Shown: one piece after another, positions 1 through 64,000 of the stretch
Layout: each line of letters begins with the position of its first letter
How positions within the stretch are numbered: the first letter of the stretch is position 1
Sequence record: NC_047979.1
Source of the DNA: Escherichia phage Gostya9
Reading direction: 5' to 3' (one strand)
Length of the DNA stretch: 64,000 nucleotides
Notes under the pieces: generated by a model
Seen by the model: only the letters and a program-made list of their open reading frames with translations
Told to the model about the DNA's origin: nothing
Database searches by the model: none
Translations under genes and position numbers: made by a program

Positions 1-30
1 CCCCCGTTACTATTACTCTGCTAACTATTT

Positions 31-59
31 CACCTTGCAACCATTTTAATTGCAAGGTG
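31..59 (-). other. 10-bp-stem inverted repeat downstream of dmp stop
   Basis: caccttgcaa...ttgcaaggtg seen in sequence; no clear U-run on either strand, so not called a terminator. Confidence 0.35.
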
Positions 60-80
60 AAACAATTTCAACTTTAATTA

Positions 81-812
81 TTACGCGACTTTTAATTTCT
101 CAATATATTGTTGTGGGCTGCAACTATATTCTGCGCGTTCTTCTTCGGTCATACCTTCCCAACATAATTGCAAGCGGTCGGCTAGGAACTGATAATCATT
201 ATCATCTTCAAGAGATTCATCAATAAAGGTTTCGCCGATCAATGTGACGCCTATTGATAGAATATCGTTAACGGCTTGCGCGTCCAGCGTTTTAAATCCA
301 TATGCCGCCGCCGCTGATAATACGCCTTTATGATCATCAATCATCGTGAAATCAGCGTTCGGATATAGCTGTTTGAATAGCTCAAAGTAATGGCTTTTAT
401 AAACAGCGTCTTTACTGTGGTATATCTCGCTAACCTTATCAGCCGAAAAATATTTGTGCAGTGTATCGCGGGAAAATACGCGGATATTGCTATTCCCTCG
501 CCCGCGCAGACCTTGCTTGCGTAGAAAATAATAATCTGATTTGCCCATCAGTCGAGCGGTGCAGATAATGTTTTGCGTGTTGCCGTCATTCATACACTGG
601 CGCATATAGGTAACTAGCGGCAAAAGCGTATCCTGCATTATTAACTCATGTTTGCACGCTTCATTTTTATACTTATTTAAATCTAAATCGCCTTCAATAT
701 CAAAGCAAGGCGCTACACGGTGAGCGGAGTTAATGATCGTGCCGTCCAGGTCCCAAATCATTACGCGGGAAATATGCGGGTAATTGCGGGTAATATTCGT
801 TACTTGATTCAT
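81..812 (-). CDS. dmp: 5'-deoxyribonucleotidase, HAD superfamily (Dmp-like)
   Basis: 243-aa ORF; HAD motif I DLDGT near N-terminus; size and terminal position match the T5 pre-early dmp gene (recalled, not searched). Confidence 0.75.
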   Translation of the reverse strand: MNQVTNITRNYPHISRVMIWDLDGTIINSAHRVAPCFDIEGDLDLNKYKNEACKHELIMQDTLLPLVTYMRQCMNDGNTQNIICTARLMGKSDYYFLRKQGLRGRGNSNIRVFSRDTLHKYFSADKVSEIYHSKDAVYKSHYFELFKQLYPNADFTMIDDHKGVLSAAAAYGFKTLDAQAVNDILSIGVTLIGETFIDESLEDDNDYQFLADRLQLCWEGMTEEERAEYSCSPQQYIEKLKVA

Positions 813-886
813 TTTGTTACGTTCTCCATTAAAGGGATAAAATTAATTTAATCCAGCCCACTGGACGGGCTGGAGTATTTCAGTCA

Positions 887-1303
887 TTAAAATGCCAGAC
901 CATAAGCCAAAGCATCAGCAACAAAACTAATATCCTCGCCTGATACGCTGGAACGAATACCGGCGCATGTAAATACTTTTGCAGTCATTAACTGATCATC
1001 AAGACAAGCGGGACAAGGCGCGACAACTGCGAAAGCTAGGCCAGCTTTTACGGCGTCAATGATAGTCGTCTCTTGTTTCATCATATCAATGTAAACGCCT
1101 TTCGCCTTGATACGGCTTGATAGCTTGCCCGTGGTATATGCGAAAGTAGTGACCTGTAGCGCCTCATTAAACTCCAGCAAATCATCAACAACGTGCCCCG
1201 CCTCGACGTGATACCGCTCACCATTAGAATAAACTAGGACGATTGCAGACTGCGCGCGATCGAATGGGATACGGTTGTAAGTAGTCATTTTTATAAACTC
1301 CAA
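887..1303 (-). CDS. hypothetical pre-early protein
   Basis: 138-aa ORF between A1-like gene and dmp; shares the TTAATTGGAG ribosome-binding context with neighbouring pre-early genes. Confidence 0.5.
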   Translation of the reverse strand: MEFIKMTTYNRIPFDRAQSAIVLVYSNGERYHVEAGHVVDDLLEFNEALQVTTFAYTTGKLSSRIKAKGVYIDMMKQETTIIDAVKAGLAFAVVAPCPACLDDQLMTAKVFTCAGIRSSVSGEDISFVADALAYGLAF

Positions 1304-1358
1304 TTAATTTAATAAACTTTTATAGCGGCGGTATATTTCAACCGCTCGCCTGATTTAT

Positions 1359-3023
1359 TTACGCGAAAAATTTGCCGTTTTTAAAGTCGATTAACGTGCG
1401 CTGCCCGTTCGCATATGTAATTACATGCGTTTGCGTCCAGCTTGATGCGCCCACGTTATAGCCCATGTCGAGGCTGCCCGATACGCCAGCAGTATATACG
1501 CCGCCGTAAATGCTGGCGGTATGGGTATGCCCCGTGTTTAATTTGCCCAACTTTTTAAACTGTTTCGGATTGCCACGACTCCCGTTAATGCCGTTGTGAC
1601 CGTGTACACCACACTCAATGCCTGCAATTTTAAATGATTGATCAGTGGTCAGGAAAATGGCGTTAAATTCACAACCTGCAACCTTACGTAGCGCATAATC
1701 AAGCACGTTGAAAGTATCGTCATTTTCTGCAATAGCTCCATAGATCGCGGCATTCAGGCGGTGATATAGTTCCGCGTTTGCTGGATCGTCTTTAATGTTA
1801 GCATTACGATCATCCAGCCAGCGAGATAGCGCCAGATCGTGGTTTGATTCAACGATGATTGTTTGCGAGAAATCGCGCTCCATTGATTCCAATACGCGGC
1901 CAGTATCAATGAGATCGTCCAGAACTTTATCACGTCCGGCGGCGTATTGTTTCGCTAGGAATACGCCCGATGCGCGGTTATGGTGGTTGCGTGATGTAAA
2001 GTCATGCACATCATGCACAAACTGATATTTTGGCTTGAGAATATCAAGCAAACTATTTTCGCCCGCCCATGACGCTGCGGCGCACGCCTTATCTAATTTT
2101 TCAGCGTGCACGTCGCCATACTGTAAACCTAAAACATGCCCCGATGTTTCATAGCATCCGGCGGGAGTGGCGCAAATATTCAAATCATAAAAAACGCCGG
2201 TTTCATCCATCGTCTCAAGCTGGCGAACAAAAAATGCCCCGTCCTCGTCGAACTCGACAATCAGCGCGCCAAAGTTATGTAACGCTTCGGCTTTTTGTCC
2301 TGCTTTCTGCTGAATGTAGTTTTTTAGCGTTGCCGCTCCCGTTGAGTACATACGGCGCACTACTTCACCTTTGAGCGCTGGGACACTTTCGGCGGTGATT
2401 TTTGCCGCTCCAATTGCCAGACCTTCAAGATCAAGCGCTGTTGCAGTCTCAGCGAATCCAGAAAGCGGATAGTCTGCCGTTGGCAAAACATTAATTTCAG
2501 CCATGAAAGCAAAGCGGCGATTATTTAAAAACACGTTTTTGCTGCAAATATATTTATCAAATACGGAGTCATATTTGATCCCGTCCGCGCCTTCTCCATT
2601 CTGGAATCCTTTTTTGTTATAAATGAACTTGCTAACCAGCAAATCAGCGCCGATAAATTGGGCGTAATGTTCAAGTGAGGCTAAAAAGTTTTTATGCGGG
2701 AACGTGTTGTTCTGGATTGATGTTATAATAAAGCGTTTACCCTGCTTTACTTCCCACTGTTCAACCGTGCTAGAAACAATACCCGCCGCCTCTGGGCGCT
2801 CGTCGTTTTTAATGGCTTTTTCTACTTTCGCCGCCTTTGGTTTCGCTGGTTTATTTGCTTCTAACCAATCACAGATCGCGGTGGAATGTTTTGTTGTATC
2901 GTACACCGCTTTTGATATATCGTCGCAGACTTCCAATCTAGTAGCGCGCAGACGTTTACCGTAAAAATTAAAATCAGCGGCCAGCTTCAGGATAACGGTT
3001 TGTTTTTCTGCGGAAATAACCAT
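1359..3023 (-). CDS. A1: A1-like pre-early protein with C-terminal metallophosphoesterase motifs
   Basis: 554-aa ORF; GVHGHNG and GHTHT phosphoesterase-type motifs near C-terminus; size close to T5 A1 as recalled (~556 aa). Confidence 0.75.
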   Translation of the reverse strand: MVISAEKQTVILKLAADFNFYGKRLRATRLEVCDDISKAVYDTTKHSTAICDWLEANKPAKPKAAKVEKAIKNDERPEAAGIVSSTVEQWEVKQGKRFIITSIQNNTFPHKNFLASLEHYAQFIGADLLVSKFIYNKKGFQNGEGADGIKYDSVFDKYICSKNVFLNNRRFAFMAEINVLPTADYPLSGFAETATALDLEGLAIGAAKITAESVPALKGEVVRRMYSTGAATLKNYIQQKAGQKAEALHNFGALIVEFDEDGAFFVRQLETMDETGVFYDLNICATPAGCYETSGHVLGLQYGDVHAEKLDKACAAASWAGENSLLDILKPKYQFVHDVHDFTSRNHHNRASGVFLAKQYAAGRDKVLDDLIDTGRVLESMERDFSQTIIVESNHDLALSRWLDDRNANIKDDPANAELYHRLNAAIYGAIAENDDTFNVLDYALRKVAGCEFNAIFLTTDQSFKIAGIECGVHGHNGINGSRGNPKQFKKLGKLNTGHTHTASIYGGVYTAGVSGSLDMGYNVGASSWTQTHVITYANGQRTLIDFKNGKFFA

Positions 3024-3120
3024 AATATTAAAACTCCATTAAAGGGATTAAGAACGTTTGTTATTGGCAAATATTGCCAAATATAACGCTGCTTATTAAC
3101 AGCGTTATAATTTGCAATAC

Positions 3121-3366
3121 TTAATTAAGCGGCATCAGGCTAGAACTAACACCACAAACAACGGCGGCAATAAAACAAAATAAGCCTAAACGCTTTGCCA
3201 GCTTTGACTTGCGTTTAAAATAATACGAATCCAGATCATTTTGGAAATATGCAAACAATAATGAGGCCGCCACAATAAATAAGCCTAGAATTAACGATTC
3301 AGTGGGATAAAAGATCATTTTAATAATTCCAGTTAAAGGGAAATTATAGTGGGGAGTATTCCCCAC
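3121..3366 (-). CDS. small membrane protein
   Basis: 81-aa ORF with two hydrophobic segments. Confidence 0.45.
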   Translation of the reverse strand: MGNTPHYNFPLTGIIKMIFYPTESLILGLFIVAASLLFAYFQNDLDSYYFKRKSKLAKRLGLFCFIAAVVCGVSSSLMPLN

Positions 3367-3375
3367 TAATTAAGT

Positions 3376-3792
3376 TTATTCACCTGCTGACTGTTTTACT
3401 TCATCTGCTACGCCTAGTAATTGCGCTACGGCGTCCAGCGTTTCTAATTTTGCGCTTTCCAGGCTTGCCAGATCGTCAGCGTCTTTGATAATGCCGGAAT
3501 CAATGGCGTGTTTTGCAATTACACGCACATAATGCGCCTTGCGGATTGAACTACCGCCGCCAACTTTGCGCGGTTTATCGCTTTTCTGATACGCTTTTGC
3601 GCTGGTCAATTTTGAGCGAACAGACACAGGGGAAGTAGCGCCCACTGTTTTGGCGATCTCTTTCAGGCCGTCGCTGTTGGCGAACTCAAGGCCGTTTTCA
3701 TTGATTAACTGCTGATACATAGAAACGGCTTTTTGGGTATTTTCTTCATTCCATGCAAATTTTGCGGATTTTTCGGTTTTAACGTTAGTCAT
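3376..3792 (-). CDS. putative HTH DNA-binding pre-early protein (possible A2-like)
   Basis: 138-aa ORF; helix-turn-helix-like segment LKEIAKTVGATSPVSVRSKL; conserved RBS context; A2 assignment is a guess. Confidence 0.45.
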   Translation of the reverse strand: MTNVKTEKSAKFAWNEENTQKAVSMYQQLINENGLEFANSDGLKEIAKTVGATSPVSVRSKLTSAKAYQKSDKPRKVGGGSSIRKAHYVRVIAKHAIDSGIIKDADDLASLESAKLETLDAVAQLLGVADEVKQSAGE

Positions 3793-3893
3793 GGTATAAA
3801 CTCCAATTAATTTAATTTAAGGGATAAGATTAACATAATGTTAATCGTTATATTTCCCCGAACTATTGGGGAAATATAAAGTTAACACTAAAC

Positions 3894-4145
3894 TTATGCT
3901 ACAGCTTCCCATTTTTCGTTACGCTGGGCAACCTTTACAACGTCGCCAGATTTAACGCGAACGCTAAAAACGGTTTTTCCGTTGTTGCTACGTTCCGTTT
4001 CTGCATATACTGCATCAATTACATCAAAAGGCATAAGCGCCGCGCCTTTGATGCGTTCGGCTTTTCCGGTTGCCTCGTCCGTTTTAGTAACGAAAGGGAT
4101 GAAAACGGATTGACCAATTTTTGGCGCGGTGATAGCGTTTTTCAT
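3894..4145 (-). CDS. hypothetical protein
   Basis: 83-aa ORF with GGAG RBS context upstream. Confidence 0.45.
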   Translation of the reverse strand: MKNAITAPKIGQSVFIPFVTKTDEATGKAERIKGAALMPFDVIDAVYAETERSNNGKTVFSVRVKSGDVVKVAQRNEKWEAVA

Positions 4146-5200
4146 GGTATAAACTCCAGTTATTTGATGGATTGTTCCGCATTACCTGCTAGAAAAGGGA
4201 TAACAGGTAATGGGTAACGATCCGTTCGCCGTTAAAATCAATTTAAGGAACTCCACACAGGCCGCTATATCCCGTTAGGGGGCGGGACACCTTATGGCAA
4301 GTGCCGGCCGTCAAATTGTACCAAGTTATTGCTCTTGTTGAATCGGGTACATCTTAAAGCCCATCGGCTAGGGTGTCAAATTATTTTTCGTTTTCTTTTA
4401 AATTAGAATTCTCCCAACTGAATTGCATCTCGCAAAATATTTTCCCATCTTTATGATGGTAAGATATTTCGCTCCCGTGGTTAGCACAAAAAGCGATCAC
4501 TGCCTCAGCTTGTTCCACCGTGATATTGTTAGCCGTTTCTTTGATTTTCATATCGTCGATTCCTTATAAGGTTAATAAGTTTGCCGCCGATAGGCTTTAA
4601 GGTGTACCTGATTTTTAAAGAGCGCGCGGCGGTAAACTCCCCGCCGTGTAGTCCGTTGCCGTCCTACGAGATAAATAATAGGGAATACCCAAAAATGGTG
4701 CAACCTTAATTTTGTAAAGAAATGTAAAGAAAGCAAATACTCGCACCGCGTCCGGTGATCGCCCAAGTTTAAAGGAAACGAGCGCGTGGATACCATAAAA
4801 CCGAGCTGATTGGCAAGTAATTTTTTCATTTTTATTTGCCTTGCCCTACTTGACAAATTCTAAAAAGCTCGTGGTGACGATAAACGGGCTGCCCCTTTAT
4901 GATGGGATACCTGAAAAAATTATCGCGTTAGAAAGCGTTTTTGGCCGCTTATTTTCGATTTAACAAATATTTAACAAAAGCAAAAATGAAAAATAGTTTG
5001 AAAAGGCATTGACTTTTAAAAATCAAGACTAAATGAGTTATTTTATAAAATTAATTAATTGACTTTTATTTGTTGTTGTGTAGTAGAAAGATAGCAGACT
5101 AATAATTACTAGAATGATAATCATGCTGGTGGGTTGTAACAGCCTGAACTATTAGCAGACTACTGATCCCGGAAAATATCATTAGCCAACTAACTATTCC

Positions 5201-5340
5201 ATAAGTTATAATAATTATAGAAATAATAACTATAGAAATAATAACTATAGAAATAATAACTATAGAAATAATAACTATAGAAATAATAACTATAGAAATA
5301 ATAACTATAGAAATAATAACTATAGAAATAATCACCGTTA
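5201..5340. repeat. 15-bp tandem repeat (TATAGAAATAATAAC), about 8-9 copies
   Basis: period-15 repetition read directly; produces the artefactual pentapeptide-repeat ORFs 5099..5350 and 5190..5414. Confidence 0.9.
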
Positions 5341-5394
5341 TAATAATCACTATAAGAAACTAATCGGCCTAAGTGAGAACCACTATCATTTAAG

Positions 5395-5486
5395 TTATCC
5401 ACAATGTTATCCACAGCACAAAATGATTTGACACGATAGGCGGCGATATAAGGACTTATCCACAGACTTATCCACAGGTTATCCTA
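5395..5486 (+). promoter_or_regulatory. cluster of four perfect DnaA boxes (TTATCCACA) plus one imperfect
   Basis: TTATCCACA at about 5395, 5407, 5456 and 5468, all same orientation; matches E. coli DnaA box consensus. Confidence 0.7.
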
Positions 5487-5504
5487 CTGTATATTTATAC
5501 AGGG
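5485..5504. promoter_or_regulatory. LexA (SOS) box-like palindrome
   Basis: TACTGTATATTTATACAGGG versus consensus TACTGTATATATATACAGTA; CTGT-N8-ACAG core intact. Confidence 0.6.
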
Positions 5505-5871
5505 TAAAAAGATAGTGTTTACAACTGCAATCAATTTTACGCGGCCTAAATCGCTTTCTAACGGGCTGATCGCTGTAGGGTAATATTAAAGTAAAGCCTC
5601 CAGCCGTTGCCCTGGAGGCTTCGCCGTGGTTTGCTCTTTACTGCACCGCTGCGCGGTTAGCATAAAACTAGGTGTTAGGCAAGAAAATAAAAAGTAAAGT
5701 AAACGTTGCCCCTAGAAAGAAAATAATTTTACCGGTAACATCGAAAGCGGGTAATAATTAACCTAGTGTAAAGTTTTGTAAGGCCAGCCATAATCGGCGG
5801 CCTTTATTGTTATAATGCCCTTACACCGTTTAAGGACGGTTAAAAATTTCCCACTAACTAGGAGAAGAAAA

Positions 5872-6051
5872 ATGGTTATTTTTCGATCTGTTCTGGCCGG
5901 TATCTTGGGCGCTATTCTGACTCTTTTTGCTACCGCTTACGGTATCCAGGATTCTTATTGTGGTTTAGTAAATACTAAACCGATGGTTATTATTGGCGCG
6001 GGTATCGCTGTTTTTTCTTATCTGCTGGGCTGCATGAATAAAGGGGAATAA
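5872..6051 (+). CDS. small membrane protein
   Basis: ATG preceded by AGGAGAAG RBS; 59 aa, two hydrophobic segments; first gene of a 4-gene plus-strand mini-operon. Confidence 0.45.
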   Translation: MVIFRSVLAGILGAILTLFATAYGIQDSYCGLVNTKPMVIIGAGIAVFSYLLGCMNKGE

Positions 6052-6052
6052 A

Positions 6053-6265
6053 ATGATCCGTAACGTTTCCCTTGCTCGTTCCAAAGGTTTTAAGCTGGTG
6101 GATGTAAACACGTTCGAGCGTCCTGATTGTAAAATCGAATATGTAGCGCGGAATAAAAACGCCTTTCGCGTTACAGAAAAGAGATTCGATAAGCGCGGCA
6201 ACATGATAATTGAAACGGTTAAATATTTTGCCACCTTTTACGCGGCCTTTCGTGGGGTACTATGA
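6053..6265 (+). CDS. hypothetical protein
   Basis: 70-aa ORF; start overlaps upstream stop (TAAAATG). Confidence 0.4.
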   Translation: MIRNVSLARSKGFKLVDVNTFERPDCKIEYVARNKNAFRVTEKRFDKRGNMIIETVKYFATFYAAFRGVL

Positions 6266-6369
6266 AGAGCGTTGTTATTGTTATCCTTGCAATGGTTGGC
6301 GGTTTTACTGCCACCTTATTAAAAAATGATCCTCTTTTATTGGGGGTTTTTATGCTTTTATCTGGTTAT
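6262..6369 (+). CDS. small hydrophobic protein (35 aa)
   Basis: ATG overlapping upstream stop; hydrophobic sequence; below the ORF-track size cutoff. Confidence 0.3.
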
Positions 6370-6388
6370 CTGATCGGGAGGTTATAAA

Positions 6389-6733
6389 ATGGTGATTTAT
6401 GAAGGTGATCGCTTTATTGCTGATTGCCGTCCGGCATTGTTAGCAAACTATTTAAATCAGCTTTCGCCAGTATATAAAGGCGTCCTAAATATTTATGAAG
6501 GTGAGGCGCATTATAAGGTCAATGCGGTCGTCGCCCGTGAACTAGCGTTTCAATTTTTGACCTTTGCATCTTGCGGTATTCAGGTCATGGGTGAAGCGTT
6601 AATAGCAGAAAATGAAGATGATTTTATTAATATCTTCCGCAAAATATGCACCGAGCGCCTGATAATGAAAGGGGCGTATATTCAATCAACTGCGGATAGT
6701 ATTGAAACGGCTTTTAGAAAGGGGGCACAATGA
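6389..6733 (+). CDS. hypothetical protein
   Basis: 114-aa ORF preceded by GGGAGG RBS. Confidence 0.45.
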   Translation: MVIYEGDRFIADCRPALLANYLNQLSPVYKGVLNIYEGEAHYKVNAVVARELAFQFLTFASCGIQVMGEALIAENEDDFINIFRKICTERLIMKGAYIQSTADSIETAFRKGAQ

Positions 6734-6859
6734 AGCTATATATTTTCGCGGGTAATGTTGAGGCTGCAAATGATTCCGCTGGTGGCGATAACGTTCGCCA
6801 TTATTGGCAAAATTATATTTACTAGGCGTAATAATCACGGGGCACAACTATCAGGGAGT

Positions 6860-6892
6860 GCCCCTGATTCTCAAATGAGAATGATTCTCATT
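6860..6892. repeat. palindrome AAATGAGAATGATTCTCATTT
   Basis: perfect inverted repeat; related palindromes recur at 7355-7380, 7553-7575 and 7588-7615. Confidence 0.7.
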
Positions 6893-7095
6893 TGACCGCG
6901 CCCGCTATGGTTAGCCTGCTAATGATTAGGGTGTTACGTGTCACCTTGCGTGATCGTTAGCCTGCAAATGATTAGCCTGCAAATGATTTGACCGCGCCCG
7001 CGATGGTTAGCCTGCAAATGATTAGCCTGCAAATGATTAGCCTGCAAATGATTAGGGTGTTATTTGTCGCCTTGTGTGATGGTTAGCGGGCTAAC
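6889..7095. repeat. two copies of a ~75-100-bp direct repeat containing 15-bp subrepeats (GATTAGCCTGCAAAT)
   Basis: TTTGACCGCGCCCGC..GGTTAGCCTGC..AGGGTGTTA unit seen twice with 2-3 tandem 15-mers inside. Confidence 0.8.
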
Positions 7096-7213
7096 TAATT
7101 TTCAAGCCTTCTTCAATTTTGCCCTTGTTTTAGTATCCCCACCAAAATAAAACGCGTTAGAAAGCGATTCAGGGCGTTTTAGGCCTATATTAGAATTATT
7201 CACTGCGTAGGAA

Positions 7214-7233
7214 TACTGTATAAATATACAGTA
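7214..7233. promoter_or_regulatory. LexA (SOS) box-like palindrome
   Basis: TACTGTATAAATATACAGTA, one mismatch to the LexA consensus; exact reverse complement of the 19-bp segment at 5484-5502. Confidence 0.65.
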
Positions 7234-7242
7234 GAATAACCT

Positions 7243-7323
7243 GGGGATAAGTCGGTGGATAACGCTTCAAAATGGCTAGAATTTTGTCAAGGCAAATCGT
7301 GCTGTTGATAAGTCTGTGGATAA
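7243..7323 (-). promoter_or_regulatory. DnaA-box cluster, opposite orientation to the 5395 cluster
   Basis: TGTGGATAA perfect at about 7315; GGTGGATAA and weaker GGGGATAAG / TTGATAAG nearby. Confidence 0.55.
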
Positions 7324-7340
7324 CTTAAATAACAGTGTTT

Positions 7341-7620
7341 CTCACTTCCGTTTTTAAATGCGAATCATTATCATTTGCACTCCACTTCTTGAATAGTTCT
7401 CATTCCACTTCTTGAATAGTTCTCATTCCACTTCTTGAATAGTTCTCATTCCACTTCTTGAATAGTTCTCATTCCACTTCTTGAATAGTTATCATTCCAC
7501 TTTTTAAATGATAATCATTCCACTTCTTAAATGATAATCATTTCACTTTTTAAATGAGAATGATTATCATTCGCATTCCACTTCTTAAATGCGAATCATT
7601 CTCATTCGCATTTAGGCGAG
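7341..7620. repeat. 23-bp tandem repeat array (CCACTTCTTGAATAGTTCTCATT, about 9 units with variants) containing palindromic sub-sites
   Basis: five near-identical units followed by diverged units; embedded palindromes AAATGCGAAT..ATTCGCATTT. Confidence 0.85.
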
Positions 7621-7636
7621 CAGGGCAATTGCCCTG
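7621..7636. repeat. perfect 16-bp palindrome CAGGGCAATTGCCCTG
   Basis: read directly. Confidence 0.7.
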
Positions 7637-7643
7637 CGCTTAT

Positions 7644-8443
7644 GTGCAAATCCGACAATTGCTCCAAGGGTTACGCGTGGGCATGTATGTGCAAATCCGA
7701 CCCATTTTTTGGTAGTGTGCAAATCCGACCCTAAAAATTTATAAATTCGTGAGAGTGACGAATCTGTCTCCCAAAAACTCCAGCAATCACGAACTGCGTT
7801 CGAATCCTGTGGGGTATGTGCAAATCCGACACGGTTTTTCTAGGATTAAGATGTGCGAATCCGATGAAATTTTTGTGACTTCGATGAGAGGGTGTGTGAT
7901 TGTATAGGTTTGAGGAGAAGGTGAGAGAGCGGGAGAAATTTTGGGACTAGAAGGATGTGGGCGCAGGATTGGTGCGGAGCACCTGATTTGCGGGGGTTTT
8001 GGGGGATAGTTGAGGTAATTTGGGGAAATTTGAGATAGGTGCAGAAAAAGTAAAATTTTATTAGCTAAATGGGGCAAAATAGCTTGACGAGTGAAAATTC
8101 TTGTGGCTCTAAAAACTCAGGCAATCACGGGCCTTCGGCCCGAAATAATGCTGCCATTTTCAGGAGATTATATGTTCCTAAAAACTTAGGCGTTTGTGCA
8201 AATCCGACCATAAGTTTCTAGAAACACAATGTACAAAACCGACAGTAATTTCTGGGAATGTGTTTTCAAAAAATGTCTTCTAGAAATAACCGCCCTCCCT
8301 ATAACCGCCCTATATTAACCGCCTATGCTAGAGTTTCTAGGAACAATGAAAACTGCCCTAGAATTTGTGCAAATCCGATGAATATTTCTGTGTGATCTCT
8401 AGAATTTATACTTATCAATTTCCTAGAATATGTGCAAATCCGA
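7644..8443 (+). repeat. dispersed direct repeat family TGTGCAAATCCGA(C/T), at least 8 copies, same orientation
   Basis: copies near 7644, 7688, 7716, 7817, 7853 (variant), 8194, 8365 and 8430; frequently followed by a T-run; one extra copy inside CDS at about 10107. Confidence 0.8.
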
Positions 8444-8495
8444 TGAATATTTTTGTGTGATCTCTAGAATTTATGCTTATCAATTTCCTAGAAAC
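8358..8495. repeat. ~70-bp tandem duplication
   Basis: TGTGCAAATCCGATGAATATTT..TCTCTAGAATTTAT..CAATTTCCTAGAA present twice in tandem with 3 substitutions. Confidence 0.8.
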
Positions 8496-8891
8496 TTAGG
8501 AGTCTGCTAGAAAGTGTTGAGCCATCCTAGCAGATGAGCGGCAACCGGTGTATCATCTTGAACACAGATATTGCCTTTAAATTTTTTATCAGTTATTTTT
8601 AAATATAAGATCCCCCAAGGTTCTCATATAGAGCTTTGCCCCCGCCAGAAGGTCTCGTGATGTTTCTAGTAATCTTTATTAAATTACCTATTGACTTGTC
8701 CTGTCGCTCCGTAACCTACGCTACAAGTCAGTAATTTAAGATTCCTGAACCACCACACCTTCTGTGTGGCAACTCTAAATGGTTAATTCTATTAACTCAT
8801 AGAGTTATGATAACATACATTTAGCTATCTGTCAACGAGAGTTTGTATTATTGTCTCGGTACAGGTATTGTGCACCGAGACTTGCAGAGTA

Positions 8892-9776
8892 TTATAATAA
8901 TTCTTGGTATGCTTTTTGATACGCCTCAGTATCTGTAGGTGTACCTTTTGCTAACGCAATTAGTTCATCCGTTATCTGAATATTCGTATTATAACGTGTG
9001 TGGAACTCGTCAGGGATTTCTAGATATCTATTTATGAACGCTGCAGCAAGCGGTGAAGCTACACCCATTTCTAGAACCCATCCAACATGGTTTTCAAACT
9101 TCAGATAAGGGGAATCAGATGGGGTTGGTGGGGTTACATCAATTTTCTCTGGTTCTTTTTCTGGAAGCAATGGATTACTATATAATGCTTCATCTGGAAG
9201 CACAGATTTACGCTCTTTAAATATATAAGTTTCTAGATCAGATGCCTTAGATCCTGAGTACACAGCAAAAACGCTAGCTTTACCTTGTGATGCCCTAACT
9301 GGTAGATAACTAGTAGGATAGCTTCTTAATGCATCATGGAATGGACTTCCTGAATATTTGTACGTATCTCCATAGAGATCATCAATATTCATTCGTTCAT
9401 CTTCAAAAATGTGAAATGACTTAAATGGTGGAATGGTGAAGTACTCCATCTGTAATCCATAAACTAAGAAACGATGTGCATATGCACTGATTTTTAAGAC
9501 TGTGAATGCTTTTTCACCTTCTTTATGGGCATTGCCCTTTGAAGTAACTGGGTAACGTTTACAAAACATCTCTACTAGACGTTTCTCATTAATATTGAGT
9601 GAGGAATATAAACGTCCATTTAGCCCTATAAGTGCATCGAACATAAATGCTAGTTTATCTTTTTCTTCTTGGGTTAGTCCAGGAAACGGAAGTACTTTAG
9701 CATTAGGAACACTATTATTCTCTTTAGGTTTTGTTTTACCAGCATTTTGTCTTAGTTTATCTTTAAAGTTATACAT
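8892..9776 (-). CDS. hypothetical protein
   Basis: 294-aa ORF; GGGAG RBS upstream; no motif recognised. Confidence 0.55.
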   Translation of the reverse strand: MYNFKDKLRQNAGKTKPKENNSVPNAKVLPFPGLTQEEKDKLAFMFDALIGLNGRLYSSLNINEKRLVEMFCKRYPVTSKGNAHKEGEKAFTVLKISAYAHRFLVYGLQMEYFTIPPFKSFHIFEDERMNIDDLYGDTYKYSGSPFHDALRSYPTSYLPVRASQGKASVFAVYSGSKASDLETYIFKERKSVLPDEALYSNPLLPEKEPEKIDVTPPTPSDSPYLKFENHVGWVLEMGVASPLAAAFINRYLEIPDEFHTRYNTNIQITDELIALAKGTPTDTEAYQKAYQELL

Positions 9777-9793
9777 TATTATCTCCCATTTTT

Positions 9794-9828
9794 AAGGTCT
9801 GGATGACCTTCTTTTTATTTTAGAGCCT
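9794..9828 (+). terminator. rho-independent terminator-like hairpin oriented on plus strand
   Basis: AAGGTC-TGGAT-GACCTT followed by CTTTTTATTTT; a second hairpin GAGCCTC-CGTA-GAGGCTC lies at 9831-9849. Confidence 0.45.
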
Positions 9829-9853
9829 CCGTAGAGGCTCATGTATTAGAGGG

Positions 9854-10450
9854 TTAACTACCTCTCTTATCTTCATTAATAACAGCTCCTAGTGCCCCCA
9901 TAATTGCATCTTCTATACTTCCATGCTTACTAGGATTGCTTAAGTGAATAGTATATGAGTTCCTAGAAACTCCAGAGTCCACAGGCGCTACGCTTTTCAT
10001 ATCAGACTCAAAAGCTTCTTGAGTATGTTTCAATTGTGCAGAAGGTCCATAATCTTCCCCAAACTTATATGACTGTGTACTACTTACCGCACCCCCACAT
10101 GGAACATTGTGCAAATCCGATGGATTATTTAACAGTGCAATGCCACTTCTCGGCCACAGGTCACTAACATGGGTACTAGGACGGTTAACCTCAGTCTTCA
10201 CAAGTTTATAACCAGCATCGATCAGTGCATTAATAAGGTTATCAGCTGGAATGCGAGCCTTGCCGAAAATCTCACGAGCGTTGTTGAGCCTACCTTCAAA
10301 ACCTTTACATGCTCTAATATTAGTGTGTGCAAAGGTTAGCTTCATAGATTTGAATTGTACAGTAGCAGTTAAATCTTTAAAGCTATAATCCCACGTATTC
10401 AGTTCATGATCTGGTACTACTTGAATAGATTGTTGTGCATATAAAGTCAT
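9854..10450 (-). CDS. hypothetical protein
   Basis: 198-aa ORF; contains an internal copy of the TGTGCAAATCCGA motif. Confidence 0.55.
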   Translation of the reverse strand: MTLYAQQSIQVVPDHELNTWDYSFKDLTATVQFKSMKLTFAHTNIRACKGFEGRLNNAREIFGKARIPADNLINALIDAGYKLVKTEVNRPSTHVSDLWPRSGIALLNNPSDLHNVPCGGAVSSTQSYKFGEDYGPSAQLKHTQEAFESDMKSVAPVDSGVSRNSYTIHLSNPSKHGSIEDAIMGALGAVINEDKRGS

Positions 10451-10635
10451 TATTTATTCTCCAGTTTGTCTAACAGCTTATGAGCTGCTAGATTATATTG
10501 TTTAAGCTCACGGTTAAGGCTTTGGTTCTCACATTTTAACTCTAGATTCTCTTTATTAAGAAGATTGCAAATAAATAGAAGTGCTAGTATAACTAGCAGG
10601 GAACCTACAAGCATTAAAAGAAAAAGACTTTCCAT
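10450..10635 (-). CDS. small membrane-anchored coiled-coil protein
   Basis: 61-aa ORF; N-terminal hydrophobic segment then charged helix. Confidence 0.4.
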   Translation of the reverse strand: MESLFLLMLVGSLLVILALLFICNLLNKENLELKCENQSLNRELKQYNLAAHKLLDKLENK

Positions 10636-11075
10636 TATTTTATCCCCAGTCTTAGCTTTGAAAACTTATTATACCAAACTATATGATTATCGTCAATTAC
10701 AAATTTATGATAACATGCTGGTACGGTATAGGTTCCATAATCCGTGACACGCTGCACAACCTTGTGTGCGCACAGTCGACATCCATGCCCTTCTAAATGA
10801 GATCTAGCAGTTTGCCAGTAATAGCCCTCATGGTCTGGACAATAGATCTCGACTTGCTGTTGCATTGTTTTATAATTTACACGCTCATACCCAAAGAAAG
10901 CCCCATGAGCTGCAATGGCTTTCTTGATAAATATAAGGTTTAGTGCTTCTTGCTGGAAGTCGGGATGTAGCTGCTTAATCTTAGTTCTATTAATAGATCC
11001 ATCCGATTTGATGAACCTATTTATTGGAAAGTTGTTAGCTTCCTCGATTAATAATTCATTTACTTTCTCTCTCAT
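10635..11075 (-). CDS. Cys/His-rich hypothetical protein
   Basis: start reassigned to internal Met (MREKVNELL) 2 nt after upstream stop; CPDH..H..CRLCAHK cluster. Confidence 0.45.
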   Translation of the reverse strand: MREKVNELLIEEANNFPINRFIKSDGSINRTKIKQLHPDFQQEALNLIFIKKAIAAHGAFFGYERVNYKTMQQQVEIYCPDHEGYYWQTARSHLEGHGCRLCAHKVVQRVTDYGTYTVPACYHKFVIDDNHIVWYNKFSKLRLGIK

Positions 11076-11076
11076 A

Positions 11077-11280
11077 TTATATACTCTCACAACTAAGGTG
11101 GAAACATTCGTAAGCATCCCCAGTAAACTCTTTACCCTGTAATAAACACTTAGCCTGGTCTTCTGGTACTCCAACATCTAATAATTGTTGTTTACTTGGC
11201 TTTTCAGCAAATACCTTTACAAAATACTCGCCATCCTGATTATACTCATTTATATCTCTAGTAAGGACATATACTTGCAT
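11077..11280 (-). CDS. hypothetical acidic protein
   Basis: 67-aa ORF. Confidence 0.4.
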   Translation of the reverse strand: MQVYVLTRDINEYNQDGEYFVKVFAEKPSKQQLLDVGVPEDQAKCLLQGKEFTGDAYECFHLSCESI

Positions 11281-11300
11281 TTGAAGTTCCTTGAAAACAT

Positions 11301-11330
11301 AAAAGGCCAGAACAATTAAGTCCTGGCCTC
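11301..11330 (-). terminator. rho-independent terminator
   Basis: GGCCAG..CTGGCC stem followed on minus strand by TTTTATGTTTTC. Confidence 0.5.
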
Positions 11331-11336
11331 CTAAAA

Positions 11337-11708
11337 TTAATGAAGTTGTTTACCACTTCTTAACATAGTGGCCGTTTCCATAAGACCTAGCGTAGTATCA
11401 CGCTTATTGATCTGTTTACCAAGTTCATCAGTACGTTTACTGATGTAAGCATTAATAGCCATATTCATAGCTGTAGCGAGATCTTCTTTGGTTATCTCTT
11501 CATCGTCTAAAGCTAGGTTAGCCAAAGAATCAAATGTGCTAGAGAGTCCTATAAGATCTGAGGTTTCTCCAGCCAAAATAGGATTAATATTATCTACTGT
11601 TACTTCTAGCATGGAGTTAACAATATCTTCACCGTCTATTAGACCAAATTCAATATTACTCTCCCACTCCTTCATCTGTTCCAGCAATGGATTTTTCTTT
11701 TCTGTCAT
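11337..11708 (-). CDS. hypothetical acidic protein
   Basis: start moved to Met preceded by AGGAAA RBS (MTEKKNPLL). Confidence 0.45.
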   Translation of the reverse strand: MTEKKNPLLEQMKEWESNIEFGLIDGEDIVNSMLEVTVDNINPILAGETSDLIGLSSTFDSLANLALDDEEITKEDLATAMNMAINAYISKRTDELGKQINKRDTTLGLMETATMLRSGKQLH

Positions 11709-12117
11709 GATAGAGGTTTCCTGTGTCAGTCGGTAAGAAGGATGATTGTGTCTTAGGTGGATGTTGCTTAGCAATCCAGTTAAGAATCAGCACGCGACTA
11801 GGAACAATATCGGTGTTATACCAAAAATCGTGAACCCATTGACGAGCATCTTCAAACTTACCAAATTTATACGCTTTCTTAAACAATTCAAATCCAAAAC
11901 AATCTGGTGTAAAGTCTACTTCGCGATATTGAACTACTTTAGAACCAGTTAGGTCTTGGATCGCTGCATTAATTTCTGTATGTGAGAATTTTGTTTCATG
12001 AAACTTATTAAAGAATCGGTAGTTGAAGCGTCCGTTCGTTTCGACAAACAACTGGATGAAAAGATCGTTAAATTGGTTATCAAACCAGTAATTCTGTAGT
12101 TGTTGTAGTGCTGTCAT
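11656..12117 (-). CDS. hypothetical protein
   Basis: 153-aa ORF; 3' end overlaps next gene by about 50 nt. Confidence 0.45.
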   Translation of the reverse strand: MTALQQLQNYWFDNQFNDLFIQLFVETNGRFNYRFFNKFHETKFSHTEINAAIQDLTGSKVVQYREVDFTPDCFGFELFKKAYKFGKFEDARQWVHDFWYNTDIVPSRVLILNWIAKQHPPKTQSSFLPTDTGNLYHDRKEKSIAGTDEGVGE

Positions 12118-12314
12118 TTACGAACTCCGTTAATTGCCGTGATAATGCCTTCGTACATAAAAGGAAGTAACCCAGAAGTGTAGAATATATTTTCCGTTAT
12201 TCCTAGATGTCGAAAAAGTATATTAAATAATGCTGTTAGAAATACAATCTGAGGAAGTAATACAAAATACTCAGTTACAATCTTTGGTGCTTGGTAAACA
12301 AGACGTTTTATCAT
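12114..12314 (-). CDS. small membrane protein
   Basis: 66-aa hydrophobic ORF. Confidence 0.4.
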   Translation of the reverse strand: MIKRLVYQAPKIVTEYFVLLPQIVFLTALFNILFRHLGITENIFYTSGLLPFMYEGIITAINGVRK

Positions 12315-12413
12315 TGTTTTTAAGTCTCCTTATTACTTTGGCCTGCTCCACAATAATGAAAACTGCAAGCACTAATAGTGCTATTAGCCCCGCAGTAATT
12401 GGTACTAAATCAA

Positions 12414-12758
12414 TCATGGGAGACGCCATACGTAATTAGCTGTCTGTAGAACTTCGGAAACATCATCATGTTGCATCACTACAGACGTTGGAGAGTAACT
12501 ATCCGCCAGTTCTGTACGAACCATCTCACGTTCTTCTCCAGTATCAATATTTTTAACAATCACTTTCATACTAAGAGGTGTTAATGCAGAAAGTGGTTTC
12601 CAAGAATCCTCAAGTTCAATCCCTACCTTTTTCTCGATTAACATGAGAACTTCTAGTGTATCATCTGGAATACTAATATTATTATTTACAAACTGCAACA
12701 GCTCATGCAAAGTATTTAATTCGTTAAAATTAAGTTTCATCTTTAATAATATCCTCAA
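12414..12758 (-). CDS. hypothetical protein
   Basis: 114-aa ORF. Confidence 0.45.
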   Translation of the reverse strand: MRILLKMKLNFNELNTLHELLQFVNNNISIPDDTLEVLMLIEKKVGIELEDSWKPLSALTPLSMKVIVKNIDTGEEREMVRTELADSYSPTSVVMQHDDVSEVLQTANYVWRLP

Positions 12759-12975
12759 TCATATCACAGGACTGTTGCAATTCGTCAGCAATGCGCTTAA
12801 CATCGGTCTTCGTCACTTTACCAATTAACATCACCAGTAACATAGAAAGTATAATAAGTGGTACTGGAATAACAAATAATGCTACCTTAGCTATATTCTT
12901 TGGTGTCCATGTGCGGTACTTGGTAACTAGAACTCCCACCACGACTAGATAAAATGCTAGAATAAACATTATCAT
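12730..12975 (-). CDS. small membrane protein
   Basis: 81-aa ORF with two hydrophobic segments. Confidence 0.4.
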   Translation of the reverse strand: MIMFILAFYLVVVGVLVTKYRTWTPKNIAKVALFVIPVPLIILSMLLVMLIGKVTKTDVKRIADELQQSCDMIEDIIKDET

Positions 12976-13253
12976 TTTTTAATCTCCGTGATTATCTGTG
13001 TACGCATTACTTTAGCAGGTAATTTATTATTCCCAACTATTGCTTCTATACTATTTAATTTTTCTTTAAGAATATCCGAGCGTCTTTGGGCTATTTCAAT
13101 ATCTTGTTCTTGCTCTATTAACCGGTGGTGTAGTCCATCATTAGTAATAAGCATACTTTCCATGTTTTTTCGTGCGTTTACAATCCCAATAACTCCGCCA
13201 ATCGCTACTAGCGTAGTAAGGACCAGTAACCCAATAAGGATTTCTATAATCAT
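12972..13253 (-). CDS. membrane-anchored coiled-coil protein
   Basis: 93-aa ORF; N-terminal TM segment. Confidence 0.4.
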   Translation of the reverse strand: MIIEILIGLLVLTTLVAIGGVIGIVNARKNMESMLITNDGLHHRLIEQEQDIEIAQRRSDILKEKLNSIEAIVGNNKLPAKVMRTQIITEIKK

Positions 13254-13786
13254 TTATTTAATTCCTCTAGAGTAGGTAAGGGTTTTGTAGGATCAAAAGT
13301 TTCTATAATAGCATTAGCTCCATGTAACTCTAACCGAAGCTCATTAGCTCTTTTAATCGCTAATCCTAAATCTAAGTAGTCAAAGAGTCCACCATACACA
13401 GGTTTTTTATTAATATCTTTATTTTGTACTTGCCATTTTTGGGCAGCTTTATGCCAAGAGATCCCTAAATACCCTGAATTACTGTAGCTAGTTCTATTCT
13501 TGTTATTTTCACTAGAAGTGACGTCTCTCAGGTTATCCCATCTATTATCCCATGTAACCCTATTTTTATGGTCAACTTCTTCGGGAATTTTACCCTCCAT
13601 GTACAAAAAGGCCAGTCGGTGAGCTTTATACCTTTCCCTATCGATACCTATGATAATATACCCATCTTTATCTGATGTTCCAGCTACAGAGCCTGCTTTA
13701 GCTCGGCCCCTGCTCACTTTTCTAATAAATTCGCCCGTTTCCGGGCGGTATTCAAATAGCTCTTTTAATCTTTCTTGTGTTAGCAT
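13250..13786 (-). CDS. HNH homing endonuclease (paralog 1 of 3)
   Basis: 178 aa; MLTQERLKEL..GYIIIGIDRERYKAHRLAF..VDHKNR..NRWDNLRDVT..ENN.NRT motif set; paralogous to 22939..23448 and 60885..61418. Confidence 0.75.
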   Translation of the reverse strand: MLTQERLKELFEYRPETGEFIRKVSRGRAKAGSVAGTSDKDGYIIIGIDRERYKAHRLAFLYMEGKIPEEVDHKNRVTWDNRWDNLRDVTSSENNKNRTSYSNSGYLGISWHKAAQKWQVQNKDINKKPVYGGLFDYLDLGLAIKRANELRLELHGANAIIETFDPTKPLPTLEELNK

Positions 13787-14076
13787 CTTTTCTTTAATTG
13801 CTTAACTTCACGCTCAAAGCTAGCTGCTCGGCGTTCTGCCACTGCCTGATGCTCTTTAGCAAAACGTGCTTCTTGTTTTGCGAGGTTGAATGCCATAGCG
13901 TTCTTGTTAAGAGAATCGTACATCTTTTTCATTGCTGGGATGGACATTTTCATCAGTTGCCCCTCAAATCCTTGCATGTCGAGGAGAATTGCTAATACGT
14001 TGGCCATCTCAGTCTTAGTAAGGTTAGAGGCGTCGAAGTCTTTAGTCATGTTTTCCATTAGAATTTCCTCTCTCAT
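13780..14076 (-). CDS. hypothetical protein
   Basis: 98-aa ORF directly downstream of promoter 14091-14119. Confidence 0.5.
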   Translation of the reverse strand: MREEILMENMTKDFDASNLTKTEMANVLAILLDMQGFEGQLMKMSIPAMKKMYDSLNKNAMAFNLAKQEARFAKEHQAVAERRAASFEREVKQLKKRC

Positions 14077-14090
14077 TAATTTATGAACTT

Positions 14091-14119
14091 ATTATACAGA
14101 ATTTTAAGGCTTAAAGCAA
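14091..14119 (-). promoter_or_regulatory. sigma70-type early promoter
   Basis: minus-strand TTGCTT-17-TATAAT (plus-strand attata-17-aagcaa) with conserved AATTTATGAA leader. Confidence 0.65.
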
Positions 14120-14136
14120 CTGAATTTTTTAATTAC

Positions 14137-14565
14137 TTACCAATCGTTAACGAAACCTGAGAACTCAGAAGTTAATACTTGTTCAAATTTCTCTGCAATT
14201 TCAGGATGATCTTTGCAGATCAGCTCAATACAGGCTTCTGGAGTCATTCCTTCATCTTCAGGATCACCATAATACTTGTCCCAAAGATCATCAGGGATGA
14301 TGTGCTCTGCCAAATCTTGGAAATAAACTGCCTGGTAACGTGGGGCTTCTTCAGCAAAGAGTTCTTCGATCTCTTCATCTGCCTCACCTTTGTAATCTGC
14401 CATTAATAAGGCATCAGTTGCGTAACACTCCCAGACCATCAAGCGTTCAGAAATAGGATTAGACTTATCCTGAACGTAAGACTGAAACAGGGTTCGGAAA
14501 GTTGCCTTAACTTGTTCAAACTTATCTGCTGCTGCGAAAACTAGAGCTTTATCAACTTTGTTCAT
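14137..14565 (-). CDS. hypothetical acidic protein
   Basis: 142-aa ORF. Confidence 0.5.
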   Translation of the reverse strand: MNKVDKALVFAAADKFEQVKATFRTLFQSYVQDKSNPISERLMVWECYATDALLMADYKGEADEEIEELFAEEAPRYQAVYFQDLAEHIIPDDLWDKYYGDPEDEGMTPEACIELICKDHPEIAEKFEQVLTSEFSGFVNDW

Positions 14566-14595
14566 TTTTATTCCTTCTCATCAATTTATAAAGTA

Positions 14596-14625
14596 ATTAT
14601 ACAGAAACTTAGGCATTTTAGCAAA
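14596..14625 (-). promoter_or_regulatory. sigma70-type early promoter
   Basis: TTTGCT-18-TATAAT on minus strand. Confidence 0.55.
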
Positions 14626-14732
14626 TAAAACTTTTAATTAAAATGCCTAGTCCTGTACCAACAGCAATACAAATGATTATAAGTATTGCTACTGCTTGTA
14701 TGATTCGTTTAATAATGGCCCCAGCTATACAC

Positions 14733-15254
14733 TTAGACATTTAACATCCAGCTAGTTTTATCATGAGAAGTATACTTACCACTCATGATGTCTTCCAGTC
14801 GTACCGGTGATTTTGCATACTCTACACAAACGTTAATATAGCGAGGGTCTCCCATTAACTCAAAGTGAGTATGCCCATGTAAGTTCTTCTTGCCCCTTAG
14901 CTCTCCCGGATGCACTGGAGCATGGGAAAGCCAGAAGTTTTTATATTTAACTAGTGATTGTATGTTATCTACAATTCCCACTAAGTCTTTGAAAGATAAC
15001 CCTTCTCGTTCTAAGTCGTGGTTCCCCAAAACTAATGTAGTTCTAACATTGCTAAAGAGTTTTTCGAACTTCTCCAAACCATTTCTAGATACAAATGCAT
15101 CTCCTAAAGTATAAAATACTGTACGCTTATCCTTCATGGATGTAATAGTATCCATGATAAATTCATCATGCTCTTCCATAGTAGAGAAGATTGGTCTGAA
15201 TTTAGTAATATTTGCATGTCCTAAATGGAGATCGCTCCAAAAGCAGACTTTCAT
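14733..15254 (-). CDS. calcineurin-like metallophosphoesterase
   Basis: 173 aa; DLHLGH, GDAF, LGNHD and GHTH motifs. Confidence 0.7.
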   Translation of the reverse strand: MKVCFWSDLHLGHANITKFRPIFSTMEEHDEFIMDTITSMKDKRTVFYTLGDAFVSRNGLEKFEKLFSNVRTTLVLGNHDLEREGLSFKDLVGIVDNIQSLVKYKNFWLSHAPVHPGELRGKKNLHGHTHFELMGDPRYINVCVEYAKSPVRLEDIMSGKYTSHDKTSWMLNV

Positions 15255-16129
15255 TAAAGAATCCTCTGTATGCCACAGCTATTATTTTTGTCAGTGGTAA
15301 ATGTTGTGATTTTGCCAGTTTCATCATTAACTTGCGCAACCGTCAACTGCCCGTTGAAGACACCGCCAGTATCTAGGTAAACACGATTCTGGTATAAAAT
15401 AGGGTAAGGTACTCCAGTATGCCCATGAAACACAAAGTCTACCTCATTAACTGGAGGTACTTCTACCATGTATTTTTCTTTAAATCCTGCATAACGCTGG
15501 AAATACGGGTGTTCCTCACTATTTTTGGACAAATGGAAGCCTATTTCTTGTATTACATCTCGATCCCATAAGTATGGTTCAACATGGTATTCAGGATGGT
15601 CATGTGGGTCTTCCTTAGCTGCTTCTACTTGTGCAATAAGGCTATCCCATACTGGGGTTTCTACTTCGTTACCGCATTCTTTGTACGTAAAAGGTACACC
15701 ACCATGAACAACACCATATTTCTTGCCACGATGCAGCACAGTCAGAAATACTGGAAGTTTTTCAGCCATGTCTTCGGCAATATTTTTAATGGTATCTGTA
15801 TCTAGTTCATTCATAGCCCACATACCACCGTTATACATCCAGTTAGTCCAATCTCCTCCAATCATAAACTGGTCGTGGTTTCCACGAACGCTACAGAAAC
15901 GTGGATTATACAAGAATTTGGCTAAAACTTGTAGGTTCTGCGTGCCTCGGTCAATTAAGTCCCCTACACATACAACGCAATCTTTCTTGCCGTTATACCC
16001 AGCTAATTGTAGTGCATCTTCTAGTAAATCGTTGCAACCATGAATATCACCAACAAAGAATAAGTTAACATCATCAGGTACTACTAGTGTTTTATGTACA
16101 TTAAATTCTTTTTTCATAATTATTCCCAA
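15254..16129 (-). CDS. Ser/Thr protein phosphatase (PPP family)
   Basis: 291 aa; GDIHGC, GDLIDRG and GNHD signature motifs. Confidence 0.8.
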   Translation of the reverse strand: MGIIMKKEFNVHKTLVVPDDVNLFFVGDIHGCNDLLEDALQLAGYNGKKDCVVCVGDLIDRGTQNLQVLAKFLYNPRFCSVRGNHDQFMIGGDWTNWMYNGGMWAMNELDTDTIKNIAEDMAEKLPVFLTVLHRGKKYGVVHGGVPFTYKECGNEVETPVWDSLIAQVEAAKEDPHDHPEYHVEPYLWDRDVIQEIGFHLSKNSEEHPYFQRYAGFKEKYMVEVPPVNEVDFVFHGHTGVPYPILYQNRVYLDTGGVFNGQLTVAQVNDETGKITTFTTDKNNSCGIQRIL

Positions 16130-16365
16130 ATAACATTTAAAATAGTTGTACCATAGTTATTAGATAGTTTGAGAGTATAACCCTCTTTATAAATGGCTTT
16201 TATGGCCTCATAACTAATTTCATCACGGTTAAACTGCACATAAGAACCACCAATCTCCACAGAAGAAACTATTCTCTTTTTAACATACTTATATGGTTTC
16301 TTTCTGTTCTTGAGAAGAGCAGCTCTATTAACCCTAGCTAAATGTTTTGCTTGCTCTGCTAACAT
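16120..16365 (-). CDS. hypothetical protein
   Basis: 81-aa ORF. Confidence 0.45.
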   Translation of the reverse strand: MLAEQAKHLARVNRAALLKNRKKPYKYVKKRIVSSVEIGGSYVQFNRDEISYEAIKAIYKEGYTLKLSNNYGTTILNVIWE

Positions 16366-16392
16366 TTAATCCTCCTATCAATCTATACAAAT

Positions 16393-16421
16393 ATTATACC
16401 AAAATTTTTAGCTGAAAGCAA
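16393..16421 (-). promoter_or_regulatory. sigma70-type early promoter
   Basis: TTGCTT-17-TATAAT on minus strand. Confidence 0.65.
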
Positions 16422-16424
16422 GTA

Positions 16425-16456
16425 AAATAAAAGCCTGATCCGCTAAGATCAGGCTT
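16425..16456 (-). terminator. rho-independent terminator
   Basis: AAGCCTGATC..GATCAGGCTT hairpin followed on minus strand by TTTTATTTT. Confidence 0.6.
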
Positions 16457-16462
16457 GCTTTA

Positions 16463-16753
16463 TTAATCTTCTGGATTATCATCCAGGAAATTTTTAATGG
16501 CTTCGTGCATGGTTTCTTTACGAAGCTGACGTCCAATCAAAATATGATTAGCTTCTATTCGACCATTAGGTAAGCGATCCGCCAGAACTACTACAGGTAC
16601 TTGGCGCACACCAAATTTCTGCATTAATTCTGCATTATCAGTCTCTTTATGGACTTCCAAATTATAGTCATTGACTACTTTATCAAATACTGGTTCGAAA
16701 AGTTTACATGGGTTACAGGTGGAACCTTTCAATAGATATACTAATTTACTCAT
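16463..16753 (-). CDS. thioredoxin/glutaredoxin-like redox protein
   Basis: 96 aa; CNPC (CxxC) motif near N-terminus in thioredoxin-fold context. Confidence 0.55.
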   Translation of the reverse strand: MSKLVYLLKGSTCNPCKLFEPVFDKVVNDYNLEVHKETDNAELMQKFGVRQVPVVVLADRLPNGRIEANHILIGRQLRKETMHEAIKNFLDDNPED

Positions 16754-17177
16754 AGTTATTAATGGCCTCTAAGAAGTTTTTCATAGTTTTTACTGTTGCG
16801 GTGCTCAGATCAAGATTTACACCCAAACATTCTGTTAATGCTGCCTGGTAAGGCGCTTTTAATCTGCCTTCTGGGACTTCTACCTTTTTATATTCTTTAT
16901 TTTTGACCTTTTTAATCATAGTCTCTAGTACAAGAAGTGGTAATTTAGCACCTTCAATATCAGTACCCAAAAGTTCAGTTAAAATTTTATTAAGATCAAG
17001 ACGAGTTAACTTTTTGCCCTTAGACATAGATGCACCTACCTTTGTACCAATAGATTTTTCCGCTTTCTTTTCGAGCTTTTTGTACTCAGGAGAGTCATGA
17101 TCACGGAGTGCAATGTTTAGCTCGTAATGTGGTATACGAAAATGTTCCGCCATTTGAGTGTAGAAACGATCAGACAT
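16746..17177 (-). CDS. hypothetical protein
   Basis: 143-aa ORF. Confidence 0.5.
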   Translation of the reverse strand: MSDRFYTQMAEHFRIPHYELNIALRDHDSPEYKKLEKKAEKSIGTKVGASMSKGKKLTRLDLNKILTELLGTDIEGAKLPLLVLETMIKKVKNKEYKKVEVPEGRLKAPYQAALTECLGVNLDLSTATVKTMKNFLEAINNYE

Positions 17178-17210
17178 AATATATACCTCTCTTAACTAAT
17201 TTATGTATAT

Positions 17211-17239
17211 ATTATATAATAACTAGGGCTAAAAGTCAA
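17211..17239 (-). promoter_or_regulatory. sigma70-type early promoter
   Basis: TTGACT-17-TATAAT on minus strand. Confidence 0.6.
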
Positions 17240-17252
17240 CTACTTTTTTATC

Positions 17253-17669
17253 TTAATCTACTGTATGTATACATCTTTTCCTAACTAGATACATAGTTAT
17301 TGGGTAAATTGAGTACATAAGTATCGGGGAGAAAAGAGTGAAATATGCTGTAACTCCCCCAGCTAACATCAAAGGTATTAATGCTAGAGTAAGGGCCATA
17401 AGAATCATACCGAATGAAACAGCCAAAGCTATGGATATAGGATTCTCTAGTTCCACCCATAACCAACAATATTTCGAATCTCTATGGCAATTGCATTTAC
17501 AAACGCCGAATGAACCCATAATTATATACTCTAGTCCGTGAATAACCTTTATTAATAAGCTATTTCGGGTAGTTAATGCAATGATAGTAAAGACTATCAT
17601 TAAAACGAATACTACTAGACTTATTTTCCAGATACCTAGCAGTATCATAATGAATAGTTCTGCAAACAT
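17253..17669 (-). CDS. multi-pass membrane protein
   Basis: 138 aa, several hydrophobic segments. Confidence 0.45.
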   Translation of the reverse strand: MFAELFIMILLGIWKISLVVFVLMIVFTIIALTTRNSLLIKVIHGLEYIIMGSFGVCKCNCHRDSKYCWLWVELENPISIALAVSFGMILMALTLALIPLMLAGGVTAYFTLFSPILMYSIYPITMYLVRKRCIHTVD

Positions 17670-17746
17670 GTCTTTCTCCTATCTTTAAGAAAAATTATTA
17701 AAGCCCCCTTGACTAAAAGCGGGAATATTCCCGCCTAAGTTATTAC

Positions 17747-18160
17747 TTAAACTAGTTCGACATGACCGCCATCATAGGTACCACGTTTTATTTCATCGTG
17801 ATAGTCTCCCGAAGCATTCCAATCAGCACCAAAACGAAGTTTAATGCCTAGTTCTTTACCAGCTTGTTCAAAAGCCTTTTTAATTGCCCAAAATGCTTCT
17901 AAATCATTCCAATCAATTTTGCCATTAATATATGGAGCAAAATCGATAGCATCCCCAGTAATATGTTTGCTTTTACTAGGATCTTTTAGAAATGAAGTAC
18001 CATTAGCAATGTTCTGGGCACTTTGTGCTACTGTACGAATACCTTGCACGATTGTGAAATCGTACGGAGATAATTCTAAAGCCCTACGAGCTACTTTTTG
18101 TAGTTCAGGCTTAACGGTTGCTAATTGTTTTTCGCTATTTTTACCAAATTTAAAACTCAT
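17747..18160 (-). CDS. endolysin, L-alanyl-D-glutamate peptidase type
   Basis: 137 aa; H..D..H zinc-peptidase pattern (KHITGDAIDF ... GGHVEL); same length as T5 endolysin as recalled. Confidence 0.7.
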   Translation of the reverse strand: MSFKFGKNSEKQLATVKPELQKVARRALELSPYDFTIVQGIRTVAQSAQNIANGTSFLKDPSKSKHITGDAIDFAPYINGKIDWNDLEAFWAIKKAFEQAGKELGIKLRFGADWNASGDYHDEIKRGTYDGGHVELV

Positions 18161-18813
18161 ATTGACCTACCTAAAGATCTCTGTTGTGGGGAACAGAGCT
18201 TTGCTAAATATTCCTTGAACTGTTCAGAATCGGCTGTATCTACCGGATTATCTTTCCAAGCAATACCAATGTACCCAGCATAGATATTTTTTAGATTGAA
18301 GTATGGGCAAGTGTATATGTACTTAAAAGTAACGTTTTTAAACGCAGGTATATTTAACCCCATATATTTATTTACTCTTACCCTTAAATCCGATACGTAG
18401 TTAAAGCCCTCTAAATGACGTCTGTATAATTCAGACGTTTTATTTACCGCTTTATCGGCCAAGTCAGCCCTATCTAATTGCGCATTACTTTCCCATGCAA
18501 TAATATTGGAATAATCATTGATAGCATCTGGTTTATACTTGACTACAAAAACAGCATCTGCACCCGTCTGAGAGAAGAGAACCATGCTCTTTTCCCTCGC
18601 CACATTAGGGAAGTTATCTATCCTCTGGGTTTGTAAATCTTGTAAAACTGCAGACGTGGAAAAAGTCTTTAAGAATGACATCACCTCACTAGTATGACTA
18701 ACAAATAAGAAAATAATGACAGCAACTAAGATAGTTAGCAGACGTTTAAGAAGCGATGCTGGGTCTTTCGCTTCTTGGAGCAGTACTGTTAATAATTGTA
18801 AGAACTTTTCCAA
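18157..18813 (-). CDS. putative holin
   Basis: immediately upstream of endolysin; TM segment LTILVAVIIFLFV; TTG start 7 nt after AGAGGAGG RBS gives 218 aa. Confidence 0.55.
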   Translation of the reverse strand: MEKFLQLLTVLLQEAKDPASLLKRLLTILVAVIIFLFVSHTSEVMSFLKTFSTSAVLQDLQTQRIDNFPNVAREKSMVLFSQTGADAVFVVKYKPDAINDYSNIIAWESNAQLDRADLADKAVNKTSELYRRHLEGFNYVSDLRVRVNKYMGLNIPAFKNVTFKYIYTCPYFNLKNIYAGYIGIAWKDNPVDTADSEQFKEYLAKLCSPQQRSLGRSI

Positions 18814-18838
18814 TTTGTAACCTCCTCTAACCAATACC

Positions 18839-18867
18839 ATTATACTAATTTTGGAGGAAAATTACAA
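18839..18867 (-). promoter_or_regulatory. sigma70-type promoter (weaker -35)
   Basis: TTGTAA-17-TATAAT on minus strand. Confidence 0.45.
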
Positions 18868-18927
18868 TGTGTTTTTAAAGATTTTCTTTGGAGCACAAAA
18901 TTATGTCGTTGTCAAGAAGAATTTTAG

Positions 18928-18958
18928 ATAAAAGAAAAGCCAGAGTCGTTAAACCCTG
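18928..18958 (-). terminator. rho-independent terminator
   Basis: AAGCCAG..CTGGCTT stem followed on minus strand by TTCTTTTATC. Confidence 0.5.
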
Positions 18959-18970
18959 GCTTAAAATTAC

Positions 18971-19570
18971 TTACTCTTCGTTGTGTTCCTCGGATTGAGG
19001 TAACTGAGCTTTATTACATTGCTCAGATCGATATTTTGCCAAGATTTCAATACGCTTATGGATTTCCTCGCTATCTAGATAGATGTTTTTGTTGTCTTTT
19101 ACCATCTCGTCGATTTCATCTATTGAGAAGAACGGATAGTAGACATCTAGCATCATATCTTCTACGAACTTGTTATAAGATTCATAGGCTTTCTTGATTT
19201 CTTGACCTTTCTCACAGAACCCGCCAGAGAACGTGTGTCCCATTAGTGTAGCATGTGGATGTACTACCCATCCATGACAAGATAAGAAAATTGTGCAGTA
19301 AGCAGAAGCACTAGGACCAATTAGGTGTCCTATAACTGTTCCACGGCAATTAGCAATTAAGTTAGATAACTGTGCAGCGGTATCAACATAGCCACCAGGG
19401 CCGTTAATCATCAGATTAATTTCGTCGTCCTCATTTGCCTGCATAAGTACCATTGATAAATCACGGTATTCATCCGGCGGACCTAGTTCTTCATCAAAGA
19501 AAAAGGTATACTCGTTAGATTGGCGAATGGAGTGAAACAGGTTAGTCTTTTCTTCTTTTTTATTAGTCAT
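18971..19570 (-). CDS. ClpP-like serine protease
   Basis: 199 aa; INGPGG, GPSAS and VVHPH segments parallel ClpP INSPGG / catalytic Ser / His regions. Confidence 0.55.
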   Translation of the reverse strand: MTNKKEEKTNLFHSIRQSNEYTFFFDEELGPPDEYRDLSMVLMQANEDDEINLMINGPGGYVDTAAQLSNLIANCRGTVIGHLIGPSASAYCTIFLSCHGWVVHPHATLMGHTFSGGFCEKGQEIKKAYESYNKFVEDMMLDVYYPFFSIDEIDEMVKDNKNIYLDSEEIHKRIEILAKYRSEQCNKAQLPQSEEHNEE

Positions 19571-19582
19571 AGCGATCCTTGA

Positions 19583-20335
19583 TTATCCAACTAGTGGTTC
19601 TAGCTCTAAGTCACAGAAGTTATATACTTCTAGTTTAAGGTTATTGATGCCATTGAATTTATTAACTAATTCGTGAGTAATATATTTTGCAGGAATACCA
19701 CTTTCAGATGGATGATCTGATTTAATAGTGAACTTCTGCTCAGCGGGCACTATATTTACTAGTAAAGAATCCATATCTAAATGGTTCGTTTCTCTGAGTA
19801 ACTCTCCCTCATTGGGGAATCTCACATCTGTTATTACGGCGACATCTGGGTCGTCTTTAGCGATGGATTGCTCCAGAATTATGAGCCAAATGCGTTCATG
19901 TACCAGCTGTCTTCCTAGCTCTGTTCCTACGAGCTGTAACATTTTTCTCGGAGAAATAAATAAACTATAAAGTCCGTCTTCTTTATTCTCTGAGATAAGT
20001 TGTTGAGGATTAAGATATTTTTTCTCAAAAATCGGCCAAACGTACGAGAAGTCTTCAAACTTATTGATACCGTACTTAGACCATACGTCTCTAGCTCGCT
20101 CCAATTGAGATTGTGTGATCGTAAACCATTGGTCAATCTCTTTTCCCCTGCGCTCTCCTAGAATCTCTGGAGTTACACCGAGGATTACGGATGCAAGTTC
20201 ATAAACGGGCTTAGCAAAACTATAACGACGGGGTAAACGCGTTGGATACATATCATTACACCAATCGATAATTAATTTTGCAACAGTGTCTTTTCCAGAA
20301 CCAGCCCCGCCATGTAAACCTACTAATACTGACAT
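19583..20335 (-). CDS. dnk: deoxynucleoside monophosphate kinase
   Basis: 250 aa; P-loop GGAGSGKDT at N-terminus; size matches T5 dNMP kinase as recalled. Confidence 0.7.
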   Translation of the reverse strand: MSVLVGLHGGAGSGKDTVAKLIIDWCNDMYPTRLPRRYSFAKPVYELASVILGVTPEILGERRGKEIDQWFTITQSQLERARDVWSKYGINKFEDFSYVWPIFEKKYLNPQQLISENKEDGLYSLFISPRKMLQLVGTELGRQLVHERIWLIILEQSIAKDDPDVAVITDVRFPNEGELLRETNHLDMDSLLVNIVPAEQKFTIKSDHPSESGIPAKYITHELVNKFNGINNLKLEVYNFCDLELEPLVG

Positions 20336-20688
20336 TAATCTTTCCTATTGTTAATTGGTGGATAGTAAACTAAGCAACGTTTTTCTTGTAAATCTTGGCG
20401 GTAGAAGCAAACCATACTAGTCAATCGTGAGATATATGAATATTCTGCCTCCCGGCATTTTGCTAACATATTCCAATCTTTATAAGGTACAACAACTACT
20501 ACGCCATCTTCGCCATTTGTAGCTAATTTCTTTTCAAATTTGAAATCAAAGCTACAAGGTTGAAGCCCTTTAGGCCAGTCCACATGAGCTGTTGGTAGCT
20601 CATGTGATAGCTCTGGTACTACCGTTTCTGCACAGCCTGTGATTGTGATTGCGGCTGCGAGCAGTATTCCACGCTTCCAGAAAGACAT
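20335..20688 (-). CDS. lipoprotein (possible outer-membrane spanin)
   Basis: 117 aa; signal peptide with lipobox ITGC. Confidence 0.5.
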   Translation of the reverse strand: MSFWKRGILLAAAITITGCAETVVPELSHELPTAHVDWPKGLQPCSFDFKFEKKLATNGEDGVVVVVPYKDWNMLAKCREAEYSYISRLTSMVCFYRQDLQEKRCLVYYPPINNRKD

Positions 20689-21062
20689 GCTAATCTCTCC
20701 TCAAATTCTTTACTCTGCTTTTTAGCAATTAATGTAACCAATCCAGGCTTTGCAGCTATAATATCTTGACGACTAAGTGCTTTATCAAGCTGACTAATTT
20801 TCTTGTCTAGATCTGCTTGCGAAACATTATTCATTGTGAAATACTGATTCATTCTAGTCTCACGAAGTTCACTCTCAGCCCTCACATTATTAAGGGAGGT
20901 TTCTAGAGAAGAGATCTTTTTAGTAGCTACTGCAAGATCACCTGATAGAGTCTCAACCTTATTAAGTAAGTGATAAGCACCGAATCCGATGCCTATCGCT
21001 AGACCTGCTCCCAGGATAAACCATTTACCTTGCCATAGAGAACTAATAAAGTTTTTTATCAT
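20619..21062 (-). CDS. membrane-anchored coiled-coil protein (possible inner-membrane spanin)
   Basis: 147 aa; N-terminal TM then long helical region; overlaps downstream lipoprotein gene. Confidence 0.45.
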   Translation of the reverse strand: MIKNFISSLWQGKWFILGAGLAIGIGFGAYHLLNKVETLSGDLAVATKKISSLETSLNNVRAESELRETRMNQYFTMNNVSQADLDKKISQLDKALSRQDIIAAKPGLVTLIAKKQSKEFEERLACLSGSVEYCSQPQSQSQAVQKR

Positions 21063-21739
21063 CTTTTCATATTCCTAAAAGAAGTAACAGTATCAAATCC
21101 ATGTGCTGCTAGGCGGTCTTTATCAGATGTGGTGATAATATCAGGCTCACCAGTACCTAGTACTCCCCAAATATACTGTTCTATAACCTGATGTAAACGG
21201 TATAGGTTAGGTTCCACACTCTGCCACGGTATTCCTGATAGGTGTAGGCGTGGATTAGTTATAACCTTGAAGTATTTATTGTTATCTTTATCATTTGGAA
21301 CTAATGAATCTAGAATCGCTAACGGTACTCTTATCTCAGATAATGCCTCTTTAGCTTTCGGGGTAACTTCCTCTTGCCATGCTAGGATAGACTCTTTTGG
21401 CTTCTCCCTATTTATGTCTAGTAAAGAAAATCCTGCTGACCATCCATTCTCTTCCAGAATTTCTAATGCTTCATCCAGACTGAAGGTTTTTACTTGGGTA
21501 TCCAGTACATCAATGTGGTATAACCAGTAAATCTCTCCAGCTAGGAAGAAAGGCAAAATTTTAAAGTAGCCAATCTTTCCCTCAATACGAGCAATCATAC
21601 GTTCTTGCATGATCATATAGTTGCCATCATCTGGGGCTTTTATTGTTAGCTCTTCAGTTTTACGCTCCCAAACACGATCTGAGTCAAATAAACTGTTCTG
21701 CAAATCATACACATCTGCAAATTTAGAAATGATTCTCAT
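21059..21739 (-). CDS. hypothetical protein
   Basis: 226-aa ORF downstream of promoter 21771-21799. Confidence 0.5.
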   Translation of the reverse strand: MRIISKFADVYDLQNSLFDSDRVWERKTEELTIKAPDDGNYMIMQERMIARIEGKIGYFKILPFFLAGEIYWLYHIDVLDTQVKTFSLDEALEILEENGWSAGFSLLDINREKPKESILAWQEEVTPKAKEALSEIRVPLAILDSLVPNDKDNNKYFKVITNPRLHLSGIPWQSVEPNLYRLHQVIEQYIWGVLGTGEPDIITTSDKDRLAAHGFDTVTSFRNMKR

Positions 21740-21770
21740 ATTTAATCCTCTTGCCTCAATCTATGAATAT

Positions 21771-21799
21771 ATTATACAAAAGTTTAGGCATCTATGCAA
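21771..21799 (-). promoter_or_regulatory. sigma70-type early promoter
   Basis: TTGCAT-17-TATAAT on minus strand. Confidence 0.65.
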
Positions 21800-21817
21800 C
21801 TAAAATTTATCACAAAA

Positions 21818-21850
21818 ATAGCCCAGTCGCAAAAGTGCAAGCTGGGCTTT
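21818..21850 (-). terminator. rho-independent terminator
   Basis: AGCCCAG..CTGGGCT hairpin followed on minus strand by ATTTTTGTG. Confidence 0.55.
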
Positions 21851-21892
21851 GTCATTATTTGCTTTTGCTAGTAAGTTGACTTAGAGTCAATC

Positions 21893-22273
21893 TTATGTAA
21901 TATTAGTTTCTCTAGCTTTGCGTAGTACCCCTGCATTTCTCCATAATTTGATGTTAGTAACTGTTTCTTTATACGGAGCAATAGTAGAACCAATTGGGCC
22001 AGCAATTAATAACCCCAAGAACCCTATAATACGTAGGTAGAATAAACATTCTTTGGCTGTCAGTTTCTCTATTGCCTTTTTCTGTTTTTCATCCTTAAAT
22101 TCACGTTCCTGATCGTCAATACGAAGGTGTTTAATGAACCATTCAGCAGAATATTCATCTAAGTGTCTAAGTATGGCTACTGCATACCCAGCACCAATTA
22201 AAAACCAGGTGGTAATAAGAATTAATACTATAGTCATATCATCTCCAGTTAGGGCTAGCAGCCACCTCACCAC
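21893..22273 (-). CDS. membrane protein
   Basis: 126 aa with hydrophobic segments. Confidence 0.4.
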   Translation of the reverse strand: MVRWLLALTGDDMTIVLILITTWFLIGAGYAVAILRHLDEYSAEWFIKHLRIDDQEREFKDEKQKKAIEKLTAKECLFYLRIIGFLGLLIAGPIGSTIAPYKETVTNIKLWRNAGVLRKARETNIT

Positions 22274-22347
22274 TCACCGCACTAAGGGGCACGACTCCCT
22301 TATCCGTAACAGTTGCAGGTGACGCAACTCGGTCCTACGCGAGTTCT

Positions 22348-22632
22348 TTACTTCCCAAAGTATTTAGCTTTGAGTTGTTTCATCTTGCGGGTTTTACGAT
22401 AGAATCCGTAGAGAGCTACTGGACCTAATAATGTGTCAACTATAATAAACATCACTAGGGCGATCTTGTATCCCTTTTCCGCACCAAAGAAGATTAAGGT
22501 ATCTGGGGAAGTTCGCCACAGATGCTCTAATAATACAGCCTTGTTTTTCGAGAAGAACACATCGTCAACACAGCTGTAAATCGCAACGACTGCACCAATG
22601 ACGAACCAAAGAGCAAATGGAGAGATAATCAT
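22348..22632 (-). CDS. membrane protein
   Basis: 94 aa hydrophobic. Confidence 0.4.
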   Translation of the reverse strand: MIISPFALWFVIGAVVAIYSCVDDVFFSKNKAVLLEHLWRTSPDTLIFFGAEKGYKIALVMFIIVDTLLGPVALYGFYRKTRKMKQLKAKYFGK

Positions 22633-22958
22633 TTCAGATCCTTTTCGTTAATTAGAATATCAGTAAACAGTGGAGTAAATCCTAGAATCATAGGAGGTCC
22701 AAAGGTTTGCATAGCTACCCACAGTTGCATAGTGATCATCCCATCTTTAATCTCTGGATCTTTATACTCTTCGATACGTTTTTTGGCAAAGGCAACTACA
22801 TCTGGAGTGCTACCATTCTTTATAACATGATCATGCCAAAATTGTGTATTCTCACTACGCAGGAATGTTAAGACGTCCTTAGTTGCTGGAATCTGCACTG
22901 TGCTATTGATGTTTAACTTTTTCACGTTCTTCTCTCTGTTATTCTTTAGGAAACCCAT
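22629..22958 (-). CDS. hypothetical protein
   Basis: 109-aa ORF. Confidence 0.45.
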   Translation of the reverse strand: MGFLKNNREKNVKKLNINSTVQIPATKDVLTFLRSENTQFWHDHVIKNGSTPDVVAFAKKRIEEYKDPEIKDGMITMQLWVAMQTFGPPMILGFTPLFTDILINEKDLK

Positions 22959-23448
22959 TAAACTCTTCGATGACTGCTAGAGTTCCGTGCAACTCTAATC
23001 GTAATCCATTAGCTTTGTATACTGCAGATTCTAAGTCTTCATAATCGAATAGACCACCGTAAACTCTAATACCTTCGTTATTATTAGTATAAACTCTCCA
23101 TTTCTGGAGATGAGTATCCCAAGATACTCCTAAGTATCCCGAATTGCTAGTAGCAGTCCTATTTCTATTATTTTCCTGCCTAGAACTATCTCTGAGATTA
23201 CTCCACCTATTATCATCCCTAATTCTATTGATATGATCAACAAATTCAGGAATATACCCTTCCATAAACAAGAAGGCTAATCTATGCGCTAGTTCCCTGT
23301 GTCCATCTCCAACTCTAATCTGAATATATCCATAGTTATTAGGCTTATTATTTATAGGTTTTATTCTACCACTTTTTAGACGTCTAGAAAATAATCCTGT
23401 TTCTGGATCATATATCAGCAGTTCTTTTAACCTTTCTTGTGTAATCAT
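22939..23448 (-). CDS. HNH homing endonuclease (paralog 2 of 3)
   Basis: 169 aa; MITQERLKEL..HRLAF..VDH.NR..NRW.NLRD..ENN.NRT, same architecture as 13250..13786. Confidence 0.75.
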   Translation of the reverse strand: MITQERLKELLIYDPETGLFSRRLKSGRIKPINNKPNNYGYIQIRVGDGHRELAHRLAFLFMEGYIPEFVDHINRIRDDNRWSNLRDSSRQENNRNRTATSNSGYLGVSWDTHLQKWRVYTNNNEGIRVYGGLFDYEDLESAVYKANGLRLELHGTLAVIEEFNGFPKE

Positions 23449-23741
23449 TCTTCCATCTCAATATCACAGTCGTAACGGCAAGTGAAGGAATCTGAATTGT
23501 TCGAACGCTGGGTAGTAATATTACCATTACGGTGAATAGTTACTGCTGGTGTAGAGAAATTTTTGTTAGTGTATACCTCTACTTTACCATTACGTTCTCT
23601 AACATCACGAACTTTACCATATTCGGTAATAATGCCGTTCTGTTGTATCCTAACACTACCATTTTTCATAAAAACTTTGGTAGATGCTAGAGAACCGAAA
23701 CTAACTGCCGAAACCATCAGTGCAATAATAAACTTATTCAT
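23445..23741 (-). CDS. small secreted protein
   Basis: start at Met after GAGGAAG RBS; N-terminal signal-peptide-like segment. Confidence 0.4.
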   Translation of the reverse strand: MNKFIIALMVSAVSFGSLASTKVFMKNGSVRIQQNGIITEYGKVRDVRERNGKVEVYTNKNFSTPAVTIHRNGNITTQRSNNSDSFTCRYDCDIEMEE

Positions 23742-24015
23742 CAGTATCTTCCTCATTACAGTCACGGCATACATCATAATCGTTGAAGGAATGTTCGTGA
23801 GCTTCACACCACCAAGAACAAGAATCACAGAGGAATATTTCGGTTTTCTCAAGTGCTTGGCCTAAAAGATCGTCAGCTTCATCAGCAGTAATCTTCAATC
23901 CACATACATCTGCCACACGTTCTTTAATTAAGCGACCTGCTTCATGGTAAGACATACAGGTTCCAACAACACTATGCTCGACAACGTGAATAGCACAGTC
24001 TAGGCGATTTTTCAT
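23734..24015 (-). CDS. Cys-rich small protein
   Basis: 93 aa with CDSCSWWC..C..CRDC cluster. Confidence 0.45.
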   Translation of the reverse strand: MKNRLDCAIHVVEHSVVGTCMSYHEAGRLIKERVADVCGLKITADEADDLLGQALEKTEIFLCDSCSWWCEAHEHSFNDYDVCRDCNEEDTDE

Positions 24016-24045
24016 TTCAAACCTCTCTCATCAATTTATAAATAT

Positions 24046-24074
24046 ATTATAACAAGAAAAGAGAGGTTTAGCAA
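24046..24074 (-). promoter_or_regulatory. sigma70-type early promoter
   Basis: TTGCTA-17-TATAAT on minus strand. Confidence 0.65.
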
Positions 24075-24091
24075 ATGAATTATTTCAGAAG

Positions 24092-24439
24092 TTAATCATA
24101 TGCCCACCATAACCCACGCTTACGCATGTCATGATCACGATTATAGTCGTAATTTTCTGGATCTTTCATTACGCGGTGGAGTTCTTGACGATTCCCTTGA
24201 CGAACCATTTTATTAGAGTGCCACTTAACATTCTTACTAACAGAATTCCAGCTAAAACCATCCTTTTTCTCATTACGAATGGTTGCTTCTTCCATTTCCT
24301 GTTCTACCTCATCCCAGGATTTAGCATAAGTAACACGAATCCAATAGCCACTTGCTCTGAGGAAAGTATATCCCTGGGTGTAATTAGCTTTAGACTTCCA
24401 CCACTGATCACCAGATTGTTTACGATAAGTACGGCTCAT
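24092..24439 (-). CDS. hypothetical protein
   Basis: 115-aa ORF. Confidence 0.45.
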   Translation of the reverse strand: MSRTYRKQSGDQWWKSKANYTQGYTFLRASGYWIRVTYAKSWDEVEQEMEEATIRNEKKDGFSWNSVSKNVKWHSNKMVRQGNRQELHRVMKDPENYDYNRDHDMRKRGLWWAYD

Positions 24440-24516
24440 ATTACCTCCATTAAGTCTTTTGAATTAACCTAATGTGGATGAATTTTATTATACATAAATT
24501 ATCTACCTGTATACAG

Positions 24517-24552
24517 AAAAACCCCAGACTACTTATTCAATAGCTGGGGTTT
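24517..24552 (-). terminator. rho-independent terminator
   Basis: ACCCCAG..CTGGGGT hairpin followed on minus strand by TTTTTCTG. Confidence 0.55.
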
Positions 24553-24560
24553 GTTATTAA

Positions 24561-24875
24561 TCACAGATCGGGGTACTTATCTTCTAAACAGTCCGAGCTA
24601 ACATATTCTTCGAATCCTACAAAGCCATCAAATTCATCATTTGAAATATCCGTAATCAGTGCTTCCATTTTCCTAATTTCCGAGGTTTTCATGCCTGCTT
24701 TACTATTCTTAAAGTATTTGCGAGGATTCCCACACATCCAACAAGAACAGATACAAGGAGTAGTAGTGATAAGACCTAACCGTTTAGGGCTTTCTTCATG
24801 AGGGAAGACTGTCCAATACTTTTTGCGGTTGTTCTTTACACGTTGCCGGTGATGACGTCTTAATGCTCGATCCAC
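24561..24875 (-). CDS. hypothetical protein
   Basis: 104-aa ORF. Confidence 0.45.
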   Translation of the reverse strand: MDRALRRHHRQRVKNNRKKYWTVFPHEESPKRLGLITTTPCICSCWMCGNPRKYFKNSKAGMKTSEIRKMEALITDISNDEFDGFVGFEEYVSSDCLEDKYPDL

Positions 24876-24956
24876 ACATTTCTCCTAAAACTTGGGAGAT
24901 AAATGGAGTTTGCTCGACTACCTTACGTAGTTCGTAGAAACCGTATCCAAACCCCA

Positions 24957-25325
24957 TTACATCGCCTGAGTAAATGTACGACTAATAACGTCGTTCTGCT
25001 GTTCACGCGTCAGTGCGTTAAAACGTACAGCGTACCCTGAAACACGGATAGTTAATTGAGGGTATTTTTCAGGATGTTTCTGTGCATCCAAAAGCTGATC
25101 ACGACTTAACACATTGACATTTAGGTGCTGACCACCTTCAATTTGAGGGGCGACCTCCACCTTGACTTCACGAAAGGATTCAGAGTCAAAGTGAGGTGTG
25201 ATACCTTCAAGATCTTCAACTAGAACTTTTTGTTTAAGTTCACCATCTTTAGAGTACAGTTGAATAATCTGATTATCATGAACAATATTAATTACTCCAG
25301 ACTTAAGATTTTGATATGCTTTCAT
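24957..25325 (-). CDS. autonomous glycyl-radical cofactor (GrcA/YfiD-like)
   Basis: C-terminal [44 protein letters not shown] closely parallels E. coli GrcA from memory; start set at Met after AGGAGA RBS (about 122 aa). Confidence 0.7.
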
Positions 25326-25510
25326 TAGCTCTCCTGTTTGGTAGTTAGTAGGGGGTTTTGAACCACTGTAGTCGCTCCGTATGAAGGAGGTGCATAACCA
25401 CTCTGCCAACTAACTAGTATGTTTTACTAGACTAAGTAAGTATTCTTTATACTCTTTAGACCAGCTAGCTTTTTAAACTTTCCTGGACGCATAGTCTTAA
25501 TTCCTAGATT

Positions 25511-25587
25511 TGGTACTCCGGGAGGGATTTAAGCCCCCGATCTCTCGGTTATCAGCCGAGTGCTTTAGATCGCTAAGCTACCGAAGT
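25511..25587 (-). tRNA. tRNA, tentative Ile (anticodon GAU); atypical T-loop
   Basis: 7-bp acceptor complementarity, anticodon stem CTCGG/CCGAG with loop CTGATAA, encoded CCA; hand-folded. Confidence 0.4.
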
Positions 25588-25602
25588 ATTAAAATATTTA
25601 CA

Positions 25603-25893
25603 TCACACACTGTCTAAGTAAGAAGTATAATGGAATTTAGTTTCTCCAGTCTTATCTACTTCTACCTCAGTTCGTGGTACTTGATGAACCACACCATGAA
25701 TCATCTTATAGCGAATGCCTTTAGCTGGTTCATGATCTTTTGGAAATACTTGTTTAACCGTTACTACTTTATATCCTTCACGCGGTGTTAACACTACTAC
25801 TTGATCCCCCTCTTTGATTTTCCAAGAGGGTGGGAATTCATAGGTGTATCTTTGGCCACCGGTTTGGAACATAACAGAAAGATAACGTTTCAT
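25603..25893 (-). CDS. hypothetical protein
   Basis: 96-aa ORF downstream of promoter 25924-25952. Confidence 0.45.
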   Translation of the reverse strand: MKRYLSVMFQTGGQRYTYEFPPSWKIKEGDQVVVLTPREGYKVVTVKQVFPKDHEPAKGIRYKMIHGVVHQVPRTEVEVDKTGETKFHYTSYLDSV

Positions 25894-25923
25894 TTGGTTT
25901 CCCTCTCATTAATTTATATAAAT

Positions 25924-25952
25924 ATTATAGCAATAAATAAGAGAGAAAGCAA
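25924..25952 (-). promoter_or_regulatory. sigma70-type early promoter
   Basis: TTGCTT-17-TATAAT on minus strand. Confidence 0.65.
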
Positions 25953-25967
25953 ATGAATTTTTAAACT

Positions 25968-26043
25968 TGGTGCGGGATACGAGAGTCGAACTCGTGTCTA
26001 CTGGTTGGAAGCCGGTTATTCTAGCCGCTGAACTAATCACGCA
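25968..26043 (-). tRNA. tRNA, tentative Gly (UCC)
   Basis: CCA + acceptor + T-arm GTTCGACTC; anticodon loop CTTCCAA; hand-folded. Confidence 0.5.
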
Positions 26044-26053
26044 TTAATTTGGC

Positions 26054-26131
26054 TGGCAGGGGATATTGGATTTGAACCAATGATCTCGACTTCAAATGCC
26101 GTAGCTTTAGGCCAAGCTAAGCTAATCCCCA
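26054..26131 (-). tRNA. tRNA, tentative Gln (UUG)
   Basis: T-arm ATTGG-TTCAAAT-CCAAT; anticodon loop ATTTGAA; unpaired 1-72 as in tRNA-Gln. Confidence 0.5.
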
Positions 26132-26137
26132 ATTGTT

Positions 26138-26231
26138 TGGCAGAAGGTAGTGGATTTGAACCACTGATCAGGATTTCAGAGACCTCGGCCTTAACCGACT
26201 TGGCTCAGGTTCTTCAAGGCGCTTACCTTCA
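26138..26231 (-). tRNA. tRNA-like element with canonical 3' half; 5' boundary and anticodon unresolved
   Basis: CCA, acceptor 3' strand and T-arm GGTTCAAATCC are clear; D-arm GCC-AAGTCGGTTAA-GGC present but acceptor closure is ambiguous; overlaps 3' end of ORF 26168..26377. Confidence 0.3.
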
Positions 26232-26377
26232 TGATCTACTCGAATGACTCCGCATCCTTCGCAAACCACAACTGCACCATAACCTTCTTTGACTTCGGCT
26301 TCTGTAATCAGACCAGATAAGTCACCAGTATCTCTGCCCCACATATCAATGGAGCATTGTTTGCAGAAATCAGCCAT
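26168..26377 (-). CDS. small zinc-ribbon protein (uncertain)
   Basis: 69 aa with CKQC..CEGCG; C-terminal tail overlaps a tRNA-like element. Confidence 0.35.
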   Translation of the reverse strand: MADFCKQCSIDMWGRDTGDLSGLITEAEVKEGYGAVVVCEGCGVIRVDHEGKRLEEPEPSRLRPRSLKS

Positions 26378-26379
26378 AA

Positions 26380-26607
26380 TTAATCCTTATTACAAGTGGT
26401 AGAGAGGATGGTACGATCGGAGATCCAACCGCCAGTGTAAGCACCATTGACTTTATATTCAGTCAAAGTACCGTGACCACGAATAGCGAAAACTGTTAGG
26501 GTTTTCGTGCCCCCATAACCATCTTTAACAGTTACGGTACAATCTAATGATGTGCCGATAGTGCAGCCAGCTAAAGTCAGAGCAGCAATCAATACTAAGT
26601 ATTTCAT
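26380..26607 (-). CDS. small lipoprotein
   Basis: 75 aa; signal peptide with lipobox LAGC. Confidence 0.5.
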   Translation of the reverse strand: MKYLVLIAALTLAGCTIGTSLDCTVTVKDGYGGTKTLTVFAIRGHGTLTEYKVNGAYTGGWISDRTILSTTCNKD

Positions 26608-26630
26608 GTTGTTATCCTTGTTAAGTTAAT

Positions 26631-26703
26631 TGGTGCATCCTCAGGGAATCGAACCCCAATCGTAAAGTTCGTGGCTTTACATTCTTTCCATTGAAATAAG
26701 GAC
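26631..26703 (-). tRNA. tRNA, tentative Arg (ACG)
   Basis: CCA + acceptor GCGTCCT/AGGATGC; anticodon loop CCACGAA; hand-folded. Confidence 0.4.
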
Positions 26704-26711
26704 GCAATATT

Positions 26712-26788
26712 TGGGGTGGCTAGTGGAATTCGAATCCACATAGGCCTGATTCACAATCAGGATCATTAACCAATTATGATATAGCCAC
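26712..26788 (-). tRNA. tRNA-His (GUG)
   Basis: perfect 7-bp acceptor, T-arm GTGGA-TTCGAAT-TCCAC, anticodon stem CCTGA/TCAGG with loop TTGTGAA. Confidence 0.6.
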
Positions 26789-27011
26789 AATTGAAAACTC
26801 GCAGGGTTAGCGAAACCATCCTCAATTAGCATGTCTAGAATACTAATCAAGTTATCTCCTATTGCATGCAGCTCAAGACGAGTACGAATTTTCAATTGTG
26901 GCGGCTCTCCGAAACTCTTCTATTCTAGTCCCAGAAGCTTACTCCCGAACGCATGTCGGGGAAGTCTTTCCAAGCGCACCAAATAGCACCGTTACACTTT
27001 GAGCCATTATT

Positions 27012-27106
27012 TGGAGGTAGGTAAGGGGATCGAACCCTTACACCGTATCACTACGATCAACCGATTTCAAGTCGGAGTCCAGCGCCAGCCGTTGGATTGA
27101 CCTACC
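27012..27106 (-). tRNA. tRNA-Ser (UGA), type II
   Basis: 95 nt; perfect acceptor GGTAGGT; anticodon loop CTTGAAA; long variable arm. Confidence 0.5.
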
Positions 27107-27118
27107 ATATAAATTGTT

Positions 27119-27209
27119 TGGCGGAAGAGGAGAGATTTGAACTCTCAAGCCGTTTTACCAGTCAGCCACTTTCCAAGCGGTTTTCGTCGCCAATTCGATT
27201 TGCTCTTCC
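27119..27209 (-). tRNA. tRNA-Ser (GGA), type II
   Basis: 91 nt; perfect acceptor GGAAGAG; anticodon loop TTGGAAA; long variable arm. Confidence 0.5.
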
Positions 27210-27321
27210 AATCATAAGATGATGCCTCTATCACGCCAGGCAGTTACGCCTCGCTGGGATTCGAACCCATTAAAACAGCTCAACCGAGATAGTAGGTTTA
27301 ATTTACTCTGACCATCAAATT

Positions 27322-27398
27322 TGGTGCGTGACAAGGGATTCGAACCCTCAAAACCCGACTTCTAGGGACGGTATGTATGCCAATTCCATCAATCACGC
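27322..27398 (-). tRNA. tRNA, anticodon unresolved (loop CCUAGAA)
   Basis: CCA + acceptor GCGTGAT/GTCACGC + T-arm AAGGG-TTCGAAT; anticodon stem has one mismatch. Confidence 0.45.
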
Positions 27399-27406
27399 GT
27401 ATTTTG

Positions 27407-27477
27407 TGGAGAAAGAGGGAGTTGAACCCTCGTCTTCTGCGTGCAAAGCAGATGTTCTACCATTAAACTATATCCCC
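27407..27477 (-). tRNA. tRNA-Ala (UGC)
   Basis: anticodon stem TCTGC/GCAGA with loop TTTGCAC; G3-U70 wobble pair present; CCA not encoded. Confidence 0.55.
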
Positions 27478-27714
27478 AAATTCTTTAGTTTACTAAGGCT
27501 ATTAGCTCGGCGTAACTACAGCACCTTCGCTTCGAGCGGAAGGAACCGCGTCATCTCGCAAACCCGATACACTATTCAGTTGCCGCTGAATCTAGTGGAC
27601 TAATCTAGAACTTCTCCCGAGTCGTAGGATCGTGCTTTTTGGCAGCCAGTCCTAGGTCGAGCTAATACCTTAGTGAACTATGATGAGGATTTCTCCCCAT
27701 CAATTTATATAAAT

Positions 27715-27743
27715 ATTATAACAAGAAATTAAGCATCAAGCAA
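27715..27743 (-). promoter_or_regulatory. sigma70-type promoter heading the tRNA / small-RNA unit
   Basis: TTGCTT-17-TATAAT on minus strand; no protein gene downstream before tRNAs. Confidence 0.6.
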
Positions 27744-27761
27744 ATGAGTTTTTCTTGAAAT

Positions 27762-27837
27762 TGGTAGCGGGTTCCAGTACTGCCCTGGACTTACTTAGCT
27801 TATGAGACTAAGAAGAACTCTATGCCTTCCACCCGCA
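27762..27837 (-). tRNA. tRNA, tentative Met/Ile2 (CAU); atypical T-loop
   Basis: CCA + acceptor; anticodon stem CTTAGT/GCTAAG with loop CTCATAA; T-loop GGCAGTA non-canonical. Confidence 0.4.
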
Positions 27838-27843
27838 ATTATT

Positions 27844-27907
27844 TGGTCAGTGCGGCAGGACTCGAACCTGCGACCCGAATCATCCAGGGATCCCACGCTA
27901 CGCACTG
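27844..27907 (-). tRNA. truncated tRNA-like element (64 nt)
   Basis: perfect 7-bp acceptor CAGTGCG/CGCACTG, CCA and canonical T-arm GCAGG-TTCGAGT-CCTGC, but only 29 nt between them. Confidence 0.3.
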
Positions 27908-27915
27908 AAATTTTA

Positions 27916-28263
27916 TTAGTTTAACCGTAAAGTATTATCTACTTCACCATTAATTGTTCGGCATTCCTCTGGGATTGTCGGAGTGGCCTTGTATTCCCAC
28001 CACTCAGCACCATCATATTCCCCACGTTCTAGCCAAGTTCCATCGGCAAACCATACATTACCATAAAGTAATTGTCCACCGTATCCAGAATCATATTCAA
28101 AGTCTAGGTTATTAAGAAAATCCCCAATATCTTCTTCTGTATAACCTAAAGGTAATACCCAAACTTTTTTGTCCCCATAATACCCGAATTCTATTTTAAT
28201 ACACTTAACTTTAGAATTGGTATTTTTTAAGGCGAGTAGCAGCTCTTCTTTAGCATTACGCAT
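27916..28263 (-). CDS. hypothetical protein
   Basis: 115-aa ORF. Confidence 0.45.
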   Translation of the reverse strand: MRNAKEELLLALKNTNSKVKCIKIEFGYYGDKKVWVLPLGYTEEDIGDFLNNLDFEYDSGYGGQLLYGNVWFADGTWLERGEYDGAEWWEYKATPTIPEECRTINGEVDNTLRLN

Positions 28264-28288
28264 AGTATATTCTCATACTGAGTTAATT

Positions 28289-28362
28289 TGGCGCGACCGA
28301 TGGGATTTGAACCCACATTCCCCGTGACAGGGGAGTACCATTACCAAGCCAGCCCCTGTCGC
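28289..28362 (-). tRNA. tRNA-Asp (GUC)
   Basis: anticodon loop CTGTCAC flanked by CTCCC/GGGGA stem; T-arm GGGTTCAAATCCC; CCA encoded. Confidence 0.55.
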
Positions 28363-28371
28363 ATAATTCAT

Positions 28372-28557
28372 TTACTCATATTTGAGTTTTTCAATAGCTG
28401 CATTAAGTTCTTTTAGAGCTTCACGACGTTCTACCTGACCTTGAAGTTCTTCAAGAAGTTCCGCTTTCAGAGTCTCAATAATTTTACCACGAACCTTGAT
28501 ATTATTAATCAGATTATCACGATCAGCTTCTAGTCGAGCAATTGCATGAGTTGTCAT
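28372..28557 (-). CDS. small coiled-coil protein
   Basis: 61-aa ORF. Confidence 0.4.
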   Translation of the reverse strand: MTTHAIARLEADRDNLINNIKVRGKIIETLKAELLEELQGQVERREALKELNAAIEKLKYE

Positions 28558-28584
28558 ATCTATTTCCTCAGTTATTAATGAAAA

Positions 28585-28658
28585 TGGTATCTGTGGCTGA
28601 ATTTGATGTCAGCAATGATAGCTGGTTGGCTACCGGTTTACTTAACTCTACACAGAAT
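28585..28658 (-). tRNA. tRNA, anticodon unresolved
   Basis: CCA + acceptor + T-arm GCTGA..TCAGC; candidate anticodon loop TATCATT. Confidence 0.4.
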
Positions 28659-28659
28659 T

Positions 28660-28740
28660 TGGCGGGCCGTGTAGGATTCGAACCACCAACCCCGAAGGGC
28701 ACGGATTTACAGACCGCTGCAATAGCCATTCTGCCAACGA
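28660..28740 (-). tRNA. tRNA-Tyr (GUA)-like, type II; acceptor closure not confirmed
   Basis: anticodon loop CTGTAAA, variable arm CCC-TTCG-GGG, T-loop TTCGAAT and CCA; no complementary 5' acceptor strand found. Confidence 0.4.
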
Positions 28741-28939
28741 TGTACATTTAAAAGTATTCAAATACTTGTTTAAACACTTTTAAATATGTTTCCAACTTAG
28801 ATAACTATTATATCTAGTTTTAAGGCACTGAGCAAGTCAGATTTTGAAGAATTTGCTCAGTGCTATATTAGTTAGTCGAACTTAGGAGTAACAATTAAAG
28901 AGAATGGGAGTTCGAAAACTTCATCAATTTATACAACTA

Positions 28940-28969
28940 TTATACCAGAAATTTAAAGCAAAAGGCAAG
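28940..28969 (-). promoter_or_regulatory. sigma70-type promoter (weaker -35 TTGCCT)
   Basis: TTGCCT-18-TATAAT on minus strand, upstream of a tRNA pair. Confidence 0.5.
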
Positions 28970-28998
28970 TACATTTTTAAAAATTCTGTTCGGAGGAG

Positions 28999-29205
28999 CT
29001 AAACTCCAGATTCTTCAGCCAAGTCTAGACTAATAAGAGTTATAGCCATAATTGCTGCACCGTGTTCTTTTTCTCCGGTGTTTTTAGCAGAGTCTATAAT
29101 ACCCTTAATCTGTTCGTAATAACTTTTTACTTCTTGTTCAATGCCCGCCTCGGCTATCATGCCTTTAGTCATGAGTCGTTGCATGGTAATTTCACGGTTA
29201 GCCAT
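28999..29205 (-). CDS. hypothetical protein
   Basis: 68-aa ORF; start overlaps stop of an upstream unlisted small ORF. Confidence 0.4.
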   Translation of the reverse strand: MANREITMQRLMTKGMIAEAGIEQEVKSYYEQIKGIIDSAKNTGEKEHGAAIMAITLISLDLAEESGV

Positions 29206-29365
29206 GATGTTTCTCCAGCTTCATTTTTAATAGTTTACAGATGAAATCAACGTCTTCATCCGTGCCTAAGTCTCTATCCCCAAGGGTCGCCTTGAAGTTT
29301 TTCGTTAGTTCCATAAGAATAACTTCCCTAGAACGACGTGTTGGCGGAGGTGGATGTCTATACAT
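29199..29365 (-). CDS. small Pro-rich protein (about 55 aa)
   Basis: ATG after AAGGA RBS; stop overlaps next start (ATGGCTAA); below ORF-track cutoff. Confidence 0.3.
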
Positions 29366-29380
29366 CTTATTTCCTTAATT

Positions 29381-29455
29381 TGGTGGGTCGGAGGAGAATC
29401 TAACTCCTACTCGTTAGCTTATGAGGCCACCGCTTTAACTTTAAGCTACCGACCC
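29381..29455 (-). tRNA. tRNA-Met (CAU) family
   Basis: perfect acceptor GGGTCGG/CCGACCC, T-arm AGGAG-TTAGATT-CTCCT, anticodon loop CTCATAA. Confidence 0.5.
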
Positions 29456-29461
29456 TATGTT

Positions 29462-29550
29462 TGGTGGAAGAAGTGGGAATCGAACCCACAAGGCTATATT
29501 TCAAACCGACAGATTAGCAATCTGCTGCAATACCGTTATGCTATTCTTCC
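29462..29550 (-). tRNA. tRNA-Ser (GCU), type II
   Basis: 89 nt; perfect acceptor GGAAGAA/TTCTTCC; anticodon stem GCAGA/TCTGT with loop TTGCTAA; T-arm GTGGG-TTCGATT-CCCAC. Confidence 0.55.
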
Positions 29551-29565
29551 GAATTTATAAGATAT

Positions 29566-29594
29566 ATTATATTAGAAATTTAGCTTCATAGCAA
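29566..29594 (-). promoter_or_regulatory. sigma70-type promoter driving tRNA-Ser/tRNA-Met
   Basis: TTGCTA-17-TATAAT on minus strand. Confidence 0.6.
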
Positions 29595-30090
29595 GAAAAT
29601 TTTTCAAGTTTTCGGTAGACATCTCATCCACATCTACAGGAGAAACAAACCCATTTAATTGTCTAGCAAATTTTTCACCGGCAGGATCATTATCCCCAAC
29701 AGCTACCAATTTAAAAGGTAGTAATTTCAATTGCTTTAACAACGCTTTTCCGGGGGAAGAACCCAACATTGCTAGGGCAGGATAACCAGCATTATGTAAT
29801 GCTACAGCCTTAAATACAGATTCAGCAATCAATACTACTTTTTCATCCCCACTGAGAGTTTCTAGCCCCCATACACACTGTGCGGTAGAATAAGTAAAAT
29901 ATCTAGCTTCAGAGGGGCACTTACCATGACCTTTTGGAGCAGAAGGATTATAAGTCTGATAGCCTCTCAACATTCCAGAGAAGTCATACAACGGGACTGT
30001 TAGCCATCCTTCCGGACTTAACCAGCAATGATATTTATCTGTATCAAACCCTCTGGATAAGAGATGTTCTGTTAGTTCATCAACAGTCAT
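29572..30090 (-). CDS. hypothetical protein
   Basis: 172-aa ORF. Confidence 0.5.
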   Translation of the reverse strand: MTVDELTEHLLSRGFDTDKYHCWLSPEGWLTVPLYDFSGMLRGYQTYNPSAPKGHGKCPSEARYFTYSTAQCVWGLETLSGDEKVVLIAESVFKAVALHNAGYPALAMLGSSPGKALLKQLKLLPFKLVAVGDNDPAGEKFARQLNGFVSPVDVDEMSTENLKNFLAMKLNF

Positions 30091-30124
30091 ATTAGATTCC
30101 TCTCTCTCTCAAATTTATAAATAT

Positions 30125-30153
30125 ATTATACAGAGAATTTAGCATTCAAGCAA
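30125..30153 (-). promoter_or_regulatory. sigma70-type early promoter
   Basis: TTGCTT-17-TATAAT on minus strand. Confidence 0.65.
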
Positions 30154-30249
30154 TTGAATTTTTAAACTTTTTAGTGGAAAAATCTCAAGGCATTTAATGG
30201 CAGCACGTTGTTGCTGTAATAAGAGTATATGGTTCTAAAGAACCAAATA

Positions 30250-30284
30250 ATAAAGCCCTGCGCTCTCCAGGGAACGCAGGGCTT
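30250..30284 (-). terminator. rho-independent terminator
   Basis: AGCCCTGCG..CGCAGGGCT stem followed on minus strand by TTATTATTTGG; second small hairpin TGGTTC-TAAA-GAACCA adjacent. Confidence 0.55.
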
Positions 30285-30307
30285 ACTTCGAATATTACGT
30301 GTAGGTA

Positions 30308-31258
30308 TTACTTGTTACGCATATCCATAATCATCTGGCCATCGTAACCAGTGCCAACCACAGTCTGAGGTACACCACCTTGATACTTCTGAGCACGAAT
30401 CATTTCAACTTCTAGTTGCTTCCAGCGAATCATCTCAGGAGTAATGGTACGTTGCAGAGCGGCGTTAGCTTCAGCCTCTTTCTTAGCTGCGTACAGTTTA
30501 GCATCTGCATCACGTTCGTTTGCAATAGCTTGGTTGTTACGAGCTTCACGATCTGCTTCTGCTTGTTTAACCTTCTGCTGTGCTTCTTGTTCAACACGAG
30601 CCAACTCAGCTTTCGCAGCATTAACTTGTTCTTCACGAACTTTGGTATTCTGTACCTGTTCCATGATTACAGGCGGCAAAGTAATATCCTGAAGGAACAC
30701 TTGCTTAACTGTGTAACCATAAGGGCGTGCATACTCTTCAACTTCCTGTTGAATTGCAGTTTGTAATTGAGCCTGAATTTTAGCATCAAACAAATCTTGT
30801 GCTTTAGGAACAGACTTGCCGAACTCACGAATAGTGGATAACAGCTTCTCTGTTACGTACTTATCTAGAGCCTGATCCTGAGTACCTGCGTTAATACGGT
30901 TAATCGGTGCCTTAGAACCATCAAACTGCAACATAACAGTCAGATCAACAGTGGATTTAAACTTATCCTGACTAGGAACCTGAAGTTTATCTAATTTTAC
31001 CGCAATGTCTTTTGTACTAAAAGTATCAAAAGATGCAAATGGGTTTACAATATGGAAACCCGGTAATACTGGATTAGGGTCTACTTTACCCAGGAATGTT
31101 TGAGTTTTAACCGTACCATCAGAAACAATAGTATATGAATTAAAAGCTAAAATCAAGCCTGCTAAACCAACTACAGCACCAACTACGATGCGCTTAACAG
31201 CGCGAATGTTCTTTTGTTCGGTGGTCAACGGCTTGTCAGATTTGTTTTTGCTAAACAT
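30308..31258 (-). CDS. SPFH/band-7 (prohibitin-like) membrane protein
   Basis: 316 aa; N-terminal TM, SPFH-like core, Ala/Gln/Glu-rich coiled-coil C-terminus. Confidence 0.6.
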   Translation of the reverse strand: MFSKNKSDKPLTTEQKNIRAVKRIVVGAVVGLAGLILAFNSYTIVSDGTVKTQTFLGKVDPNPVLPGFHIVNPFASFDTFSTKDIAVKLDKLQVPSQDKFKSTVDLTVMLQFDGSKAPINRINAGTQDQALDKYVTEKLLSTIREFGKSVPKAQDLFDAKIQAQLQTAIQQEVEEYARPYGYTVKQVFLQDITLPPVIMEQVQNTKVREEQVNAAKAELARVEQEAQQKVKQAEADREARNNQAIANERDADAKLYAAKKEAEANAALQRTITPEMIRWKQLEVEMIRAQKYQGGVPQTVVGTGYDGQMIMDMRNK

Positions 31259-31294
31259 ATAGTTCCTTTACTTTTGGTTATGATGAATGAAAAT

Positions 31295-31371
31295 TGGTAC
31301 TCCGTAAGGGATTCGAACCCCTAATCAAGAACTTAGAACGATCTTGCCTTATCCAATTTGGCCAACGGAGC
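31295..31371 (-). tRNA. tRNA, anticodon unresolved (possibly Arg UCU)
   Basis: CCA + acceptor GCTCCGT/ACGGAGT + T-arm GGGGTTCGAATCCC + D-arm GCC..GGC; anticodon stem has one mismatch. Confidence 0.5.
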
Positions 31372-31899
31372 ATGAATCTGGGCTTTAATTAGTTCTTCTA
31401 CAAGTGAAGGGTTTAGTTTAAACCATTCTCCTGTGGTGTTGTAGTCTTTAAATGTTCTATGCACTAGGTTCTCTACTGAATAAGCATCTTCACAGAAGAA
31501 CCATCTGAGTATACTGAAGGATTTTTCCGGTGAGAAACAATTTGCTTCTTCTAACCTGCGAGCAGGTTCTATGGACTTACCTACTTTTATAAACTCAGGG
31601 CATTTGGAATCTTGCATTATGTAGACAAAACCTTCCCTAGACCTTAACTTGCTAACCACCGTACAATCACGATATTTTAATAGGTTGATAGCTGCTAGTC
31701 TGAAATATTGTCGCAGTAAACTTTTTTGTTTACTTGGTCTTAGTTTTGAGAATGCTAGTTTATCTTCTATTTTTAGTAAAGCCACTTGATTTACTAAACT
31801 GTAAGTAATTTTGAACCATTCATTACATTTAGGGATCAGCCCTAAATTAATGGCTTTGGTTATTTGTCCTATGTCATAGGAGTTATCTCTCATATACAT
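31333..31899 (-). CDS. T5orf172-domain / GIY-YIG-like protein
   Basis: 188 aa; GFVYIM..FIKVGKS..P..R..E pattern typical of the T5orf172 family as recalled; 3' end overlaps the tRNA, so the exact stop needs checking. Confidence 0.5.
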   Translation of the reverse strand: MYMRDNSYDIGQITKAINLGLIPKCNEWFKITYSLVNQVALLKIEDKLAFSKLRPSKQKSLLRQYFRLAAINLLKYRDCTVVSKLRSREGFVYIMQDSKCPEFIKVGKSIEPARRLEEANCFSPEKSFSILRWFFCEDAYSVENLVHRTFKDYNTTGEWFKLNPSLVEELIKAQIHAPLAKLDKARSF

Positions 31900-32408
31900 A
31901 TTCCTGTGTCGATATTTTTAAGAACTCTCGTAAAAACTCTTAAAAATACAGACGATACCGGGAGAGTCATAAGTCTCACTCATTAAGTATTTCAAGACAA
32001 AATACAGTAACGTCTATTATTTTCCAGTTTAAGTCAAGGTGACTTAGTGGTTATGCCCTGCGGTATACTGGGGACTCGGTTAGGTTAGGGTCATGACTTC
32101 CTACCTTTTTGCTGCTACTCAACAGGAGTTATCGCGAATTACCTGTGCTATTGTGCACCATTAGTGGCATCTCTCATGCCAGCATTTCCCACTTTGTGGA
32201 TAGTTTGAAAAACTACTCCGATATGGAGGGAGAACTTCACTATCCTAGAATACCTTCTAAAGTTCTTCTTTAGCCTGGACATAGTTAAATCGTAATAAAA
32301 CTATTCAGCAGACTGGTTGGTTAGCCTGGAACCAACTACCGCGTGGTTTAGGCAGTGCGCAACTAACCTCGGAAGCTTTTACGTTAAAAGCACCAGTTAT
32401 CCAGTTCT

Positions 32409-32480
32409 TACCGATCGTAGGATTCGAACCTACATCTTCCACCAGTTACGGCTTGATAATACCGTTTATACTAGATCGGC
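32409..32480 (-). tRNA. tRNA, anticodon unresolved
   Basis: acceptor GCCGATC/GATCGGT, T-arm GTAGG-TTCGAAT-CCTAC; CCA not encoded. Confidence 0.45.
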
Positions 32481-32556
32481 AGTGTTACTACATAAGTGAT
32501 TTCCACACCCCACTATTTATAACTTAGAGAAGAATTACTCTCTAATTTATGAATAT

Positions 32557-32585
32557 ATTATACAGAATTTATAAGCATTTAGCAA
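32557..32585 (-). promoter_or_regulatory. sigma70-type promoter upstream of isolated tRNA
   Basis: TTGCTA-17-TATAAT on minus strand. Confidence 0.6.
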
Positions 32586-33036
32586 ATGAATTTTTAGAAA
32601 ACTCGCTAGCAATCAAGGCGGCTGTTTTACCATCATAACGCCCTGGAAATTCTGCCTTAATAGTTTTCATTAAGAGAGCTTTGGTAATGCCTGGGTTTAG
32701 TTTAACTAATTCTGCAAAGTATTTACGAATTTCAGTATCAGATAACTGAGGAGGCAGATACTCCTGCAACCACTTATTTAGAATGTATTCATACTGAGCG
32801 GACTGCAAGCTATAACTATCAAGATCTTGACCATGAAGTTTAGCTTTCATTTGGTTAATGCTTTTTAGTTGAGCTTTGAGATAAGACACAAATTGTTCAG
32901 AAGTGATGAAATCTTTATCAATACGCTGAAGATCCCCGATTATGGTCTGGTAGCTTTTAGCGACTTCTTTATCAGAACCATTAAACTTAGAATCCTGCAA
33001 AGCTCTACGCAAAACAGCTAAAATATTCTCTTCCAT
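32569..33036 (-). CDS. hypothetical protein
   Basis: 155-aa ORF. Confidence 0.45.
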   Translation of the reverse strand: MEENILAVLRRALQDSKFNGSDKEVAKSYQTIIGDLQRIDKDFITSEQFVSYLKAQLKSINQMKAKLHGQDLDSYSLQSAQYEYILNKWLQEYLPPQLSDTEIRKYFAELVKLNPGITKALLMKTIKAEFPGRYDGKTAALIASEFSKNSFAKCL

Positions 33037-33206
33037 TATTTCATCCCCAATGCTTGGTTGAAAGATTGTTCTGTCATAACTGCTGAGACTTTGGCGAAAT
33101 CAAACTTTTTAGGGTTCGTAGTGATCTCAGCAACGTTGGAAGTTTTAACAGTTTTCGTAGTACGAATACCGCGAGTGTTAACACCAATGACGACCAAGTT
33201 TTTCAT
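33036..33206 (-). CDS. small protein (56 aa)
   Basis: ATG after GAGG RBS; stop overlaps next start (TAATG); below ORF-track cutoff. Confidence 0.35.
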   Translation of the reverse strand: MKNLVVIGVNTRGIRTTKTVKTSNVAEITTNPKKFDFAKVSAVMTEQSFNQALGMK

Positions 33207-33237
33207 ATTTCGCTTCCTCTCATTAATTTATGAAAGT

Positions 33238-33266
33238 ATTATACAGAAGTTTAAGTATTTAAGCAA
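33238..33266 (-). promoter_or_regulatory. sigma70-type early promoter
   Basis: TTGCTT-17-TATAAT on minus strand. Confidence 0.65.
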
Positions 33267-33281
33267 ATAAATTTTTAAGTT

Positions 33282-33749
33282 TTAAGTTTTAGTGACAGCA
33301 GGCTTATAAAATGTATGCCCCTTAATCTTAGTTGTTTTCTTAAACTTCTTTGTCCAGTACGGTTTATCTTTACCACTATGGAAGTATAAGGCTCCATGTG
33401 TAGGATCTTGTGGTAAATCAACGTAGTATATCACTCTAGCTAAATTCTTGGCGGTTTGCCAAGCCTCATCGGTTTTATCAACTTTTGGTCTCTTAGATAC
33501 CCAAGAGAACTGGTTAGACTGATATACTACTTTACAGTAGGAATCTGGGAATTTACCGGAGTTTACACGGTTTTTAGTAACATGTGCAATCGCCGTCATT
33601 CCCTTTATGCCCTCACCACGACTTTCGAAATAGATATTTTTAGCAATGCAATCTATTTCTTTTGCATCGTGCGATGCCTGACTACTAAAGCTGAAGGTAA
33701 GGGCAGCTACTAAAAGCAAAGCTGCCTTCATTCTTTTTACTCCTGCCAA
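33282..33749 (-). CDS. secreted cell-wall hydrolase (SleB-like Hydrolase_2 family)
   Basis: 155 aa; signal peptide; AKNIYFESRGE..AIAHVTKNRV..YCKVVYQSNQFSW pattern. Confidence 0.6.
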   Translation of the reverse strand: MAGVKRMKAALLLVAALTFSFSSQASHDAKEIDCIAKNIYFESRGEGIKGMTAIAHVTKNRVNSGKFPDSYCKVVYQSNQFSWVSKRPKVDKTDEAWQTAKNLARVIYYVDLPQDPTHGALYFHSGKDKPYWTKKFKKTTKIKGHTFYKPAVTKT

Positions 33750-34054
33750 TCGTATTCAATACGATTGGGGTTTTCTTTGTATCCCAAGTCAAGCAAATCA
33801 TTACGCATAGTTTGCTTAGCTACGGGATTCGAGGTTACTAGTACCACTTTCTTTGGTCTCTGCCCAAATTCTAAGAGTAAACGAAGAATTTGATAACCTT
33901 CCATACCATCTACAGCCAAATCGTTGTCGAAATAAACAAAATGGCCAGTGGTATCAGTCTTATTCAGAAACTCAACAGCGGCTTCTGGGGTTCGAATGAT
34001 AATGTCCATTCCGTGAAGATTACGCACATCATCAATCAAAATATGAAAAGTCAT
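33737..34054 (-). CDS. hypothetical protein
   Basis: 105-aa ORF. Confidence 0.45.
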   Translation of the reverse strand: MTFHILIDDVRNLHGMDIIIRTPEAAVEFLNKTDTTGHFVYFDNDLAVDGMEGYQILRLLLEFGQRPKKVVLVTSNPVAKQTMRNDLLDLGYKENPNRIEYDWQE

Positions 34055-34083
34055 AATAGCCTCGTTTCACCAATTTAAAATAT

Positions 34084-34112
34084 ATTATACAGAAAACTTA
34101 ATAAATTAGCAA
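34084..34112 (-). promoter_or_regulatory. sigma70-type early promoter
   Basis: TTGCTA-17-TATAAT on minus strand. Confidence 0.65.
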
Positions 34113-34495
34113 ATACATTTTTAAATTGTGAAACTAGTAAACCGATAAACAGCCTAGGGGCGCCACAGGCCATATCTTATGAGCCATGTACCTTTGATCT
34201 AGGGTTTGAATCATCAACGAATACTTTGCATCTTTTAGCTTTAGAAGTTTAGAAGTTTGAGTTCTTTAAACTTTTCAGCTTTCATACTTAAATGTTGATC
34301 TTTGAAGTTGTGTCGGTAATATCAACGACGCTTTGTTTTTACGTGTCAGATTAAATGTCTGATGTAATAAACATAATCTCCAATAGATTATACTTTATAG
34401 TATGGTCAGCGGTCTTATTTAACCTCGTATTTCAACCGCTGCTGCGAGGTAAGATGCTTGGGCTTTCGTCTACCGATTTACTAGCTTTTAAATTA

Positions 34496-35134
34496 TTACT
34501 CTACTTCAATGAAAGTAGAGGCATTGGACTCAGACAGAACAAAGTCAACATTAGTTGCAAAGTCCTGGTATTCTTCGTCGTGCTGCTTGATCAGCTTTTC
34601 CAGCTCCAGCGGATCAATCAAGAATGGGGTATTCTTGAGTTCCAACAGGTTGAGCTGCATTTTAACTTCATCTTCGGAAGTTTTCTTATCGCGGGTAGCC
34701 ATGCTATCCTGCAAACGCTCATATTTAGCATCAAACTGTGCTTTCTGCGTATTAAACTTAACCGTAGCGGCATGGAACTGCTTACGCATATTAGCCAGCA
34801 ACTGAGCTTTAAGTTCCATAGAACGTTTAGCTTCAATTGCTTCTGCAACAGTCATTTTACGAGAACCAATCTCAACGATTGTTTCCGCATTGCTCTTAAT
34901 CAATGCTGCTTTGATACGATCACGTTGGGACAGCATATCTAGTAGGGATTGGAAATCTGTCTTAATACGATTAGACAGATCTTCTACTTCGATTGCGGCA
35001 CCAACTACAACCTGGTTTTTATCCTTACCTTCACCAACAGCGATCAGAAGCTGTTGTTCAGTAGCTTTACGGATTTTAGCTTCCAGAGATTTGATGGTTG
35101 CCAGAGCACGAGTTTTAGAGATACGAGTGGTCAC
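34496..35134 (-). CDS. coiled-coil protein
   Basis: 212-aa ORF; preferred over overlapping plus-strand ORF 34355..34942 because of strand context. Confidence 0.45.
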   Translation of the reverse strand: MTTRISKTRALATIKSLEAKIRKATEQQLLIAVGEGKDKNQVVVGAAIEVEDLSNRIKTDFQSLLDMLSQRDRIKAALIKSNAETIVEIGSRKMTVAEAIEAKRSMELKAQLLANMRKQFHAATVKFNTQKAQFDAKYERLQDSMATRDKKTSEDEVKMQLNLLELKNTPFLIDPLELEKLIKQHDEEYQDFATNVDFVLSESNASTFIEVE

Positions 35135-35186
35135 TGTTTCTTCCTTACATGAAGTTTAAGGTTTGAATTTGTTTAAAGTTGGTCTA

Positions 35187-35369
35187 TTACAGACCCATTG
35201 CCAGTAAGGTACGCAGAACAGTATCTTTACTATTATCAATTTTAGGATTAGCACGATTTAGCAGATCAAAGATTTTCTGGACACCTGATTGACGTTCAGC
35301 CATACGACGGATACCCAGATTACGAGTAGCTTTCTTACCATTTTTACGAACATTTTTAGATACTGGCAT
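35187..35369 (-). CDS. small basic protein
   Basis: 60-aa ORF downstream of promoter 35411-35439. Confidence 0.4.
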   Translation of the reverse strand: MPVSKNVRKNGKKATRNLGIRRMAERQSGVQKIFDLLNRANPKIDNSKDTVLRTLLAMGL

Positions 35370-35410
35370 ATTTGTTTTCCTTTTATTGTTTTCTCAAATT
35401 TATGAAATAT

Positions 35411-35439
35411 ATTATACAGAATTTTGGAGCCGGAAGCAA
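35411..35439 (-). promoter_or_regulatory. sigma70-type early promoter
   Basis: TTGCTT-17-TATAAT on minus strand. Confidence 0.65.
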
Positions 35440-35440
35440 A

Positions 35441-36142
35441 TCAAATTTTCATTTTTTCGATCATAGCTGCAACACAATAGCTCTCAACTAAGGCATCGAA
35501 TGCTGGGTCGTGCTTAACCGGATATATCCCGTAACGAATGGTGTCCATCTTCTCCATTTTAGCTATTGCCCAGCTAATACCTTCGGTCTCTAGAGCCTTA
35601 TAACTGTATCCAGCTTGCATCCAGAGATTACGAAGGGATCGAACATTACCCAAATTCCAGAATTTCCACGGAACTATTTCTTCATTGGTTCCAGCATGGA
35701 AAGTGTTTGCAGAGTAGATAGTCATATCAAACTCTGGGCCATTGCCATAATACAAAGCATTTTCGCCTAGAGCCAATTCCATAATGTTTTTAGCCATAGA
35801 ATAAGCTGCATAGTTAGAGCCGAGCTTATTAGTACAGTGATGTTTACCATCTTGAAAAGCAATCAGCTTTGGATTACGCTCGTTCATAGCTTCCATAATG
35901 TGGAAAGCAGACGGACTATTTTTAGCTTGATCCATCCAGAATGCTAGAGTAGATGCTGTAACTTTGGCACCAGAATTAAGCTGATCCTGCACATCCAAAG
36001 TAACAAACACTAGATCAGGGTCTTTATCAATTCCGTGCATAGCCACAAAAGCGAAAGAAGGCATTACGATATGAGTAGTACCACAATCTCCCGGAGTTCC
36101 TAGAGATTCAATATCTAACATACCAAATGGTTTTACTTTCAT
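35441..36142 (-). CDS. DEDDh-type 3'-5' exonuclease-like protein
   Basis: 233 aa; MLDIESLG (Exo I-like D-x-E) and HDPAFDA (Exo III-like) motifs. Confidence 0.5.
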   Translation of the reverse strand: MKVKPFGMLDIESLGTPGDCGTTHIVMPSFAFVAMHGIDKDPDLVFVTLDVQDQLNSGAKVTASTLAFWMDQAKNSPSAFHIMEAMNERNPKLIAFQDGKHHCTNKLGSNYAAYSMAKNIMELALGENALYYGNGPEFDMTIYSANTFHAGTNEEIVPWKFWNLGNVRSLRNLWMQAGYSYKALETEGISWAIAKMEKMDTIRYGIYPVKHDPAFDALVESYCVAAMIEKMKI

Positions 36143-36170
36143 AACTTATCCTTTATTGTGTAGAAAACTA

Positions 36171-36407
36171 TTAAAGAGCTGTCTCTTTAATAGACTCCCA
36201 CTTCTTGGGGTCTTTAAAACCAGGAAGCATATCTTCACTAACATCCCAGTTTTCTTCCGTAGAAAAGTCTGGCCATTCATTCCAACTATCTTCCAGCTCT
36301 TCATACCAGGTATCCATTACCTCATGACTAGAAAGTCGTGTATAATCTCTAGCGGATTTATGAGTGCTAGCACGGTTAAAATCATTCTTTGCTACAAAAT
36401 TACGCAT
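36171..36407 (-). CDS. small acidic protein
   Basis: 78-aa ORF. Confidence 0.4.
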   Translation of the reverse strand: MRNFVAKNDFNRASTHKSARDYTRLSSHEVMDTWYEELEDSWNEWPDFSTEENWDVSEDMLPGFKDPKKWESIKETAL

Positions 36408-36420
36408 AGTTTCTCCAAAA

Positions 36421-36442
36421 ATATGAGGGGCTTTCGCCCCTC
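36421..36442 (-). terminator. rho-independent terminator
   Basis: GAGGGGC-TTTC-GCCCCTC hairpin followed on minus strand by ATATTTTTGG. Confidence 0.55.
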
Positions 36443-36449
36443 TTATCTA

Positions 36450-36965
36450 TTACTTCGCTTTACGTTTACGAGCTGGTTTAGCGGATTTACGAGCAGAATC
36501 ACCCGTAAATTTAATACCCACACCATAGCATAGAGCACGAACGTTATCTTTGCTATATTCTACGCCGAAGATATTTGGCTTAACAGAACCAAACTGGCCA
36601 CGAGTATCACGCAGTACATCTGCCGTTGGTTTACGCTTCTGGTTAACTGCTTTCTCATAGTCTTTCATGGCCATGCCATTACGAGGGAACAACTCAGCTC
36701 CAGCATTGAAACTCAGTGTTACTGGAACAGATTTGTGACCGTAACCCTGTACATAGGTTACGAGGCGGACTACAGAACGAGTAGCATTCTTAGCCTTCGG
36801 CTTTTGACGAATCGGAGCCGGACGATTCAGTGCCTGTGCAGCTTGAGCATCAGTAGGATGCTTGCGCAGGTGGCGTTCCAGACGAGCTTTGCGGTTAGCC
36901 TCAGTCTGTGGGAAAGTTTTAACTGCCGGAGCTGCTTGAGTTTTTGCGTTTTTCTGCTTAGCCAT
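36450..36965 (-). CDS. basic hypothetical protein
   Basis: 171-aa ORF, Lys/Arg-rich. Confidence 0.5.
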   Translation of the reverse strand: MAKQKNAKTQAAPAVKTFPQTEANRKARLERHLRKHPTDAQAAQALNRPAPIRQKPKAKNATRSVVRLVTYVQGYGHKSVPVTLSFNAGAELFPRNGMAMKDYEKAVNQKRKPTADVLRDTRGQFGSVKPNIFGVEYSKDNVRALCYGVGIKFTGDSARKSAKPARKRKAK

Positions 36966-37003
36966 TATTTGTTTTCCTTTTTGTTTATCAATTTATGAAG
37001 TAT

Positions 37004-37032
37004 ATTATACGAGAATTTGAAGCGTTTAGCAA
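37004..37032 (-). promoter_or_regulatory. sigma70-type early promoter
   Basis: TTGCTA-17-TATAAT on minus strand. Confidence 0.65.
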
Positions 37033-37048
37033 ATGAATTTTTTAAAAA

Positions 37049-37327
37049 TTATCTGCCAACCATCTTAGCTTGTTCGGCATCTGAGACATATTGATACGCT
37101 CCTTTATTATACGCTGGAGCAGTACACATTTTCTTACGCTCAATCTCTTCTTGAGCTTTTCTTTCGCGTTCAGCTAATTCTTCATCCAGATAAACTAAAC
37201 GTTGTTCTGGAGGAGGTGGAAGACGTGTTTCTGGCTCCCCAATATTAGCCTTTCTTATTTGACGAGGTGATTGTACACGTTTTCTCAACGGTTTAAATCC
37301 TAATGAATTTGAGTTATAAATTCGCAT
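37049..37327 (-). CDS. hypothetical protein
   Basis: 92-aa ORF. Confidence 0.45.
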   Translation of the reverse strand: MRIYNSNSLGFKPLRKRVQSPRQIRKANIGEPETRLPPPPEQRLVYLDEELAERERKAQEEIERKKMCTAPAYNKGAYQYVSDAEQAKMVGR

Positions 37328-37354
37328 AAAGCCCTCCTCACTTTCAATACGAAT

Positions 37355-37383
37355 ATTATACTAAATTAGAGGGCTTTAAGCAA
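37355..37383 (-). promoter_or_regulatory. sigma70-type early promoter flanked by 9-bp inverted repeat
   Basis: TTGCTT-17-TATAAT; AAAGCCCTC / GAGGGCTTT flank the element. Confidence 0.6.
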
Positions 37384-37403
37384 CTGAATTTTTAAATTAT
37401 TTA

Positions 37404-37880
37404 TTACATCTCCGCAAGTTCTTGCTCAGTAATAACTGTGTTACACAGTGCATCTACAGCTTCATTACCACTAATACCAGAATGTCCTTTAACCTTAATA
37501 AAGGTAGGATTAGTATTATGAAAGTTGATATACTGCTGTGTTAATTTAAATGCTTCCTGCCACAGCTCTAGGTTAAGAGGAACTTCACCATCTGCTTTCT
37601 TCCAGCCTTTCCTTTGCCAAGAGAACATCCAGCTTTCCATGCCATTTTTGCAATAAGCAGAGTCAGTATAGATAACACTTGGTCTATTATCCTTTTTAAC
37701 GGACCAACGTAGAGCTTCTACAATAGCCGTGAGTTCCATCTCATTATTTGTAGTTTTAGGATTATAACCAGATTTAGAGCCTAAACGATCGTCATTATCA
37801 TCATAGACAATAAAACCCCAAGCACCCGGGCCAGGGTTGGACTTACAAGCACCATCTGTGTAAATGTGGAAAACCGACAT
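37404..37880 (-). CDS. rnhA: ribonuclease HI
   Basis: 158 aa; YTDGAC..NPGPG..NNEMEL..YTDS..GHSG..NE.VD motifs of RNase H. Confidence 0.8.
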   Translation of the reverse strand: MSVFHIYTDGACKSNPGPGAWGFIVYDDNDDRLGSKSGYNPKTTNNEMELTAIVEALRWSVKKDNRPSVIYTDSAYCKNGMESWMFSWQRKGWKKADGEVPLNLELWQEAFKLTQQYINFHNTNPTFIKVKGHSGISGNEAVDALCNTVITEQELAEM

Positions 37881-37882
37881 TA

Positions 37883-38392
37883 TTATTCCCCTTCGTAGGT
37901 ATCTTCAGGCCAATGTGATGGTTCACTATCTGCTGGTTTATACATTCTAGGTAGTGCTAATAGTGAGAGAAAAGCTGGCTCACTAAAGTAGTGAGTATAT
38001 TCTTTAAACTCTGAGAACCACTCAGTTACCTCTTGAATATCCTCTTCACAAGGTGAGAGAGTTTCTATGGAACAGGTTGCACCCCTCTTAGGTTTGGTTT
38101 TATAATAGTCATCTAGTACTCTTTGAACCTTCTGTGCTGTTTCCTCAGCAGTTAAAGATTCATCACACTCTATACTATCTATCTCCTCTGCTAGATAGTC
38201 CGGCCATTCCTCTCCCTGACCTACTCCATCATAACGAATGACTGGCTGGCAGTCCTCATCACTATTTAGTGCATGTAGTTCCATATAATGGAACGTTTGG
38301 GCTATTACATCTAGCAGCAACTTTAGTTGCTCTTTTGAGGCTGTCCCTTCTTTGTACTTAATATAGGCATTAGCTACTTTTGGATTAATCAT
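37883..38392 (-). CDS. hypothetical acidic protein
   Basis: 169-aa ORF. Confidence 0.45.
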   Translation of the reverse strand: MINPKVANAYIKYKEGTASKEQLKLLLDVIAQTFHYMELHALNSDEDCQPVIRYDGVGQGEEWPDYLAEEIDSIECDESLTAEETAQKVQRVLDDYYKTKPKRGATCSIETLSPCEEDIQEVTEWFSEFKEYTHYFSEPAFLSLLALPRMYKPADSEPSHWPEDTYEGE

Positions 38393-38426
38393 ATTCGTAT
38401 TTATCCTTTGTTTATTAATTGAGTAT

Positions 38427-38455
38427 ATTATATTTAAATTTCACTAAATAAGCAA
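38427..38455 (-). promoter_or_regulatory. sigma70-type early promoter
   Basis: TTGCTT-17-TATAAT on minus strand. Confidence 0.65.
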
Positions 38456-38493
38456 ATGAAATTTAAGTATAATAGCCCCGAAGGCTATTTAAA

Positions 38494-39267
38494 TTATACA
38501 AACTCATACGCCGGGAACTTAGGTGAACGAACTCTATTACCTATAGTCGCTGTGGAACACCCCAATGCTCTAGCTGCTGCACTCATACTAACGTATTCCA
38601 CACCATCCACACGTACTGCCTTAAAGTGAGTAGGAATGGGTGTCTTTCCCTCTCTAATACTTTCTTGGTACTGCTTAGAAGCCTGAGACATCTTGCTCAG
38701 AGCCTCTTCAGTGTGCTTCTTCCCATAAAAGGAGTTATTCTCACCTGTTCGATCCCTACAACTATTACAGTACTCCCCATTAGTGTTATTAAGGGCTAGT
38801 AGGGAACCACAATCAATACATGTTTTTGAGCGAGTAGATACTCCTCCCTTCCAGTTATAGTTTAGCTCGCCTGGTCTACTCCACCGGGCTTTTCTTTCTT
38901 CTTTAGATAAGGACGCTATATGCTTTCTAACACTCTCACTAATTCTCTTAATAATCTCCTCTCTTCGAGGATTATTTGTGAGATTATCCCCGCCACCGTA
39001 GCTACCTATGTTGAACTCTGCTCCCAGCTCCTTAGCCCACTCTTCTTCTAGTAAGAACTGCTGATCTACTTCTTCAGTAGTATCTAAGATGTCAAATACA
39101 AAGTCTTGCTTTCCGGTTTTATCATAAGCTCTCTGTAGAAAAGCGTTATGGTGGTTCCCCTTACTTAGTGAGTAAAAATGTTTACGCTTTCTAGCCTCAA
39201 TATCCTTAGTCGATCCAACGTACTGTCTTCCCGTAGATAGCTGAGTTATACTATAGATGTAAATCAT
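38494..39267 (-). CDS. GIY-YIG homing endonuclease with NUMOD-like repeats and C-terminal HTH
   Basis: 257 aa; N-terminal IYIYSITQLSTGRQYVGST..R..H (GIY-YIG), repeated N..GG..NSFYGKKHTEE modules, C-terminal HTH; start overlaps thyA stop. Confidence 0.7.
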   Translation of the reverse strand: MIYIYSITQLSTGRQYVGSTKDIEARKRKHFYSLSKGNHHNAFLQRAYDKTGKQDFVFDILDTTEEVDQQFLLEEEWAKELGAEFNIGSYGGGDNLTNNPRREEIIKRISESVRKHIASLSKEERKARWSRPGELNYNWKGGVSTRSKTCIDCGSLLALNNTNGEYCNSCRDRTGENNSFYGKKHTEEALSKMSQASKQYQESIREGKTPIPTHFKAVRVDGVEYVSMSAAARALGCSTATIGNRVRSPKFPAYEFV

Positions 39268-40097
39268 GCTGCCATTTTACCAGTTAATTTAGGGTGATGT
39301 TTATATTCTTCCAGGATAAAGTCTTTGGGTGTTAGGGCCAGAAGATCTTCTAAGGAAGAGAAGTTTGGCAGTACTAGTCTAGGTAGCTCCAGGGGTTCTC
39401 TAGTTACTTGCTCCTTTACTTGGTCTAGGTGATTTAAGTAAATATGAGTGTCCACAAGATGTCCTGTTACTGACCCAGGTTTCTTTCCTGTGAGTGCAGC
39501 TAAAATATGACAGAGTAAGGCATAGCTAGCTATATTAAATGGTAATCCTAGAAATACATCACAACTAACCTGGTACCATGTTAAGTGTAGGTGTCCATCT
39601 CTTTGGTTTACAGAGAACATTACGTGGCAGGGAGAAAGCACAACGTCGTCAAGTTTTGCAGGATTCCATGCTGAGACTACCATTTTTCTATTATGAAAAA
39701 TATCGGATTTGATATCCTCGATTAGTTTCATAATCTGGTCTGTACCGAAGAAGTCTCTCCAGTTTTTCCCATAAATATATCCCAGATAACCTTCAGTGTA
39801 GCCTTTTTCGACCCCTTGTTTTTCATAATTAGGATGCCAGATAGTACGCTTCTCTCCTCTAGTCCCATGAGTATACTCTTCTAGATCATACAAGTTAGTA
39901 GATCCTGAGAGGAACCACAACAACTCCCCTACCACGGATTTCCACGCTAGTGCTTTTGTTGTTACTGCTGGAAACCCTTTAGTAAGGTCAAAAGAGACAA
40001 TATTATTTAGGGAAGAGATAGTACCTACACCTGTCCGGTCAGACACGTGGGTTCCCTCAGATAAAACTTTATTAATTAAATCAATATACTGTTTCAT
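39264..40097 (-). CDS. thyA: thymidylate synthase
   Basis: 277 aa; catalytic region SPCHVMFSV..LTWYQVSCD..LGLPFNIASYALL conserved. Confidence 0.9.
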   Translation of the reverse strand: MKQYIDLINKVLSEGTHVSDRTGVGTISSLNNIVSFDLTKGFPAVTTKALAWKSVVGELLWFLSGSTNLYDLEEYTHGTRGEKRTIWHPNYEKQGVEKGYTEGYLGYIYGKNWRDFFGTDQIMKLIEDIKSDIFHNRKMVVSAWNPAKLDDVVLSPCHVMFSVNQRDGHLHLTWYQVSCDVFLGLPFNIASYALLCHILAALTGKKPGSVTGHLVDTHIYLNHLDQVKEQVTREPLELPRLVLPNFSSLEDLLALTPKDFILEEYKHHPKLTGKMAA

Positions 40098-40630
40098 TAA
40101 TAAGTAACCAATTCCTGTACAAATCGCAGGCTGTTATCACTGTTTGCGCCAACTGCATAGACTAATCTAGTGGATTCATAGTTATAATCCAGTATCATAC
40201 TATCTAGGTATGTATCTGCCTCTAGCTTCTGTTCGCTAAAGATTGTAGATACAAAAGCACTTTCTATATGCCCATGTTGGTACATTTCTAGAAGAAGATT
40301 AGCTCCGCCTAGAACTACTGTTTGCTGATCTTTTAGAAAAGTAGGTAATGTATCACCTATCATTGATATGGGAGTGTAAATATCATGTGTAATATCGTCT
40401 GGCAGTGGACGATCAGCACGAATAAATAGGTCAGAAGTTCCAATCATACGTTCCCTAACGGCGTATGGAAGAGCTAAATAAGTACCTGCCCCAATAATAA
40501 TATTATCAGGATTTAGTACATCTAATTGTGAATAAAAAGCATCTAGTTCTTCTTTAAAAGAACCCCAGGGAAGCTTACCTCGGAGGCCGAACTCCCCATT
40601 CGGCCCAACTGCATACATTGCACTAATCAT
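40097..40630 (-). CDS. dihydrofolate reductase
   Basis: 177 aa; N-terminal MISAMYAVGPNGEFG..LPW DHFR signature; start overlaps nrdB stop. Confidence 0.8.
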   Translation of the reverse strand: MISAMYAVGPNGEFGLRGKLPWGSFKEELDAFYSQLDVLNPDNIIIGAGTYLALPYAVRERMIGTSDLFIRADRPLPDDITHDIYTPISMIGDTLPTFLKDQQTVVLGGANLLLEMYQHGHIESAFVSTIFSEQKLEADTYLDSMILDYNYESTRLVYAVGANSDNSLRFVQELVTY

Positions 40631-41772
40631 AGGAAATCTCCAAATTCATTGCCCAGATCTTTTAGAGTATCAGTAGAAGTCTCAGTTACCTGACCTACAC
40701 GATAGGCTGCACCAATCTGGATTTCTTGTGGAGCAGGCTGTAGAGAAGTAGTATCCAACCAGTTCATGATCCACGGAATAGGGTTTTTAGTGATTACTGG
40801 TAAGTGACTAGGCCATTCTACGCCAATGTGCATAAACGCGTTACGTCCCACAAAGTACAGGTACTCTTCTAGCAGTTCTGCATTCAGACCAATCAGACTG
40901 CGACCTTTGAAAATGAAATGACCCCATTCAATTTCAGTTTTCAGAGTTTTCAGGAGCTGTGCTGGTGCTTTAGCCACTGCCTCATCTACCAGATCTTTGT
41001 CAAACTGCTGGAACATAATCTGGATGATTGTTTTAGACATCTGGGTGTGCAGAGCTTCATCTTTAGCGATCAATTGCAGATTTTTAGCGATACCTTGCAG
41101 AATATCGTTCTCTGCTAACGCAAAGGTGCACGCAAAGGATGCGTAGAATTGCATTGCTTCCAGACCGTAGATTGCAAAATAAGCATCTAACAGTTTAGCC
41201 TGAGTTTCACGCTTAACTTCAGGGAACTCAGTTTCTGGGTACGTATTGTCACCACGATGATCACGTACTGCGATGAAATACTGACCTAACTGGTACAGTT
41301 CATCGAACAGCTCAACAGAATCTGCGATACGTGCAAATGCTTCTTGGTTTTTAGTTACAGAATCAATAAATTCTGCCGGATCAGTCAGCACATTACGAAT
41401 AATGTTACTATAAGCACGGCTATGCAGGTCTTCAAAGTAGCTCCACTGCTTGAGCATACCTTCTAGTTCTGGACGGCTTACCAGCGGCATAATAGCTGCT
41501 TCAGGCGCTCGACTGATAAAGGAATCAGTTTGAGTCTGCCATGCTAAGTTCAGGAGTGTGATTTCCTGAATTTCACGTGGGAGATTGGGCCATTGTTTCT
41601 TATCGGCTTCTAAACTGATTTCTGTCTCAGTCCAAAATTGCGAGCGTTGCAGAAGTGCCAGACGCTCTAATTCTGGGTGTGCTACGCGTACATAATCTGC
41701 GATACCTAGAGAATCGCCCAGGAAAAGATCAGCGTTAGTATGATCCCAATTCAGGTTTAGTAAAGTAGTCAT
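40627..41772 (-). CDS. nrdB: ribonucleotide reductase class Ia beta subunit
   Basis: 381 aa; di-iron/tyrosyl-radical family architecture with conserved E..H and FY regions. Confidence 0.85.
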   Translation of the reverse strand: MTTLLNLNWDHTNADLFLGDSLGIADYVRVAHPELERLALLQRSQFWTETEISLEADKKQWPNLPREIQEITLLNLAWQTQTDSFISRAPEAAIMPLVSRPELEGMLKQWSYFEDLHSRAYSNIIRNVLTDPAEFIDSVTKNQEAFARIADSVELFDELYQLGQYFIAVRDHRGDNTYPETEFPEVKRETQAKLLDAYFAIYGLEAMQFYASFACTFALAENDILQGIAKNLQLIAKDEALHTQMSKTIIQIMFQQFDKDLVDEAVAKAPAQLLKTLKTEIEWGHFIFKGRSLIGLNAELLEEYLYFVGRNAFMHIGVEWPSHLPVITKNPIPWIMNWLDTTSLQPAPQEIQIGAAYRVGQVTETSTDTLKDLGNEFGDFL

Positions 41773-41803
41773 TGATTTTCCTCTTTCTCACTATTTCAGG
41801 AAT

Positions 41804-41832
41804 ATTATAGCAAATCAGATAGCGATTAGCAA
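41804..41832 (-). promoter_or_regulatory. sigma70-type promoter for nrdB
   Basis: TTGCTA-17-TATAAT on minus strand. Confidence 0.65.
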
Positions 41833-41848
41833 GTAAAATTTCAAAGAA

Positions 41849-41877
41849 AAAGGAGACCCGAAGATCTCCTTATTTTT
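41849..41877 (-). terminator. rho-independent terminator after nrdA
   Basis: GGAGA..TTCG..TCTCC hairpin followed on minus strand by TTTTT. Confidence 0.5.
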
Positions 41878-41878
41878 A

Positions 41879-44209
41879 TTAGATAGTACAACCACCAGAA
41901 GCACAGCCCGCTGCTTCTTCACCAGCCCCACCACCATTTGCAGTGTTGAAGTTAGCATAATACCAAGTCTTCCAACCATATTTAACAGCAGTCATGAAAT
42001 CACGAACTACTACTGGGCCAGGAATAATTTCATTCTCAAACTTGGTGTAGTCATAGTACATATTCGTACTGATAGACTGACTGAAGAATTTCTGCATAGT
42101 TGCTACCCATTTGATCCATTCAATACGATCCACATCATAAGCCAGTTTATAGCTCATGAGAGTATCCCAATCAGTTGCACCTGGAGCGATTGCAATTACT
42201 TTATTCACTGCACTACCCTTGATAGATACAATCTTACGAGGTGGTTCAATAGAGTTAGTAACCCCCAACAGAACGGAAGAACTTTCTCCAGGCATCTGCG
42301 CAGTCAGAACAGAGTTACGCATACCGTATTTCAGAATATCTGCACGCAGAGATTCCCAATCCATTTCTAGACCTACGGATACCAGCTCATCAACAGTTTT
42401 CTTATACGTGTCGATTACCAGTGTTCCTTTAGATGGTTTAGTACGATTAAACCATTCACACGCACCTTGCTCTTTGGCTAGACGTACAGAGGCTTTATGC
42501 AGGAAGTAAGACAGTTTTTCAGCTTCACGATGAATCCAGTTACGTGCTTCAACGCCTTCATAAGCCAAACCTTCCGCCGCCATTGCACCTGCTGCGTTCA
42601 TCAGACCAATACCAACGTTACGACGTTTCTTAGCTGTATATTCCATAGTTGGGAACGGGTAATCCTGAATTTCAATGATGGTATCAACGAATTTCAGAAG
42701 AATATAGCAAGTTTTTTCCCACTCAGCCAGAGATTCCATGCGTCCAAGTACAACACCACCTAAGTTACACAGAGATACTTCCCCAATATCCTCCGGCTTC
42801 ATTTGATCAAGTTGTTCTTTTGTTTTATACAGCTCTGTAATGTGGTGGAATGGGCGTGTAGGCTGAGTAATTTCAAGGCATAAGTTACTCATACGGATCG
42901 GATCAAGGAAGTTACCGTGACGATTAGATTCCCCGATGTGGTGCGCATACATACGTCCTGTTTCCATTCGGATACGTAGCCAAGTATCTAGGATTTCTTT
43001 TGCAGAGACTTTAGGAGCTGCTGGAACTGTTTTTCCTTCGTGGTCGATCTTTGTAAGAGATGCCACACGTTTCTCCGCTGCCGCATAGATTTCTTCAAAT
43101 TTAGCCTCGTCATCACTATAAAACGCTTCATGAACTTCTGGAGCATAGAAGTATGACATTAGCGTAATATCTTCATTTTTCAGATAACGTTTTAACAAAA
43201 GATTATTAAAGTTCAGAGAATAATCCATCTTATCGATTTTATTCTCGTCTGTAGCACGTTGTTGCTTAACCTGCATCAACTGAATGATTTCAGGGTCAAA
43301 GTAAGGATAGGATACAGTAGCAGAACCACCACGAGTTTGCTGAGTATTAGCCTTTACTGATCGGTCAATGTGTCGATAATATGGCAGTTTTCCGGAATGC
43401 GGGAATGCCCCGTTTCGCACCGGATCAGCAATTGATCGGCTTTCAAGATGATACCCGATTCCCGCTCTGGCTGCAACCATTTTGAAGACGATGTGTTCGG
43501 CTGTGTCGATTGAATCCAATGTGTCAGTGGAATCAACGAGGCAACAACTAGCAAATCCACGGTCACTAGAGCGCAAGCCAACCAATGGCGGCGTAGGAAC
43601 GTTGATCTTGTGGAGTGACATTGCATTGTAGAGATCGATTGCATCTAGAATTGTCCAGTTAGGTTGAGATAGCATCGCCATTGCCATGCCCATATAGGCA
43701 AACTGCGGGGTTTCGTAAATTTCGCCAGTTGCGATATTACGACGGGAATACTTATCAAAGAATTGTTTCAGTCCTCCACTAGTGAAAAGACGGTCGCGAT
43801 CATGGTCGATAACCTGATTCAGAGCCTCAAACTGCTCATCGGTAATCCATGCACTCATGTCTTCCCATGCACCTACACTAACCATATGATCGTGGAAGAA
43901 GCGTAGAGAAGGCGGTTCGAAGGAATCATAAAGGCGTTTACGCATCTGCGCAAGACGTAATTCCTTTGCTGGCACGTCGTATGCTGGGTTATCTTTGATA
44001 AGACTTTCAGCAGCTTTAATTAACGCATCCATCAGAGTATCGGAATCTACAACCCCTTTAGGTAGAGTTTTTTGAGCAGCCATAGTAATGGCTGACCAAC
44101 TTACATCAACTGTTTTGCAACCATACTCTGCCCAACCATTGAGTTTTTCAGGAGCAAAGTCTTCTACAGTACCGTCACGTTTAATTACTTTTTCAATGCG
44201 ATGGCTCAT
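41879..44209 (-). CDS. nrdA: ribonucleotide reductase class Ia alpha subunit
   Basis: start set at Met preceded by AAAGGA RBS (777 aa); N-terminal ATP-cone (MSHRIEKVIKRDG), C-terminal Cys pair. Confidence 0.85.
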   Translation of the reverse strand: MSHRIEKVIKRDGTVEDFAPEKLNGWAEYGCKTVDVSWSAITMAAQKTLPKGVVDSDTLMDALIKAAESLIKDNPAYDVPAKELRLAQMRKRLYDSFEPPSLRFFHDHMVSVGAWEDMSAWITDEQFEALNQVIDHDRDRLFTSGGLKQFFDKYSRRNIATGEIYETPQFAYMGMAMAMLSQPNWTILDAIDLYNAMSLHKINVPTPPLVGLRSSDRGFASCCLVDSTDTLDSIDTAEHIVFKMVAARAGIGYHLESRSIADPVRNGAFPHSGKLPYYRHIDRSVKANTQQTRGGSATVSYPYFDPEIIQLMQVKQQRATDENKIDKMDYSLNFNNLLLKRYLKNEDITLMSYFYAPEVHEAFYSDDEAKFEEIYAAAEKRVASLTKIDHEGKTVPAAPKVSAKEILDTWLRIRMETGRMYAHHIGESNRHGNFLDPIRMSNLCLEITQPTRPFHHITELYKTKEQLDQMKPEDIGEVSLCNLGGVVLGRMESLAEWEKTCYILLKFVDTIIEIQDYPFPTMEYTAKKRRNVGIGLMNAAGAMAAEGLAYEGVEARNWIHREAEKLSYFLHKASVRLAKEQGACEWFNRTKPSKGTLVIDTYKKTVDELVSVGLEMDWESLRADILKYGMRNSVLTAQMPGESSSVLLGVTNSIEPPRKIVSIKGSAVNKVIAIAPGATDWDTLMSYKLAYDVDRIEWIKWVATMQKFFSQSISTNMYYDYTKFENEIIPGPVVVRDFMTAVKYGWKTWYYANFNTANGGGAGEEAAGCASGGCTI

Positions 44210-44289
44210 TTGGTTTTCCTTTTTATGGTTATCAGAATTTAGGAAATAGTTTACTTTATTCTCAGTCATTTGGCAAATAAAATTTTCTG

Positions 44290-44324
44290 ATAGAAAAGGC
44301 CCGGGTATTTTCATACCCAGGCCT
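44290..44324 (-). terminator. rho-independent terminator
   Basis: AGGCCCGGGTAT..ATACCCAGGCCT hairpin followed on minus strand by TTTTCT. Confidence 0.55.
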
Positions 44325-44353
44325 TCTGTGTTGTCAGTCTAGTTTTTGGCCAC

Positions 44354-44551
44354 TTAAGTTCTCAGCAGAATATCTATTGAGGTACTTAGTTCATTATAAT
44401 TGAAGGGCCGATTTGGATTTGAGGTTACAATTTTCCACGCTAGGGTAGTCTTAGGACTATCTTCCCCTTCCTTACGTGTAATCATATTAGCAGCGCTCAA
44501 TGAGGTATGATGAATTTTAGTTTTTCGGCGTAGATGTACAACGTTTCCCAT
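44354..44551 (-). CDS. small hypothetical protein
   Basis: start moved to Met just downstream of phoH stop (65 aa). Confidence 0.4.
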   Translation of the reverse strand: MGNVVHLRRKTKIHHTSLSAANMITRKEGEDSPKTTLAWKIVTSNPNRPFNYNELSTSIDILLRT

Positions 44552-44552
44552 A

Positions 44553-45314
44553 CTACACCTTCCCCATGTCTTTAAAAATATCGTAGAATGCTTTAGACTC
44601 AGCAGAACGAACGTTATCAATCAATTCGATCATTGAGAATGGGGCATTTTCATACTTCTCATAAACTTCCATAAGAAGTGCTAGACCTGAGTCACCTTTA
44701 ATGTCTTTTTGGGCTATATCTCCACAGATAATTAAACGGCAGTCTTGTCCTACACGAGTTAGGAGACAAACCATTGCCTCAACGGAAATATTCTGAGCTT
44801 CATCGACAATTACATAGGAGTTGTTGAAAGTTCTGCCACGAGCATGTTCTATAGCCAAAAATTTAATTTTCTGACGTTCGACATATCCCTTATAGGCGTG
44901 ATCACCGATGGCCCATTTCATACCATCAGCTATTGGCTCCAACCAAGGCTCTAGCTTTTCTGCTAGATCACCAGGAAGCATACCAAGAGACTTACCTAGA
45001 GGTTCATTAGGACGGACGAGAATCACTTGCTCAATATCTGAGTGAGTGTCTACGAGTTCCTGAGCTGCAAGAACGGACGGGATAAAGGTTTTACCAGTAC
45101 CTGGCTCACCGATACCCACAGTCACTGTGTTGTTCTTGATCATATTGATATATGATTTTTGCTCGCGGTTTTTACCTACTAGGGATTTAGCAACTGGGTT
45201 GACGTAATCATTAGAAAAATCAGCCTGAATTACGTTACTCTCATATTTGTTGCCACGCTTTCTTGAACCATTGCGGTTCTCTCTTTTTTGACGTGCTTTT
45301 CCCATAAATAACAC
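44553..45314 (-). CDS. phoH: PhoH-like ATPase
   Basis: 253 aa; Walker A GEPGTGKTF; PhoH-family architecture. Confidence 0.8.
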   Translation of the reverse strand: MLFMGKARQKRENRNGSRKRGNKYESNVIQADFSNDYVNPVAKSLVGKNREQKSYINMIKNNTVTVGIGEPGTGKTFIPSVLAAQELVDTHSDIEQVILVRPNEPLGKSLGMLPGDLAEKLEPWLEPIADGMKWAIGDHAYKGYVERQKIKFLAIEHARGRTFNNSYVIVDEAQNISVEAMVCLLTRVGQDCRLIICGDIAQKDIKGDSGLALLMEVYEKYENAPFSMIELIDNVRSAESKAFYDIFKDMGKV

Positions 45315-45381
45315 TCCTATAGTGTACTTCGCTTCTAACAGAGGATCAACAAAAAGATCTTGTTTATCAACTTACAAATAT

Positions 45382-45410
45382 ATTATACCAGTATATATAG
45401 TAAAAAGCAA
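45382..45410 (-). promoter_or_regulatory. sigma70-type promoter for phoH
   Basis: TTGCTT-17-TATAAT on minus strand. Confidence 0.65.
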
Positions 45411-45547
45411 CTACAATTTTAAATAAGCCTATGATATTGCATTTAAATAAAAAATTTGCTTGCTTATAAAGGTAGAAATATGATACTAGATAATCATTTA
45501 TTTATACGCGAAATATTACAGTATTAGATGGCGAAAGAAAAATTTAA

Positions 45548-45576
45548 TTGACATAGTGGGTAATATTTAGTATAAT
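45548..45576 (+). promoter_or_regulatory. sigma70 promoter for nrdD (divergent from phoH promoter)
   Basis: TTGACA-17-TATAAT on plus strand; a second candidate TTGCTT-17-TATGAT near 45455. Confidence 0.6.
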
Positions 45577-45709
45577 AAGTGTAAAAATTCTGAGGAGAAA
45601 ACTAACCCACAGTAACTACTGTAAAGAGTAGAACTGTCAGTACAGAAGTTTTAACGGGGTATAGAGGTCCTCGGTACTGTAGCTACAAAATTTATAGAGG
45701 AAATAATTA

Positions 45710-47536
45710 ATGACAGAGAATGAATTAATTGAGAATTGCAAAGGTCTGCTCACTCTAACTGCGGATAAAGACTTACAACATAATAATGCTAATAAGCCTA
45801 GTGAGATGTTCCATACTCAAAGAGACTTATTGGCCGGAGAAATCAACAAGTATTTAGTATCGCAGGAATTACCCAAACATCTATTAGACGCCCATAATCT
45901 AGGTAAGATACACATTCATGATATGGATTACAGAGCGCAGGGGTACACTAACTGTTGCTTAGTAGACCTTGGTGGCATGCTGAAGAATGGTACTAAAATT
46001 GGTAATGCAAATATTGAAACTCCTAAATCCATAACTACTGCATGTGCAATCACTGCCCAGATTATTGCACAAGTATCTGGTGCTCAGTATGGTGGCACCT
46101 CTATTGATCGTATCGACGAGGTTCTAGCCCCGTATGTCAGAAAGTCTTACAATAAACATCTGGGTCGTGGTCTACGTTGGCTCAAGGATGAAAGAAAAGC
46201 TGCCGTGTACGCTACTGAGCTTACTGAAAAAGAGTGTTATGATGCATTCCAAGCTCTAGAGTATGAAACTAATTCATTATTTAACTCTAACGGGCAGACT
46301 CCTTTTGTTACGCTTGGCTTTGGGCTAGGACAGGGGTGGGAGGAAAGGATGATTCAGAAAGCCATCCTCCAAAATCGTATTAAAGGTTTAGGTGCTGCTG
46401 AGTCAACCCCTATCTTCCCTAAACTAGTATTCTCAGTTAAAGAAGGATTAAATAAAAATCCAGGGGATCCTAACTACGATATAAAACAGCTAGCACTTGA
46501 GTGTTCTGCTACTCGTATGTATCCAGACTATTTAAGTTACGAGAAAGTTGTAGCTGTTACTGGTGATTTTAAAGCCCCTATGGGTTGTCGTAGTTTTTTA
46601 TCTGCTATCCCCTCTGGAGAAATTGCAGGGCGTAATAATTTAGGTGTAGTGTCTATCAATCTACCTATGGTTGCTGCTGAGGCAGATGGAGTTTTTGAAG
46701 ATTTCTGGGATATTCTAGACAAATATGTGGATGAGGCTTTTGAAGCGCATGACTTCTTCTTAAACAGACTGAAGAAAGTTAAGGCTAAACAAGCCCCTAT
46801 TCTTTATATGCACGGCGGTTTTGGTGTACGTTTAGATGGGGAAGAATATGTATGGCCTATTTTTGAAGGTAGATCTTCTGTATCTCTTGGGTACATTGGG
46901 GTCTATGAGATGTGTCAAATAATGTTTAGTTTACCACAGACTCATAGGGACTGTATTGAGTTTACAGAGGAAGTTCTCACTCACCTAAAAAATCGTTGCG
47001 AAGTTAAAGCTAACGAGACTAATCTTGGGTTTAGCTTGTATGCAACTCCTAGTGAGTCTCTATGTAATCGCTTTAATAAACTACTGGAACGTAGATTCCC
47101 AGAGTATTCTTGGCTAACAGATAAAGGCTATCTCACTAATAGTCACCATTTGGACGTAAGAGAGAAGGTAGCTCCGGATACTAAATTTGAGTATGAAGCT
47201 CATTTCACCAAAATAGCTAATGGTGGTAATATATCGTTTGTGGAACTACCACAAATGAAAAAGTTCCATAAAGCTCTTGAATACGTAGTAGATAAGGGAT
47301 TAGAATGTAGCCATTATATTGGTGTTAATATACCAATTGATGAGTGCTTCAACTGTGGGTATATGGGTGAATCTGTTGCCTCTGAACGTGGGTTTGTATG
47401 TCCGAGTTGTGGATCTGAAGAAATAGAGGTTACACGTAGGGTTTGTGGGTACCTGGGATCCCCGGGCAGTAGGCCTTTCAATTCTGGGAAACAAAAAGAA
47501 GTGCTTGGTAGAGTAAAACACTTAAATCTTAAGTAA
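45710..47536 (+). CDS. nrdD: anaerobic ribonucleoside-triphosphate reductase (class III)
   Basis: 608 aa; C-terminal zinc ribbon CxxC..CxxC and glycyl-radical motif RVCGY. Confidence 0.85.
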   Translation: MTENELIENCKGLLTLTADKDLQHNNANKPSEMFHTQRDLLAGEINKYLVSQELPKHLLDAHNLGKIHIHDMDYRAQGYTNCCLVDLGGMLKNGTKIGNANIETPKSITTACAITAQIIAQVSGAQYGGTSIDRIDEVLAPYVRKSYNKHLGRGLRWLKDERKAAVYATELTEKECYDAFQALEYETNSLFNSNGQTPFVTLGFGLGQGWEERMIQKAILQNRIKGLGAAESTPIFPKLVFSVKEGLNKNPGDPNYDIKQLALECSATRMYPDYLSYEKVVAVTGDFKAPMGCRSFLSAIPSGEIAGRNNLGVVSINLPMVAAEADGVFEDFWDILDKYVDEAFEAHDFFLNRLKKVKAKQAPILYMHGGFGVRLDGEEYVWPIFEGRSSVSLGYIGVYEMCQIMFSLPQTHRDCIEFTEEVLTHLKNRCEVKANETNLGFSLYATPSESLCNRFNKLLERRFPEYSWLTDKGYLTNSHHLDVREKVAPDTKFEYEAHFTKIANGGNISFVELPQMKKFHKALEYVVDKGLECSHYIGVNIPIDECFNCGYMGESVASERGFVCPSCGSEEIEVTRRVCGYLGSPGSRPFNSGKQKEVLGRVKHLNLK

Positions 47537-47543
47537 GCTAATC

Positions 47544-47576
47544 AGCCAGGTTGCTAGTCGACCTGGCTTTTATTTT
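47544..47576 (+). terminator. rho-independent terminator after nrdD
   Basis: GCCAGGT..ACCTGGC hairpin followed by TTTTATTTT. Confidence 0.6.
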
Positions 47577-47578
47577 AT

Positions 47579-47607
47579 TTGCTTTCAGCTAAAAATATAT
47601 GTATAAT
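47579..47607 (+). promoter_or_regulatory. sigma70 promoter
   Basis: TTGCTT-17-TATAAT followed by conserved leader and GAGGAGG RBS. Confidence 0.65.
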
Positions 47608-47636
47608 AGATTTATAAATTTGAGGAGGTAGGAATT

Positions 47637-48017
47637 ATGGCTTTAAAACCGTATATAGTGGAGTCTACGTGTGGTGGTTTCCACCTGGGTGTGGATGATA
47701 TTGCTGAGGCTGTCTTTGCTGCCACAGGTGATTACTCTCATATAGAGGGTGCTGGATACCCCACCGTTATTGGTGATTGGGTGGAAACAAATCTAGATGT
47801 ATCGCCTTATAACCCGTATTGCTTGTTTGATGAAGACAGAGATGAAGTAAAATGTAATCTTGAATTTGTGTATAATAGAGTGTTAAAAGTATACCAACGT
47901 AGTCCCGAGGGATACGAAGATATTACTTGGAGTATTAAACAGTATCTTAAAGATGTATACTCTAGTTTTTCTGACGAAGGCCTAGAAACAGTTGCAGTGG
48001 AGTTTAATAATGACTAA
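47637..48017 (+). CDS. hypothetical protein
   Basis: 126-aa ORF with strong RBS. Confidence 0.5.
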   Translation: MALKPYIVESTCGGFHLGVDDIAEAVFAATGDYSHIEGAGYPTVIGDWVETNLDVSPYNPYCLFDEDRDEVKCNLEFVYNRVLKVYQRSPEGYEDITWSIKQYLKDVYSSFSDEGLETVAVEFNND

Positions 48018-48243
48018 GAATGTGAAACACCTTAAATATCGTTTAATCTATAACGGACGTATGGAAACTGAAGAGCTAGCTCAATTAGCTATTAACTCTA
48101 ATGAGGTTATGGTGCGTGCGCTAGCAATTGAAAAGTTGCGGGCTTCTTATGAAAGTCGTATTATGGAACTAGAGGAGAAACTTTATGGACTTCTCGAAGC
48201 CGAAGCTAGAAGCAATTCAGAGGACAGGCCTACTAAGCAATAG
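48010..48243 (+). CDS. hypothetical protein
   Basis: internal ATG after GTGGAG RBS; overlaps upstream stop. Confidence 0.4.
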   Translation: MTKNVKHLKYRLIYNGRMETEELAQLAINSNEVMVRALAIEKLRASYESRIMELEEKLYGLLEAEARSNSEDRPTKQ

Positions 48244-48311
48244 AAGGTATGTATATAGGGAGTAATTTTACCTCAAAACATTATTGAAGGATTTAAGAGA
48301 GGGATTGTACA

Positions 48312-49139
48312 GTGCGTAGATTAATTATTATTAGCGGTGCAGGTTTGAGTGTTGAAAGTGGTGTACGAGCCTTCCGTACTGATACTGCTAGTGGTAAAGC
48401 ATTGTGGGATGATTATGATCTAGAAGAAGTATGTAATATTCATGCCTTTCGTGGTAATTTTTATCATAAAACTCATATGTTTTACAACAAGCGTCGTGAA
48501 GAGTTAGAAACTGTTGAACCCAATCTTGCACACTTGCGTATTGGTGAATGGCATAAGAAATACCAGGGTCAAGTAGTAAACTTGACTACCAACGTTGATG
48601 ACCTTATTGAGCGTGCTGGCGTTCCACATAGTGACATTCTGCACATTCATGGGTATTTAAAAGAGGTTGTTGTAGCTGATAGCTACAATAGTAGCAATAA
48701 ACGAGTTATTGATGTTGGGTATAGCTCTATTGACCCAGAGGATTATAAATGGGTTAAACCTAATGTAGTCTTCTTTGGTGAGCATGCTCCAGCGTACGCA
48801 GAAATGTACAATATTTTTGATGGTATTACCAGTCAAGATATGATTATTGTGGTTGGTTGCTCTAACCAAGTAATTAACTTCTACTGGGAATTATTCCCTG
48901 TTCTTAACCGTACTGCTGCGAAACTTATGGTGGTTAACTACTACGATATTACCCTCGCGGCAGAACCAGGCTATCAAGGTATGACTCGTAGTGAGATGTA
49001 CCAACTGGAAGAACGGGGTATTCCTTACTGGGGTAAAGGTGCGGTAGATGCTTTCAGTGACCCTGATTTTATTGCTCGTGTGGAAGCCCATTTAGAGGGT
49101 AGACCTTATATGCCGGGGAACAAATATGTCCATAGTTAA
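48312..49139 (+). CDS. Sir2-family NAD-dependent deacetylase / ADP-ribosyltransferase-like protein
   Basis: 275 aa; N-terminal GAGLSVESGVRAFR matches the sirtuin GAGIS.ESGIP.FR NAD-binding motif. Confidence 0.65.
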   Translation: MRRLIIISGAGLSVESGVRAFRTDTASGKALWDDYDLEEVCNIHAFRGNFYHKTHMFYNKRREELETVEPNLAHLRIGEWHKKYQGQVVNLTTNVDDLIERAGVPHSDILHIHGYLKEVVVADSYNSSNKRVIDVGYSSIDPEDYKWVKPNVVFFGEHAPAYAEMYNIFDGITSQDMIIVVGCSNQVINFYWELFPVLNRTAAKLMVVNYYDITLAAEPGYQGMTRSEMYQLEERGIPYWGKGAVDAFSDPDFIARVEAHLEGRPYMPGNKYVHS

Positions 49140-49308
49140 ATCTGTATGTACACATCCCGATGATATATTTGTATGGGCGGATGGTAGTTGGTGTTATCGA
49201 TGTGAGCTATGGGAAATGGACTATAAATCCGATGACTATGGTGTCATATATGTTGATACGGTTGAGTATGATACGTTCTTAGAAAGGAACAAAAATGGAA
49301 ATAAGTAA
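49126..49308 (+). CDS. small Cys-rich protein
   Basis: 60 aa with C..C..CYRC pattern. Confidence 0.4.
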   Translation: MSIVKSVCTHPDDIFVWADGSWCYRCELWEMDYKSDDYGVIYVDTVEYDTFLERNKNGNK

Positions 49309-49681
49309 TACTCCAATTATTTTTCTAGACATTGATGGGGTGCTTAATTCGAGCATCTCCCATCACCATGCACCTGATGATGAAAAGGTTTTCTTTGGAA
49401 GTGACTGGGTTTTTAAACCGCTTCTCAAGGTTTTTCAGGACTTTATTCGTCCTTCTCCAATAATGATTGTTGGGGTATCCTCATGGTTCTCTGTCAGGAA
49501 TGAGATGGAGAACGTTCAGATTATGACCGGATTAGGTCTTATCGATCGTTTTCTTGGTATAACGGGTTTTACTGGTGGTGGGCTATCTAGAGGTAATTCT
49601 GTTCTTCACTTCGTTGAAAAGCATAAGCTCAAACATTGGTGCTATGATGTATCAGTATCCAACGGTTATAGTCAACGGTAG
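49295..49681 (+). CDS. HAD-like phosphatase
   Basis: 128 aa; HAD motif I FLDIDGVLN at N-terminus. Confidence 0.5.
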   Translation: MEISNTPIIFLDIDGVLNSSISHHHAPDDEKVFFGSDWVFKPLLKVFQDFIRPSPIMIVGVSSWFSVRNEMENVQIMTGLGLIDRFLGITGFTGGGLSRGNSVLHFVEKHKLKHWCYDVSVSNGYSQR

Positions 49682-49783
49682 AACTGGAATAAATCTTCAA
49701 GATTTAAGAGCTGTTAGCTATATGCTAGAATTTAGTCCAGATCTTGAAATGTGTAAAGCTCTACAACAATTTAAGGTGTAAAT

Positions 49784-50212
49784 ATGTTCAATAATGTATT
49801 CTCTAAAGAAGCTAACCCAATATTGGTTAATTTTTGGCGTACTCTTCCAGCCAACCTGTACAATGAGGCTATTAATGCTCTGAAAATATGGTGTGAGAAT
49901 AATGAAATCTCCTTTGCTTTTAAGGATGAGATTGAAGAAGCTCCCTGTATTGGTTTAATTGTGCAGGTAGAGGATGGCTTTGAAGAGATTGTCGGCTGGA
50001 AAGAGTTGGATGAAATGGGATTGGTTTTTGCATTAAACTATAAGCTGTTTATGCCTAATAAACACCGTATTGTTGTTAATTATAAAACCAGTGAATCTCC
50101 TGGTTTTCAAGTTAATGAACATTACGGTTGGTCTTACTCACCGGAAGAAGTAAATGATGGTATCCAAAGACTTCGTCGTTTTGGTTATCAAATTCCGGGT
50201 TTAACTGCCTAA
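49784..50212 (+). CDS. hypothetical protein, tandem paralog A
   Basis: 142 aa; shares EE.PC.G..L..MGL..AL...LF.P and C-terminal GY.IPGL with 50222..50614. Confidence 0.5.
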   Translation: MFNNVFSKEANPILVNFWRTLPANLYNEAINALKIWCENNEISFAFKDEIEEAPCIGLIVQVEDGFEEIVGWKELDEMGLVFALNYKLFMPNKHRIVVNYKTSESPGFQVNEHYGWSYSPEEVNDGIQRLRRFGYQIPGLTA

Positions 50213-50221
50213 GGGGGCACA

Positions 50222-50614
50222 ATGGAACAAGTATATTGGCGTCAGATTGATCCTAGTTTGGTGAAGAGTGCGGAGAAGCTGCTACAACGTTGGTTGGGGG
50301 TAAGACAAGCCTCCTTCACTTTTCCGGAGCAGCAAATAGACGATCCCTGTGTTGGTGTTTTCCTATCAGGCTACGCTAGGGAAGTGGAATTGGATTGGAA
50401 TGAATTGTCTGCTATGGGTTTAATTGTTGCACTAGATTTCTCTTTGTTCCATCCAAGTGGTTTGGCAATATGTCGTGTGCCTGATGACGGTTGTTCGCCC
50501 CATCTTTTACAGGTGGAAGATAATATTTGGGAGTACCCTCCAGATATTCTCAAAGAAGCTAAAGAACAATTAAATCGTGTTGGGATTTATGTTCCAGGCC
50601 TGAATGATGAATGA
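50222..50614 (+). CDS. hypothetical protein, tandem paralog B
   Basis: 130 aa; paralog of 49784..50212. Confidence 0.5.
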   Translation: MEQVYWRQIDPSLVKSAEKLLQRWLGVRQASFTFPEQQIDDPCVGVFLSGYAREVELDWNELSAMGLIVALDFSLFHPSGLAICRVPDDGCSPHLLQVEDNIWEYPPDILKEAKEQLNRVGIYVPGLNDE

Positions 50615-50635
50615 TTTTTATTAGCTGAACTCTGA

Positions 50636-50663
50636 TTACCGAGTCATTTTGGCTCGGTTTTCT
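50636..50663 (+). terminator. rho-independent terminator
   Basis: ACCGAG..CTCGGT hairpin followed by TTTTCTC. Confidence 0.55.
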
Positions 50664-50705
50664 CTATGCTCAAAGACACTGGTAGCAGCATCCGGAAAAT
50701 TTTAC

Positions 50706-50734
50706 TTGCATGATGCCCAAAATCTTGATATAAT
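50706..50734 (+). promoter_or_regulatory. sigma70 promoter
   Basis: TTGCAT-17-TATAAT; followed by about 600 nt without a convincing ORF. Confidence 0.65.
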
Positions 50735-51331
50735 ATTTATATTGAATTGAGAGACATTAGTAAAAATTGATTTTGCTAATTTTTCTTAGTGAAGCTGACA
50801 AGGGATTTACGGCGAGAGGAATCGATGACCCGTAAATAGCTGCATAAGGTACGTTGCTAGAGCTTTACGAAAAAGTTTTTTCTTGTTTACAATCCGCGAT
50901 ACGGAACAGTTAGGCTGCCCCATTAAGGGTTGTTTTAACTGTTACGTGTTAGTTTTTAAACAACTAATTAATAGAATACTTAGCGATCTGCGTCCCATAG
51001 GAACCCTGGTAAGGCCTCGAAGCAACCTAGTATGAGGTGGTTGTGAAGTGAGATGGGAGGAGTGAAAAACTACCGAGACGTGATTCTGTAAGTTATATTG
51101 CATCTAGTATGAGCTAGTATATGAAGCATTAGGTGAGCAAATCTGGCTTAGCGGCCATCCTCAAGGATTTGTGCGGTATAATGAGGCAGCAGCGCAGCGT
51201 GAAAGTGGAAGTTGCCACCCCACTTCAGTATTTGCAATTAATTTGTTGAGAAATTGACAGTAACAGTTGTTCTATTCTTTCTGAATAGTCCTAAAGAAAA
51301 CTTATTTCATTTCCAACACAGGAGTATTGTT
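50735..51331 (+). ncRNA. candidate structured non-coding RNA / long leader (function unknown)
   Basis: promoter-proximal; only tiny ORFs; multiple hairpins (ATTTACGG..CCGTAAAT, ACAGTTA..TAACTGT, CCC-ATTAA-GGG); higher GC than flanks. Confidence 0.35.
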
Positions 51332-54121
51332 GTGTTTTCAATCCTACAAGGTCATGCAGGATTTCATCGCGATTTAGCCACGGGCAATTGGCGAGAAGTT
51401 AAAGCAGAAGATTATCTTTTTGCTAAAAGATTTTCCTCAAAGCATCCTGAAGGTAAACCAGCTTCAATGCCCTTCAAGTTTGATGTAATTGACGAAGTTG
51501 ATCCTCAAACCCTAGTAGAAATGCTCCCTCTTATGAGACGTTTAACGTCTGACCCTCATATCGTTGCGGTACGAGGTCGATGTCTTGCACCTAAAAATAA
51601 TGTGCGGCGTAAGAAGGGCAACTTTAATGTATCTAATCCTAGTAATATTATTGCTATGGACGTGGATGGTATTGTAGATACAGGTGGTTGTAACAAGTTT
51701 GATCTTGTTGGCATGGCTCGACATATTATTAGGATGTTAAATAGTATTAGTGAGGATATGTTTCCTCTTGATGCAGGGTTTATTGCTCATGCATCGTCTT
51801 CGGCTGGGCTAAAACCAGGTATCCGAATGCACTTAATACTAGAATCTAATGTTAAAGTAACTCAGGGTCAAATCAAGTTCTTATTTACATCTATCAACGA
51901 AAGTAGTAGACAAAAGTATGGCTTTGATATTGCCGACTTAGCTTATTACTCTTCCGTACAGCTCCATTATTTTGCAGATCCTCTATTTATTGATGGTATA
52001 GTTGATCCGTTTAAAGCGGAGGGTGCTTCACGTCTGGTATTTGTTAAGGGTTCTAAAGTAAATTTACCTAATAATCTAGTTGACTATGAAACAACTAGAG
52101 GAGAGTTTAAAGAGGAATTCTACTCTTTACTCGATCAAATTAAAGGTAAAAAAGCTGCCTCTGATAAAGTAGAGGAAACTATCAGTGAGCTAGAAGAGGC
52201 TGATGATGGGGTATACTTACGTATTATTCCAAAGCTATATCACCGAGCGTTAGAGGATGGGGTAGATTTTGGTTGGCTAGAAAAAGAAATCCGCCCAGCT
52301 TTATCAGAATATATTGCAACTAAAGATAATAGCCGTAATATTCAAGACTACTTTAACAACGGTCGAAAACAGGCTCTGAAAGCATTTGTTAATAATTCTA
52401 AACGTGATATACCCGATGTTTTAAAAGGTATTCCGCTTAAAAAGCTAGAAACTAATTCACTAGAGACCGACAACTTCTTGAAATTAAATACTGTACCACC
52501 AGAAGGCTATATGACTTTTGTAAAAGCAAGTCTAGGTACAGGTAAAACCACGGCGGTTGTGCGTTGGCTGGATTCAGGAGTTATTAAAGGTAATTTCTTA
52601 GCAGTTACCAACACTAGAGCACTGGTATCTTCAAATGCTAAGAAATTTAGTGCAGGACAATACGATAAGTCTGTAGATATGCTTAATTTTAAGCGTGGTG
52701 CTATTGACCGTATGTCCACAACCATTCACTCTTTGCATAAGTTTAAGAGTTTTATTGGTCAAATTGATGCAATCTTTATAGATGAATGTGATGCAGTAAT
52801 GAATGACCTATTATTCGCCCCGGTTGTTAAGCAACGTCGTGAGTGTATTCAGGTTCTTCGTGATATTCTTGCAACTGCAAAAATCATTATACTATCCGAT
52901 GGTGATATTAGTGCCGAGACGATTGAAGCATATGGTTCTTTGATTGAGTTCGATAAACCAGTTGCATTCTATAATCATCACCGTAAGATGCTGTCAAAAG
53001 CTCATGCTTATGAGTTCCCTGATGAGTCCAGTATTTGGGTTGCACTTCAGACTTCTCTAGAGATGGGTGAGAAATCTATTCTAGTATCTGATTGTGGCCC
53101 TGATGAGCTGAATGAGAAGGGTATGGCACTACGTCGTAATACTGGTGCATTAGTTAAAGAAATCCATTCAAACTCCACTTCAGATGTGGATATTCGACGT
53201 ATTCTGGATTATACAACTAATGAGCTAATTGATCAACAAATTGATTGCTTATTATGTAGTCCATCCGTAACGAGTGGTGTTGACTTTAACTATTTCGATA
53301 ATGTATTTGTTATTACTAGAACCAGTAATCAGGCGCCAAACATGCGTTTTCAAGCAATCAGGCGCGACCGTGGTGCTCAGAATATCTATTATTTTATTGA
53401 TAAATCCACTAGTGGATTCTCTGCGGGTTCTGAACAATATAATATCGATGAAGGTTGGCTGGAGTTAGCACAGCAATTATATGCACGTCGCAGGGAGCTG
53501 GAGTCTAGGAACTATACTAGTACTTTACGTTATTACTTGCTTGATCAGGGTGCAACTATTGATATTTTCAGTGAAAGCTGGGGAACTATTGAAGGTGCTG
53601 GTAAAGAATACACAGAAGAGCGAATCAAAGCTATTCTACATTCAACTCCTGATTATTGTGCTCCACGTCATGCGGATGCGTATGAGGCTAAACTACTTAT
53701 TGTTCGCTATTATCATCTTGAGTCTATTAAAGATGTAACAGTTGAGCATGTTGAACAATATATCAAAGATAAGCCGAATGATCGAGCTGCATTCTTCCAT
53801 AAGATGCACGAGATGTTCTGGGAAGATATTAAGAAGTGTTCAAATGTGACCATTAAACCATTCATAGAAGCTCTGAAAGGTAAGAAGAAAGATTTCTTCC
53901 TTAAAACAGGTCAGAGTGCTAACCCAAAATATGCTAGAATGTATCTTGGTATGATGGGTATTGGTAAAGATATGAACACGGAGAATATCGTAGACTGGTA
54001 TAGAACCTACTGCAAAATCGAATGTATGCCAATTCCTTTCAAATTCATGACAGAAGAAGAGAAAGCTATGGCAGAAGAAGCAATGTCAGAGCTAGGTGCT
54101 AGAAATGACAGTGAAGAATAA
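51332..54121 (+). CDS. superfamily helicase-like protein (putative replication-origin-binding protein)
   Basis: GTG start 8 nt after AGGAG RBS (929 aa); Walker A GTGKTT and Walker B IFIDECD. Confidence 0.6.
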   Translation: MFSILQGHAGFHRDLATGNWREVKAEDYLFAKRFSSKHPEGKPASMPFKFDVIDEVDPQTLVEMLPLMRRLTSDPHIVAVRGRCLAPKNNVRRKKGNFNVSNPSNIIAMDVDGIVDTGGCNKFDLVGMARHIIRMLNSISEDMFPLDAGFIAHASSSAGLKPGIRMHLILESNVKVTQGQIKFLFTSINESSRQKYGFDIADLAYYSSVQLHYFADPLFIDGIVDPFKAEGASRLVFVKGSKVNLPNNLVDYETTRGEFKEEFYSLLDQIKGKKAASDKVEETISELEEADDGVYLRIIPKLYHRALEDGVDFGWLEKEIRPALSEYIATKDNSRNIQDYFNNGRKQALKAFVNNSKRDIPDVLKGIPLKKLETNSLETDNFLKLNTVPPEGYMTFVKASLGTGKTTAVVRWLDSGVIKGNFLAVTNTRALVSSNAKKFSAGQYDKSVDMLNFKRGAIDRMSTTIHSLHKFKSFIGQIDAIFIDECDAVMNDLLFAPVVKQRRECIQVLRDILATAKIIILSDGDISAETIEAYGSLIEFDKPVAFYNHHRKMLSKAHAYEFPDESSIWVALQTSLEMGEKSILVSDCGPDELNEKGMALRRNTGALVKEIHSNSTSDVDIRRILDYTTNELIDQQIDCLLCSPSVTSGVDFNYFDNVFVITRTSNQAPNMRFQAIRRDRGAQNIYYFIDKSTSGFSAGSEQYNIDEGWLELAQQLYARRRELESRNYTSTLRYYLLDQGATIDIFSESWGTIEGAGKEYTEERIKAILHSTPDYCAPRHADAYEAKLLIVRYYHLESIKDVTVEHVEQYIKDKPNDRAAFFHKMHEMFWEDIKKCSNVTIKPFIEALKGKKKDFFLKTGQSANPKYARMYLGMMGIGKDMNTENIVDWYRTYCKIECMPIPFKFMTEEEKAMAEEAMSELGARNDSEE

Positions 54122-54338
54122 AAAATGGGAAACAAGGAAGTTTCCAGTAAAAGAACGTAAAGTTCCCATTTATGATACTTCGGAGAAGCTATGTAGGGTG
54201 GTACCGCACAGATTAGCTGGCATCCCTAACATATCCGAGTGGCTACTTAAACAACGGAGGACTAGCGTATCCCTTCGCATAGGGTTTGAGTTAGATAAAG
54301 TATATGCTGAACTTTCTTCTTTGCTCAAAGAATCATAA
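54096..54338 (+). CDS. small hypothetical protein
   Basis: 80-aa ORF overlapping upstream gene end. Confidence 0.35.
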   Translation: MLEMTVKNKKWETRKFPVKERKVPIYDTSEKLCRVVPHRLAGIPNISEWLLKQRRTSVSLRIGFELDKVYAELSSLLKES

Positions 54339-54348
54339 AAAATTTATT

Positions 54349-54377
54349 TGCATAGTTCAAAAAATTTCTGTATAATA
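54349..54377 (+). promoter_or_regulatory. sigma70 promoter
   Basis: TTGCAT-17-TATAAT with AT-rich upstream element and conserved leader. Confidence 0.7.
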
Positions 54378-54407
54378 GATTCATAAATTTGAGAGAGGAG
54401 TTTAAAT

Positions 54408-55112
54408 ATGGCTGGTTCTCGCAGAAAGAAACATATCCATGAAATCCCGGATGAAGTCTTTAAAAAGGTTATAGAGCATCTGGAGAACGGCGGTACTAAG
54501 AAAGCAGCATGTGAAATGCTCGGCGTATCATCCAACCCAACTATGGAAAGGATGATAGAAGAGTGGCAAGATCGCCAAATTCAAGTTGCCGAGATGAAGA
54601 AAAAGAAACGTGGTACACTCATTGAAGGCATCGAGTTAGCTAACGTTATTGAACAGTATTTATCTGGTGATTCTTTTGAAGAGATTGCCGATCGTAATTA
54701 CCGCTCTGTAGCAATGGTTAAATCTGTTCTGGAACGATATGGTGCTCTACTTCGTTTGAACGATATTGTAGATCCATTGAATCCACCAATTATTCCTGAC
54801 GATGCTGTAGCAGAAGAATTTGAGGTAGGTGAGCTTGTTTGGGTTCCTGGATACCAGTGTATCGGTGAAATCAAAAAAGCAATGGATAATCCTGTTGGTT
54901 GTTACCGTGTATGGCTTCTATCAGAAGGCAAACAACAGAACGTTCATTATATGAATTACGAGCTGGCTTCTGTTAAACATCTGGAAAAGCTAGGGGTTGA
55001 CGTAAAATCTCTGGGGTATAAATGGTCTCGGGAAGAAGTTATCACACTGATTAACGAAGCTGTTAAGGCCGCCCTGAAACTTGATAAAGAAAAAGGAAAA
55101 CGCCGTGAGTAA
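54408..55112 (+). CDS. putative DNA-binding protein
   Basis: 234-aa ORF with strong RBS; N-terminal HTH-like segment. Confidence 0.45.
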   Translation: MAGSRRKKHIHEIPDEVFKKVIEHLENGGTKKAACEMLGVSSNPTMERMIEEWQDRQIQVAEMKKKKRGTLIEGIELANVIEQYLSGDSFEEIADRNYRSVAMVKSVLERYGALLRLNDIVDPLNPPIIPDDAVAEEFEVGELVWVPGYQCIGEIKKAMDNPVGCYRVWLLSEGKQQNVHYMNYELASVKHLEKLGVDVKSLGYKWSREEVITLINEAVKAALKLDKEKGKRRE

Positions 55113-55356
55113 ACTAACTGATTTACTTAAAGATGGGGAAGTAAAAACACTATATCGTAGAAGCTGGGGTAACGATAATAACGGCTTAGTGTTACTAACT
55201 TTAGATGCTGACTCGGATGTAGCTACTCAACATACCTGGGTAGCGGGCAACTATCCATATAGCGAGGTTGTTTCATTAACAGTATGCGAAGCTGTTGCAG
55301 ACGATTGGGAGATTGCCAGCATTGATGATATGCTCGCTGTTGGCCTAGTGGAGTAA
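55081..55356 (+). CDS. hypothetical protein
   Basis: 91-aa ORF. Confidence 0.4.
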   Translation: MIKKKENAVSKLTDLLKDGEVKTLYRRSWGNDNNGLVLLTLDADSDVATQHTWVAGNYPYSEVVSLTVCEAVADDWEIASIDDMLAVGLVE

Positions 55357-55373
55357 CTACTTAAAAATTTCAG

Positions 55374-55402
55374 TTGCTTAATCCTACAATTCTTGATATA
55401 AT
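55374..55402 (+). promoter_or_regulatory. sigma70 promoter
   Basis: TTGCTT-17-TATAAT. Confidence 0.65.
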
Positions 55403-55459
55403 ATTCTCATAGTTTGAAAGAACTATTCTGTTTAATTCTTAATTAAGGAAATATAAAAT

Positions 55460-55870
55460 ATGACTACTCCAACTCAGTGGACTGATGAACTGTTTGAAAA
55501 AATGTCTTCCGAATACGTTGCTCGTATGGAGCAATTCCCAGAGGATGAACGTCCGAGTGTTAGCATGGAAATTGTTAGTGAAATTGCCCAGGAAAATGGT
55601 GTAACTCCGAACGGTTTTCGTATGAAGCTGACTAAAGCAGGTTTGTATATCAAGAAAGCTGCTGGCTCCGCTTCTAAATCTAGTGCATCTACTGGAGAAA
55701 AAGCTTCCGGTGGTTCTCGTACCTCCAAAGCCCAGGCCCATGCGGATCTTCGTTCAGCATTCTCTGATGCTGGCTTAGCACCAGATTTTCTGGATGATGC
55801 AATTATCGACAAACTGACTGGTAAAGCGGCTGCTCATCTGGCTGAAGCAATCCGAGCTATCACTAAGTAA
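55460..55870 (+). CDS. hypothetical protein
   Basis: 136-aa ORF with Ser/Ala-rich linker. Confidence 0.45.
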   Translation: MTTPTQWTDELFEKMSSEYVARMEQFPEDERPSVSMEIVSEIAQENGVTPNGFRMKLTKAGLYIKKAAGSASKSSASTGEKASGGSRTSKAQAHADLRSAFSDAGLAPDFLDDAIIDKLTGKAAAHLAEAIRAITK

Positions 55871-55884
55871 TAGGGAGATTATAC

Positions 55885-56172
55885 ATGAATAAACAAGAAA
55901 TTATCTCCGCATGTGAAGCCCATAATGAGTTCTACCTTCATTATGAGAAACTACGCCAAAAGGGTACTACATACCTTCAGGGTACTATGGATTTTTCTGA
56001 TAAGTACCTAAGTAAACGTTTTGCTCAGGAGCGTATCCGTCAACCAAAAGATGACGAAATTCTAGTGTTTAGTCGCACTAATGACAGCTTCCGTTTCATT
56101 CCTGTTGCGAAAGTTCGTCGCATTACGAGCCTTCAGTCAGAGTTAGATCGTGCTTCTCCAGTAGGCCGATAA
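55885..56172 (+). CDS. hypothetical protein
   Basis: 95-aa ORF with RBS. Confidence 0.45.
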   Translation: MNKQEIISACEAHNEFYLHYEKLRQKGTTYLQGTMDFSDKYLSKRFAQERIRQPKDDEILVFSRTNDSFRFIPVAKVRRITSLQSELDRASPVGR

Positions 56173-56223
56173 GATAGCAATTAAGCCCCTATATGGGGCT
56201 TTTTGTGTATTTGAGAAACGTAA

Positions 56224-56532
56224 ATGAGCGATCAGGTAAACCAAAACTATGAAGGACACGTTGATGATCAGTCAATCCTTCTATGGGAAAAAGAAGGGGA
56301 ACAAATAAGATTGACAGTATCTGAATTTCGTGGGAATCTATACATGGGAATTAGGTATTGGCTCCAGGATATTACTGGAGAATGGTTTCCAACGAAATCC
56401 GGCTTCTCTTTTCCGTACACTCTAGAAACTACTTCGCAGCTATTCTATGCTTTTACGCAAATCCTTAGTGAATCTGAGGTTCTTGCCGAAGTACAGAAAC
56501 GAGCTGAAGAACTCAAAGCCAAGAATGCCTAG
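56224..56532 (+). CDS. hypothetical protein
   Basis: 102-aa ORF. Confidence 0.45.
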   Translation: MSDQVNQNYEGHVDDQSILLWEKEGEQIRLTVSEFRGNLYMGIRYWLQDITGEWFPTKSGFSFPYTLETTSQLFYAFTQILSESEVLAEVQKRAEELKAKNA

Positions 56533-56548
56533 TTCTTGGCTTTTTCTT
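56519..56548 (+). terminator. rho-independent terminator
   Basis: GCCAAGAA..TTCTTGGC hairpin followed by TTTTTC. Confidence 0.6.
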
Positions 56549-56559
56549 TATAAATGTAT

Positions 56560-56588
56560 TTGCTTTCAACTCAGTTTTGTTATATAAT
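56560..56588 (+). promoter_or_regulatory. sigma70 promoter for ligase A
   Basis: TTGCTT-17-TATAAT. Confidence 0.65.
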
Positions 56589-56619
56589 ATTTATATAAAT
56601 TAATGAGAGATATAAATAA

Positions 56620-57591
56620 ATGACTAATGTAAAAGAATTTATTAAACGCTGTCAAGAAGCATATTATCAGGGCATGTCTTTAATCTCTGATGAGGAGTAT
56701 GATCGCCTGGTAAAACGCTTCCCGTTAGAGGAAGAGATCGGGCCTAAGGGTGATATTCCACACCTATATCGTATGTATTCTTTACAGAAAGTTTATTATA
56801 ATCGTGGAGATAAACCCCCATTTGACCCGTTAGGTCAAGTAGAAACTGATAAGTTAGATGGTTGTGCGATTTCCCTGCTATATATTAACGGTGAATTTGT
56901 TCAAGCACTAACTCGTGGTAATGGTATTCTGGGAAATGATGTCACAAGCAACGTAAGATTGCTGAACATCCCTAAAAAGATTTCCCAAAAAGTACCTACT
57001 CAAATCACTGGTGAAGTTCTAATTACAAAAGAAGTAGAAAATAAACGTAACTTTGCCTCTGGTGCTATTAACCTCAAAGATAGTGATGATTTCATGCAAC
57101 GTATCGGGGAAGGTGGTTTAATCTTCGTTGCATACGGTATCCAGTGTTCTGCTGAATCTGTAGGTATTACAGAAGCGTATTTAAAAGATATGCTTTGGCT
57201 AGAGAATGAGAACTTCTTAACAGTTGTTAATGTGCGTTCCTTCTTTAAATGGATTCCGACGGACGGTAAAGTTGTTCGTATTAATGACAATAACAAATTC
57301 TTCCGTGAAGGTTGGACTAATAAATTTCCTCGTGGGGCATTCGCTATTAAAGAGGATGAAGAAGGCGAGATTACAACTCTTACTAAAGTTGAATGGCAGG
57401 TAGGGGCTTCTGGTAAAGTAACTCCAGTCGGTTATTTTGAACCAGTAATTATTGATGATGCTACAATTGTTAAAGCGACTCTTAATAATGTTGATTATAT
57501 TAACTCTCTCGATCTAGAGATCGGTTGCCAGATTCGAGTGATTCGTGCTGGTGGTGTAATCCCGTGCATAGTAGAGCGAGTTTATGATTAA
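56620..57591 (+). CDS. NAD-dependent DNA ligase, N-terminal (adenylation/OB) part
   Basis: 323 aa; adenylation motif KLDG (ETDKLDGCAIS) with flanking LigA-type sequence; ends before the Zn-finger/HhH/BRCT region. Confidence 0.75.
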   Translation: MTNVKEFIKRCQEAYYQGMSLISDEEYDRLVKRFPLEEEIGPKGDIPHLYRMYSLQKVYYNRGDKPPFDPLGQVETDKLDGCAISLLYINGEFVQALTRGNGILGNDVTSNVRLLNIPKKISQKVPTQITGEVLITKEVENKRNFASGAINLKDSDDFMQRIGEGGLIFVAYGIQCSAESVGITEAYLKDMLWLENENFLTVVNVRSFFKWIPTDGKVVRINDNNKFFREGWTNKFPRGAFAIKEDEEGEITTLTKVEWQVGASGKVTPVGYFEPVIIDDATIVKATLNNVDYINSLDLEIGCQIRVIRAGGVIPCIVERVYD

Positions 57592-57639
57592 TACATAACC
57601 CTTTGCTACCCCTCTACCATATCGGAATTATAAAGTGGT

Positions 57640-57668
57640 TATTGACATTTTCGCCGCTTAGGTATATA
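57640..57668 (+). promoter_or_regulatory. sigma70 promoter in the ligA-ligB spacer
   Basis: TTGACA-17-TATACT. Confidence 0.5.
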
Positions 57669-57734
57669 CTATTATCATTCAGTTGAGGGATAGAAAGTTA
57701 TGGCGAGGGTAAGCAAAGTTAGTTAAAATTGTAG

Positions 57735-57763
57735 TTGCTAAATGCTTAAATACTTGCTATAAT
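57735..57763 (+). promoter_or_regulatory. sigma70 promoter for ligase B
   Basis: TTGCTA-17-TATAAT. Confidence 0.65.
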
Positions 57764-57790
57764 ATTTATATAAATTGATAAGGAAGAAAT

Positions 57791-58573
57791 TTGATGAAAA
57801 TCGAAATTCCAACACAATGTCCCTCTTGTGGTTCTAAGCTAGATCTTGTCAACGGACAATTATTCTGTCGTAATAAGTCCAACTGTCCAGCGCAATCAAG
57901 TAAGTTAATTGAGAACTTCTGTACAAAAATGAAGTTAAAGGGCTTTGGCCCGAAAACTATTGAGAAGCTGGAGCTGACGAAGATTTCAGAACTATTTTAC
58001 CTAACCGAAGAAGATTTGGTTAGAGCCGTGGGTAGCAAGGTTGCCGCTAAGTTAATTAGCGAATTAAATACTAAAGTTCGCGGAGACATTGACTTTGGTT
58101 CAGTTCTCGGTTCTTTAGGAATCCCTCTAATTGGAGAGGTTGCAGCAAAGAAATTATCCCAAAATTGCACTAGCTTCCACGATGTGAAGGCTGACGGCAG
58201 GGCTGGAGAAAACTATAAAGCCTGGCTAAATTCCCCACAAGGCAAGGATGTTATCGAATTACCGTGGAAATTCACAACCGGTATTAAAGGTGCTAAAGCT
58301 GAGGTCAGCATTACTGATGGTCTAGTAGCCCAACCAAATGGAATCACGGTGTGTATTACCGGATCTTTGCAAGATTTTGCAAATAGAACGGATGCAACAA
58401 ACTATCTAGAAGGTCTAGGGTATACTGTTAAAAAATCAGTTACCAAAGACGTTAAATACCTCATCTGTGAGGATGAATCTAAGCGTTCTTCCTCATCTTA
58501 TAAGAAAGCCGAAACGAATGGGATAGAAATCCTGTCGATTAAAGAACTATTGGAGAAAAATAATAATGTCTAA
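57791..58573 (+). CDS. NAD-dependent DNA ligase, C-terminal (Zn-finger/HhH/BRCT) part
   Basis: 260 aa; N-terminal CPSCGS..C..C zinc finger then helix-hairpin-helix-like and BRCT-like regions. Confidence 0.7.
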   Translation: MMKIEIPTQCPSCGSKLDLVNGQLFCRNKSNCPAQSSKLIENFCTKMKLKGFGPKTIEKLELTKISELFYLTEEDLVRAVGSKVAAKLISELNTKVRGDIDFGSVLGSLGIPLIGEVAAKKLSQNCTSFHDVKADGRAGENYKAWLNSPQGKDVIELPWKFTTGIKGAKAEVSITDGLVAQPNGITVCITGSLQDFANRTDATNYLEGLGYTVKKSVTKDVKYLICEDESKRSSSSYKKAETNGIEILSIKELLEKNNNV

Positions 58574-59333
58574 ACTGAACTGGAACGTAGAAGGTGTAAC
58601 CGAGTCTCTGAAAGCAAAAGCCACTGCTCTGGGTGTTGCTGTAATCTCTCAAGAACAAGTAGCTGCTATCGCTGCTGAACTGGCTGCTGAAACTGGCAAA
58701 GACGTTACCGCTCGCTCTGTTGGCTCTAAGCTGCGTAAAGAAGGTTTCGAAGTACAGAAAGCTAACGAAGTACAGAAATCCCCGTGGACTCCTGAGCAGG
58801 AAGCTGAACTGGTTGATTTCCTGAACTCTCATGCTGGTCAGTATACTTATGCTGAAATCGCTGCTGCTGTAGCTGGTGGTCAATTTGGTGCTAAGCAGGT
58901 ACAGGGTAAGATCCTGAGTCTGGAAATGACCGCTTCTGTTAAACCAACTGAAAAAGCTGCTGCTGTTCGTTCCTTCACTCCTGATGAAGAAACTGATTTT
59001 GTTAATCAGGTTGTTGCTGGTGCTACTATTGAAGCTATTGCTGCTCACTTCGGTCGTAATATCAAGCAGATCCGTGGTAAAGCTCTGAGTCTGCTTCGTG
59101 AAGGTCGTATCGCTGCTATGCCGGTACAGGAAACTTCAAGTGCTAAAACTCGTGAAGATCTGCTAGAAGGTCTGGATCTGGCTAACATGACTGTTGCTGA
59201 GATCGCTGAGAAAACTGGTAAGTCTGAGCGCGGTGTTAAATCTATGCTGTCTCGTCGTGGTCTGGTTGCTAAGGACTATGATGGTGCCGCTAAGCGTGCT
59301 AAACTGGATGCAAAAGCTGCGGCTGCTGAATAA
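58566..59333 (+). CDS. protein with three tandem HTH-like repeats, GC-rich codon usage
   Basis: 255 aa; repeated T..E.A...G...R.V..KL...G modules; strong CTG/GCT codon bias unlike neighbours. Confidence 0.5.
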   Translation: MSKLNWNVEGVTESLKAKATALGVAVISQEQVAAIAAELAAETGKDVTARSVGSKLRKEGFEVQKANEVQKSPWTPEQEAELVDFLNSHAGQYTYAEIAAAVAGGQFGAKQVQGKILSLEMTASVKPTEKAAAVRSFTPDEETDFVNQVVAGATIEAIAAHFGRNIKQIRGKALSLLREGRIAAMPVQETSSAKTREDLLEGLDLANMTVAEIAEKTGKSERGVKSMLSRRGLVAKDYDGAAKRAKLDAKAAAAE

Positions 59334-59351
59334 TCTGGTAAATTAAACCTA

Positions 59352-59386
59352 AGGGGTGGGGGCTATGCCTCTACCCCTTTTTGCAT
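59352..59386 (+). terminator. terminator-like hairpin
   Basis: AGGGGTG..CACCCCT-like stem followed by TTTTT; lies inside the ORF-track N-terminus of the next gene. Confidence 0.45.
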
Positions 59387-59415
59387 TTAGAAGGCACGAA
59401 AGCGTGCAAAGGAGA

Positions 59416-60888
59416 ATGACCTTGTTTAACGTGCAAGCTGTAGTGTTGAAGATGCTTCTAGCTTCCGAACAGAAGCAAATAGCATTGGAAACATTCTCAA
59501 AACTGCATAAAGATCATTTTAATGACGCTTTCTCCTCAATTTACCAAGCCGTCCAGAATTATTATAAAAAATATAACACAATGCCGTCCATTGACGCACT
59601 GATGCTTGAGGCTAATAGGAACGCCCGCCTTTCTCAAGCTCTAGTCGTTTTAGCTAACACTCAAATTCCAGAAGTTAGCATGGAACAGGCACTTGAAGTC
59701 CTAGAGGCCGAGTATACACAGGATTTATTCCTGAAGCTTCTAGAAACAGACGTGCTTCAAGATTTAACAATGCTGGATCAGGGAGAAATTCTTAACCGAG
59801 TTGCCTCCCTTCACTTAAAATTAGAAGAGAAAGTAACGAATACTGGAAAAGTATTCAACGCAGATAACATGCGTATTTTCCAGAGAGAAGAAGATACCAA
59901 ACTGAACTTAATCGCTCTTGGTATTTGTAATGAGTTCGACGCTCAAATTGGTTTAGCTCGCACAGAAACGTTACTGCTTGGTGGTTGGCGTGGTACTGGT
60001 AAATCCATTATCTGTTCAAACATACAGGTTCAGCAATATTTGAATGGAGATATTGCTCCATACTTCTCAATTGAGATGAAAGAACATGAAGTATTTAGAC
60101 GTAATCTAGCTATGTTAGCTGGTGTATCAGCACTAGCAATGCGTAATAATACTCTAGAAGGTGCAGCTCTGTTGAGATTAGCCAGAACTAGAGCTAGGAT
60201 GTTTAACGGTGGTGAAGAGCTTTTCGATAACTTCGTTAAACAGTACACAATGGCTAAGATGAGTGATTTCTACGATATGGAAAGTAAGCTAATAGAAGGA
60301 TATGAGCTACATACTCCTATGATTATTGTTTATGATCCTGAGCTGTCTATTACAACAGTTGACGTAGAATTAAATAAATTAGTTGCTAGATATGGGGATA
60401 AAGTTACAGTAGCTTTACTAGACTATATTAACCAAACCCGACTTCCAGACTCTAAAACCATTGATATGTATGACTGGAAAGAACAGATGGTTGTTAGCTC
60501 GTCTTTCAAATCTATCTGCCAGAAACATAACGTGGCTGGTGTAGCTCCTTACCAGATCGATCAAGATGGTAGAACACGTATGTCGAAGGGGATTCTTGAT
60601 TCCGCAGACATGGCTGCTAATCTTAATGCTGCAAAAGCTGATAATGGTCAAGGTGCTATTATGTTTGACTTCGTTAAGACTCGGTCTTCTGATAGCGTGA
60701 AGTTTATGCCTAAAATGAACTGGGAAACCCTGCGGATGGATAACACTACCAACCTAGCAATGGAAGATATATCTCAAATGGAAGCTGAGTTCGTTATCCC
60801 TATTGAGAAGGATAAGCCGACTCAATCTAAACGTGCTAAGAAAGACAAAGCTGAAAATTCAACAGGTGAACAGGCCAGCGATATATGA
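59416..60888 (+). CDS. DnaB-like replicative helicase
   Basis: ATG after AAGGAG RBS (490 aa); RecA-fold Walker A GWRGTGKS. Confidence 0.65.
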   Translation: MTLFNVQAVVLKMLLASEQKQIALETFSKLHKDHFNDAFSSIYQAVQNYYKKYNTMPSIDALMLEANRNARLSQALVVLANTQIPEVSMEQALEVLEAEYTQDLFLKLLETDVLQDLTMLDQGEILNRVASLHLKLEEKVTNTGKVFNADNMRIFQREEDTKLNLIALGICNEFDAQIGLARTETLLLGGWRGTGKSIICSNIQVQQYLNGDIAPYFSIEMKEHEVFRRNLAMLAGVSALAMRNNTLEGAALLRLARTRARMFNGGEELFDNFVKQYTMAKMSDFYDMESKLIEGYELHTPMIIVYDPELSITTVDVELNKLVARYGDKVTVALLDYINQTRLPDSKTIDMYDWKEQMVVSSSFKSICQKHNVAGVAPYQIDQDGRTRMSKGILDSADMAANLNAAKADNGQGAIMFDFVKTRSSDSVKFMPKMNWETLRMDNTTNLAMEDISQMEAEFVIPIEKDKPTQSKRAKKDKAENSTGEQASDI

Positions 60889-61418
60889 TAACACAGGAAA
60901 GGCTAAAAGAGTTATTTGATTACTCCCCAGTTTCTGGGGAGTTTACTAGAAAAGTATCTAGAGGTAATCAGAAAGCTGGTAGTATAATAACCAGAAAAGA
61001 CTCTAACGGTTATATAATTATTGGTATAGATGGCAAGGATTACAAAGCCCATCGGATGGCTTTTCTATTTATGGAAAATACATTGCCGGAAAAAGTAGAC
61101 CATGTAAACAGAATACCTTTTGATAATAGGTGGTGTAATCTAAGAGACGCCACAGCTCAGGAAAATAGTAGAAATAAAACCGCATGTAGTAAGTCTGGAT
61201 ATTTGGGAGTTGCTTGGGATATCGAAAAACAAAGATGGAGAGTTCAAGTAAGAGACTCTAATAGCACTCTTAAAAATGGTGGCAGATTTAAGTATGAAGA
61301 GCTAGAGCTAGCTGTAAATTCAGCAAATATATTAAGGACTAAGTTACATGGAGAACGTGCTGTTATAGAAATTTTTGATACATCTAATTATCCTTCACTG
61401 GAGGAGTTAAATTCATGA
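60885..61418 (+). CDS. HNH homing endonuclease (paralog 3 of 3)
   Basis: 177 aa; MITQERLKELFDY..GYIIIGIDGKDYKAHRMAF..VDHVNR..NRWCNLRDAT..ENSRNKT; overlaps both neighbours. Confidence 0.75.
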   Translation: MITQERLKELFDYSPVSGEFTRKVSRGNQKAGSIITRKDSNGYIIIGIDGKDYKAHRMAFLFMENTLPEKVDHVNRIPFDNRWCNLRDATAQENSRNKTACSKSGYLGVAWDIEKQRWRVQVRDSNSTLKNGGRFKYEELELAVNSANILRTKLHGERAVIEIFDTSNYPSLEELNS

Positions 61419-62305
61419 GTCGAATAACAGAATTACTTGATCTTAAGGGAATTGAGTATAAAGATACTGGTGGAGATATTTTAATCTGTTGTCTAAATCC
61501 AGATCATGATGATAAACACCCAAGTTTGCGTATTGACCCTGAAACAGGTATTATGCACTGCTTGAGTTGTGGCTTCGGTAAAGGTATACCGAGCATTTAC
61601 CATTATTTTAATGAGACTCAGTACCGACAGTCCCCAAGACTATCCCAAGTACGTAAAAAGATTTCAGAGATTAGAAATGGATCTACAAATCTTGCAATCC
61701 CAGAATCTGCTTTTCTTTTTGAAGGTGATTTCCGAGGTATCAGTTCTAAGACCTTAAAGAAATATTTTGCTTTCCAACACCAAGAGGACTGGGAGGGCAG
61801 AATTGTATTCCCAATCACAGATGCTGTTGGACGCAATATCCTATTTTTGGGTCGTTCTATAAACAGTTCTGCCCCTCCTAAATACTTAGTAAAACCAAAA
61901 CAAGTTTCACCACCAATTTTCCCTGTACGATATAATACTCCAGTTCTTATTCTAGTTGAAGGCATCTTTGATATGCTGAAGCTAGAGGATAATGGTATAG
62001 ACTATGCTTCCTGCTGTTTTGGTACACATCAGTTTACTTCCGATAACATTGCAGATAAGTTCAGTCCTTATATTATTGCCGGTGTAAAAGTTGTTGTTAT
62101 CTTACTAGATAATGATGCTTCTGGTAATAAAGCTGCCCAGTCTCTAGCGAAGTTAATTCGTACAAAAACGCGTTTAACACCTGTAGTTGCTAACTTTCTT
62201 CTGCCTGAAGGTAAAGACCCTGGTGACTTAAATAAAGAAGAAGTCGATACGTTAGCAAAACGTATTGAAATTTTAGTTGCTGAATCGCTTAAAGATTTGG
62301 TATAA
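61415..62305 (+). CDS. DNA primase (zinc-binding + TOPRIM)
   Basis: 296 aa; zinc motif CCLNPDHDDKHPS..CLSCGFGKG; TOPRIM-like acidic patch EGIFD..LLDNDASG. Confidence 0.7.
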   Translation: MSRITELLDLKGIEYKDTGGDILICCLNPDHDDKHPSLRIDPETGIMHCLSCGFGKGIPSIYHYFNETQYRQSPRLSQVRKKISEIRNGSTNLAIPESAFLFEGDFRGISSKTLKKYFAFQHQEDWEGRIVFPITDAVGRNILFLGRSINSSAPPKYLVKPKQVSPPIFPVRYNTPVLILVEGIFDMLKLEDNGIDYASCCFGTHQFTSDNIADKFSPYIIAGVKVVVILLDNDASGNKAAQSLAKLIRTKTRLTPVVANFLLPEGKDPGDLNKEEVDTLAKRIEILVAESLKDLV

Positions 62306-62367
62306 TATATTGGTAAGTTAGAGAAGAAACACTGAAGTTATACTTACTTACCAAGAGGAGATTAAAT

Positions 62368-64000
62368 TTGAAAATTGCAGTAGTTGATAAAGCTCTAAAC
62401 AACACTCGTTATGATAAACATTTCCAGCTATACGGCGAGGAAGTTGATGTATTCCATATGTGTAACGAGAAGTTATCCGGTCGTTTGCTCAAAAAGCATA
62501 TTACTATCGGGACCCCGGAAAACCCATTTGACCCGAATGATTATGATTTTGTTATACTGGTAGGTGCCGAACCTTTCCTGTACTTTGCGGGTAAGAAAGG
62601 TATTGGTGATTATACTGGTAAACGTGTAGAGTATAATGGATATGCTAACTGGATTGCTAGTATCAGCCCAGCCCAGTTACACTTTAAACCTGAAATGAAA
62701 CCAGTTTTTGATGCAACAGTAGAGAGTATCCACGATATTATCAATGGTCGTGAGAAGATTGCAAAAGCTGGTGATTACCGTCCTATTACTGACCCTGATG
62801 AGGCAGAAGAATATATCAAGATGGTGTATAATATGGTTATCGGACCTGTCGCATTCGACTCCGAAACCTCAGCACTATACTGTCGAGATGGTTATCTGCT
62901 TGGTGTTTCTATTTCTCACCAAGAGTATCAGGGTGTATATATCGATTCTGATTGTCTCACAGAGGTTGCAGTATATTATCTCCAGAAAATTCTGGATAGT
63001 GAAAACCACATTATTGTTTTTCACAACTTGAAGTTTGATATGCACTTTTATAAGTACCATCTGGGACTTACTTTTGATAAAGCACATAAAGAACGCAGGC
63101 TCCATGATACCATGTTGCAGCACTATGTTCTAGATGAACGTCGTGGTACTCATGGCTTGAAATCTCTAGCAATGAAGTATACCGATATGGGTGACTATGA
63201 CTTCGAACTAGATAAGTTCAAAGATGATTACTGCAAAGCACATAAAATCAAGAAAGAAGATTTCACCTATGATCTGATTCCGTTTGATATTATGTGGCCA
63301 TATGCATGTCTTACTCACGATTCCCAAGTTCGGATGGCTTCAGGGAATTGGAAGACTATTGGGGAACTTGTTCGCACCAAATCTACAGAAGCTGTAGTAT
63401 CATTCAACGAGTCAACTGGGCAATTTGAGAACAAACCGATTACTGGATGGTATAAAAATGAACATAAATCCAAGCAATGGAAGAAGTTAATAGTTAAATC
63501 TCAGCAAAGAAACTCTAAGGGTACTATTAATGGGCCAGTATTTACACCAGATCATAGGGTATTAACTCAGAATGGATACATAGAAGTCCAAGATATTATT
63601 CCAGGACAGGATAAAATCCTAACTGAAGAACTTGCTTTACCATCTGATAGTAAGCAAGTATTAATGGCATCCCTATTTGGGGATGGTGCTCTGGTATCTA
63701 GAAATAATTGGGGCGCGGGTCTACAACTGACACAGTCAGAAGCGCATAAAGAGTATCTAGATTTTAAGGCAGCCTCTCAAGTAGAAACACCAACTCTTAG
63801 TTCCTCTACAAAAGGAGATAAAAAAGCATATACGTATAGTTTCCCCTATACCTCGGAGTATTCTGACTTATTCTCTACCTTAGAGGTACGAGATAATACT
63901 ACAAAATATAAGTTAAAAATTACTAAGAAAAATCTAGAAGGGTTAGATGAAAAAGCACTAGCTATTTGGTATCAAGATGATGGTAACCTGCCACAAGGAA
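62368..64000 (+). CDS. DNA polymerase (family A), N-terminal part, interrupted by an intein; partial
   Basis: TTG start after AAGAGGAG RBS; Exo I FDSETSALY and Exo II HNLKFDMHFY present; reading frame continues into the intein at 63307. Confidence 0.8.
   Translation, partial: MKIAVVDKALNNTRYDKHFQLYGEEVDVFHMCNEKLSGRLLKKHITIGTPENPFDPNDYDFVILVGAEPFLYFAGKKGIGDYTGKRVEYNGYANWIASISPAQLHFKPEMKPVFDATVESIHDIINGREKIAKAGDYRPITDPDEAEEYIKMVYNMVIGPVAFDSETSALYCRDGYLLGVSISHQEYQGVYIDSDCLTEVAVYYLQKILDSENHIIVFHNLKFDMHFYKYHLGLTFDKAHKERRLHDTMLQHYVLDERRGTHGLKSLAMKYTDMGDYDFELDKFKDDYCKAHKIKKEDFTYDLIPFDIMWPYACLTHDSQVRMASGNWKTIGELVRTKSTEAVVSFNESTGQFENKPITGWYKNEHKSKQWKKLIVKSQQRNSKGTINGPVFTPDHRVLTQNGYIEVQDIIPGQDKILTEELALPSDSKQVLMASLFGDGALVSRNNWGAGLQLTQSEAHKEYLDFKAASQVETPTLSSSTKGDKKAYTYSFPYTSEYSDLFSTLEVRDNTTKYKLKITKKNLEGLDEKALAIWYQDDGNLPQG
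63307..64000 (+). mobile_element. intein with LAGLIDADG homing-endonuclease domain inside DNA polymerase (partial, N-terminal part)
   Basis: begins with Cys after extein ..IMWPYA; Block A CLTHDSQV, Block B TPDHRVLT; endonuclease motifs LMASLFGDGAL and LAIWYQDDGNL. Confidence 0.7.

Follow-up and report, generated by a model that had tools for sequence, protein, structure and literature searches.

The leftward pre-early operon of Escherichia phage Gostya9 (positions 81-4145, minus strand) uses host-like synonymous codons, with the arginine codons AGA and AGG almost absent, and carries a shared translation-initiation module at all six of its start codons. It is probably built for fast, independent translation by an untouched host machinery before the phage tRNA genes enter the cell. 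The 64,000-nucleotide stretch analyzed here (the window; NC_047979.1) belongs to a T5-like phage (Tequintavirus) whose closest record is DT57C, at 93.6% identity with none above. Its first base corresponds to base 44 in both DT57C and T5, ∼44 bp from the left genome end. The right genome end falls outside the window, and the terminal repeat was placed by alignment to T5 and DT571/2; the DT571/2 repeat is 8,085 bp long (from the record coordinates), and the end of the T5 repeat falls close to 8110. First-step-transfer (FST) DNA would thus extend to about 8040-8110, with positions 1-4150 being its left half only. The T5 iss region (9140-10149) aligns to 7122-8039 with 79% identity, and this homologous segment, assigned by homology only, contains tandem repeats and DnaA boxes; iss repeat-region homologues follow the operon, as they do in T5. 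The gene for tRNA-Arg(TCT) and 11 further tRNA genes are located at 25.3 to 32.5 kb.

The operon is read in the order T5.007, A2, T5.005, A1, T5.002, and dmp, and PHROG and Pfam profile matches cover all six proteins. The first gene (3894-4145) codes for an 83-aa T5.007 homologue (DUF7177; Pfam PF23801, E=6e-42; PHROG 3747; third-codon-position GC [GC3] 0.405), followed by A2 (3376-3792; 138 aa; PHROG 1725, E=8e-52; GC3 0.446), the counterpart of DT57C gp005 and the DNA-binding protein needed for second-step transfer. The small membrane protein T5.005 (3121-3318; 65 aa) matches PHROG 4820 (E=3e-32), and the DNA transfer protein A1 (1359-3023; 554 aa; PHROG 1745, E=6e-242; GC3 0.461) is 98.2% identical to DT57C A1. 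A T5.002 homologue of unknown function (887-1288; 133 aa; PHROG 4576, E=5e-78; counterpart DT57C gp002; GC3 0.433) and the deoxynucleoside-5'-monophosphatase gene dmp (81-812; 243 aa; orthologue of T5.001 and DT57C gp001; PHROG 415, E=1e-54; GC3 0.443) complete the operon. A1, A2, and dmp are core genes across the Demerecviridae.

The sequence-only reading had proposed an FST operon comprising dmp, A1, and partners, and sequence comparison bears this out: each gene of the block has its orthologue in the leftward pre-early operon that lies in the left terminal repeat of T5 (T5.007-A2-T5.005-A1-T5.003-T5.002-dmp), DT57C, DT571/2, and relatives, with order and orientation unchanged and 87 to 94% nucleotide identity; its distance to the left genome end matches that in T5 and DT57C. 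Over the FST region, identity is 93.6% to DT57C and DT571/2 and 87.5% to T5, and gene order is the same. Gostya9 lacks the T5.003, P-H22 segment, and hegG of T5. T5 also has hdi; the 56-aa open reading frame at the hdi position (4381-4551) has no significant similarity to T5 hdi (T5.008) and was dropped as a candidate for it. Co-regulation and timing of the Gostya9 operon, also part of that reading, would follow from homology to T5, in which dmp, A1, and A2 are viewed as a probable single operon under the strong promoters P-D/E20 and P-H22 (bioRxiv 10.64898/2026.04.02.716235). Tequintavirus pre-early genes are expressed while only FST DNA is inside the cell (PMC13250531), and expression ahead of second-step transfer is established for T5 and Bas33 (bioRxiv 10.64898/2026.04.02.716235; PMC13250531). 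The operon is a textbook system and its identification adds nothing new; its codon make-up and shared ribosome-binding module refine this known system rather than define a new one.

Positions 1-4150 have a GC content of 0.434, compared with 0.390 in the remainder of the window, and rank 18th among 1,198 sliding 4,150-bp windows, ∼2.7 standard deviations above the mean. Every window outranking this block overlaps it (maximum 0.438 at 201-4350), and at a 1.5-kb scale the peak lies in the A1 gene (1001-2500; 0.474), the highest value in the window. The block is the richest 4-kb stretch of the window, and the compositional difference described in the sequence-only reading is real, although 'markedly' overstates a bulk difference of 4.4 points. 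At synonymous sites the compositional difference is large: pooled GC1/GC2/GC3 values are 0.534/0.380/0.443 for the six pre-early genes and 0.515/0.357/0.321 for the 68 remaining genes that encode 80 aa or more (GC3 difference, P=2e-4, Mann-Whitney); T5.005 is the one pre-early gene here in which GC3 is not raised (0.364). Non-coding GC within the block is 31%, compared with 36% outside the terminal repeat, and the GC excess is a third-codon-position effect confined to coding DNA.

With 42 real E. coli K-12 genes as the reference, the correlation of synonymous codon usage is r=0.81 for the pre-early genes and r=0.56 for the 68 others; in 2,000 size-matched random draws from the bulk genes it never exceeds 0.73. 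AGA and AGG account for only 1 of 48 arginine codons in the operon, against 195 of 615 in other genes (P=7e-7). GCG (0.32 versus 0.08), CGC (0.62 versus 0.11), and GGC (0.51 versus 0.14) are all more frequent than in the bulk, whereas TAC, TTC, and AAG decrease and AGG is absent. The block is not simply E. coli-like DNA, an explanation ruled out by a dinucleotide distance to E. coli no closer than that of the bulk (0.143 versus 0.153), and both CpG and GpC exceed the E. coli values (rho 1.49 and 1.65 versus 1.16 and 1.23). Across ∼30 distinct Tequintavirus and Epseptimavirus genomes, AGA/AGG make up 0 to 2 of about 46 arginine codons in the operon, and in Sugarlandvirus 2 to 3 of 48. Among distant A1-bearing phages raised GC3 is uneven, with all three genes high in Aeromonas phage AhSzq-1 but A1 alone in Klebsiella FZ41 and Vibrio D386, and we therefore do not claim it family-wide.

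The rightward pre-early genes (5815-6733) have neither the start-codon module nor the avoidance of AGA/AGG, which they use at bulk frequency (7/21; GC3 0.38), and the T5 rightward genes T5.011 (3/8) and T5.016 (2/5) use them also. Because these genes belong to the same tRNA-poor phase, timing alone fails to explain the codon signature, and expression level or essentiality must be assumed in addition.

The cistrons of the operon are 57 to 101 nt apart, and each gap contains a hairpin (all on the minus strand). These lie at 853-873 (T5.002/dmp), 1324-1349 (A1/T5.002), 3064-3109 (T5.005/A1; two hairpins, 3082-3109 and 3064-3080), 3347-3368 (A2/T5.005), and 3828-3877 (T5.007/A2; two, 3850-3877 and 3828-3846). 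In the T5.002/dmp gap other phages have a different hairpin, with a compensatory G-C to A-U change; the A2/T5.005 hairpin has a compensatory T-A to C-G change in Epseptimavirus and Sugarlandvirus, and the TTGGCAA..TTGCCAA hairpin of the T5.005/A1 gap is retained out to Sugarlandvirus. Such changes support the predicted intercistronic hairpins. We rejected them as canonical intrinsic terminators since T tracts are absent: no minus-strand spacer passes the terminator scan, the tails being mixed A/T. A 13-bp hairpin without a T tract, read from the sequence past the dmp stop codon at the operon end (28-62, minus strand), likewise receives no intrinsic-terminator call.

A promoter ahead of every gene was also rejected; a sigma-70 scan places no candidate on the minus strand of any spacer, and the TATAAT-like runs behind the hairpins have no usable -35. 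Upstream of the operon there is a candidate sigma-70 promoter (4351-4379, minus strand; TTGACA, 17 nt, TAAGAT; 10 of 12 consensus positions) that would imply a leader of ∼200 nt (4146-4343). In T5, P-D/E20 is said to overlap hdi in part (bioRxiv 10.64898/2026.04.02.716235), and the candidate sits at the corresponding position. We note, however, that the GenBank T5 P-D/E20 fragment maps to 4003-4325 and not to 4351-4379, so assignment of the candidate is uncertain; P-H22 has no match in the window. Early genes have another stereotyped promoter-leader, with 16 copies, none of them in FST DNA.

The sequence-only reading had also described a near-identical context at each start codon. The contexts read tATCCCTTTAATGGAGaacgtaacaaaATG (dmp), TTAAATTAATTGGAGTTTATAaaaATG (T5.002), aATCCCTTTAATGGAGTTTtaatattATG (A1), TTCCCTTTAACTGGAAttattaaaATG (T5.005), ATCCCTTAAATTAAATTAATTGGAGTTTATAccATG (A2), and aaATAACTGGAGTTTATAccATG (T5.007), and one module is seen at all six: usually a CCC box, (A/T)TCCCTT, present at four of the six, then an A/T-rich spacer, a 4-nt GGAG, 8 to 11 A/T-rich nucleotides, and ATG. 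The description holds, exact 11- to 21-mers being shared, with one correction at T5.005, where the Shine-Dalgarno (SD) sequence is GGAA in Gostya9. The repeat TGGAGTTTATA occurs in three exact copies, all at pre-early starts (0.07 expected), the 13-mer CCCTTTAATGGAG in two (dmp and A1 starts; 0.002 expected), and a 21-mer in two (A2 and T5.002 modules; 5e-7 expected). In pairwise comparison of the upstream regions, the longest common substring at -35 to -1 has a mean length of 9.7 among the 15 pre-early pairs, versus 5.25 when the 85 other genes are paired (P=6e-10). TGGAG serves as SD sequence in 5/6 pre-early and 8/85 other genes (P=1.5e-4), and a YCCC box is present in 4/6 and 8/85; GGAG is found in 5/6 versus 26/85, AGGA in 0/6 versus 43/85, and the combination of CCC box and GGAG in only four of the 85 other genes.

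Individual modules (all minus strand) vary in detail. That of dmp (813-838) consists of ATCCCTTTAATGGAG, 11 nt, and ATG, shares its 13-mer with A1, and retains ATCCCT and GGAGAA unchanged over three different hairpin alleles. At T5.002 (1289-1312; TTAAATTAATTGGAGTTTATA, 3 nt, ATG) there is no CCC box in Gostya9, whereas most related phages have one (typically ATCCCTT) ∼14 nt upstream. A1 (3024-3048) has ATCCCTTTAATGGAGTTT, 7 nt, and ATG, and T5.005 (3319-3342) has TTCCCTTTAACTGGAA, 8 nt, and ATG; relatives have GGAG at T5.005, and TTCCCTT is retained there under two unrelated upstream hairpin alleles. The A2 module (3793-3825) reads ATCCCTT, a 13-nt A/T spacer, TTGGAGTTTATACC, and ATG, and that of T5.007 (4146-4163) ATAACTGGAGTTTATACC and ATG, with ATCCCC(T) 10 to 12 nt upstream of GGAG in many relatives. 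Between box and GGAG there are 6 to 17 nt. Tequintavirus, Epseptimavirus, and Sugarlandvirus all conserve the module, and it outlasts exchange of the upstream hairpin for an unrelated one. In Sugarlandvirus and two lineages with 65 to 67% A1 identity, where the remaining spacer is unalignable, CCC box and GGAG are present at 12 of 13 starts (counted by hand).

Predicted folding of the -30 to +30 region is weaker for the pre-early genes than for others (-3.6 versus -6.5 kcal/mol; P=0.016). Pairing of the module with E. coli 16S rRNA beyond the SD sequence was rejected, the longest complementary stretches being no better than shuffled controls; the only match is a 6-nt TCCCTT/AAGGGA at nt 451, and none is significant at nt 458-466 or elsewhere. 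An Rfam search of positions 1-9000 at E≤1 returned only C0465, below threshold at 26 bits against a 40-bit gathering score. Searches of the available literature found no statement on T5 pre-early codon usage, SD sites, or GC content and no description of the CCC box or the codon partition, although an earlier description is possible.

We propose that the operon DNA lies in the terminal repeat that enters the cell first and that, as T5 suggests, host RNA polymerase would start at strong promoters upstream of 4146 and produce a long polycistronic mRNA. With cistrons 57 to 101 nt apart and a stable hairpin in each gap, translational coupling is impossible and each cistron needs its own initiation site. 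The stereotyped module, in a weakly structured context, may let unmodified host ribosomes start rapidly on all six cistrons in parallel. Codon usage accounts for the higher GC of the block, through host-like synonymous codons with AGA/AGG almost unused, and most likely reflects high-level translation while host tRNAs are the only ones available. The phage tRNA genes at 25 to 32 kb, including tRNA-Arg(UCU), are on DNA expected to enter only after A1 and A2 act.

The distinct composition could instead reflect ancestry rather than selection, which we consider unlikely. Genes appear to retain a signature of origin, since the homing endonuclease hegG within the T5 FST region has bulk-like usage; the dinucleotide signature resembles neither the bulk genome nor E. 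coli, A1 is GC3-high in phages of widely different hosts, and GC3 of a single gene differs between close relatives (dmp, 0.34 to 0.44; A2, 0.37 to 0.56), which fits mosaic exchange. However, the presence of A1, A2, and dmp in all Demerecviridae implies enough time for amelioration, the block has AT-rich intergenic DNA, and AGA/AGG avoidance has held in the ∼30 genomes despite ∼13% divergence at synonymous sites, which argues for continuing purifying selection. It is very improbable that a mutational or repair bias peculiar to the duplicated terminal repeat, for example GC-biased gene conversion between its two copies, raises GC. The remainder of the repeat does lie a little above average (non-coding 4151-8040, 39% GC; rightward-gene GC3 as above), but we rejected this explanation because the non-coding DNA of the block itself is AT-rich, falling below the genome's 36%, and the excess is restricted to third positions and is codon-specific.

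For the start contexts, it is similarly doubtful that they merely reflect common descent, with spacers copied from one ancestral cassette and homogenized by recombination, plain GGAG alone mattering and the CCC box and flanks lacking function. The identities between the modules of A2 and T5.002 (21 nt) and between those of dmp and A1 (15 nt) are copy-like, T5.002 of Gostya9 works without a CCC box, and T5.003 of T5 lacks one; nonetheless, box and GGAG persist where the neighboring spacer cannot be aligned and after hairpin replacement, and are rarely combined elsewhere in the genome. Less likely still, the module is a dedicated cis-regulatory RNA element, acting by itself or letting a phage or host trans-acting factor control all cistrons together; such a factor could impose translation shut-off, cleavage after second-step transfer, or termination resistance through the hairpins. 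Conservation and operon specificity are in keeping with this. One version is coordinated post-transcriptional shut-off, as with T4 RegB and RegA. The RegB endoribonuclease targets GGAG in SD sites of T4 early mRNAs; there, as in Gostya9, one temporal class uses GGAG and other classes mostly AGGA/GAGG, although we know of no RegB-like nuclease in T5-like phages. In another, UCC(C) would pair with GGA(G) as a weak anti-SD mimic. This pairing recurs in RNAfold and RNAalifold, and Klebsiella T5.005 carries CTCC, the perfect complement of GGAG, but pairing is predicted to be marginal, the mean pairing of the SD regions does not exceed that in other genes, and covariation is impossible because both sides are invariant. 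Against the regulatory reading in general, the box-to-GGAG spacing is variable. A boxA-like NusB/NusE site would render RNA polymerase termination-resistant, and the hairpin followed by CCCUUUAAC resembles the boxB-boxA order of rrn operons. The boxA consensus core is GCUCUUUA(ACAA); the best Gostya9 case, T5.005, reads UCCCUUUAACUG, with CUUUAAC in common but CCC for CUC (CCCUUU replacing the core CUCUUU), and the remaining sites diverge further. Pre-early synthesis is known to undergo A1-dependent shut-off, but in T5 this is reported to act at transcription (bioRxiv 10.64898/2026.04.02.716235).

Like the Gostya9 module, the leader of T7 gene 10, which carries the epsilon enhancer UUAACUUUAAGAAGGAGAUAUACAUAUG, is A/U-rich, has CUUUAA or UUAAC just 5' of GGAG, and has a ∼8-nt A/U-rich ..UAUAC.. 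spacer before AUG; by analogy both would serve very highly expressed genes. They differ in that the T7 leader has no CCC box, the conserved element in Gostya9, and the Gostya9 SD is just 4 nt; the full epsilon 9-mer is missing, a search for the epsilon-type enhancer UUAACUUUA upstream of the SD finding only the 6-nt fragments TTAACT and CTTTAA. Stage-specific codon usage was reportedly described by Cowe and Sharp in 1991 for T4 early versus late genes. Phages with tRNA genes have first-expressed genes nearer to host codons and later ones matched to phage tRNAs, as in Gostya9, but here the split follows physical DNA entry, with the tRNA genes outside the cell in the first phase, and is limited to one of two pre-early operons. 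A general survey of stage-specific codon usage in phages does not mention T5 in its main text (Mioduser et al. 2017; PMC5683454).

T5 specialists would find the CCC box and the codon partition of interest; neither alters the broader view. AGA and AGG are nearly nil in an essential pre-early operon and account for one third of arginines elsewhere, matching a tRNA that enters later, and this split is a natural experiment on phage tRNAs that bears on the long-debated question of their role. The operon-specific module could serve strong polycistronic expression or prove to be where pre-early shut-off is controlled. If it is a regulatory element, then together with AGA/AGG avoidance it would mean that two-step entry has split the T5 genome into two translational regimes.

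The first 4,150 bp carry six minus-strand genes: the homologue of T5.007 (4145..3894), A2 (3792..3376), the T5.005 membrane protein (3318..3121), A1 (3023..1359), the T5.002 homologue (1288..887), and dmp (812..81). This gene set was drawn from the DT57C and T5 annotations and the open reading frame (ORF) list, and each identity is confirmed by PHROG and Pfam scans. A megablast search of window positions 1 to 9000 against phage records gave 546 hits, with Escherichia phages DT571/2 and DT57C as the top matches (93.6% identity over 1 to 8428) and T5 next (87.5%); base 44 of all three aligns with base 1 here, so the window begins almost at the left end of the Tequintavirus genome. In T5 the corresponding block lies in the left terminal repeat (10.2 kb), which is annotated as first-step-transfer (FST) DNA, and the DT571/2 repeat is 8085 bp, from the coordinates of the two A1 copies in its contig. 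The T5 repeat end maps near position 8110 and the T5 injection-stop region aligns to 7122 to 8039, which would make positions 1 to 4150 the left-hand half of this FST DNA. Homology to T5 and DT57C thus supports the sequence-only reading of the block as the dmp/A1 first-step-transfer operon, a system that is already known. Gostya9 differs from T5 in lacking T5.003, the P-H22 promoter segment, and the homing endonuclease gene hegG (1289 to 1358 and 4381 to 4900). We note that a 56-residue ORF at the hdi position (4381 to 4551) retains the T5.008 start context; its protein is not detectably similar to T5.008, and it was rejected as an hdi homologue.

The GC content of the block is 0.434, compared with 0.390 elsewhere in the window; it is the richest 4,150-bp stretch, about 2.7 standard deviations over the sliding-window mean, and A1 is the most GC-rich 1.5 kb (0.474). 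Pooled GC1, GC2, and GC3 values are 0.534, 0.380, and 0.443 for the six genes and 0.515, 0.357, and 0.321 for 68 other genes 80 aa or longer, and GC3 differs (Mann-Whitney P = 2e-4). The earlier claim that the first ~4 kb are compositionally distinct and GC-richer therefore holds on quantitative analysis, and although the bulk difference is modest, its internal structure is sharp. Non-coding DNA is 31% GC in the block versus 36% outside the repeat, and together with the GC3 excess this makes it an effect on synonymous codons rather than on regional base composition.

Relative synonymous usage, referred to 42 annotated E. coli K-12 genes (14,748 codons), correlates with that of the host at r = 0.81 for the six genes and 0.56 for bulk genes, and none of 2,000 random bulk-gene sets of equal size reaches 0.81 (maximum, 0.73); another E. 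coli codon table shows the same trend (0.88 versus 0.67). The largest shifts are in AGA plus AGG, which make up 1 of 48 arginine codons in the six genes and 195 of 615 in bulk genes (P = 7e-7), and in GCG (0.32 versus 0.08), ACG (0.30 versus 0.08), CGC (0.62 versus 0.11), GGC (0.51 versus 0.14), and AUA (0.07 versus 0.17). The rise in G/C-ending codons is not universal, as TAC, TTC, and AAG go down. CpG has a relative abundance of 1.49 in the six genes, 0.73 in bulk genes, and 1.16 in E. coli, and GpC one of 1.65, 1.09, and 1.23, respectively; the block thus shifts hostward and overshoots, which rules out describing it as E. coli-like DNA overall. Our literature searches turned up nothing on how the T5 pre-early genes use codons, on their GC content, or on their ribosome-binding sites, and T5 is absent from the main text of a general survey of early and late phage codon usage (PMC5683454).

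The signature extends to relatives, for which we compared 54 IMG/VR loci encoding A1 relatives and several GenBank genomes. In some 30 distinct genomes of Tequintavirus and Epseptimavirus, AGA/AGG account for 0 to 2 of the ~46 arginine codons of the six-gene operon, and GC3 of A1, A2, T5.007, T5.002, and dmp stays within 0.34 to 0.56, with T5.005 varying; the Sugarlandvirus operon has 2 to 3 AGA/AGG among 48. Nearly all of the 17 T5 pre-early genes are nearer to host usage than bulk genes are, hegG being an exception. The GC3 picture in remote relatives is mixed: A2, A1, and dmp of Aeromonas phage AhSzq-1 exceed all 35 baseline ORFs, and A1 alone stands out in Klebsiella FZ41 and Vibrio D386.

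All six start codons are preceded by a related upstream context. Exact words recur, in every case at these operon starts: TGGAGTTTATA in three copies against an expectation of 0.07, CCCTTTAATGGAG in two against 0.002, and a 21-mer in two against 5e-7. The longest common substring of the -35 to -1 regions averages 9.7 nt over the 15 pairs of pre-early genes and 5.25 nt (95th percentile, 7) over pairs of 85 other genes (P = 6e-10). The Shine-Dalgarno (SD) sequence is a bare TGGAG in five of the six operon genes (GGAA in T5.005) versus 8 of 85 elsewhere; AGGA, the commonest SD elsewhere (43/85), is never used. These exact repeats, substring statistics, and TGGAG counts bear out the shared start context that had been noticed from the sequence alone. 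A (T/C)CCC box lies 6 to 17 nt upstream of GGAG at four of six operon starts and 8 of 85 others, and the -30 to +30 regions have a mean folding energy of -3.6 kcal/mol, less stable than the -6.5 kcal/mol of other genes (P = 0.016). We found no extended 16S complementarity of the module. A further ATCCCTT (4195 to 4201, minus strand) occurs in the T5.007 leader ~40 nt upstream of that gene's module, in the loop of a predicted hairpin (ttacctg..caggtaa).

Among orthologues the consensus is (A/T)(T/C)CCC(T/A)(T/A), 3 to 17 A/T-rich nt, GGAG, 7 to 11 A/T-rich nt, and ATG, at nearly every operon gene of Tequinta-, Epseptima-, and Sugarlandvirus and of two lineages with 65 to 67% A1 identity. Box and GGAG are kept at 12 of 13 starts in divergent lineages (a manual count from the listing) even where the remaining spacer is unalignable, and TTCCCTT follows both of two unrelated hairpin alleles upstream of T5.005. 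Alignment of three dmp-upstream alleles leaves ATCCCT and GGAGAA as invariant islands. T5.002 is without a box only in Gostya9, DT57C/DT571-2, and one other locus (L026), phages in which T5.003 is missing and the A1-T5.002 junction is unlike that of T5. The five operon spacers (74, 70, 97, 57, and 101 nt) each contain one or two hairpins, supported by compensatory changes between A2 and T5.005 (T-A to C-G) and between T5.002 and dmp (G-C to A-U). They are not canonical intrinsic terminators, having no T tract, and none scored on the coding strand. No separate promoters for the individual operon genes were found, and no Rfam RNA family was found in positions 1 to 9000; a sub-threshold match to the sRNA family C0465 at 4284 to 4351 on the plus strand (26 bits, where the gathering score is 40; E = 0.28) is probably due to chance. 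To the known system, the codon partition and the CCC-box module add incremental refinements that can be tested.

Ancestry or mosaic exchange is an unlikely source of the distinct signature: GC3 does vary among close relatives, but exclusion of AGA/AGG in ~30 genomes would be left unexplained. A regional mutational bias raising the GC content of the block is highly improbable, as it is contradicted by the AT-rich spacers. The shared start context might be mere copying of a spacer cassette, as identities of 15 to 22 nt suggest; we doubt this, however, since box and GGAG outlast spacer turnover, which argues for function. It also seems rather improbable that the CCC box has a more specific role, as a weak anti-SD mimic, a shut-off target, or a boxA-like site. 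Folding programs do pair UCCC with GGAG, but only marginally, across a variable spacing, and with neither side varying, so that covariation offers no test of the pairing.

The rightward pre-early genes (T5.013, T5.014, a 41-residue ORF, and T5.015; 5815 to 6733, plus strand) are without the CCC-box module, and are probably translationally coupled, as their stops and starts overlap or abut. AGA and AGG supply 7 of their 21 arginine codons, matching the frequency in bulk genes, and their GC3 is 0.38; those of T5 also contain these codons (3/8 in T5.011 and 2/5 in T5.016). Four of five perfect DnaA-box 9-mers (TGTGGATAA, the complement of TTATCCACA; 0.6 expected) cluster between the two divergent pre-early units (5395 to 5476, minus strand), and the fifth is at 7315 to 7323 (plus strand). 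Tandem arrays occupy non-coding FST DNA and the region just beyond, at 5208 to 5332 (15 bp, 8.3 copies, 99% identity), 6890 to 7055 (15- and 50-bp arrays), 7381 to 7612 (23 bp, 7.6 copies), and 8357 to 8493 (65 bp, 2.1 copies). Sixteen early genes share a different stereotyped unit, TATAAT-N5-8-(A/T)TA(A/G)ATT, a purine-rich SD, and ATG, with the -10 box only ~35 nt ahead of the start codon (14096, 14601, 16398, 17216, 21776, 24051, 25929, 30130, 33243, 34089, 35416, and 37009, minus strand; 47602, 54371, 56583, and 57758, plus strand). This unit, with no copies in the FST DNA, agrees with published T5-type early promoters and their AT-rich +1 region TAAATT (PMC3326045). Second-step DNA codes for twelve tRNAs (25339 to 32481, minus strand), one a tRNA-Ser whose called anticodon, ACT, is unusual, and another a tRNA-Arg(TCT) that matches AGA, a codon avoided in the pre-early operon; T5 is reported to have more tRNAs than these twelve.

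In a Tequintavirus, pre-early genes are expressed with only FST DNA in the cell (PMC13250531), and the literature on T5 holds that the rest of the DNA enters only given A1 and A2. The T5 operon is driven by very strong promoters, and twelve other pre-early genes are dispensable (bioRxiv 10.64898/2026.04.02.716235). Each of the six well-separated cistrons is headed by one and the same module, conserved, weakly structured, and with a minimal SD; codon usage in the six coding sequences is host-like, with AGA/AGG excluded. The mechanism that we propose is weakest on one point: AGA/AGG avoidance is missing from the rightward pre-early genes, which obliges us to assume something more, for instance that the A1/A2 operon is more highly expressed or is essential. 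We suggest that through this module unmodified host ribosomes would initiate rapidly and without coupling on a presumably very abundant polycistronic mRNA, and that host-like codons may be maintained because no phage tRNA is yet present and because heavy translation would stall at AGA and AGG, the rarest codons of the host.

Follow-up and report, generated by a model that had tools for sequence, protein, structure and literature searches.

Near the left end of a T5-like (Tequintavirus-like) phage genome, a 15-bp sequence is repeated head-to-tail almost without divergence. The locus raises the question of what such an array represents: a recent expansion, a constrained functional element, a coding sequence or an error of assembly. 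An earlier note on this DNA had put forward the first two as alternatives. We analysed the window, i.e. the whole stretch of 64,000 nucleotides, together with the orthologous locus of related phages.

Structure and copy number of the array

Analysis with TRF placed the array at 5208-5332, with a period of 15, 8.3 copies, 99% matches and a score of 243. As assembled, the unit TATAGAAATAATAAC is present in seven exact copies (5216-5320), followed by an eighth copy with one mismatch at 5321-5335. Read in another register, the same run forms a homogenised core of seven identical 15-bp units GAAATAATAACTATA, extending from 5220 to 5324. Degenerate units border this core on both sides. The left edge unit GTTATAATAATTATA (5205-5219) matches the unit at 12 of 15 positions and overlaps a conserved TATAAT hexamer (5207-5212). 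The right edge (5325-5355) consists of GAAATAATCACCGTT at 5325-5339, which overlaps the eighth copy as counted in the TATAGAAATAATAAC register, and the 16-bp ATAATAATCACTATAA at 5340-5355; both resemble the C-type units that dominate the array of phage DT57C. When the degenerate edges are included, about ten units are recognisable, spanning 5205-5355. The earlier note had described a perfect repeat of eight to nine copies. The repeat itself is borne out by TRF, the count being slightly generous, with seven perfect, one near-perfect and about ten recognisable units. With up to two mismatches allowed, the unit is matched seven times in the 64 kb versus 0.5 matches expected, and none of 100 shuffles reached seven; no copy was found outside the array in the 64-kb window at this threshold.

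Genomic setting of the array

All 532 matching records of the phage collection (532/532) were T5-like, and none was an identical isolate. The closest relatives, DT57C and DT571/2, show 92.7% identity over 4000-9000, which is the first-step-transfer region, and 97% in the core region and its genes. A plasmid origin or plasmid iterons were rejected, the plasmid collection giving no megablast match and the window being T5-like phage DNA. About 44 bp of the genome precede the window, which places the array in the left terminal repeat and hence in first-step-transfer DNA. It occupies a divergent non-coding region, with the leftward pre-early genes (dmp, A1, A2, a T5.007 homologue and others) on its left and rightward small genes, starting from 5815, on its right. 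The first-step-transfer DNA of T5 contains Repeat Regions 1-3 with the elements IRA, IRB, IRC, IRD, DRD and DRE, which were described by Heusterspreute, Wang and Davison (bioRxiv 10.1101/866236). In these terms the array is placed in Repeat Regions 1 and 2, which form a single fused region in phages that lack the HNH insert. The array was not described in the literature searched; it is missing from the repeats named by Davison because the reference phage T5 does not carry it.

Copy number variation at the orthologous locus

To delimit the locus we relied on a left anchor, TTAGCCAACTAACTAT, and a right anchor, CACTATCATTTAAGTTATCCACA, neither of which differs between T5, DT57C and the window. 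The conserved left anchor, (A)TCATTAGCCAACTAACTAT at 5179-5197, is present in every Type 1 relative including T5. Orthologous segments were taken from IMG/VR loci and GenBank phages, yielding 29 distinct alleles; a scan of IMG/VR with the left anchor added a few true loci, and 12 unrelated chance matches were discarded. Among the 29 alleles the distance from anchor to anchor was 45, 76-77, 93, 107-109, 139, 170, 184-187, 216, 227 or 264 bp, the window having 187 bp, DT57C 216 bp, Kenya-K44 227 bp and Kenya-K20 264 bp. The lengths change in steps of about 15-16 bp, and the alleles contain between 0 and about 14 units of the family RAAATAATMACYATA. Individual units measure 15 or 16 bp, with compound units of 21, 27 or 31 bp now and then. 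The copy-number comparison across isolates that the earlier note had proposed therefore reveals free variation.

In nearly all array-bearing phages the array ends with GAAATAATAACTATAA followed by GAAACTATCGG, and this terminal unit is the variant that is amplified in the window. Other lineages have been homogenised independently: ESCO40 carries six perfect copies of AAAATAATAACTATA (the A-variant) and Kenya-K44 has A-variant runs of four and two, while the window has a run of seven of the G-variant. Two exact units of the window in tandem gave no match in IMG/VR and none in the JGI metagenome contigs.

Comparison with DT57C allows the perfect run to be dated. Over 330 aligned bases the left flanks differ by 18 substitutions, and over 459 the right flanks differ by 21 (about 5%), whereas the 105-bp core of the array contains no substitution at all. 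At the same site DT57C has a degenerate array (81% matches between copies) which is structurally different, alternating between CACCATT and CACTATA units, and which cannot be aligned unit for unit with that of the window. The edge units are common to both phages. Because the flanks have diverged by about 5% while the core is free of substitutions and the arrays are not alignable, the run of seven perfect copies must postdate the split from DT57C. Of the two options of the earlier note, recent expansion is hence the one that fits the data. The left and the right terminal repeat of one genome carry identical alleles, as do DT57C and DT571/2. Since both terminal repeats and near-identical isolates thus share one allele, the rate of gain and loss is not extreme. 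In DT57C a 20-bp tandem duplication of the left anchor, ATCTCATTAGCCAACTAACT (5176-5222, 2.3 copies), adjoins the array and may be read as a further sign of a slippage-prone spot.

The Klebsiella T5-like phage Roth50 (Type 3) has kept the left DnaA module (10040-10300). Neither the TTAGCCAACTAACTAT anchor nor a minisatellite was found beside the module in this region. Judged from this single Type 3 example, the minisatellite appears to be confined to the Tequintavirus/Epseptimavirus clade.

Alleles without repeat units adjoin an HNH gene

T5 has no unit at the homologous site. In all seven zero-unit alleles (T5 and six others) the locus adjoins an HNH homing-endonuclease gene (hegG-like) at the same insertion position, the HNH proteins of the array-less loci being 55-100% identical to one another. 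In three further HNH loci the deletion is larger, and the left anchor has been lost as well. The relatives without an adjacent HNH insert all keep at least one unit, which may point to constraint on a single unit or on the sequence around it. It seems that the homing element either brought the loss of the minisatellite with it or spread that loss; on this view the array-less allele with its insertion shows how a mobile gene can reshape a region of non-coding repeats. The HNH-adjacent array-less loci are T5 (L003, 5411-6012) and L004, L005, L008, L013, L018, L021, L037, L046, L050 and L055. In some array-bearing phages an HNH gene is located farther upstream.

A T5 mutant lacking the genes from hegG to 017 is viable, its plaques are smaller and many genes are missing from it (bioRxiv 10.64898/2026.04.02.716235). 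The junction primers of this mutant map to T5 positions 5393 and 9161 and, from their complementary overhangs, we infer a single contiguous deletion. The interval 5393-9161 takes in both the T5 counterpart of the array locus (6050-6107) and the left DnaA-box module. The tandem organisation is dispensable, as T5, the six other alleles without units and the viable T5 deletion demonstrate. Functional constraint, the other option of the earlier note, is thus not borne out for the tandem organisation, viable isolates having anything from 0 to about 14 units.

Open reading frames across the array

Two open reading frames with GTG start codons cross the array on the minus strand, one of 83 aa encoding (VIISI)n (5099-5350) and one of 74 aa encoding (YYFYS)n (5190-5414). 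The former corresponds to DT57C gp008, which is annotated as 'repeat completion protein', a product name that was not found in the literature searched. Stop codons are absent from four of the unit's six frames, and consequently long arrays yield open reading frames on both strands automatically. In the window, DT57C, phA11 and Kenya-K20 the VII-type frame continues downstream into a conserved minus-strand tail (...IVSWLM...HQHDYHPSNY*). In ESCO40, Kenya-K44 and HZ_ZJUN2 the same tail is joined to the YYFYS frame, and in short-array phages it is shortened or missing. Units of 16 and 31 bp disrupt the reading frame, and the 20-bp duplication in DT57C alters the C-terminus of the array ORF. Searches of PHROGs and Pfam gave no match for the array ORFs.

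The public annotations of the locus differ. No CDS is annotated in ESCO40 and HZ_ZJUN2, and Oldekolle has a repeat_region feature. A CDS is placed on the minus strand in DT57C, phA11 and Kenya-K20 and on the plus strand in Kenya-K44; the calls over the minisatellite are YP_009149789.1 (DT57C), WGG14187.1 (phA11), WCZ57569.1 and WCZ57616.1 (Kenya-K20) and WCZ58198.1 (Kenya-K44). All of them cover the same orthologous array and, by comparison of their frames, are probably spurious. As far as can be judged from the sequences, the array ORFs are gene-caller artefacts and not a protein family, in agreement with the earlier note, which had called the two pentapeptide-repeat ORFs artefactual; the frames are not conserved and the array is non-coding. 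The spurious genes in public T5-like genomes (DT57C gp008, WGG14187.1, K20_008, K20_009 and K44_008) should not be propagated.

A putative promoter-like element to the left of the array

Directly upstream of the array, and reading rightward into it, lies a putative promoter-like element, TAGCCA-N18-TATAAT (5183-5212, plus strand), which is conserved in all relatives and in most of them is followed by (C/T)ATAAATTAATGAG. In the window the motif TATAAT-N5-CATAAATT occurs at 19 sites versus 2.4 expected, with a strand that tracks gene orientation, and the 19 sites align to AAAAATTTAnTTGCTT...TATAAT...CATAAATTGATGAGAGG. They lie within 14078-57776, for example at 54371-54389 (plus), 55397-55415 (plus) and 32544-32562 (minus). 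We take this motif to be the classical T5 early-promoter family, with a P_N25-like site at 54371 and a P_D/E20-like site at 55397. In the left 12 kb of T5, the only TATAAT-N5-CATAAATT site is found exactly at the array locus.

A weight matrix was built from the motif sites of the window; in leave-one-out scoring the true sites reached a median of about 53. Compared with this value, the array-adjacent element is weak, scoring 0-8 bits in relatives, and in the window it falls to -20 to -26. The full early-promoter match (AAAAATTT-TTGCTT as -35/UP, TATAAT and CATAAATTGATGAGAGG) is not found beside the array. In relatives only the -10 and downstream half fit the family, the -35/UP half being unlike it, and in the window and in DT57C the downstream half has been overwritten by the array. 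With this half-site match, a bona fide T5 early promoter directly left of the array was rejected, and the element is at best a weak or relict promoter, as judged from its sequence. If it is active, the array would form an AU-rich leader. The weight matrix flagged further candidates elsewhere, e.g. at 50729 (plus) and 45387 (minus).

The DnaA-box module and the physical properties of the array

To the right of the array there are four perfect DnaA boxes TTATCCACA, at 5395, 5407, 5456 and 5468, and the window as a whole contains five versus 0.72 expected. The first box lies 60 bp past the last near-perfect unit, and the array is indeed just upstream of the DnaA-box cluster, as the earlier note had stated. 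The boxes are arranged in two pairs within the IRC-spacer-IRD module (5371-5502), which forms one arm of a 132-nt inverted repeat. The partner arm, IRD'-spacer-IRC' (7216-7347), is 78% complementary to 5371-5502 and belongs to the injection-stop region. Four of the perfect boxes of this inverted repeat are on the left arm and one is on the right. In T5 the pair IRC-spacer-IRD / IRD'-spacer-IRC', with its DnaA boxes paired 3 bp apart, has been proposed by Davison as a putative component of the injection stop signal (bioRxiv 10.1101/866236).

Over lengths of 100-150 bp, no duplex in the 64 kb is less stable than the array (nearest-neighbour mean of about -0.94 kcal/mol per step, z about 5, 88% A+T). 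Intrinsic curvature was rejected, the predicted value of 3.6 degrees per turn (wedge model) ranking at the 20th percentile of the window. A helically phased protein-binding array was likewise rejected. With twist parameters after Bolshoy/Kabsch one unit corresponds to 1.41 turns (15 bp) or 1.51 turns (16 bp), and because a unit spans about 1.41-1.5 turns, successive units face opposite sides of the helix. The same verdict applies to a structured RNA or a stable slipped hairpin, for which the ensemble frequency of the MFE structure was at most 1.4% and the centroid nearly unpaired, on both strands and for RNA or DNA. The fold z-scores of -2 to -3.5 stem from a palindrome, CTATAG, formed where two units meet; arrays of the A-variant do not have it. 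Rfam returned nothing relevant, with one sub-threshold chance match elsewhere in the region. The array contains neither GATC nor the 13-mer consensus GATCTnTTnTTTT. The sole evident physical effect of the array is that the AT-rich, easily melted spacer beside the DnaA boxes grows from about 45 to about 190 bp.

Origin of the array and competing explanations

The likely reading of these observations, taken together, is a near-neutral non-coding minisatellite which changes by slippage or unequal recombination and which has recently undergone a burst of one variant to seven copies. Both the mutational mechanism and the near-neutrality are deduced from the comparison of alleles. One ancestral unit, GAAATAATAACTATA(A), would have been located between the conserved promoter-like element and the left DnaA-box module. 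This unit would then have been amplified, diversified and re-homogenised in different lineages, with slippage during replication, unequal recombination between units, or both, as the mechanism. In the phage studied here, a single variant would lately have been amplified to seven identical copies, the edge units being old and degenerate. Since a lineage-specific homogenised interior is combined with degenerate edges, the array follows the pattern of concerted evolution. The account given in the earlier note is essentially right.

Near-neutrality has to be weighed against three observations: one unit or more is retained by every relative that lacks the adjacent HNH insert, the least stable duplex of the window adjoins four perfect DnaA boxes and a conserved TATAAT, an arrangement like that of functional origins and promoters, and the T5 deletion mutant has smaller plaques, though many other genes are gone from it. 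The array could thus be a functional cis element, either an AT-rich unwinding element or spacer for the DnaA module, or a variable initial transcribed region that tunes pre-early expression or the handling of first-step DNA. Such a role would agree with the extreme instability of these 100-150 bp (z about 5, 88% A+T), with the boxes 60 bp away, with the conserved TAGCCA-N18-TATAAT directly upstream, whose -10 and downstream half fit the early-promoter family in relatives and mark the sole site of this motif in the left 12 kb of T5, and with the retention of at least one unit in all phages without an adjacent HNH insert. We nevertheless regard it as unlikely. The copy number ranges from 0 to about 14 and has no conserved value; units are absent from T5, in which two-step injection was defined, and T5 survives deletion of the entire locus; in Roth50 the DnaA module occurs with no array beside it. 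The promoter-like site scores far below the early promoters in relatives and even lower in the window, with a -35/UP half unlike the family, and neither GATC nor the 13-mer is present. Moreover, the replication origins of T5 were mapped near the genome centre, as cited by Davison (bioRxiv 10.1101/866236). A more specific proposal, which strikes us as quite improbable, is that the copy number itself serves as a tunable control, the length of easily melted DNA beside the DnaA module and the weak promoter setting the unwinding, transcription or tethering of first-step DNA. If this proposal were true, T5-like phages would gain a fast-evolving control over pre-early timing.

That an assembly artefact accounts for the perfect homogeneity or for the exact copy number is very unlikely. 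In favour of an artefact, short reads cannot span a perfect repeat of 125-150 bp, the array is about as long as common short reads, the copies of the 23-bp array at 7381-7532, too, resemble one another more closely than those of DT57C do, and no second isolate with this allele was found in IMG/VR or the JGI metagenomes. However, similar homogenised runs exist at the same locus in independent genomes (ESCO40, Kenya-K44), co-linearity with relatives extends through the degenerate edge units and both flanks, and an assembly error could alter the count but not create the array. Hardly credible is the reading behind the annotations in DT57C (gp008), phA11 and Kenya-K20, namely that the minus strand encodes a real small hydrophobic membrane protein with pentapeptide repeats. 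It is true that the period of 15 bp preserves the frame, that the VII-type frame is open in these phages and in the window, and that several public records contain a CDS here. Four of six frames would be open anyway, however, and which of the frames leads into the conserved tail differs from phage to phage. The frame is lost wherever a unit measures 16 or 31 bp, and the duplication in DT57C changes the C-terminus. Annotators disagree on the strand and on the presence of a gene, PHROGs and Pfam gave no match, the ORF in the window has only a GTG start and no obvious Shine-Dalgarno sequence, and T5 lacks this ORF.

Comparison with known repeat systems

The inverted terminal repeats of monkeypox virus carry 16-nt tandem repeats (PMC10101126). 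Like such viral terminal-repeat VNTRs, the array consists of short AT-rich head-to-tail units in the non-coding part of a terminal repeat, with a copy number that varies between lineages and is stable in near-identical isolates, and with a homogenised interior and degenerate edges. Unlike the monkeypox repeats, it belongs to another virus family with another replication mode and lies beside a DnaA-box module and a promoter-like element. With the Repeat Regions of T5 (bioRxiv 10.1101/866236) the array shares the same untranslated region, directly left of IRC-spacer-IRD, and the same patchwork of direct and inverted repeats. In contrast to Davison's named repeats, which were described as conserved in order and content, it is hypervariable, absent from the reference T5 and without significant similarity to DRD or other arrays.

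The DNA-unwinding element of oriC likewise comprises AT-rich direct repeats with the least stable duplex, adjoining clustered consensus DnaA boxes. The array differs from it in lacking GATCTnTTnTTTT and GATC, in its copy number of 0 to about 14 and in its absence from T5 and Roth50, and origin activity at the array is not expected. As in the iterons of plasmid and phage origins, tandem direct repeats are found near DnaA boxes and AT-rich DNA. Iterons, however, are phased on one face of the helix (spacing of about 11 or 22 bp), whereas the unit of 15-16 bp spans about 1.41-1.5 turns; furthermore, no Rep or initiator gene is annotated among the neighbours (dmp, A1, A2 and small ORFs), and the copy number is not conserved.

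The finding is an ordinary one whose value lies mainly in annotation and typing, and it opens no long-standing question. The locus can serve as a length marker that separates Tequintavirus and Epseptimavirus lineages, and short-read assemblies may miscount there. It would be of wider interest only if the copy number modulated the DnaA-box module, whose role in two-step injection is hypothetical.

Other repeats in the region

The surroundings of the array contain several further repeats. A 42-nt inverted repeat, 76% complementary (4919-4960 and 5529-5570), encloses the promoter-like element, the minisatellite and the DnaA module and is possibly one of Davison's pairs (IRA/IRA' or IRB/IRB'). A strong GC-rich hairpin of 11 pairs at 5593-5622 is terminator-like on the minus strand, where no gene is annotated upstream of it.

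The non-coding part of the terminal repeat at 6890-7055 contains an array of TTAGCCTGCAAATGA with a 15-bp period and 6.3 copies. On the outer side of the other inverted-repeat arm, the 23-bp tandem array TCCACTTCTTGAATAGTTCTCAT (about seven copies, 7381-7612) represents the DRD repeats of the injection-stop region. The minisatellite was considered as a relative of the former (6957-7055) and as the mirror counterpart of the latter. Both candidates were rejected, local alignment of the array against the DRD side and 6880-7100 on both strands giving scores similar to those of shuffles (z < 1.5). With 94% matches here versus 82% in DT57C, the homogeneity of the 23-bp array suggests that either several loci of this lineage were homogenised recently or the assembler smoothed the repeats. 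Farther to the right, seven copies of TGTGCAAATCCGA are dispersed over 7640-8453, and a 65-bp unit is repeated 2.1 times at 8357-8493.

Follow-up and report, generated by a model that had tools for sequence, protein, structure and literature searches.

The window analysed here, a 64,000-nt stretch of the genome of Escherichia phage Gostya9 (NC_047979.1), is the left end, injected first, of the genome of a T5-like phage. It is collinear with DT57C and T5, to which it is 92% and 87% identical, respectively, and the first-pass annotation, made from the letters alone, rightly placed the locus in a pre-early terminal region. To the right of the pre-early genes A1 (1359-3023, minus strand) and A2 (3376-3792, minus strand) and to the left of the end of the terminal repeat, two inverted-repeat arms bracket a cassette of small ORFs (Table 1). 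In blastn comparisons, the left arm region aligned with positions 6022-6352 of T5 (AY587007) at 80.7% identity, and window positions 7122-7463 aligned with T5 9237-9579 at 89.6% identity. The T5 record annotates inverted repeats C and D at the equivalent of the left arm, and IRD'/IRC', palindrome D and an 'injection stop signal' at the equivalent of the right arm. By alignment, the mirrored clusters that had drawn attention to the locus are the inverted repeats known from T5-type left terminal repeats, IRC-spacer-IRD on the left and IRD'-spacer-IRC' on the right.

Table 1. Features of the Gostya9 locus, with positions in the window. Motif-based sites are predictions.
Feature	Position	Strand	Basis or remark
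Left arm, T5 IRC-spacer-IRD	5371-5502		Inverted repeat I1 with 7216-7347; T5 alignment
DnaA box pair 1, TTATCCACA at 5395-5403 and 5407-5415, 3 bp apart	5395-5415	+	Both perfect
DnaA box pair 2, TTATCCACA at 5456-5464 and 5468-5476	5456-5476	+	Both perfect; starts 61 bp after pair 1
Left LexA-like operator (putative), TACTGTATATTTATACAGGG, core CTGT-N8-ACAG at 5487-5502	5485-5504		PWM 22.7
Extended -10 element TGtTATAAT, likely promoter of the small-ORF operon, presumed T5 P5 region	5808-5816	+	Sequence; T5 alignment
Five small pre-early ORFs	5872-6825	+	ORF list; tblastn to T5 proteins; PHROG; DT57C annotation
ORF, T5.013-like	5872-6051	+	
ORF, T5.014-like, PHROG 4227	6053-6265	+	
ORF, 41 aa	6262-6387	+	
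ORF, T5.015-like	6389-6733	+	
ORF, 31 aa	6730-6825	+	
Fur-box-like palindrome containing TGAGAATGATTCTCA	6868-6893		Motif match; repeat family D6, inverted repeats I8 and I10
15-bp repeat array TTAGCCTGCAAATGA	6904-7053	+	Repeat families D4, D5, D9
CGTTAGAAAGCG element (T5 IRB-type), in hairpin AAAACGC...GCGTTTT; mirrored at 5542-5563	7155-7176		Inverted repeats I6, I2
Right LexA-like operator (putative), TACTGTATAAATATACAGTA, T5 'palindrome D'	7214-7233		19/20 consensus; PWM 25.8
Right arm, T5 IRD'-spacer-IRC', inside annotated injection stop signal	7216-7347		Inverted repeat I1; T5 alignment
DnaA-type pair, TTATCCCCA at 7242-7250 and TTATCCACC at 7254-7262	7242-7262	-	One mismatch each
DnaA-type pair, TTATCAACA at 7303-7311 and TTATCCACA at 7315-7323	7303-7323	-	One mismatch; perfect
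23-bp repeats and Fur-box-like palindromes (T5 DRC/DRE, palE to palI)	7351-7614		Families D2, D3, D6; I3; Fur-motif matches
CCCTGCGC, probable counterpart (by alignment) of the major T5 7.9% nick near the first-step-transfer shear point	7632-7639		T5 annotation
TGTGCAAATCCGAC repeats (T5 direct repeat D)	7640-7874	+	Repeat families D7, D8; T5 annotation

The inverted repeats and DnaA boxes of T5-like phages have been described before. Eight conserved DnaA boxes were reported in 25 of these phages together with a membrane-DnaA model of the injection stop (Davison 2020, 10.1101/866236), and the same study credits a 1987 paper with the first DnaA boxes. A role of host factors in DNA entry, also suggested by the first-pass annotation, is likewise a published hypothesis, proposed for the DnaA boxes (10.1101/866236). 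What seems to be unreported is the resemblance of the best-conserved element of the repeats to a LexA site. In T5 this palindrome bears only the names 'palindrome D' or 'palD', both in the annotation and in Davison 2020 (10.1101/866236), and LexA is mentioned neither there nor in the BF23 paper. No publication in the literature searched ties T5, T5-like phages, Tequintavirus or Demerecviridae to LexA or an SOS box, an earlier mention in the 1987 paper or in Davison 2015 being still possible.

The mirror symmetry of the two clusters is that of a true inverted repeat of 132 nt, whose arms are 78% complementary and separated by 1713 nt. Each arm carries two pairs of DnaA-type boxes in a fixed geometry, with 3 bp within a pair and 61 bp from pair to pair (repeat families D10 and D12). 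The copies of T5 direct repeat B, which start at 9357 and 9418, are likewise 61 bp apart. The four boxes of the left arm are all perfect, as had been claimed. The right arm does contain four inverted boxes on the minus strand, but only the outermost of them is perfect and the others deviate at one position each, which gives five perfect and three one-mismatch boxes in total. Chance matches are excluded as an explanation: the 64 kb contain five perfect copies of TTATCCACA against 0.72 expected, all five within the two arms, and two LexA-type 20-mers with three or fewer mismatches against 0.00 expected. The core pattern CTGT-N8-ACAG occurs five times (0.72 expected). Thus, both motifs are non-random.

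Eight DnaA-type boxes form a consensus cluster of the kind that a DnaA-dependent replication origin would contain, and directly to the left of the left arm lies a stretch of 27% G+C with eight to nine AT-rich tandem repeats of 15 bp (5208-5339). However, this array is absent from T5 and has no equivalent at the right arm, and the left arm is dispensable (10.64898/2026.04.02.716235). Moreover, the T5 origins are located near the centre of the genome, and the genes for replication follow in the second transfer step only, being still outside the cell while the first is under way (literature summarised in 10.1101/866236). Control of replication, one of the roles initially proposed, is therefore unlikely, and we regard an origin at this place as extremely improbable.

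At a distance of 8 bp from the nearest DnaA box, each arm contains a CTGT-N8-ACAG palindrome with an AT-rich centre that comes close to the 20-bp consensus of gammaproteobacterial SOS operators, TACTGTATATATATACAGTA. The right box matches this consensus at 19 of 20 positions and the left box at 17. The left palindrome TACTGTATATTTATACAG is present at 5485-5502 as first described, and so is the right site, although its exact reverse-complement relationship to the left one is confined to bases 7216-7233. With a single mismatch, the right box deserves the initial label of a near-consensus LexA site; the left one, read as a full 20-mer ending in GGG, has three. Compared by position weight matrix with a set of 20 E. 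coli LexA operators, the right box (25.8) exceeded all of them, and the left box (22.7) ranked with the best. The hairpin that the palindrome could form in single-stranded DNA is weak (−4.9 kcal/mol). Hence, recognition of the duplex explains its conservation better than DNA structure does, and we rejected the structural explanation.

Operators of such quality raise the question of whether LexA represses the small-ORF operon or a convergent transcript, with DNA damage as the inducer. The segment between the arms carries repeat arrays, as noted at first pass, and five plus-strand ORFs instead of the four counted there, one of which is assigned to a PHROG with the annotation of a DNA-damage-related nickase. 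The operon has a single good promoter element, located in a part of the window (5724-5853) that aligns to T5 7396-7526, a segment holding a terminator and the putative promoter P5. This element, the likely -10 region, is located approx. 310 bp downstream of the left LexA-like box, whereas the right box follows the operon, beyond terminator-like hairpins. According to the annotated positions in T5, the left box is approx. 180 bp from putative promoter P4 and approx. 200 bp from putative P3; of three promoters characterised experimentally, one lies upstream of gene 011. A consensus scan gave nothing convincing at the boxes: no promoter-like site on the plus strand overlaps either of them, and the number of such sites in the region is not enriched (13 versus 10.5 expected). 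On the minus strand, the first hexamer of a weak promoter-like match (7224-7195, 9/12) falls within the right box; this match is, besides operator quality and the nickase annotation, what speaks for an SOS function. By sequence and annotation, then, neither site overlaps or directly follows a credible promoter as LexA operators do. In addition, the boxes persist in genera that differ in the genes enclosed by the arms and in their orientation. LexA control of the small-gene operon, as originally proposed, is not borne out given these distances and the variable orientation of the cassette. An SOS switch acting on a promoter thus appears unlikely, and classical SOS operators have a quite small probability in our estimate.

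The LexA-like boxes are deeply conserved, so that neither of the two objections foreseen at first pass, chance occurrence and absence from related phages, holds. Two boxes were present in each of the 44 T5-family loci that had sufficient upstream DNA, and no box in any of the 35 loci with only an A1 homologue. Carriers include the Vibrio phages phi3 and VF16, Proteus phage 1, Erwinia KEY, Pectobacterium My1, Serratia Kamaji and Klebsiella Shiner; the A1 proteins of the boxed Vibrio and Proteus phages are only 32-43% identical. In distant phages, blastn homology to the right arm starts at the LexA-like box, which is also the longest fully conserved block of the arm in an alignment of ten divergent phages. 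The 26 nt from CTG to the first DnaA box are kept in most phages, and in the Vibrio phages the box is preceded by a T5 IRB-type element. On the injection-stop side, CTG...CAG is retained in every phage, and the commonest departure, CTGG/CCAG, is also the commonest among chromosomal SOS boxes. In the left box, CAA replaces CAG in four closely related loci, indicating weaker selection on this site. The hosts of the true T5-family phages that we found all belong to the Gammaproteobacteria, a class with LexA boxes of the E. coli type. A search for covariation with the host motif accordingly yielded no suitable T5-family phage from a host whose LexA motif differs; in Rhizobium phage RHph_Y2_17_1, the A1 homologue lies within a replication module and there is no pre-early terminal region.

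One aspect of this conservation counts against LexA. The centre of the box, ATAAATAT or its complement, is nearly invariant, which goes beyond the needs of LexA recognition and may indicate that a different protein reads it. Foremost among the candidates is A2, an essential phage protein that binds DNA, alone or together with A1. If the palindrome were its operator, binding beside the stop site would restart DNA transfer, and the likeness to a LexA site would be incidental or serve competition with LexA. In support of this, A2 is annotated as a DNA-binding protein required for DNA transfer, tblastn found A2 homologues in all box-carrying phages, contigs with only an A1 homologue are without boxes, and the entire 16-mer including its centre varies less than host SOS boxes do. 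The AlphaFold model of A2 is all-helical (pLDDT 84.5) with a helix-turn-helix-like N-terminal half. On the other hand, an unrelated operator would be very unlikely to agree with the host consensus at 19/20 positions, the outer TA...TA among them. A2 also gave no sign of a LexA-like fold; its best Foldseek match in the PDB had an E value of 0.73, and the comparison with LexA (3jsp_B) gave E = 4.1 over 59 columns. A local Pfam search and a sequence search of the PDB returned no hit, so that none of the four approaches (Pfam, PDB sequence, AlphaFold, Foldseek) revealed similarity to a winged helix-turn-helix or the LexA N-terminal domain. We rejected A2 as a LexA mimic on these grounds, which leave A2 as a reader of the palindrome unaffected. 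We know of no A2-specific binding site in the literature. Overall, we consider recognition by A2 rather unlikely, though worth keeping in view.

The variable interior of the bracket suggests a further explanation. Across the family, the arms are approx. 1.6 to 4.6 kb apart and enclose a highly variable set of genes. The cassette with the T5.011 homologue has the same orientation in T5, Erwinia KEY, Serratia Kamaji and Proteus phages and is reversed in Klebsiella (Sugarlandvirus), Pectobacterium (Myunavirus) and Eos phages. The arms might thus mainly be substrates for recombination by which cassettes are flipped or exchanged, or what is left of a former mobile unit, with the boxes as passengers. 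Yet the boxes are kept although the arms are only 78% alike, which argues for selection on the motifs and not on the length of homology. Furthermore, the arms are not associated with a transposase or recombinase gene, and the right arm is retained even in phages devoid of the left one (10.1101/866236). A primarily recombinational role therefore seems improbable to us.

The explanation towards which we lean, by a modest degree and from sequence features, is that the arms are composite landing pads for LexA and DnaA that act as boundary or holding complexes. Each arm combines one very strong predicted LexA operator with two pairs of DnaA boxes, the first of them 8 bp away. The DNA of the first transfer step arrives in the cell naked, so LexA dimers and DnaA already present there would be expected to occupy their sites at once, and nucleoprotein complexes could form at both ends of the rightward cassette of pre-early genes. 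The distal complex would be placed approx. 300-400 bp inside the pause point of DNA transfer, as marked by the counterpart of the nick site (7632-7639). Its most likely role would be structural. It could help to fix the inner end of the first-step DNA, or block RNA polymerase running out of, or into, the cassette.

Several observations limit the landing-pad model. T5-like phages have been isolated on DH5alpha, a recA1 strain. Growth on a recA1 host means that infection can proceed without LexA cleavage and that a role in SOS sensing, if there is one, must be dispensable. The isolations on DH5alpha also led us to reject, in its strong form, the idea that A1-driven degradation of host DNA triggers RecA-mediated cleavage of LexA and thereby releases the stop. 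A cytoplasmic protein bound to incoming DNA would not obviously halt its entry. A T5 mutant lacking the interval from hegG to 017 is viable and forms small plaques (10.64898/2026.04.02.716235); by T5 coordinates this interval covers the left arm, which is thus dispensable. Some T5-like phages are without IRC/IRD (10.1101/866236).

Comparison with known systems illustrates what a LexA/DnaA landing pad would share with them. Like gammaproteobacterial LexA operators, the Gostya9 boxes have a CTGT-N8-ACAG core, an AT-rich centre and TA flanks, and their scores equal or exceed those of the chromosomal operators compared. Unlike these, the predicted sites are off recognisable promoters, paired with DnaA boxes and located in a strictly lytic phage, one of them at the end of a transcription unit. 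Mobile elements under LexA control include CTXphi (rstA promoter), coliphage 186 (tum), GIL01 (with gp7) and the colicin operators. They resemble Gostya9 in carrying operators for host LexA, predicted ones in the case of Gostya9, on a mobile genome. Their operators, however, overlap promoters and couple induction or lysis to DNA damage, whereas in Gostya9 such an overlap is not apparent, and a recA1 strain supports the growth of T5-like phages. Clusters of DnaA boxes outside origins are found at datA and DARS and in the asnC/mioC transcription blocks, the latter reportedly described by Schaefer and Messer. They share with Gostya9 clustered high-affinity 9-mers in fixed orientation, and the mirrored arrangement of the Gostya9 boxes would suit an orientation-dependent block of RNA polymerase. 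Gostya9 differs from these loci in that neither an IHF site nor an unwinding element was identified.

How T5 transfer is halted once 8% of the genome has been delivered, and how it is then resumed, is a question about sixty years old. In Davison's account, transfer in vitro is completed with the receptor alone, which suggests that the pause in vivo needs a host factor. DnaA is the only published candidate and is hard to remove because it is essential. A near-perfect LexA-like site at a fixed distance from the DnaA boxes, from Escherichia to Vibrio phages, adds a second candidate. Deletion of LexA (lexA(Def) sulA), an uncleavable form of the protein and destruction of its site by one or two base changes are all feasible, which makes the host-factor hypothesis directly testable. 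A more far-reaching proposal, which we hold to be unlikely, is that LexA and DnaA, possibly with Fur, are the missing host component of T5 two-step delivery, repressors serving as structural parts at the injection stop. If so, a strictly lytic phage family would use host repressors to hold or mark its first-transferred DNA, and these would be the first LexA operators known to work outside promoter control. Should LexA not bind, or should binding be irrelevant, the element would be the T5 repeat structure already described and the finding an ordinary one.

Within the conserved framework, Gostya9 and T5 agree in genome position, arm length (132 versus 131 nt), flanking repeats and DnaA box pairing with its 3-bp gaps and 61-bp period, at 81-90% sequence identity. 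T5 has lost one left DnaA box, whereas all four are perfect in Gostya9. The bracket measures 3.2 kb in T5 and 1.7 kb in Gostya9, since homologues of T5.011 and T5.012 are absent from the latter (no tblastn match). For two Gostya9 repeat arrays, at 5208-5339 and 6904-7053, blastn gave no match to the part of the T5 left terminal repeat that was compared. Likewise, window positions 6827-7121 matched nothing at the T5 locus except for the short Fur-like palindrome (6872-6893), and no known RNA family was found between 4500 and 8500. Further sites resembling those of a host regulator, here of the Fur type, cluster beside the right arm.

Between 5100 and 7800 the sequence shares 92% identity with Escherichia phages DT57C and DT571/2 and 87% with T5 (520 related phage records), and DT57C coordinates run about 44 bases ahead of those of the window. 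High identity and collinear offset identify the window, by sequence, as the leftmost 64 kb of a genome of the T5-like (Tequintavirus) type. Both arms fall within the right-hand half of its left terminal repeat, i.e. in the DNA that is first into the cell. When compared with the T5 injection-stop region, as proposed in the first-pass annotation, they aligned with T5 (AY587007) 6022-6352 and 9237-9579, which are annotated as 'inverted repeat C', 'inverted repeat D', D' and C'. The T5 'palindrome D' coincides exactly with the right LexA-like site, and a second T5 record places the 'injection stop signal' at 9140-10149. Judged by this homology, the feature is the ortholog of an already described T5 element.

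Features of the arms and their surroundings (window coordinates)
Feature	Position	Strand	Remarks
Fur-like 7-1-7, perfect	190-204		inside ORF 81-812 (minus)
A1	1359-3023	minus	pre-early gene, left of the feature
A2	3376-3792	minus	pre-early gene, left of the feature
ATCATTAGCCAACTAAC	5178-5197		related to TTAGCCTGCAAATGA, inverted orientation, left of left arm
AT-rich tandem array	5208-5339		8-9 copies of 15-bp ATAATAACTATAGAA, 27% G+C, directly left of left arm
Left arm	5371-5502		inverted repeat
Left LexA-like box	5485-5504		3 mismatches to consensus 20-mer
Cassette	5503-7215		between the arms
Extended -10, TGtTATAAT	5808-5816		most likely small-ORF promoter
T5.014-like ORF	6053-6265		70 aa
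Fur-like palindromes	6876-6890, 7359-7373, 7555-7569
15-bp repeats	6904-7053		seven copies of TTAGCCTGCAAATGA, two groups
Right LexA-like box	7214-7233		1 mismatch to consensus 20-mer
Right arm	7216-7347		inverted repeat
Further Fur-like palindromes	7508-7522, 7531-7545, 7590-7604
Nick counterpart CCCTGCGC	7632-7639		T5 7.9% nick

All motifs claimed in the first-pass annotation were found in their places. The mirrored DnaA clusters proved to be part of a true inverted repeat of 132 nt (78% complementary), but while all four left boxes are perfect copies of TTATCCACA, only one of the four on the right is, the other three carrying one mismatch. The bracketed segment holds five small plus-strand ORFs rather than four. 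Chance at this AT content, raised earlier as an objection, predicts 0.72 perfect DnaA boxes in 64 kb against five observed, all five inside the two arms, and 0.00 matches to the LexA consensus 20-mer against two; the feature is genuine. In both arms the LexA-like 20-mer and the DnaA box closest to it are separated by 8 bp, and the starts of the two box pairs lie 61 bp from each other. CTGT-N8-ACAG occurs five times in the window (0.72 expected), the other three sites having GC-rich or irregular centres. With an approximate position weight matrix built from 20 E. coli operators, the right box scored 25.8, higher than all 20 operators, and the left box 22.7; no other site in the window exceeded 14.1.

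Comparing 25 T5-like phages, Davison (bioRxiv 10.1101/866236) described eight DnaA boxes arranged in pairs with a 3-bp gap, each arm holding two pairs with a constant spacer, credited a 1987 paper for the first of them, and proposed that membrane-bound DnaA holds incoming DNA here, a proposal on which, according to the BF23 genome paper, there is no experiment yet. Thus, the DnaA half of the finding is already described. Davison lists the palindrome under the name palD alone, as a site of possible restriction-like cleavage, and mentions neither LexA, SOS nor Fur. Our literature search yielded no paper linking T5 with LexA or an SOS box; the 1987 and Davison 2015 papers fall outside its scope, and an older remark is possible. 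Neither the identification of palindrome D as a LexA site nor the conservation of this site throughout the T5 family appears to have been reported, and this reading is cheap to test.

The boxes are conserved in relatives. In an unbiased search anchored on the DnaA pair beside the box, the T5-like contigs recovered all carried an adjoining CTGTATA(AA/TT)ATATACAG. An A1 profile run on IMG/VR returned 80 loci, 45 of the T5 family and 35 sharing only an A1 homologue; two boxes were present in 44/44 T5-family loci with enough upstream DNA and in 0/35 of the latter. Likewise, seven GenBank phages of six other host genera (Pectobacterium My1, Serratia Kamaji, Klebsiella Shiner, Erwinia KEY, Proteus phage 1, Vibrio phi 3 and VF16) carry the box at both equivalent places, one lying between the genes on the A2 side and the gene block that follows, the other beside DnaA boxes near the terminal-repeat end. 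The A1 proteins of the Vibrio and Proteus phages are only 32-43% identical to that of the window; Vibrio phi 3 is the weakest case, its proximal copy lacking the final CAG. In the most distant relatives blastn homology to the right arm begins at query base 16-22, which is the box start. When the injection-stop-side arms of ten phages from seven host genera were aligned, the box was the longest fully conserved block, followed by the second DnaA box. Most phages keep a spacing of 26 nt between CTG and the first DnaA box. In the arm spacer of Vibrio and Pectobacterium phages (L128 7300-7315, L129 6916-6931, and My1 as L124/L172) a second, half-degenerate palindrome copy, ATGTATAAATATACAG, stands immediately before a DnaA box, so that two LexA-like plus DnaA units may have made up the ancestral arm.

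The injection-stop-side box always keeps CTG...CAG, the commonest change being CTGG/CCAG. The centre of the palindrome is AAAT or ATTT, i.e. one 16-mer in either orientation. As the single-strand hairpin of the palindrome is weak (−4.9 kcal/mol), this conservation is better explained by a protein reading the duplex than by DNA structure. LexA is the simplest candidate reader, since 19 of 20 positions match, the TA flanks on the outside among them. The chief rival is a protein of the phage itself, first and foremost A2, an essential DNA-binding protein that co-occurs with the boxes and could bind the site. The near-invariant centre exceeds what LexA recognition alone demands and thus keeps this rival viable. 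A local Pfam search gave no match for A2, for which there is a precomputed PF26822 assignment, and at the sequence level nothing in the PDB matched. Its predicted model is confident (pLDDT 84.5) and all-helical, and a fold search against the PDB gave a best match at E = 0.73 and LexA only at E = 4.1; by these sequence and fold searches, A2 is not a LexA mimic.

The boxes are probably not a classical SOS switch, and the suggested LexA control of a small-gene operon probably does not hold. A promoter scan of the region found no plus-strand promoter-like site overlapping either box and no enrichment of such sites; a weak match on the minus strand, at the right box, is the sole overlap. The likely small-ORF promoter lies about 310 bp beyond the left box, in a stretch aligned to the T5 terminator and P5 region. 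In T5, where a promoter upstream of gene 011 is among three experimentally characterised, the left box sits between the putative promoters P3 (~200 bp) and P4 (~180 bp). The right box is downstream of the operon and of two terminator-like hairpins. Moreover, the boxes persist while cassette content varies and its orientation flips in some phages. T5-like phages have been isolated on DH5alpha, a recA1 strain; thus, LexA cleavage is not needed for growth.

We infer the function of the LexA-like/DnaA arms from sequence and favour a structural boundary or holding role. Each arm would be a composite landing pad on which LexA and DnaA load side by side as naked first-step DNA enters. The distal pad lies ~285-400 bp left of the nick counterpart, itself close to the place where first-step DNA is sheared, and the complexes could hold the inner end of this DNA. 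A further possibility is that these complexes block RNA polymerase at the cassette edges; the mirrored DnaA boxes would fit an orientation-dependent block. The left arm is dispensable, both under laboratory conditions and in some phages found in nature, which speaks against a strict requirement.

Judged by the strand of the T5.011 homologue and its position relative to A1, the cassette has the T5 orientation in T5, DT57C, Erwinia KEY, Serratia Kamaji and Proteus phages (loci L132-L166, L175, L176) and is inverted in Klebsiella (Sugarlandvirus) and Pectobacterium (Myunavirus) phages and Eos (L124, L126, L127, L167-L172), as recombination between inverted arms would produce. By tblastn (window 5503-5871 versus T5 6153-7824), T5 genes 011 and 012 have no homologue between the arms here, and the bracket is therefore shorter than in T5 (1.7 versus 3.2 kb). 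For the hegG region, which in T5 lies left of the left arm, blastn gave no match here, and DT57C annotates no hegG. The T5.014-like ORF belongs to PHROG 4227 ('endonuclease nicking abasic sites generated by host uracil glycosylase Ung') and the T5.015-like ORF (114 aa) to a PHROG with no functional label. In a 2026 T5 preprint the pre-early nuclease is Gp015; gene numbering may thus be shifted between sources.

Fur-box-like palindromes and repeats occur just right of the right arm, plus one inside the bracket. The 7-1-7 motif TGATAATNATTATCA has five matches with at most two mismatches (0.85 expected), four of them in the terminal repeat, and copies with one or two mismatches flank the right arm; the 19-mer Fur consensus has three matches (0.06 expected). 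Almost every Escherichia and Salmonella relative has such motifs next to the right arm; elsewhere they are sparser. With Fur-like sites clustered at the arm, the stop region may be a patchwork in which several abundant host regulators have their sites. The tandem DnaA pair ATAACCTGTGGATAAGTC is also found in more than 100 non-T5-like viral contigs (IMG/VR, loci L004-L123), often as arrays of several boxes in non-coding DNA, and in L091 a Fur-like palindrome, AATGAGAATCATTCGCATT, adjoins the DnaA boxes.

The AT-rich array is missing from T5; near its position DT57C has a minus-strand ORF annotated 'repeat completion protein', probably a repeat artefact if the ORF overlies the array. The 15-bp repeats within the bracket gave no blastn match in the region of the T5 left terminal repeat used for comparison. 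Finally, T5-like sequences are filed under Listeria phage LM 4-11-1 and Campylobacter phage records, and A2 proteins are labelled Brucella melitensis and Enterococcus faecalis; these unlikely hosts probably reflect contamination or mislabelling.
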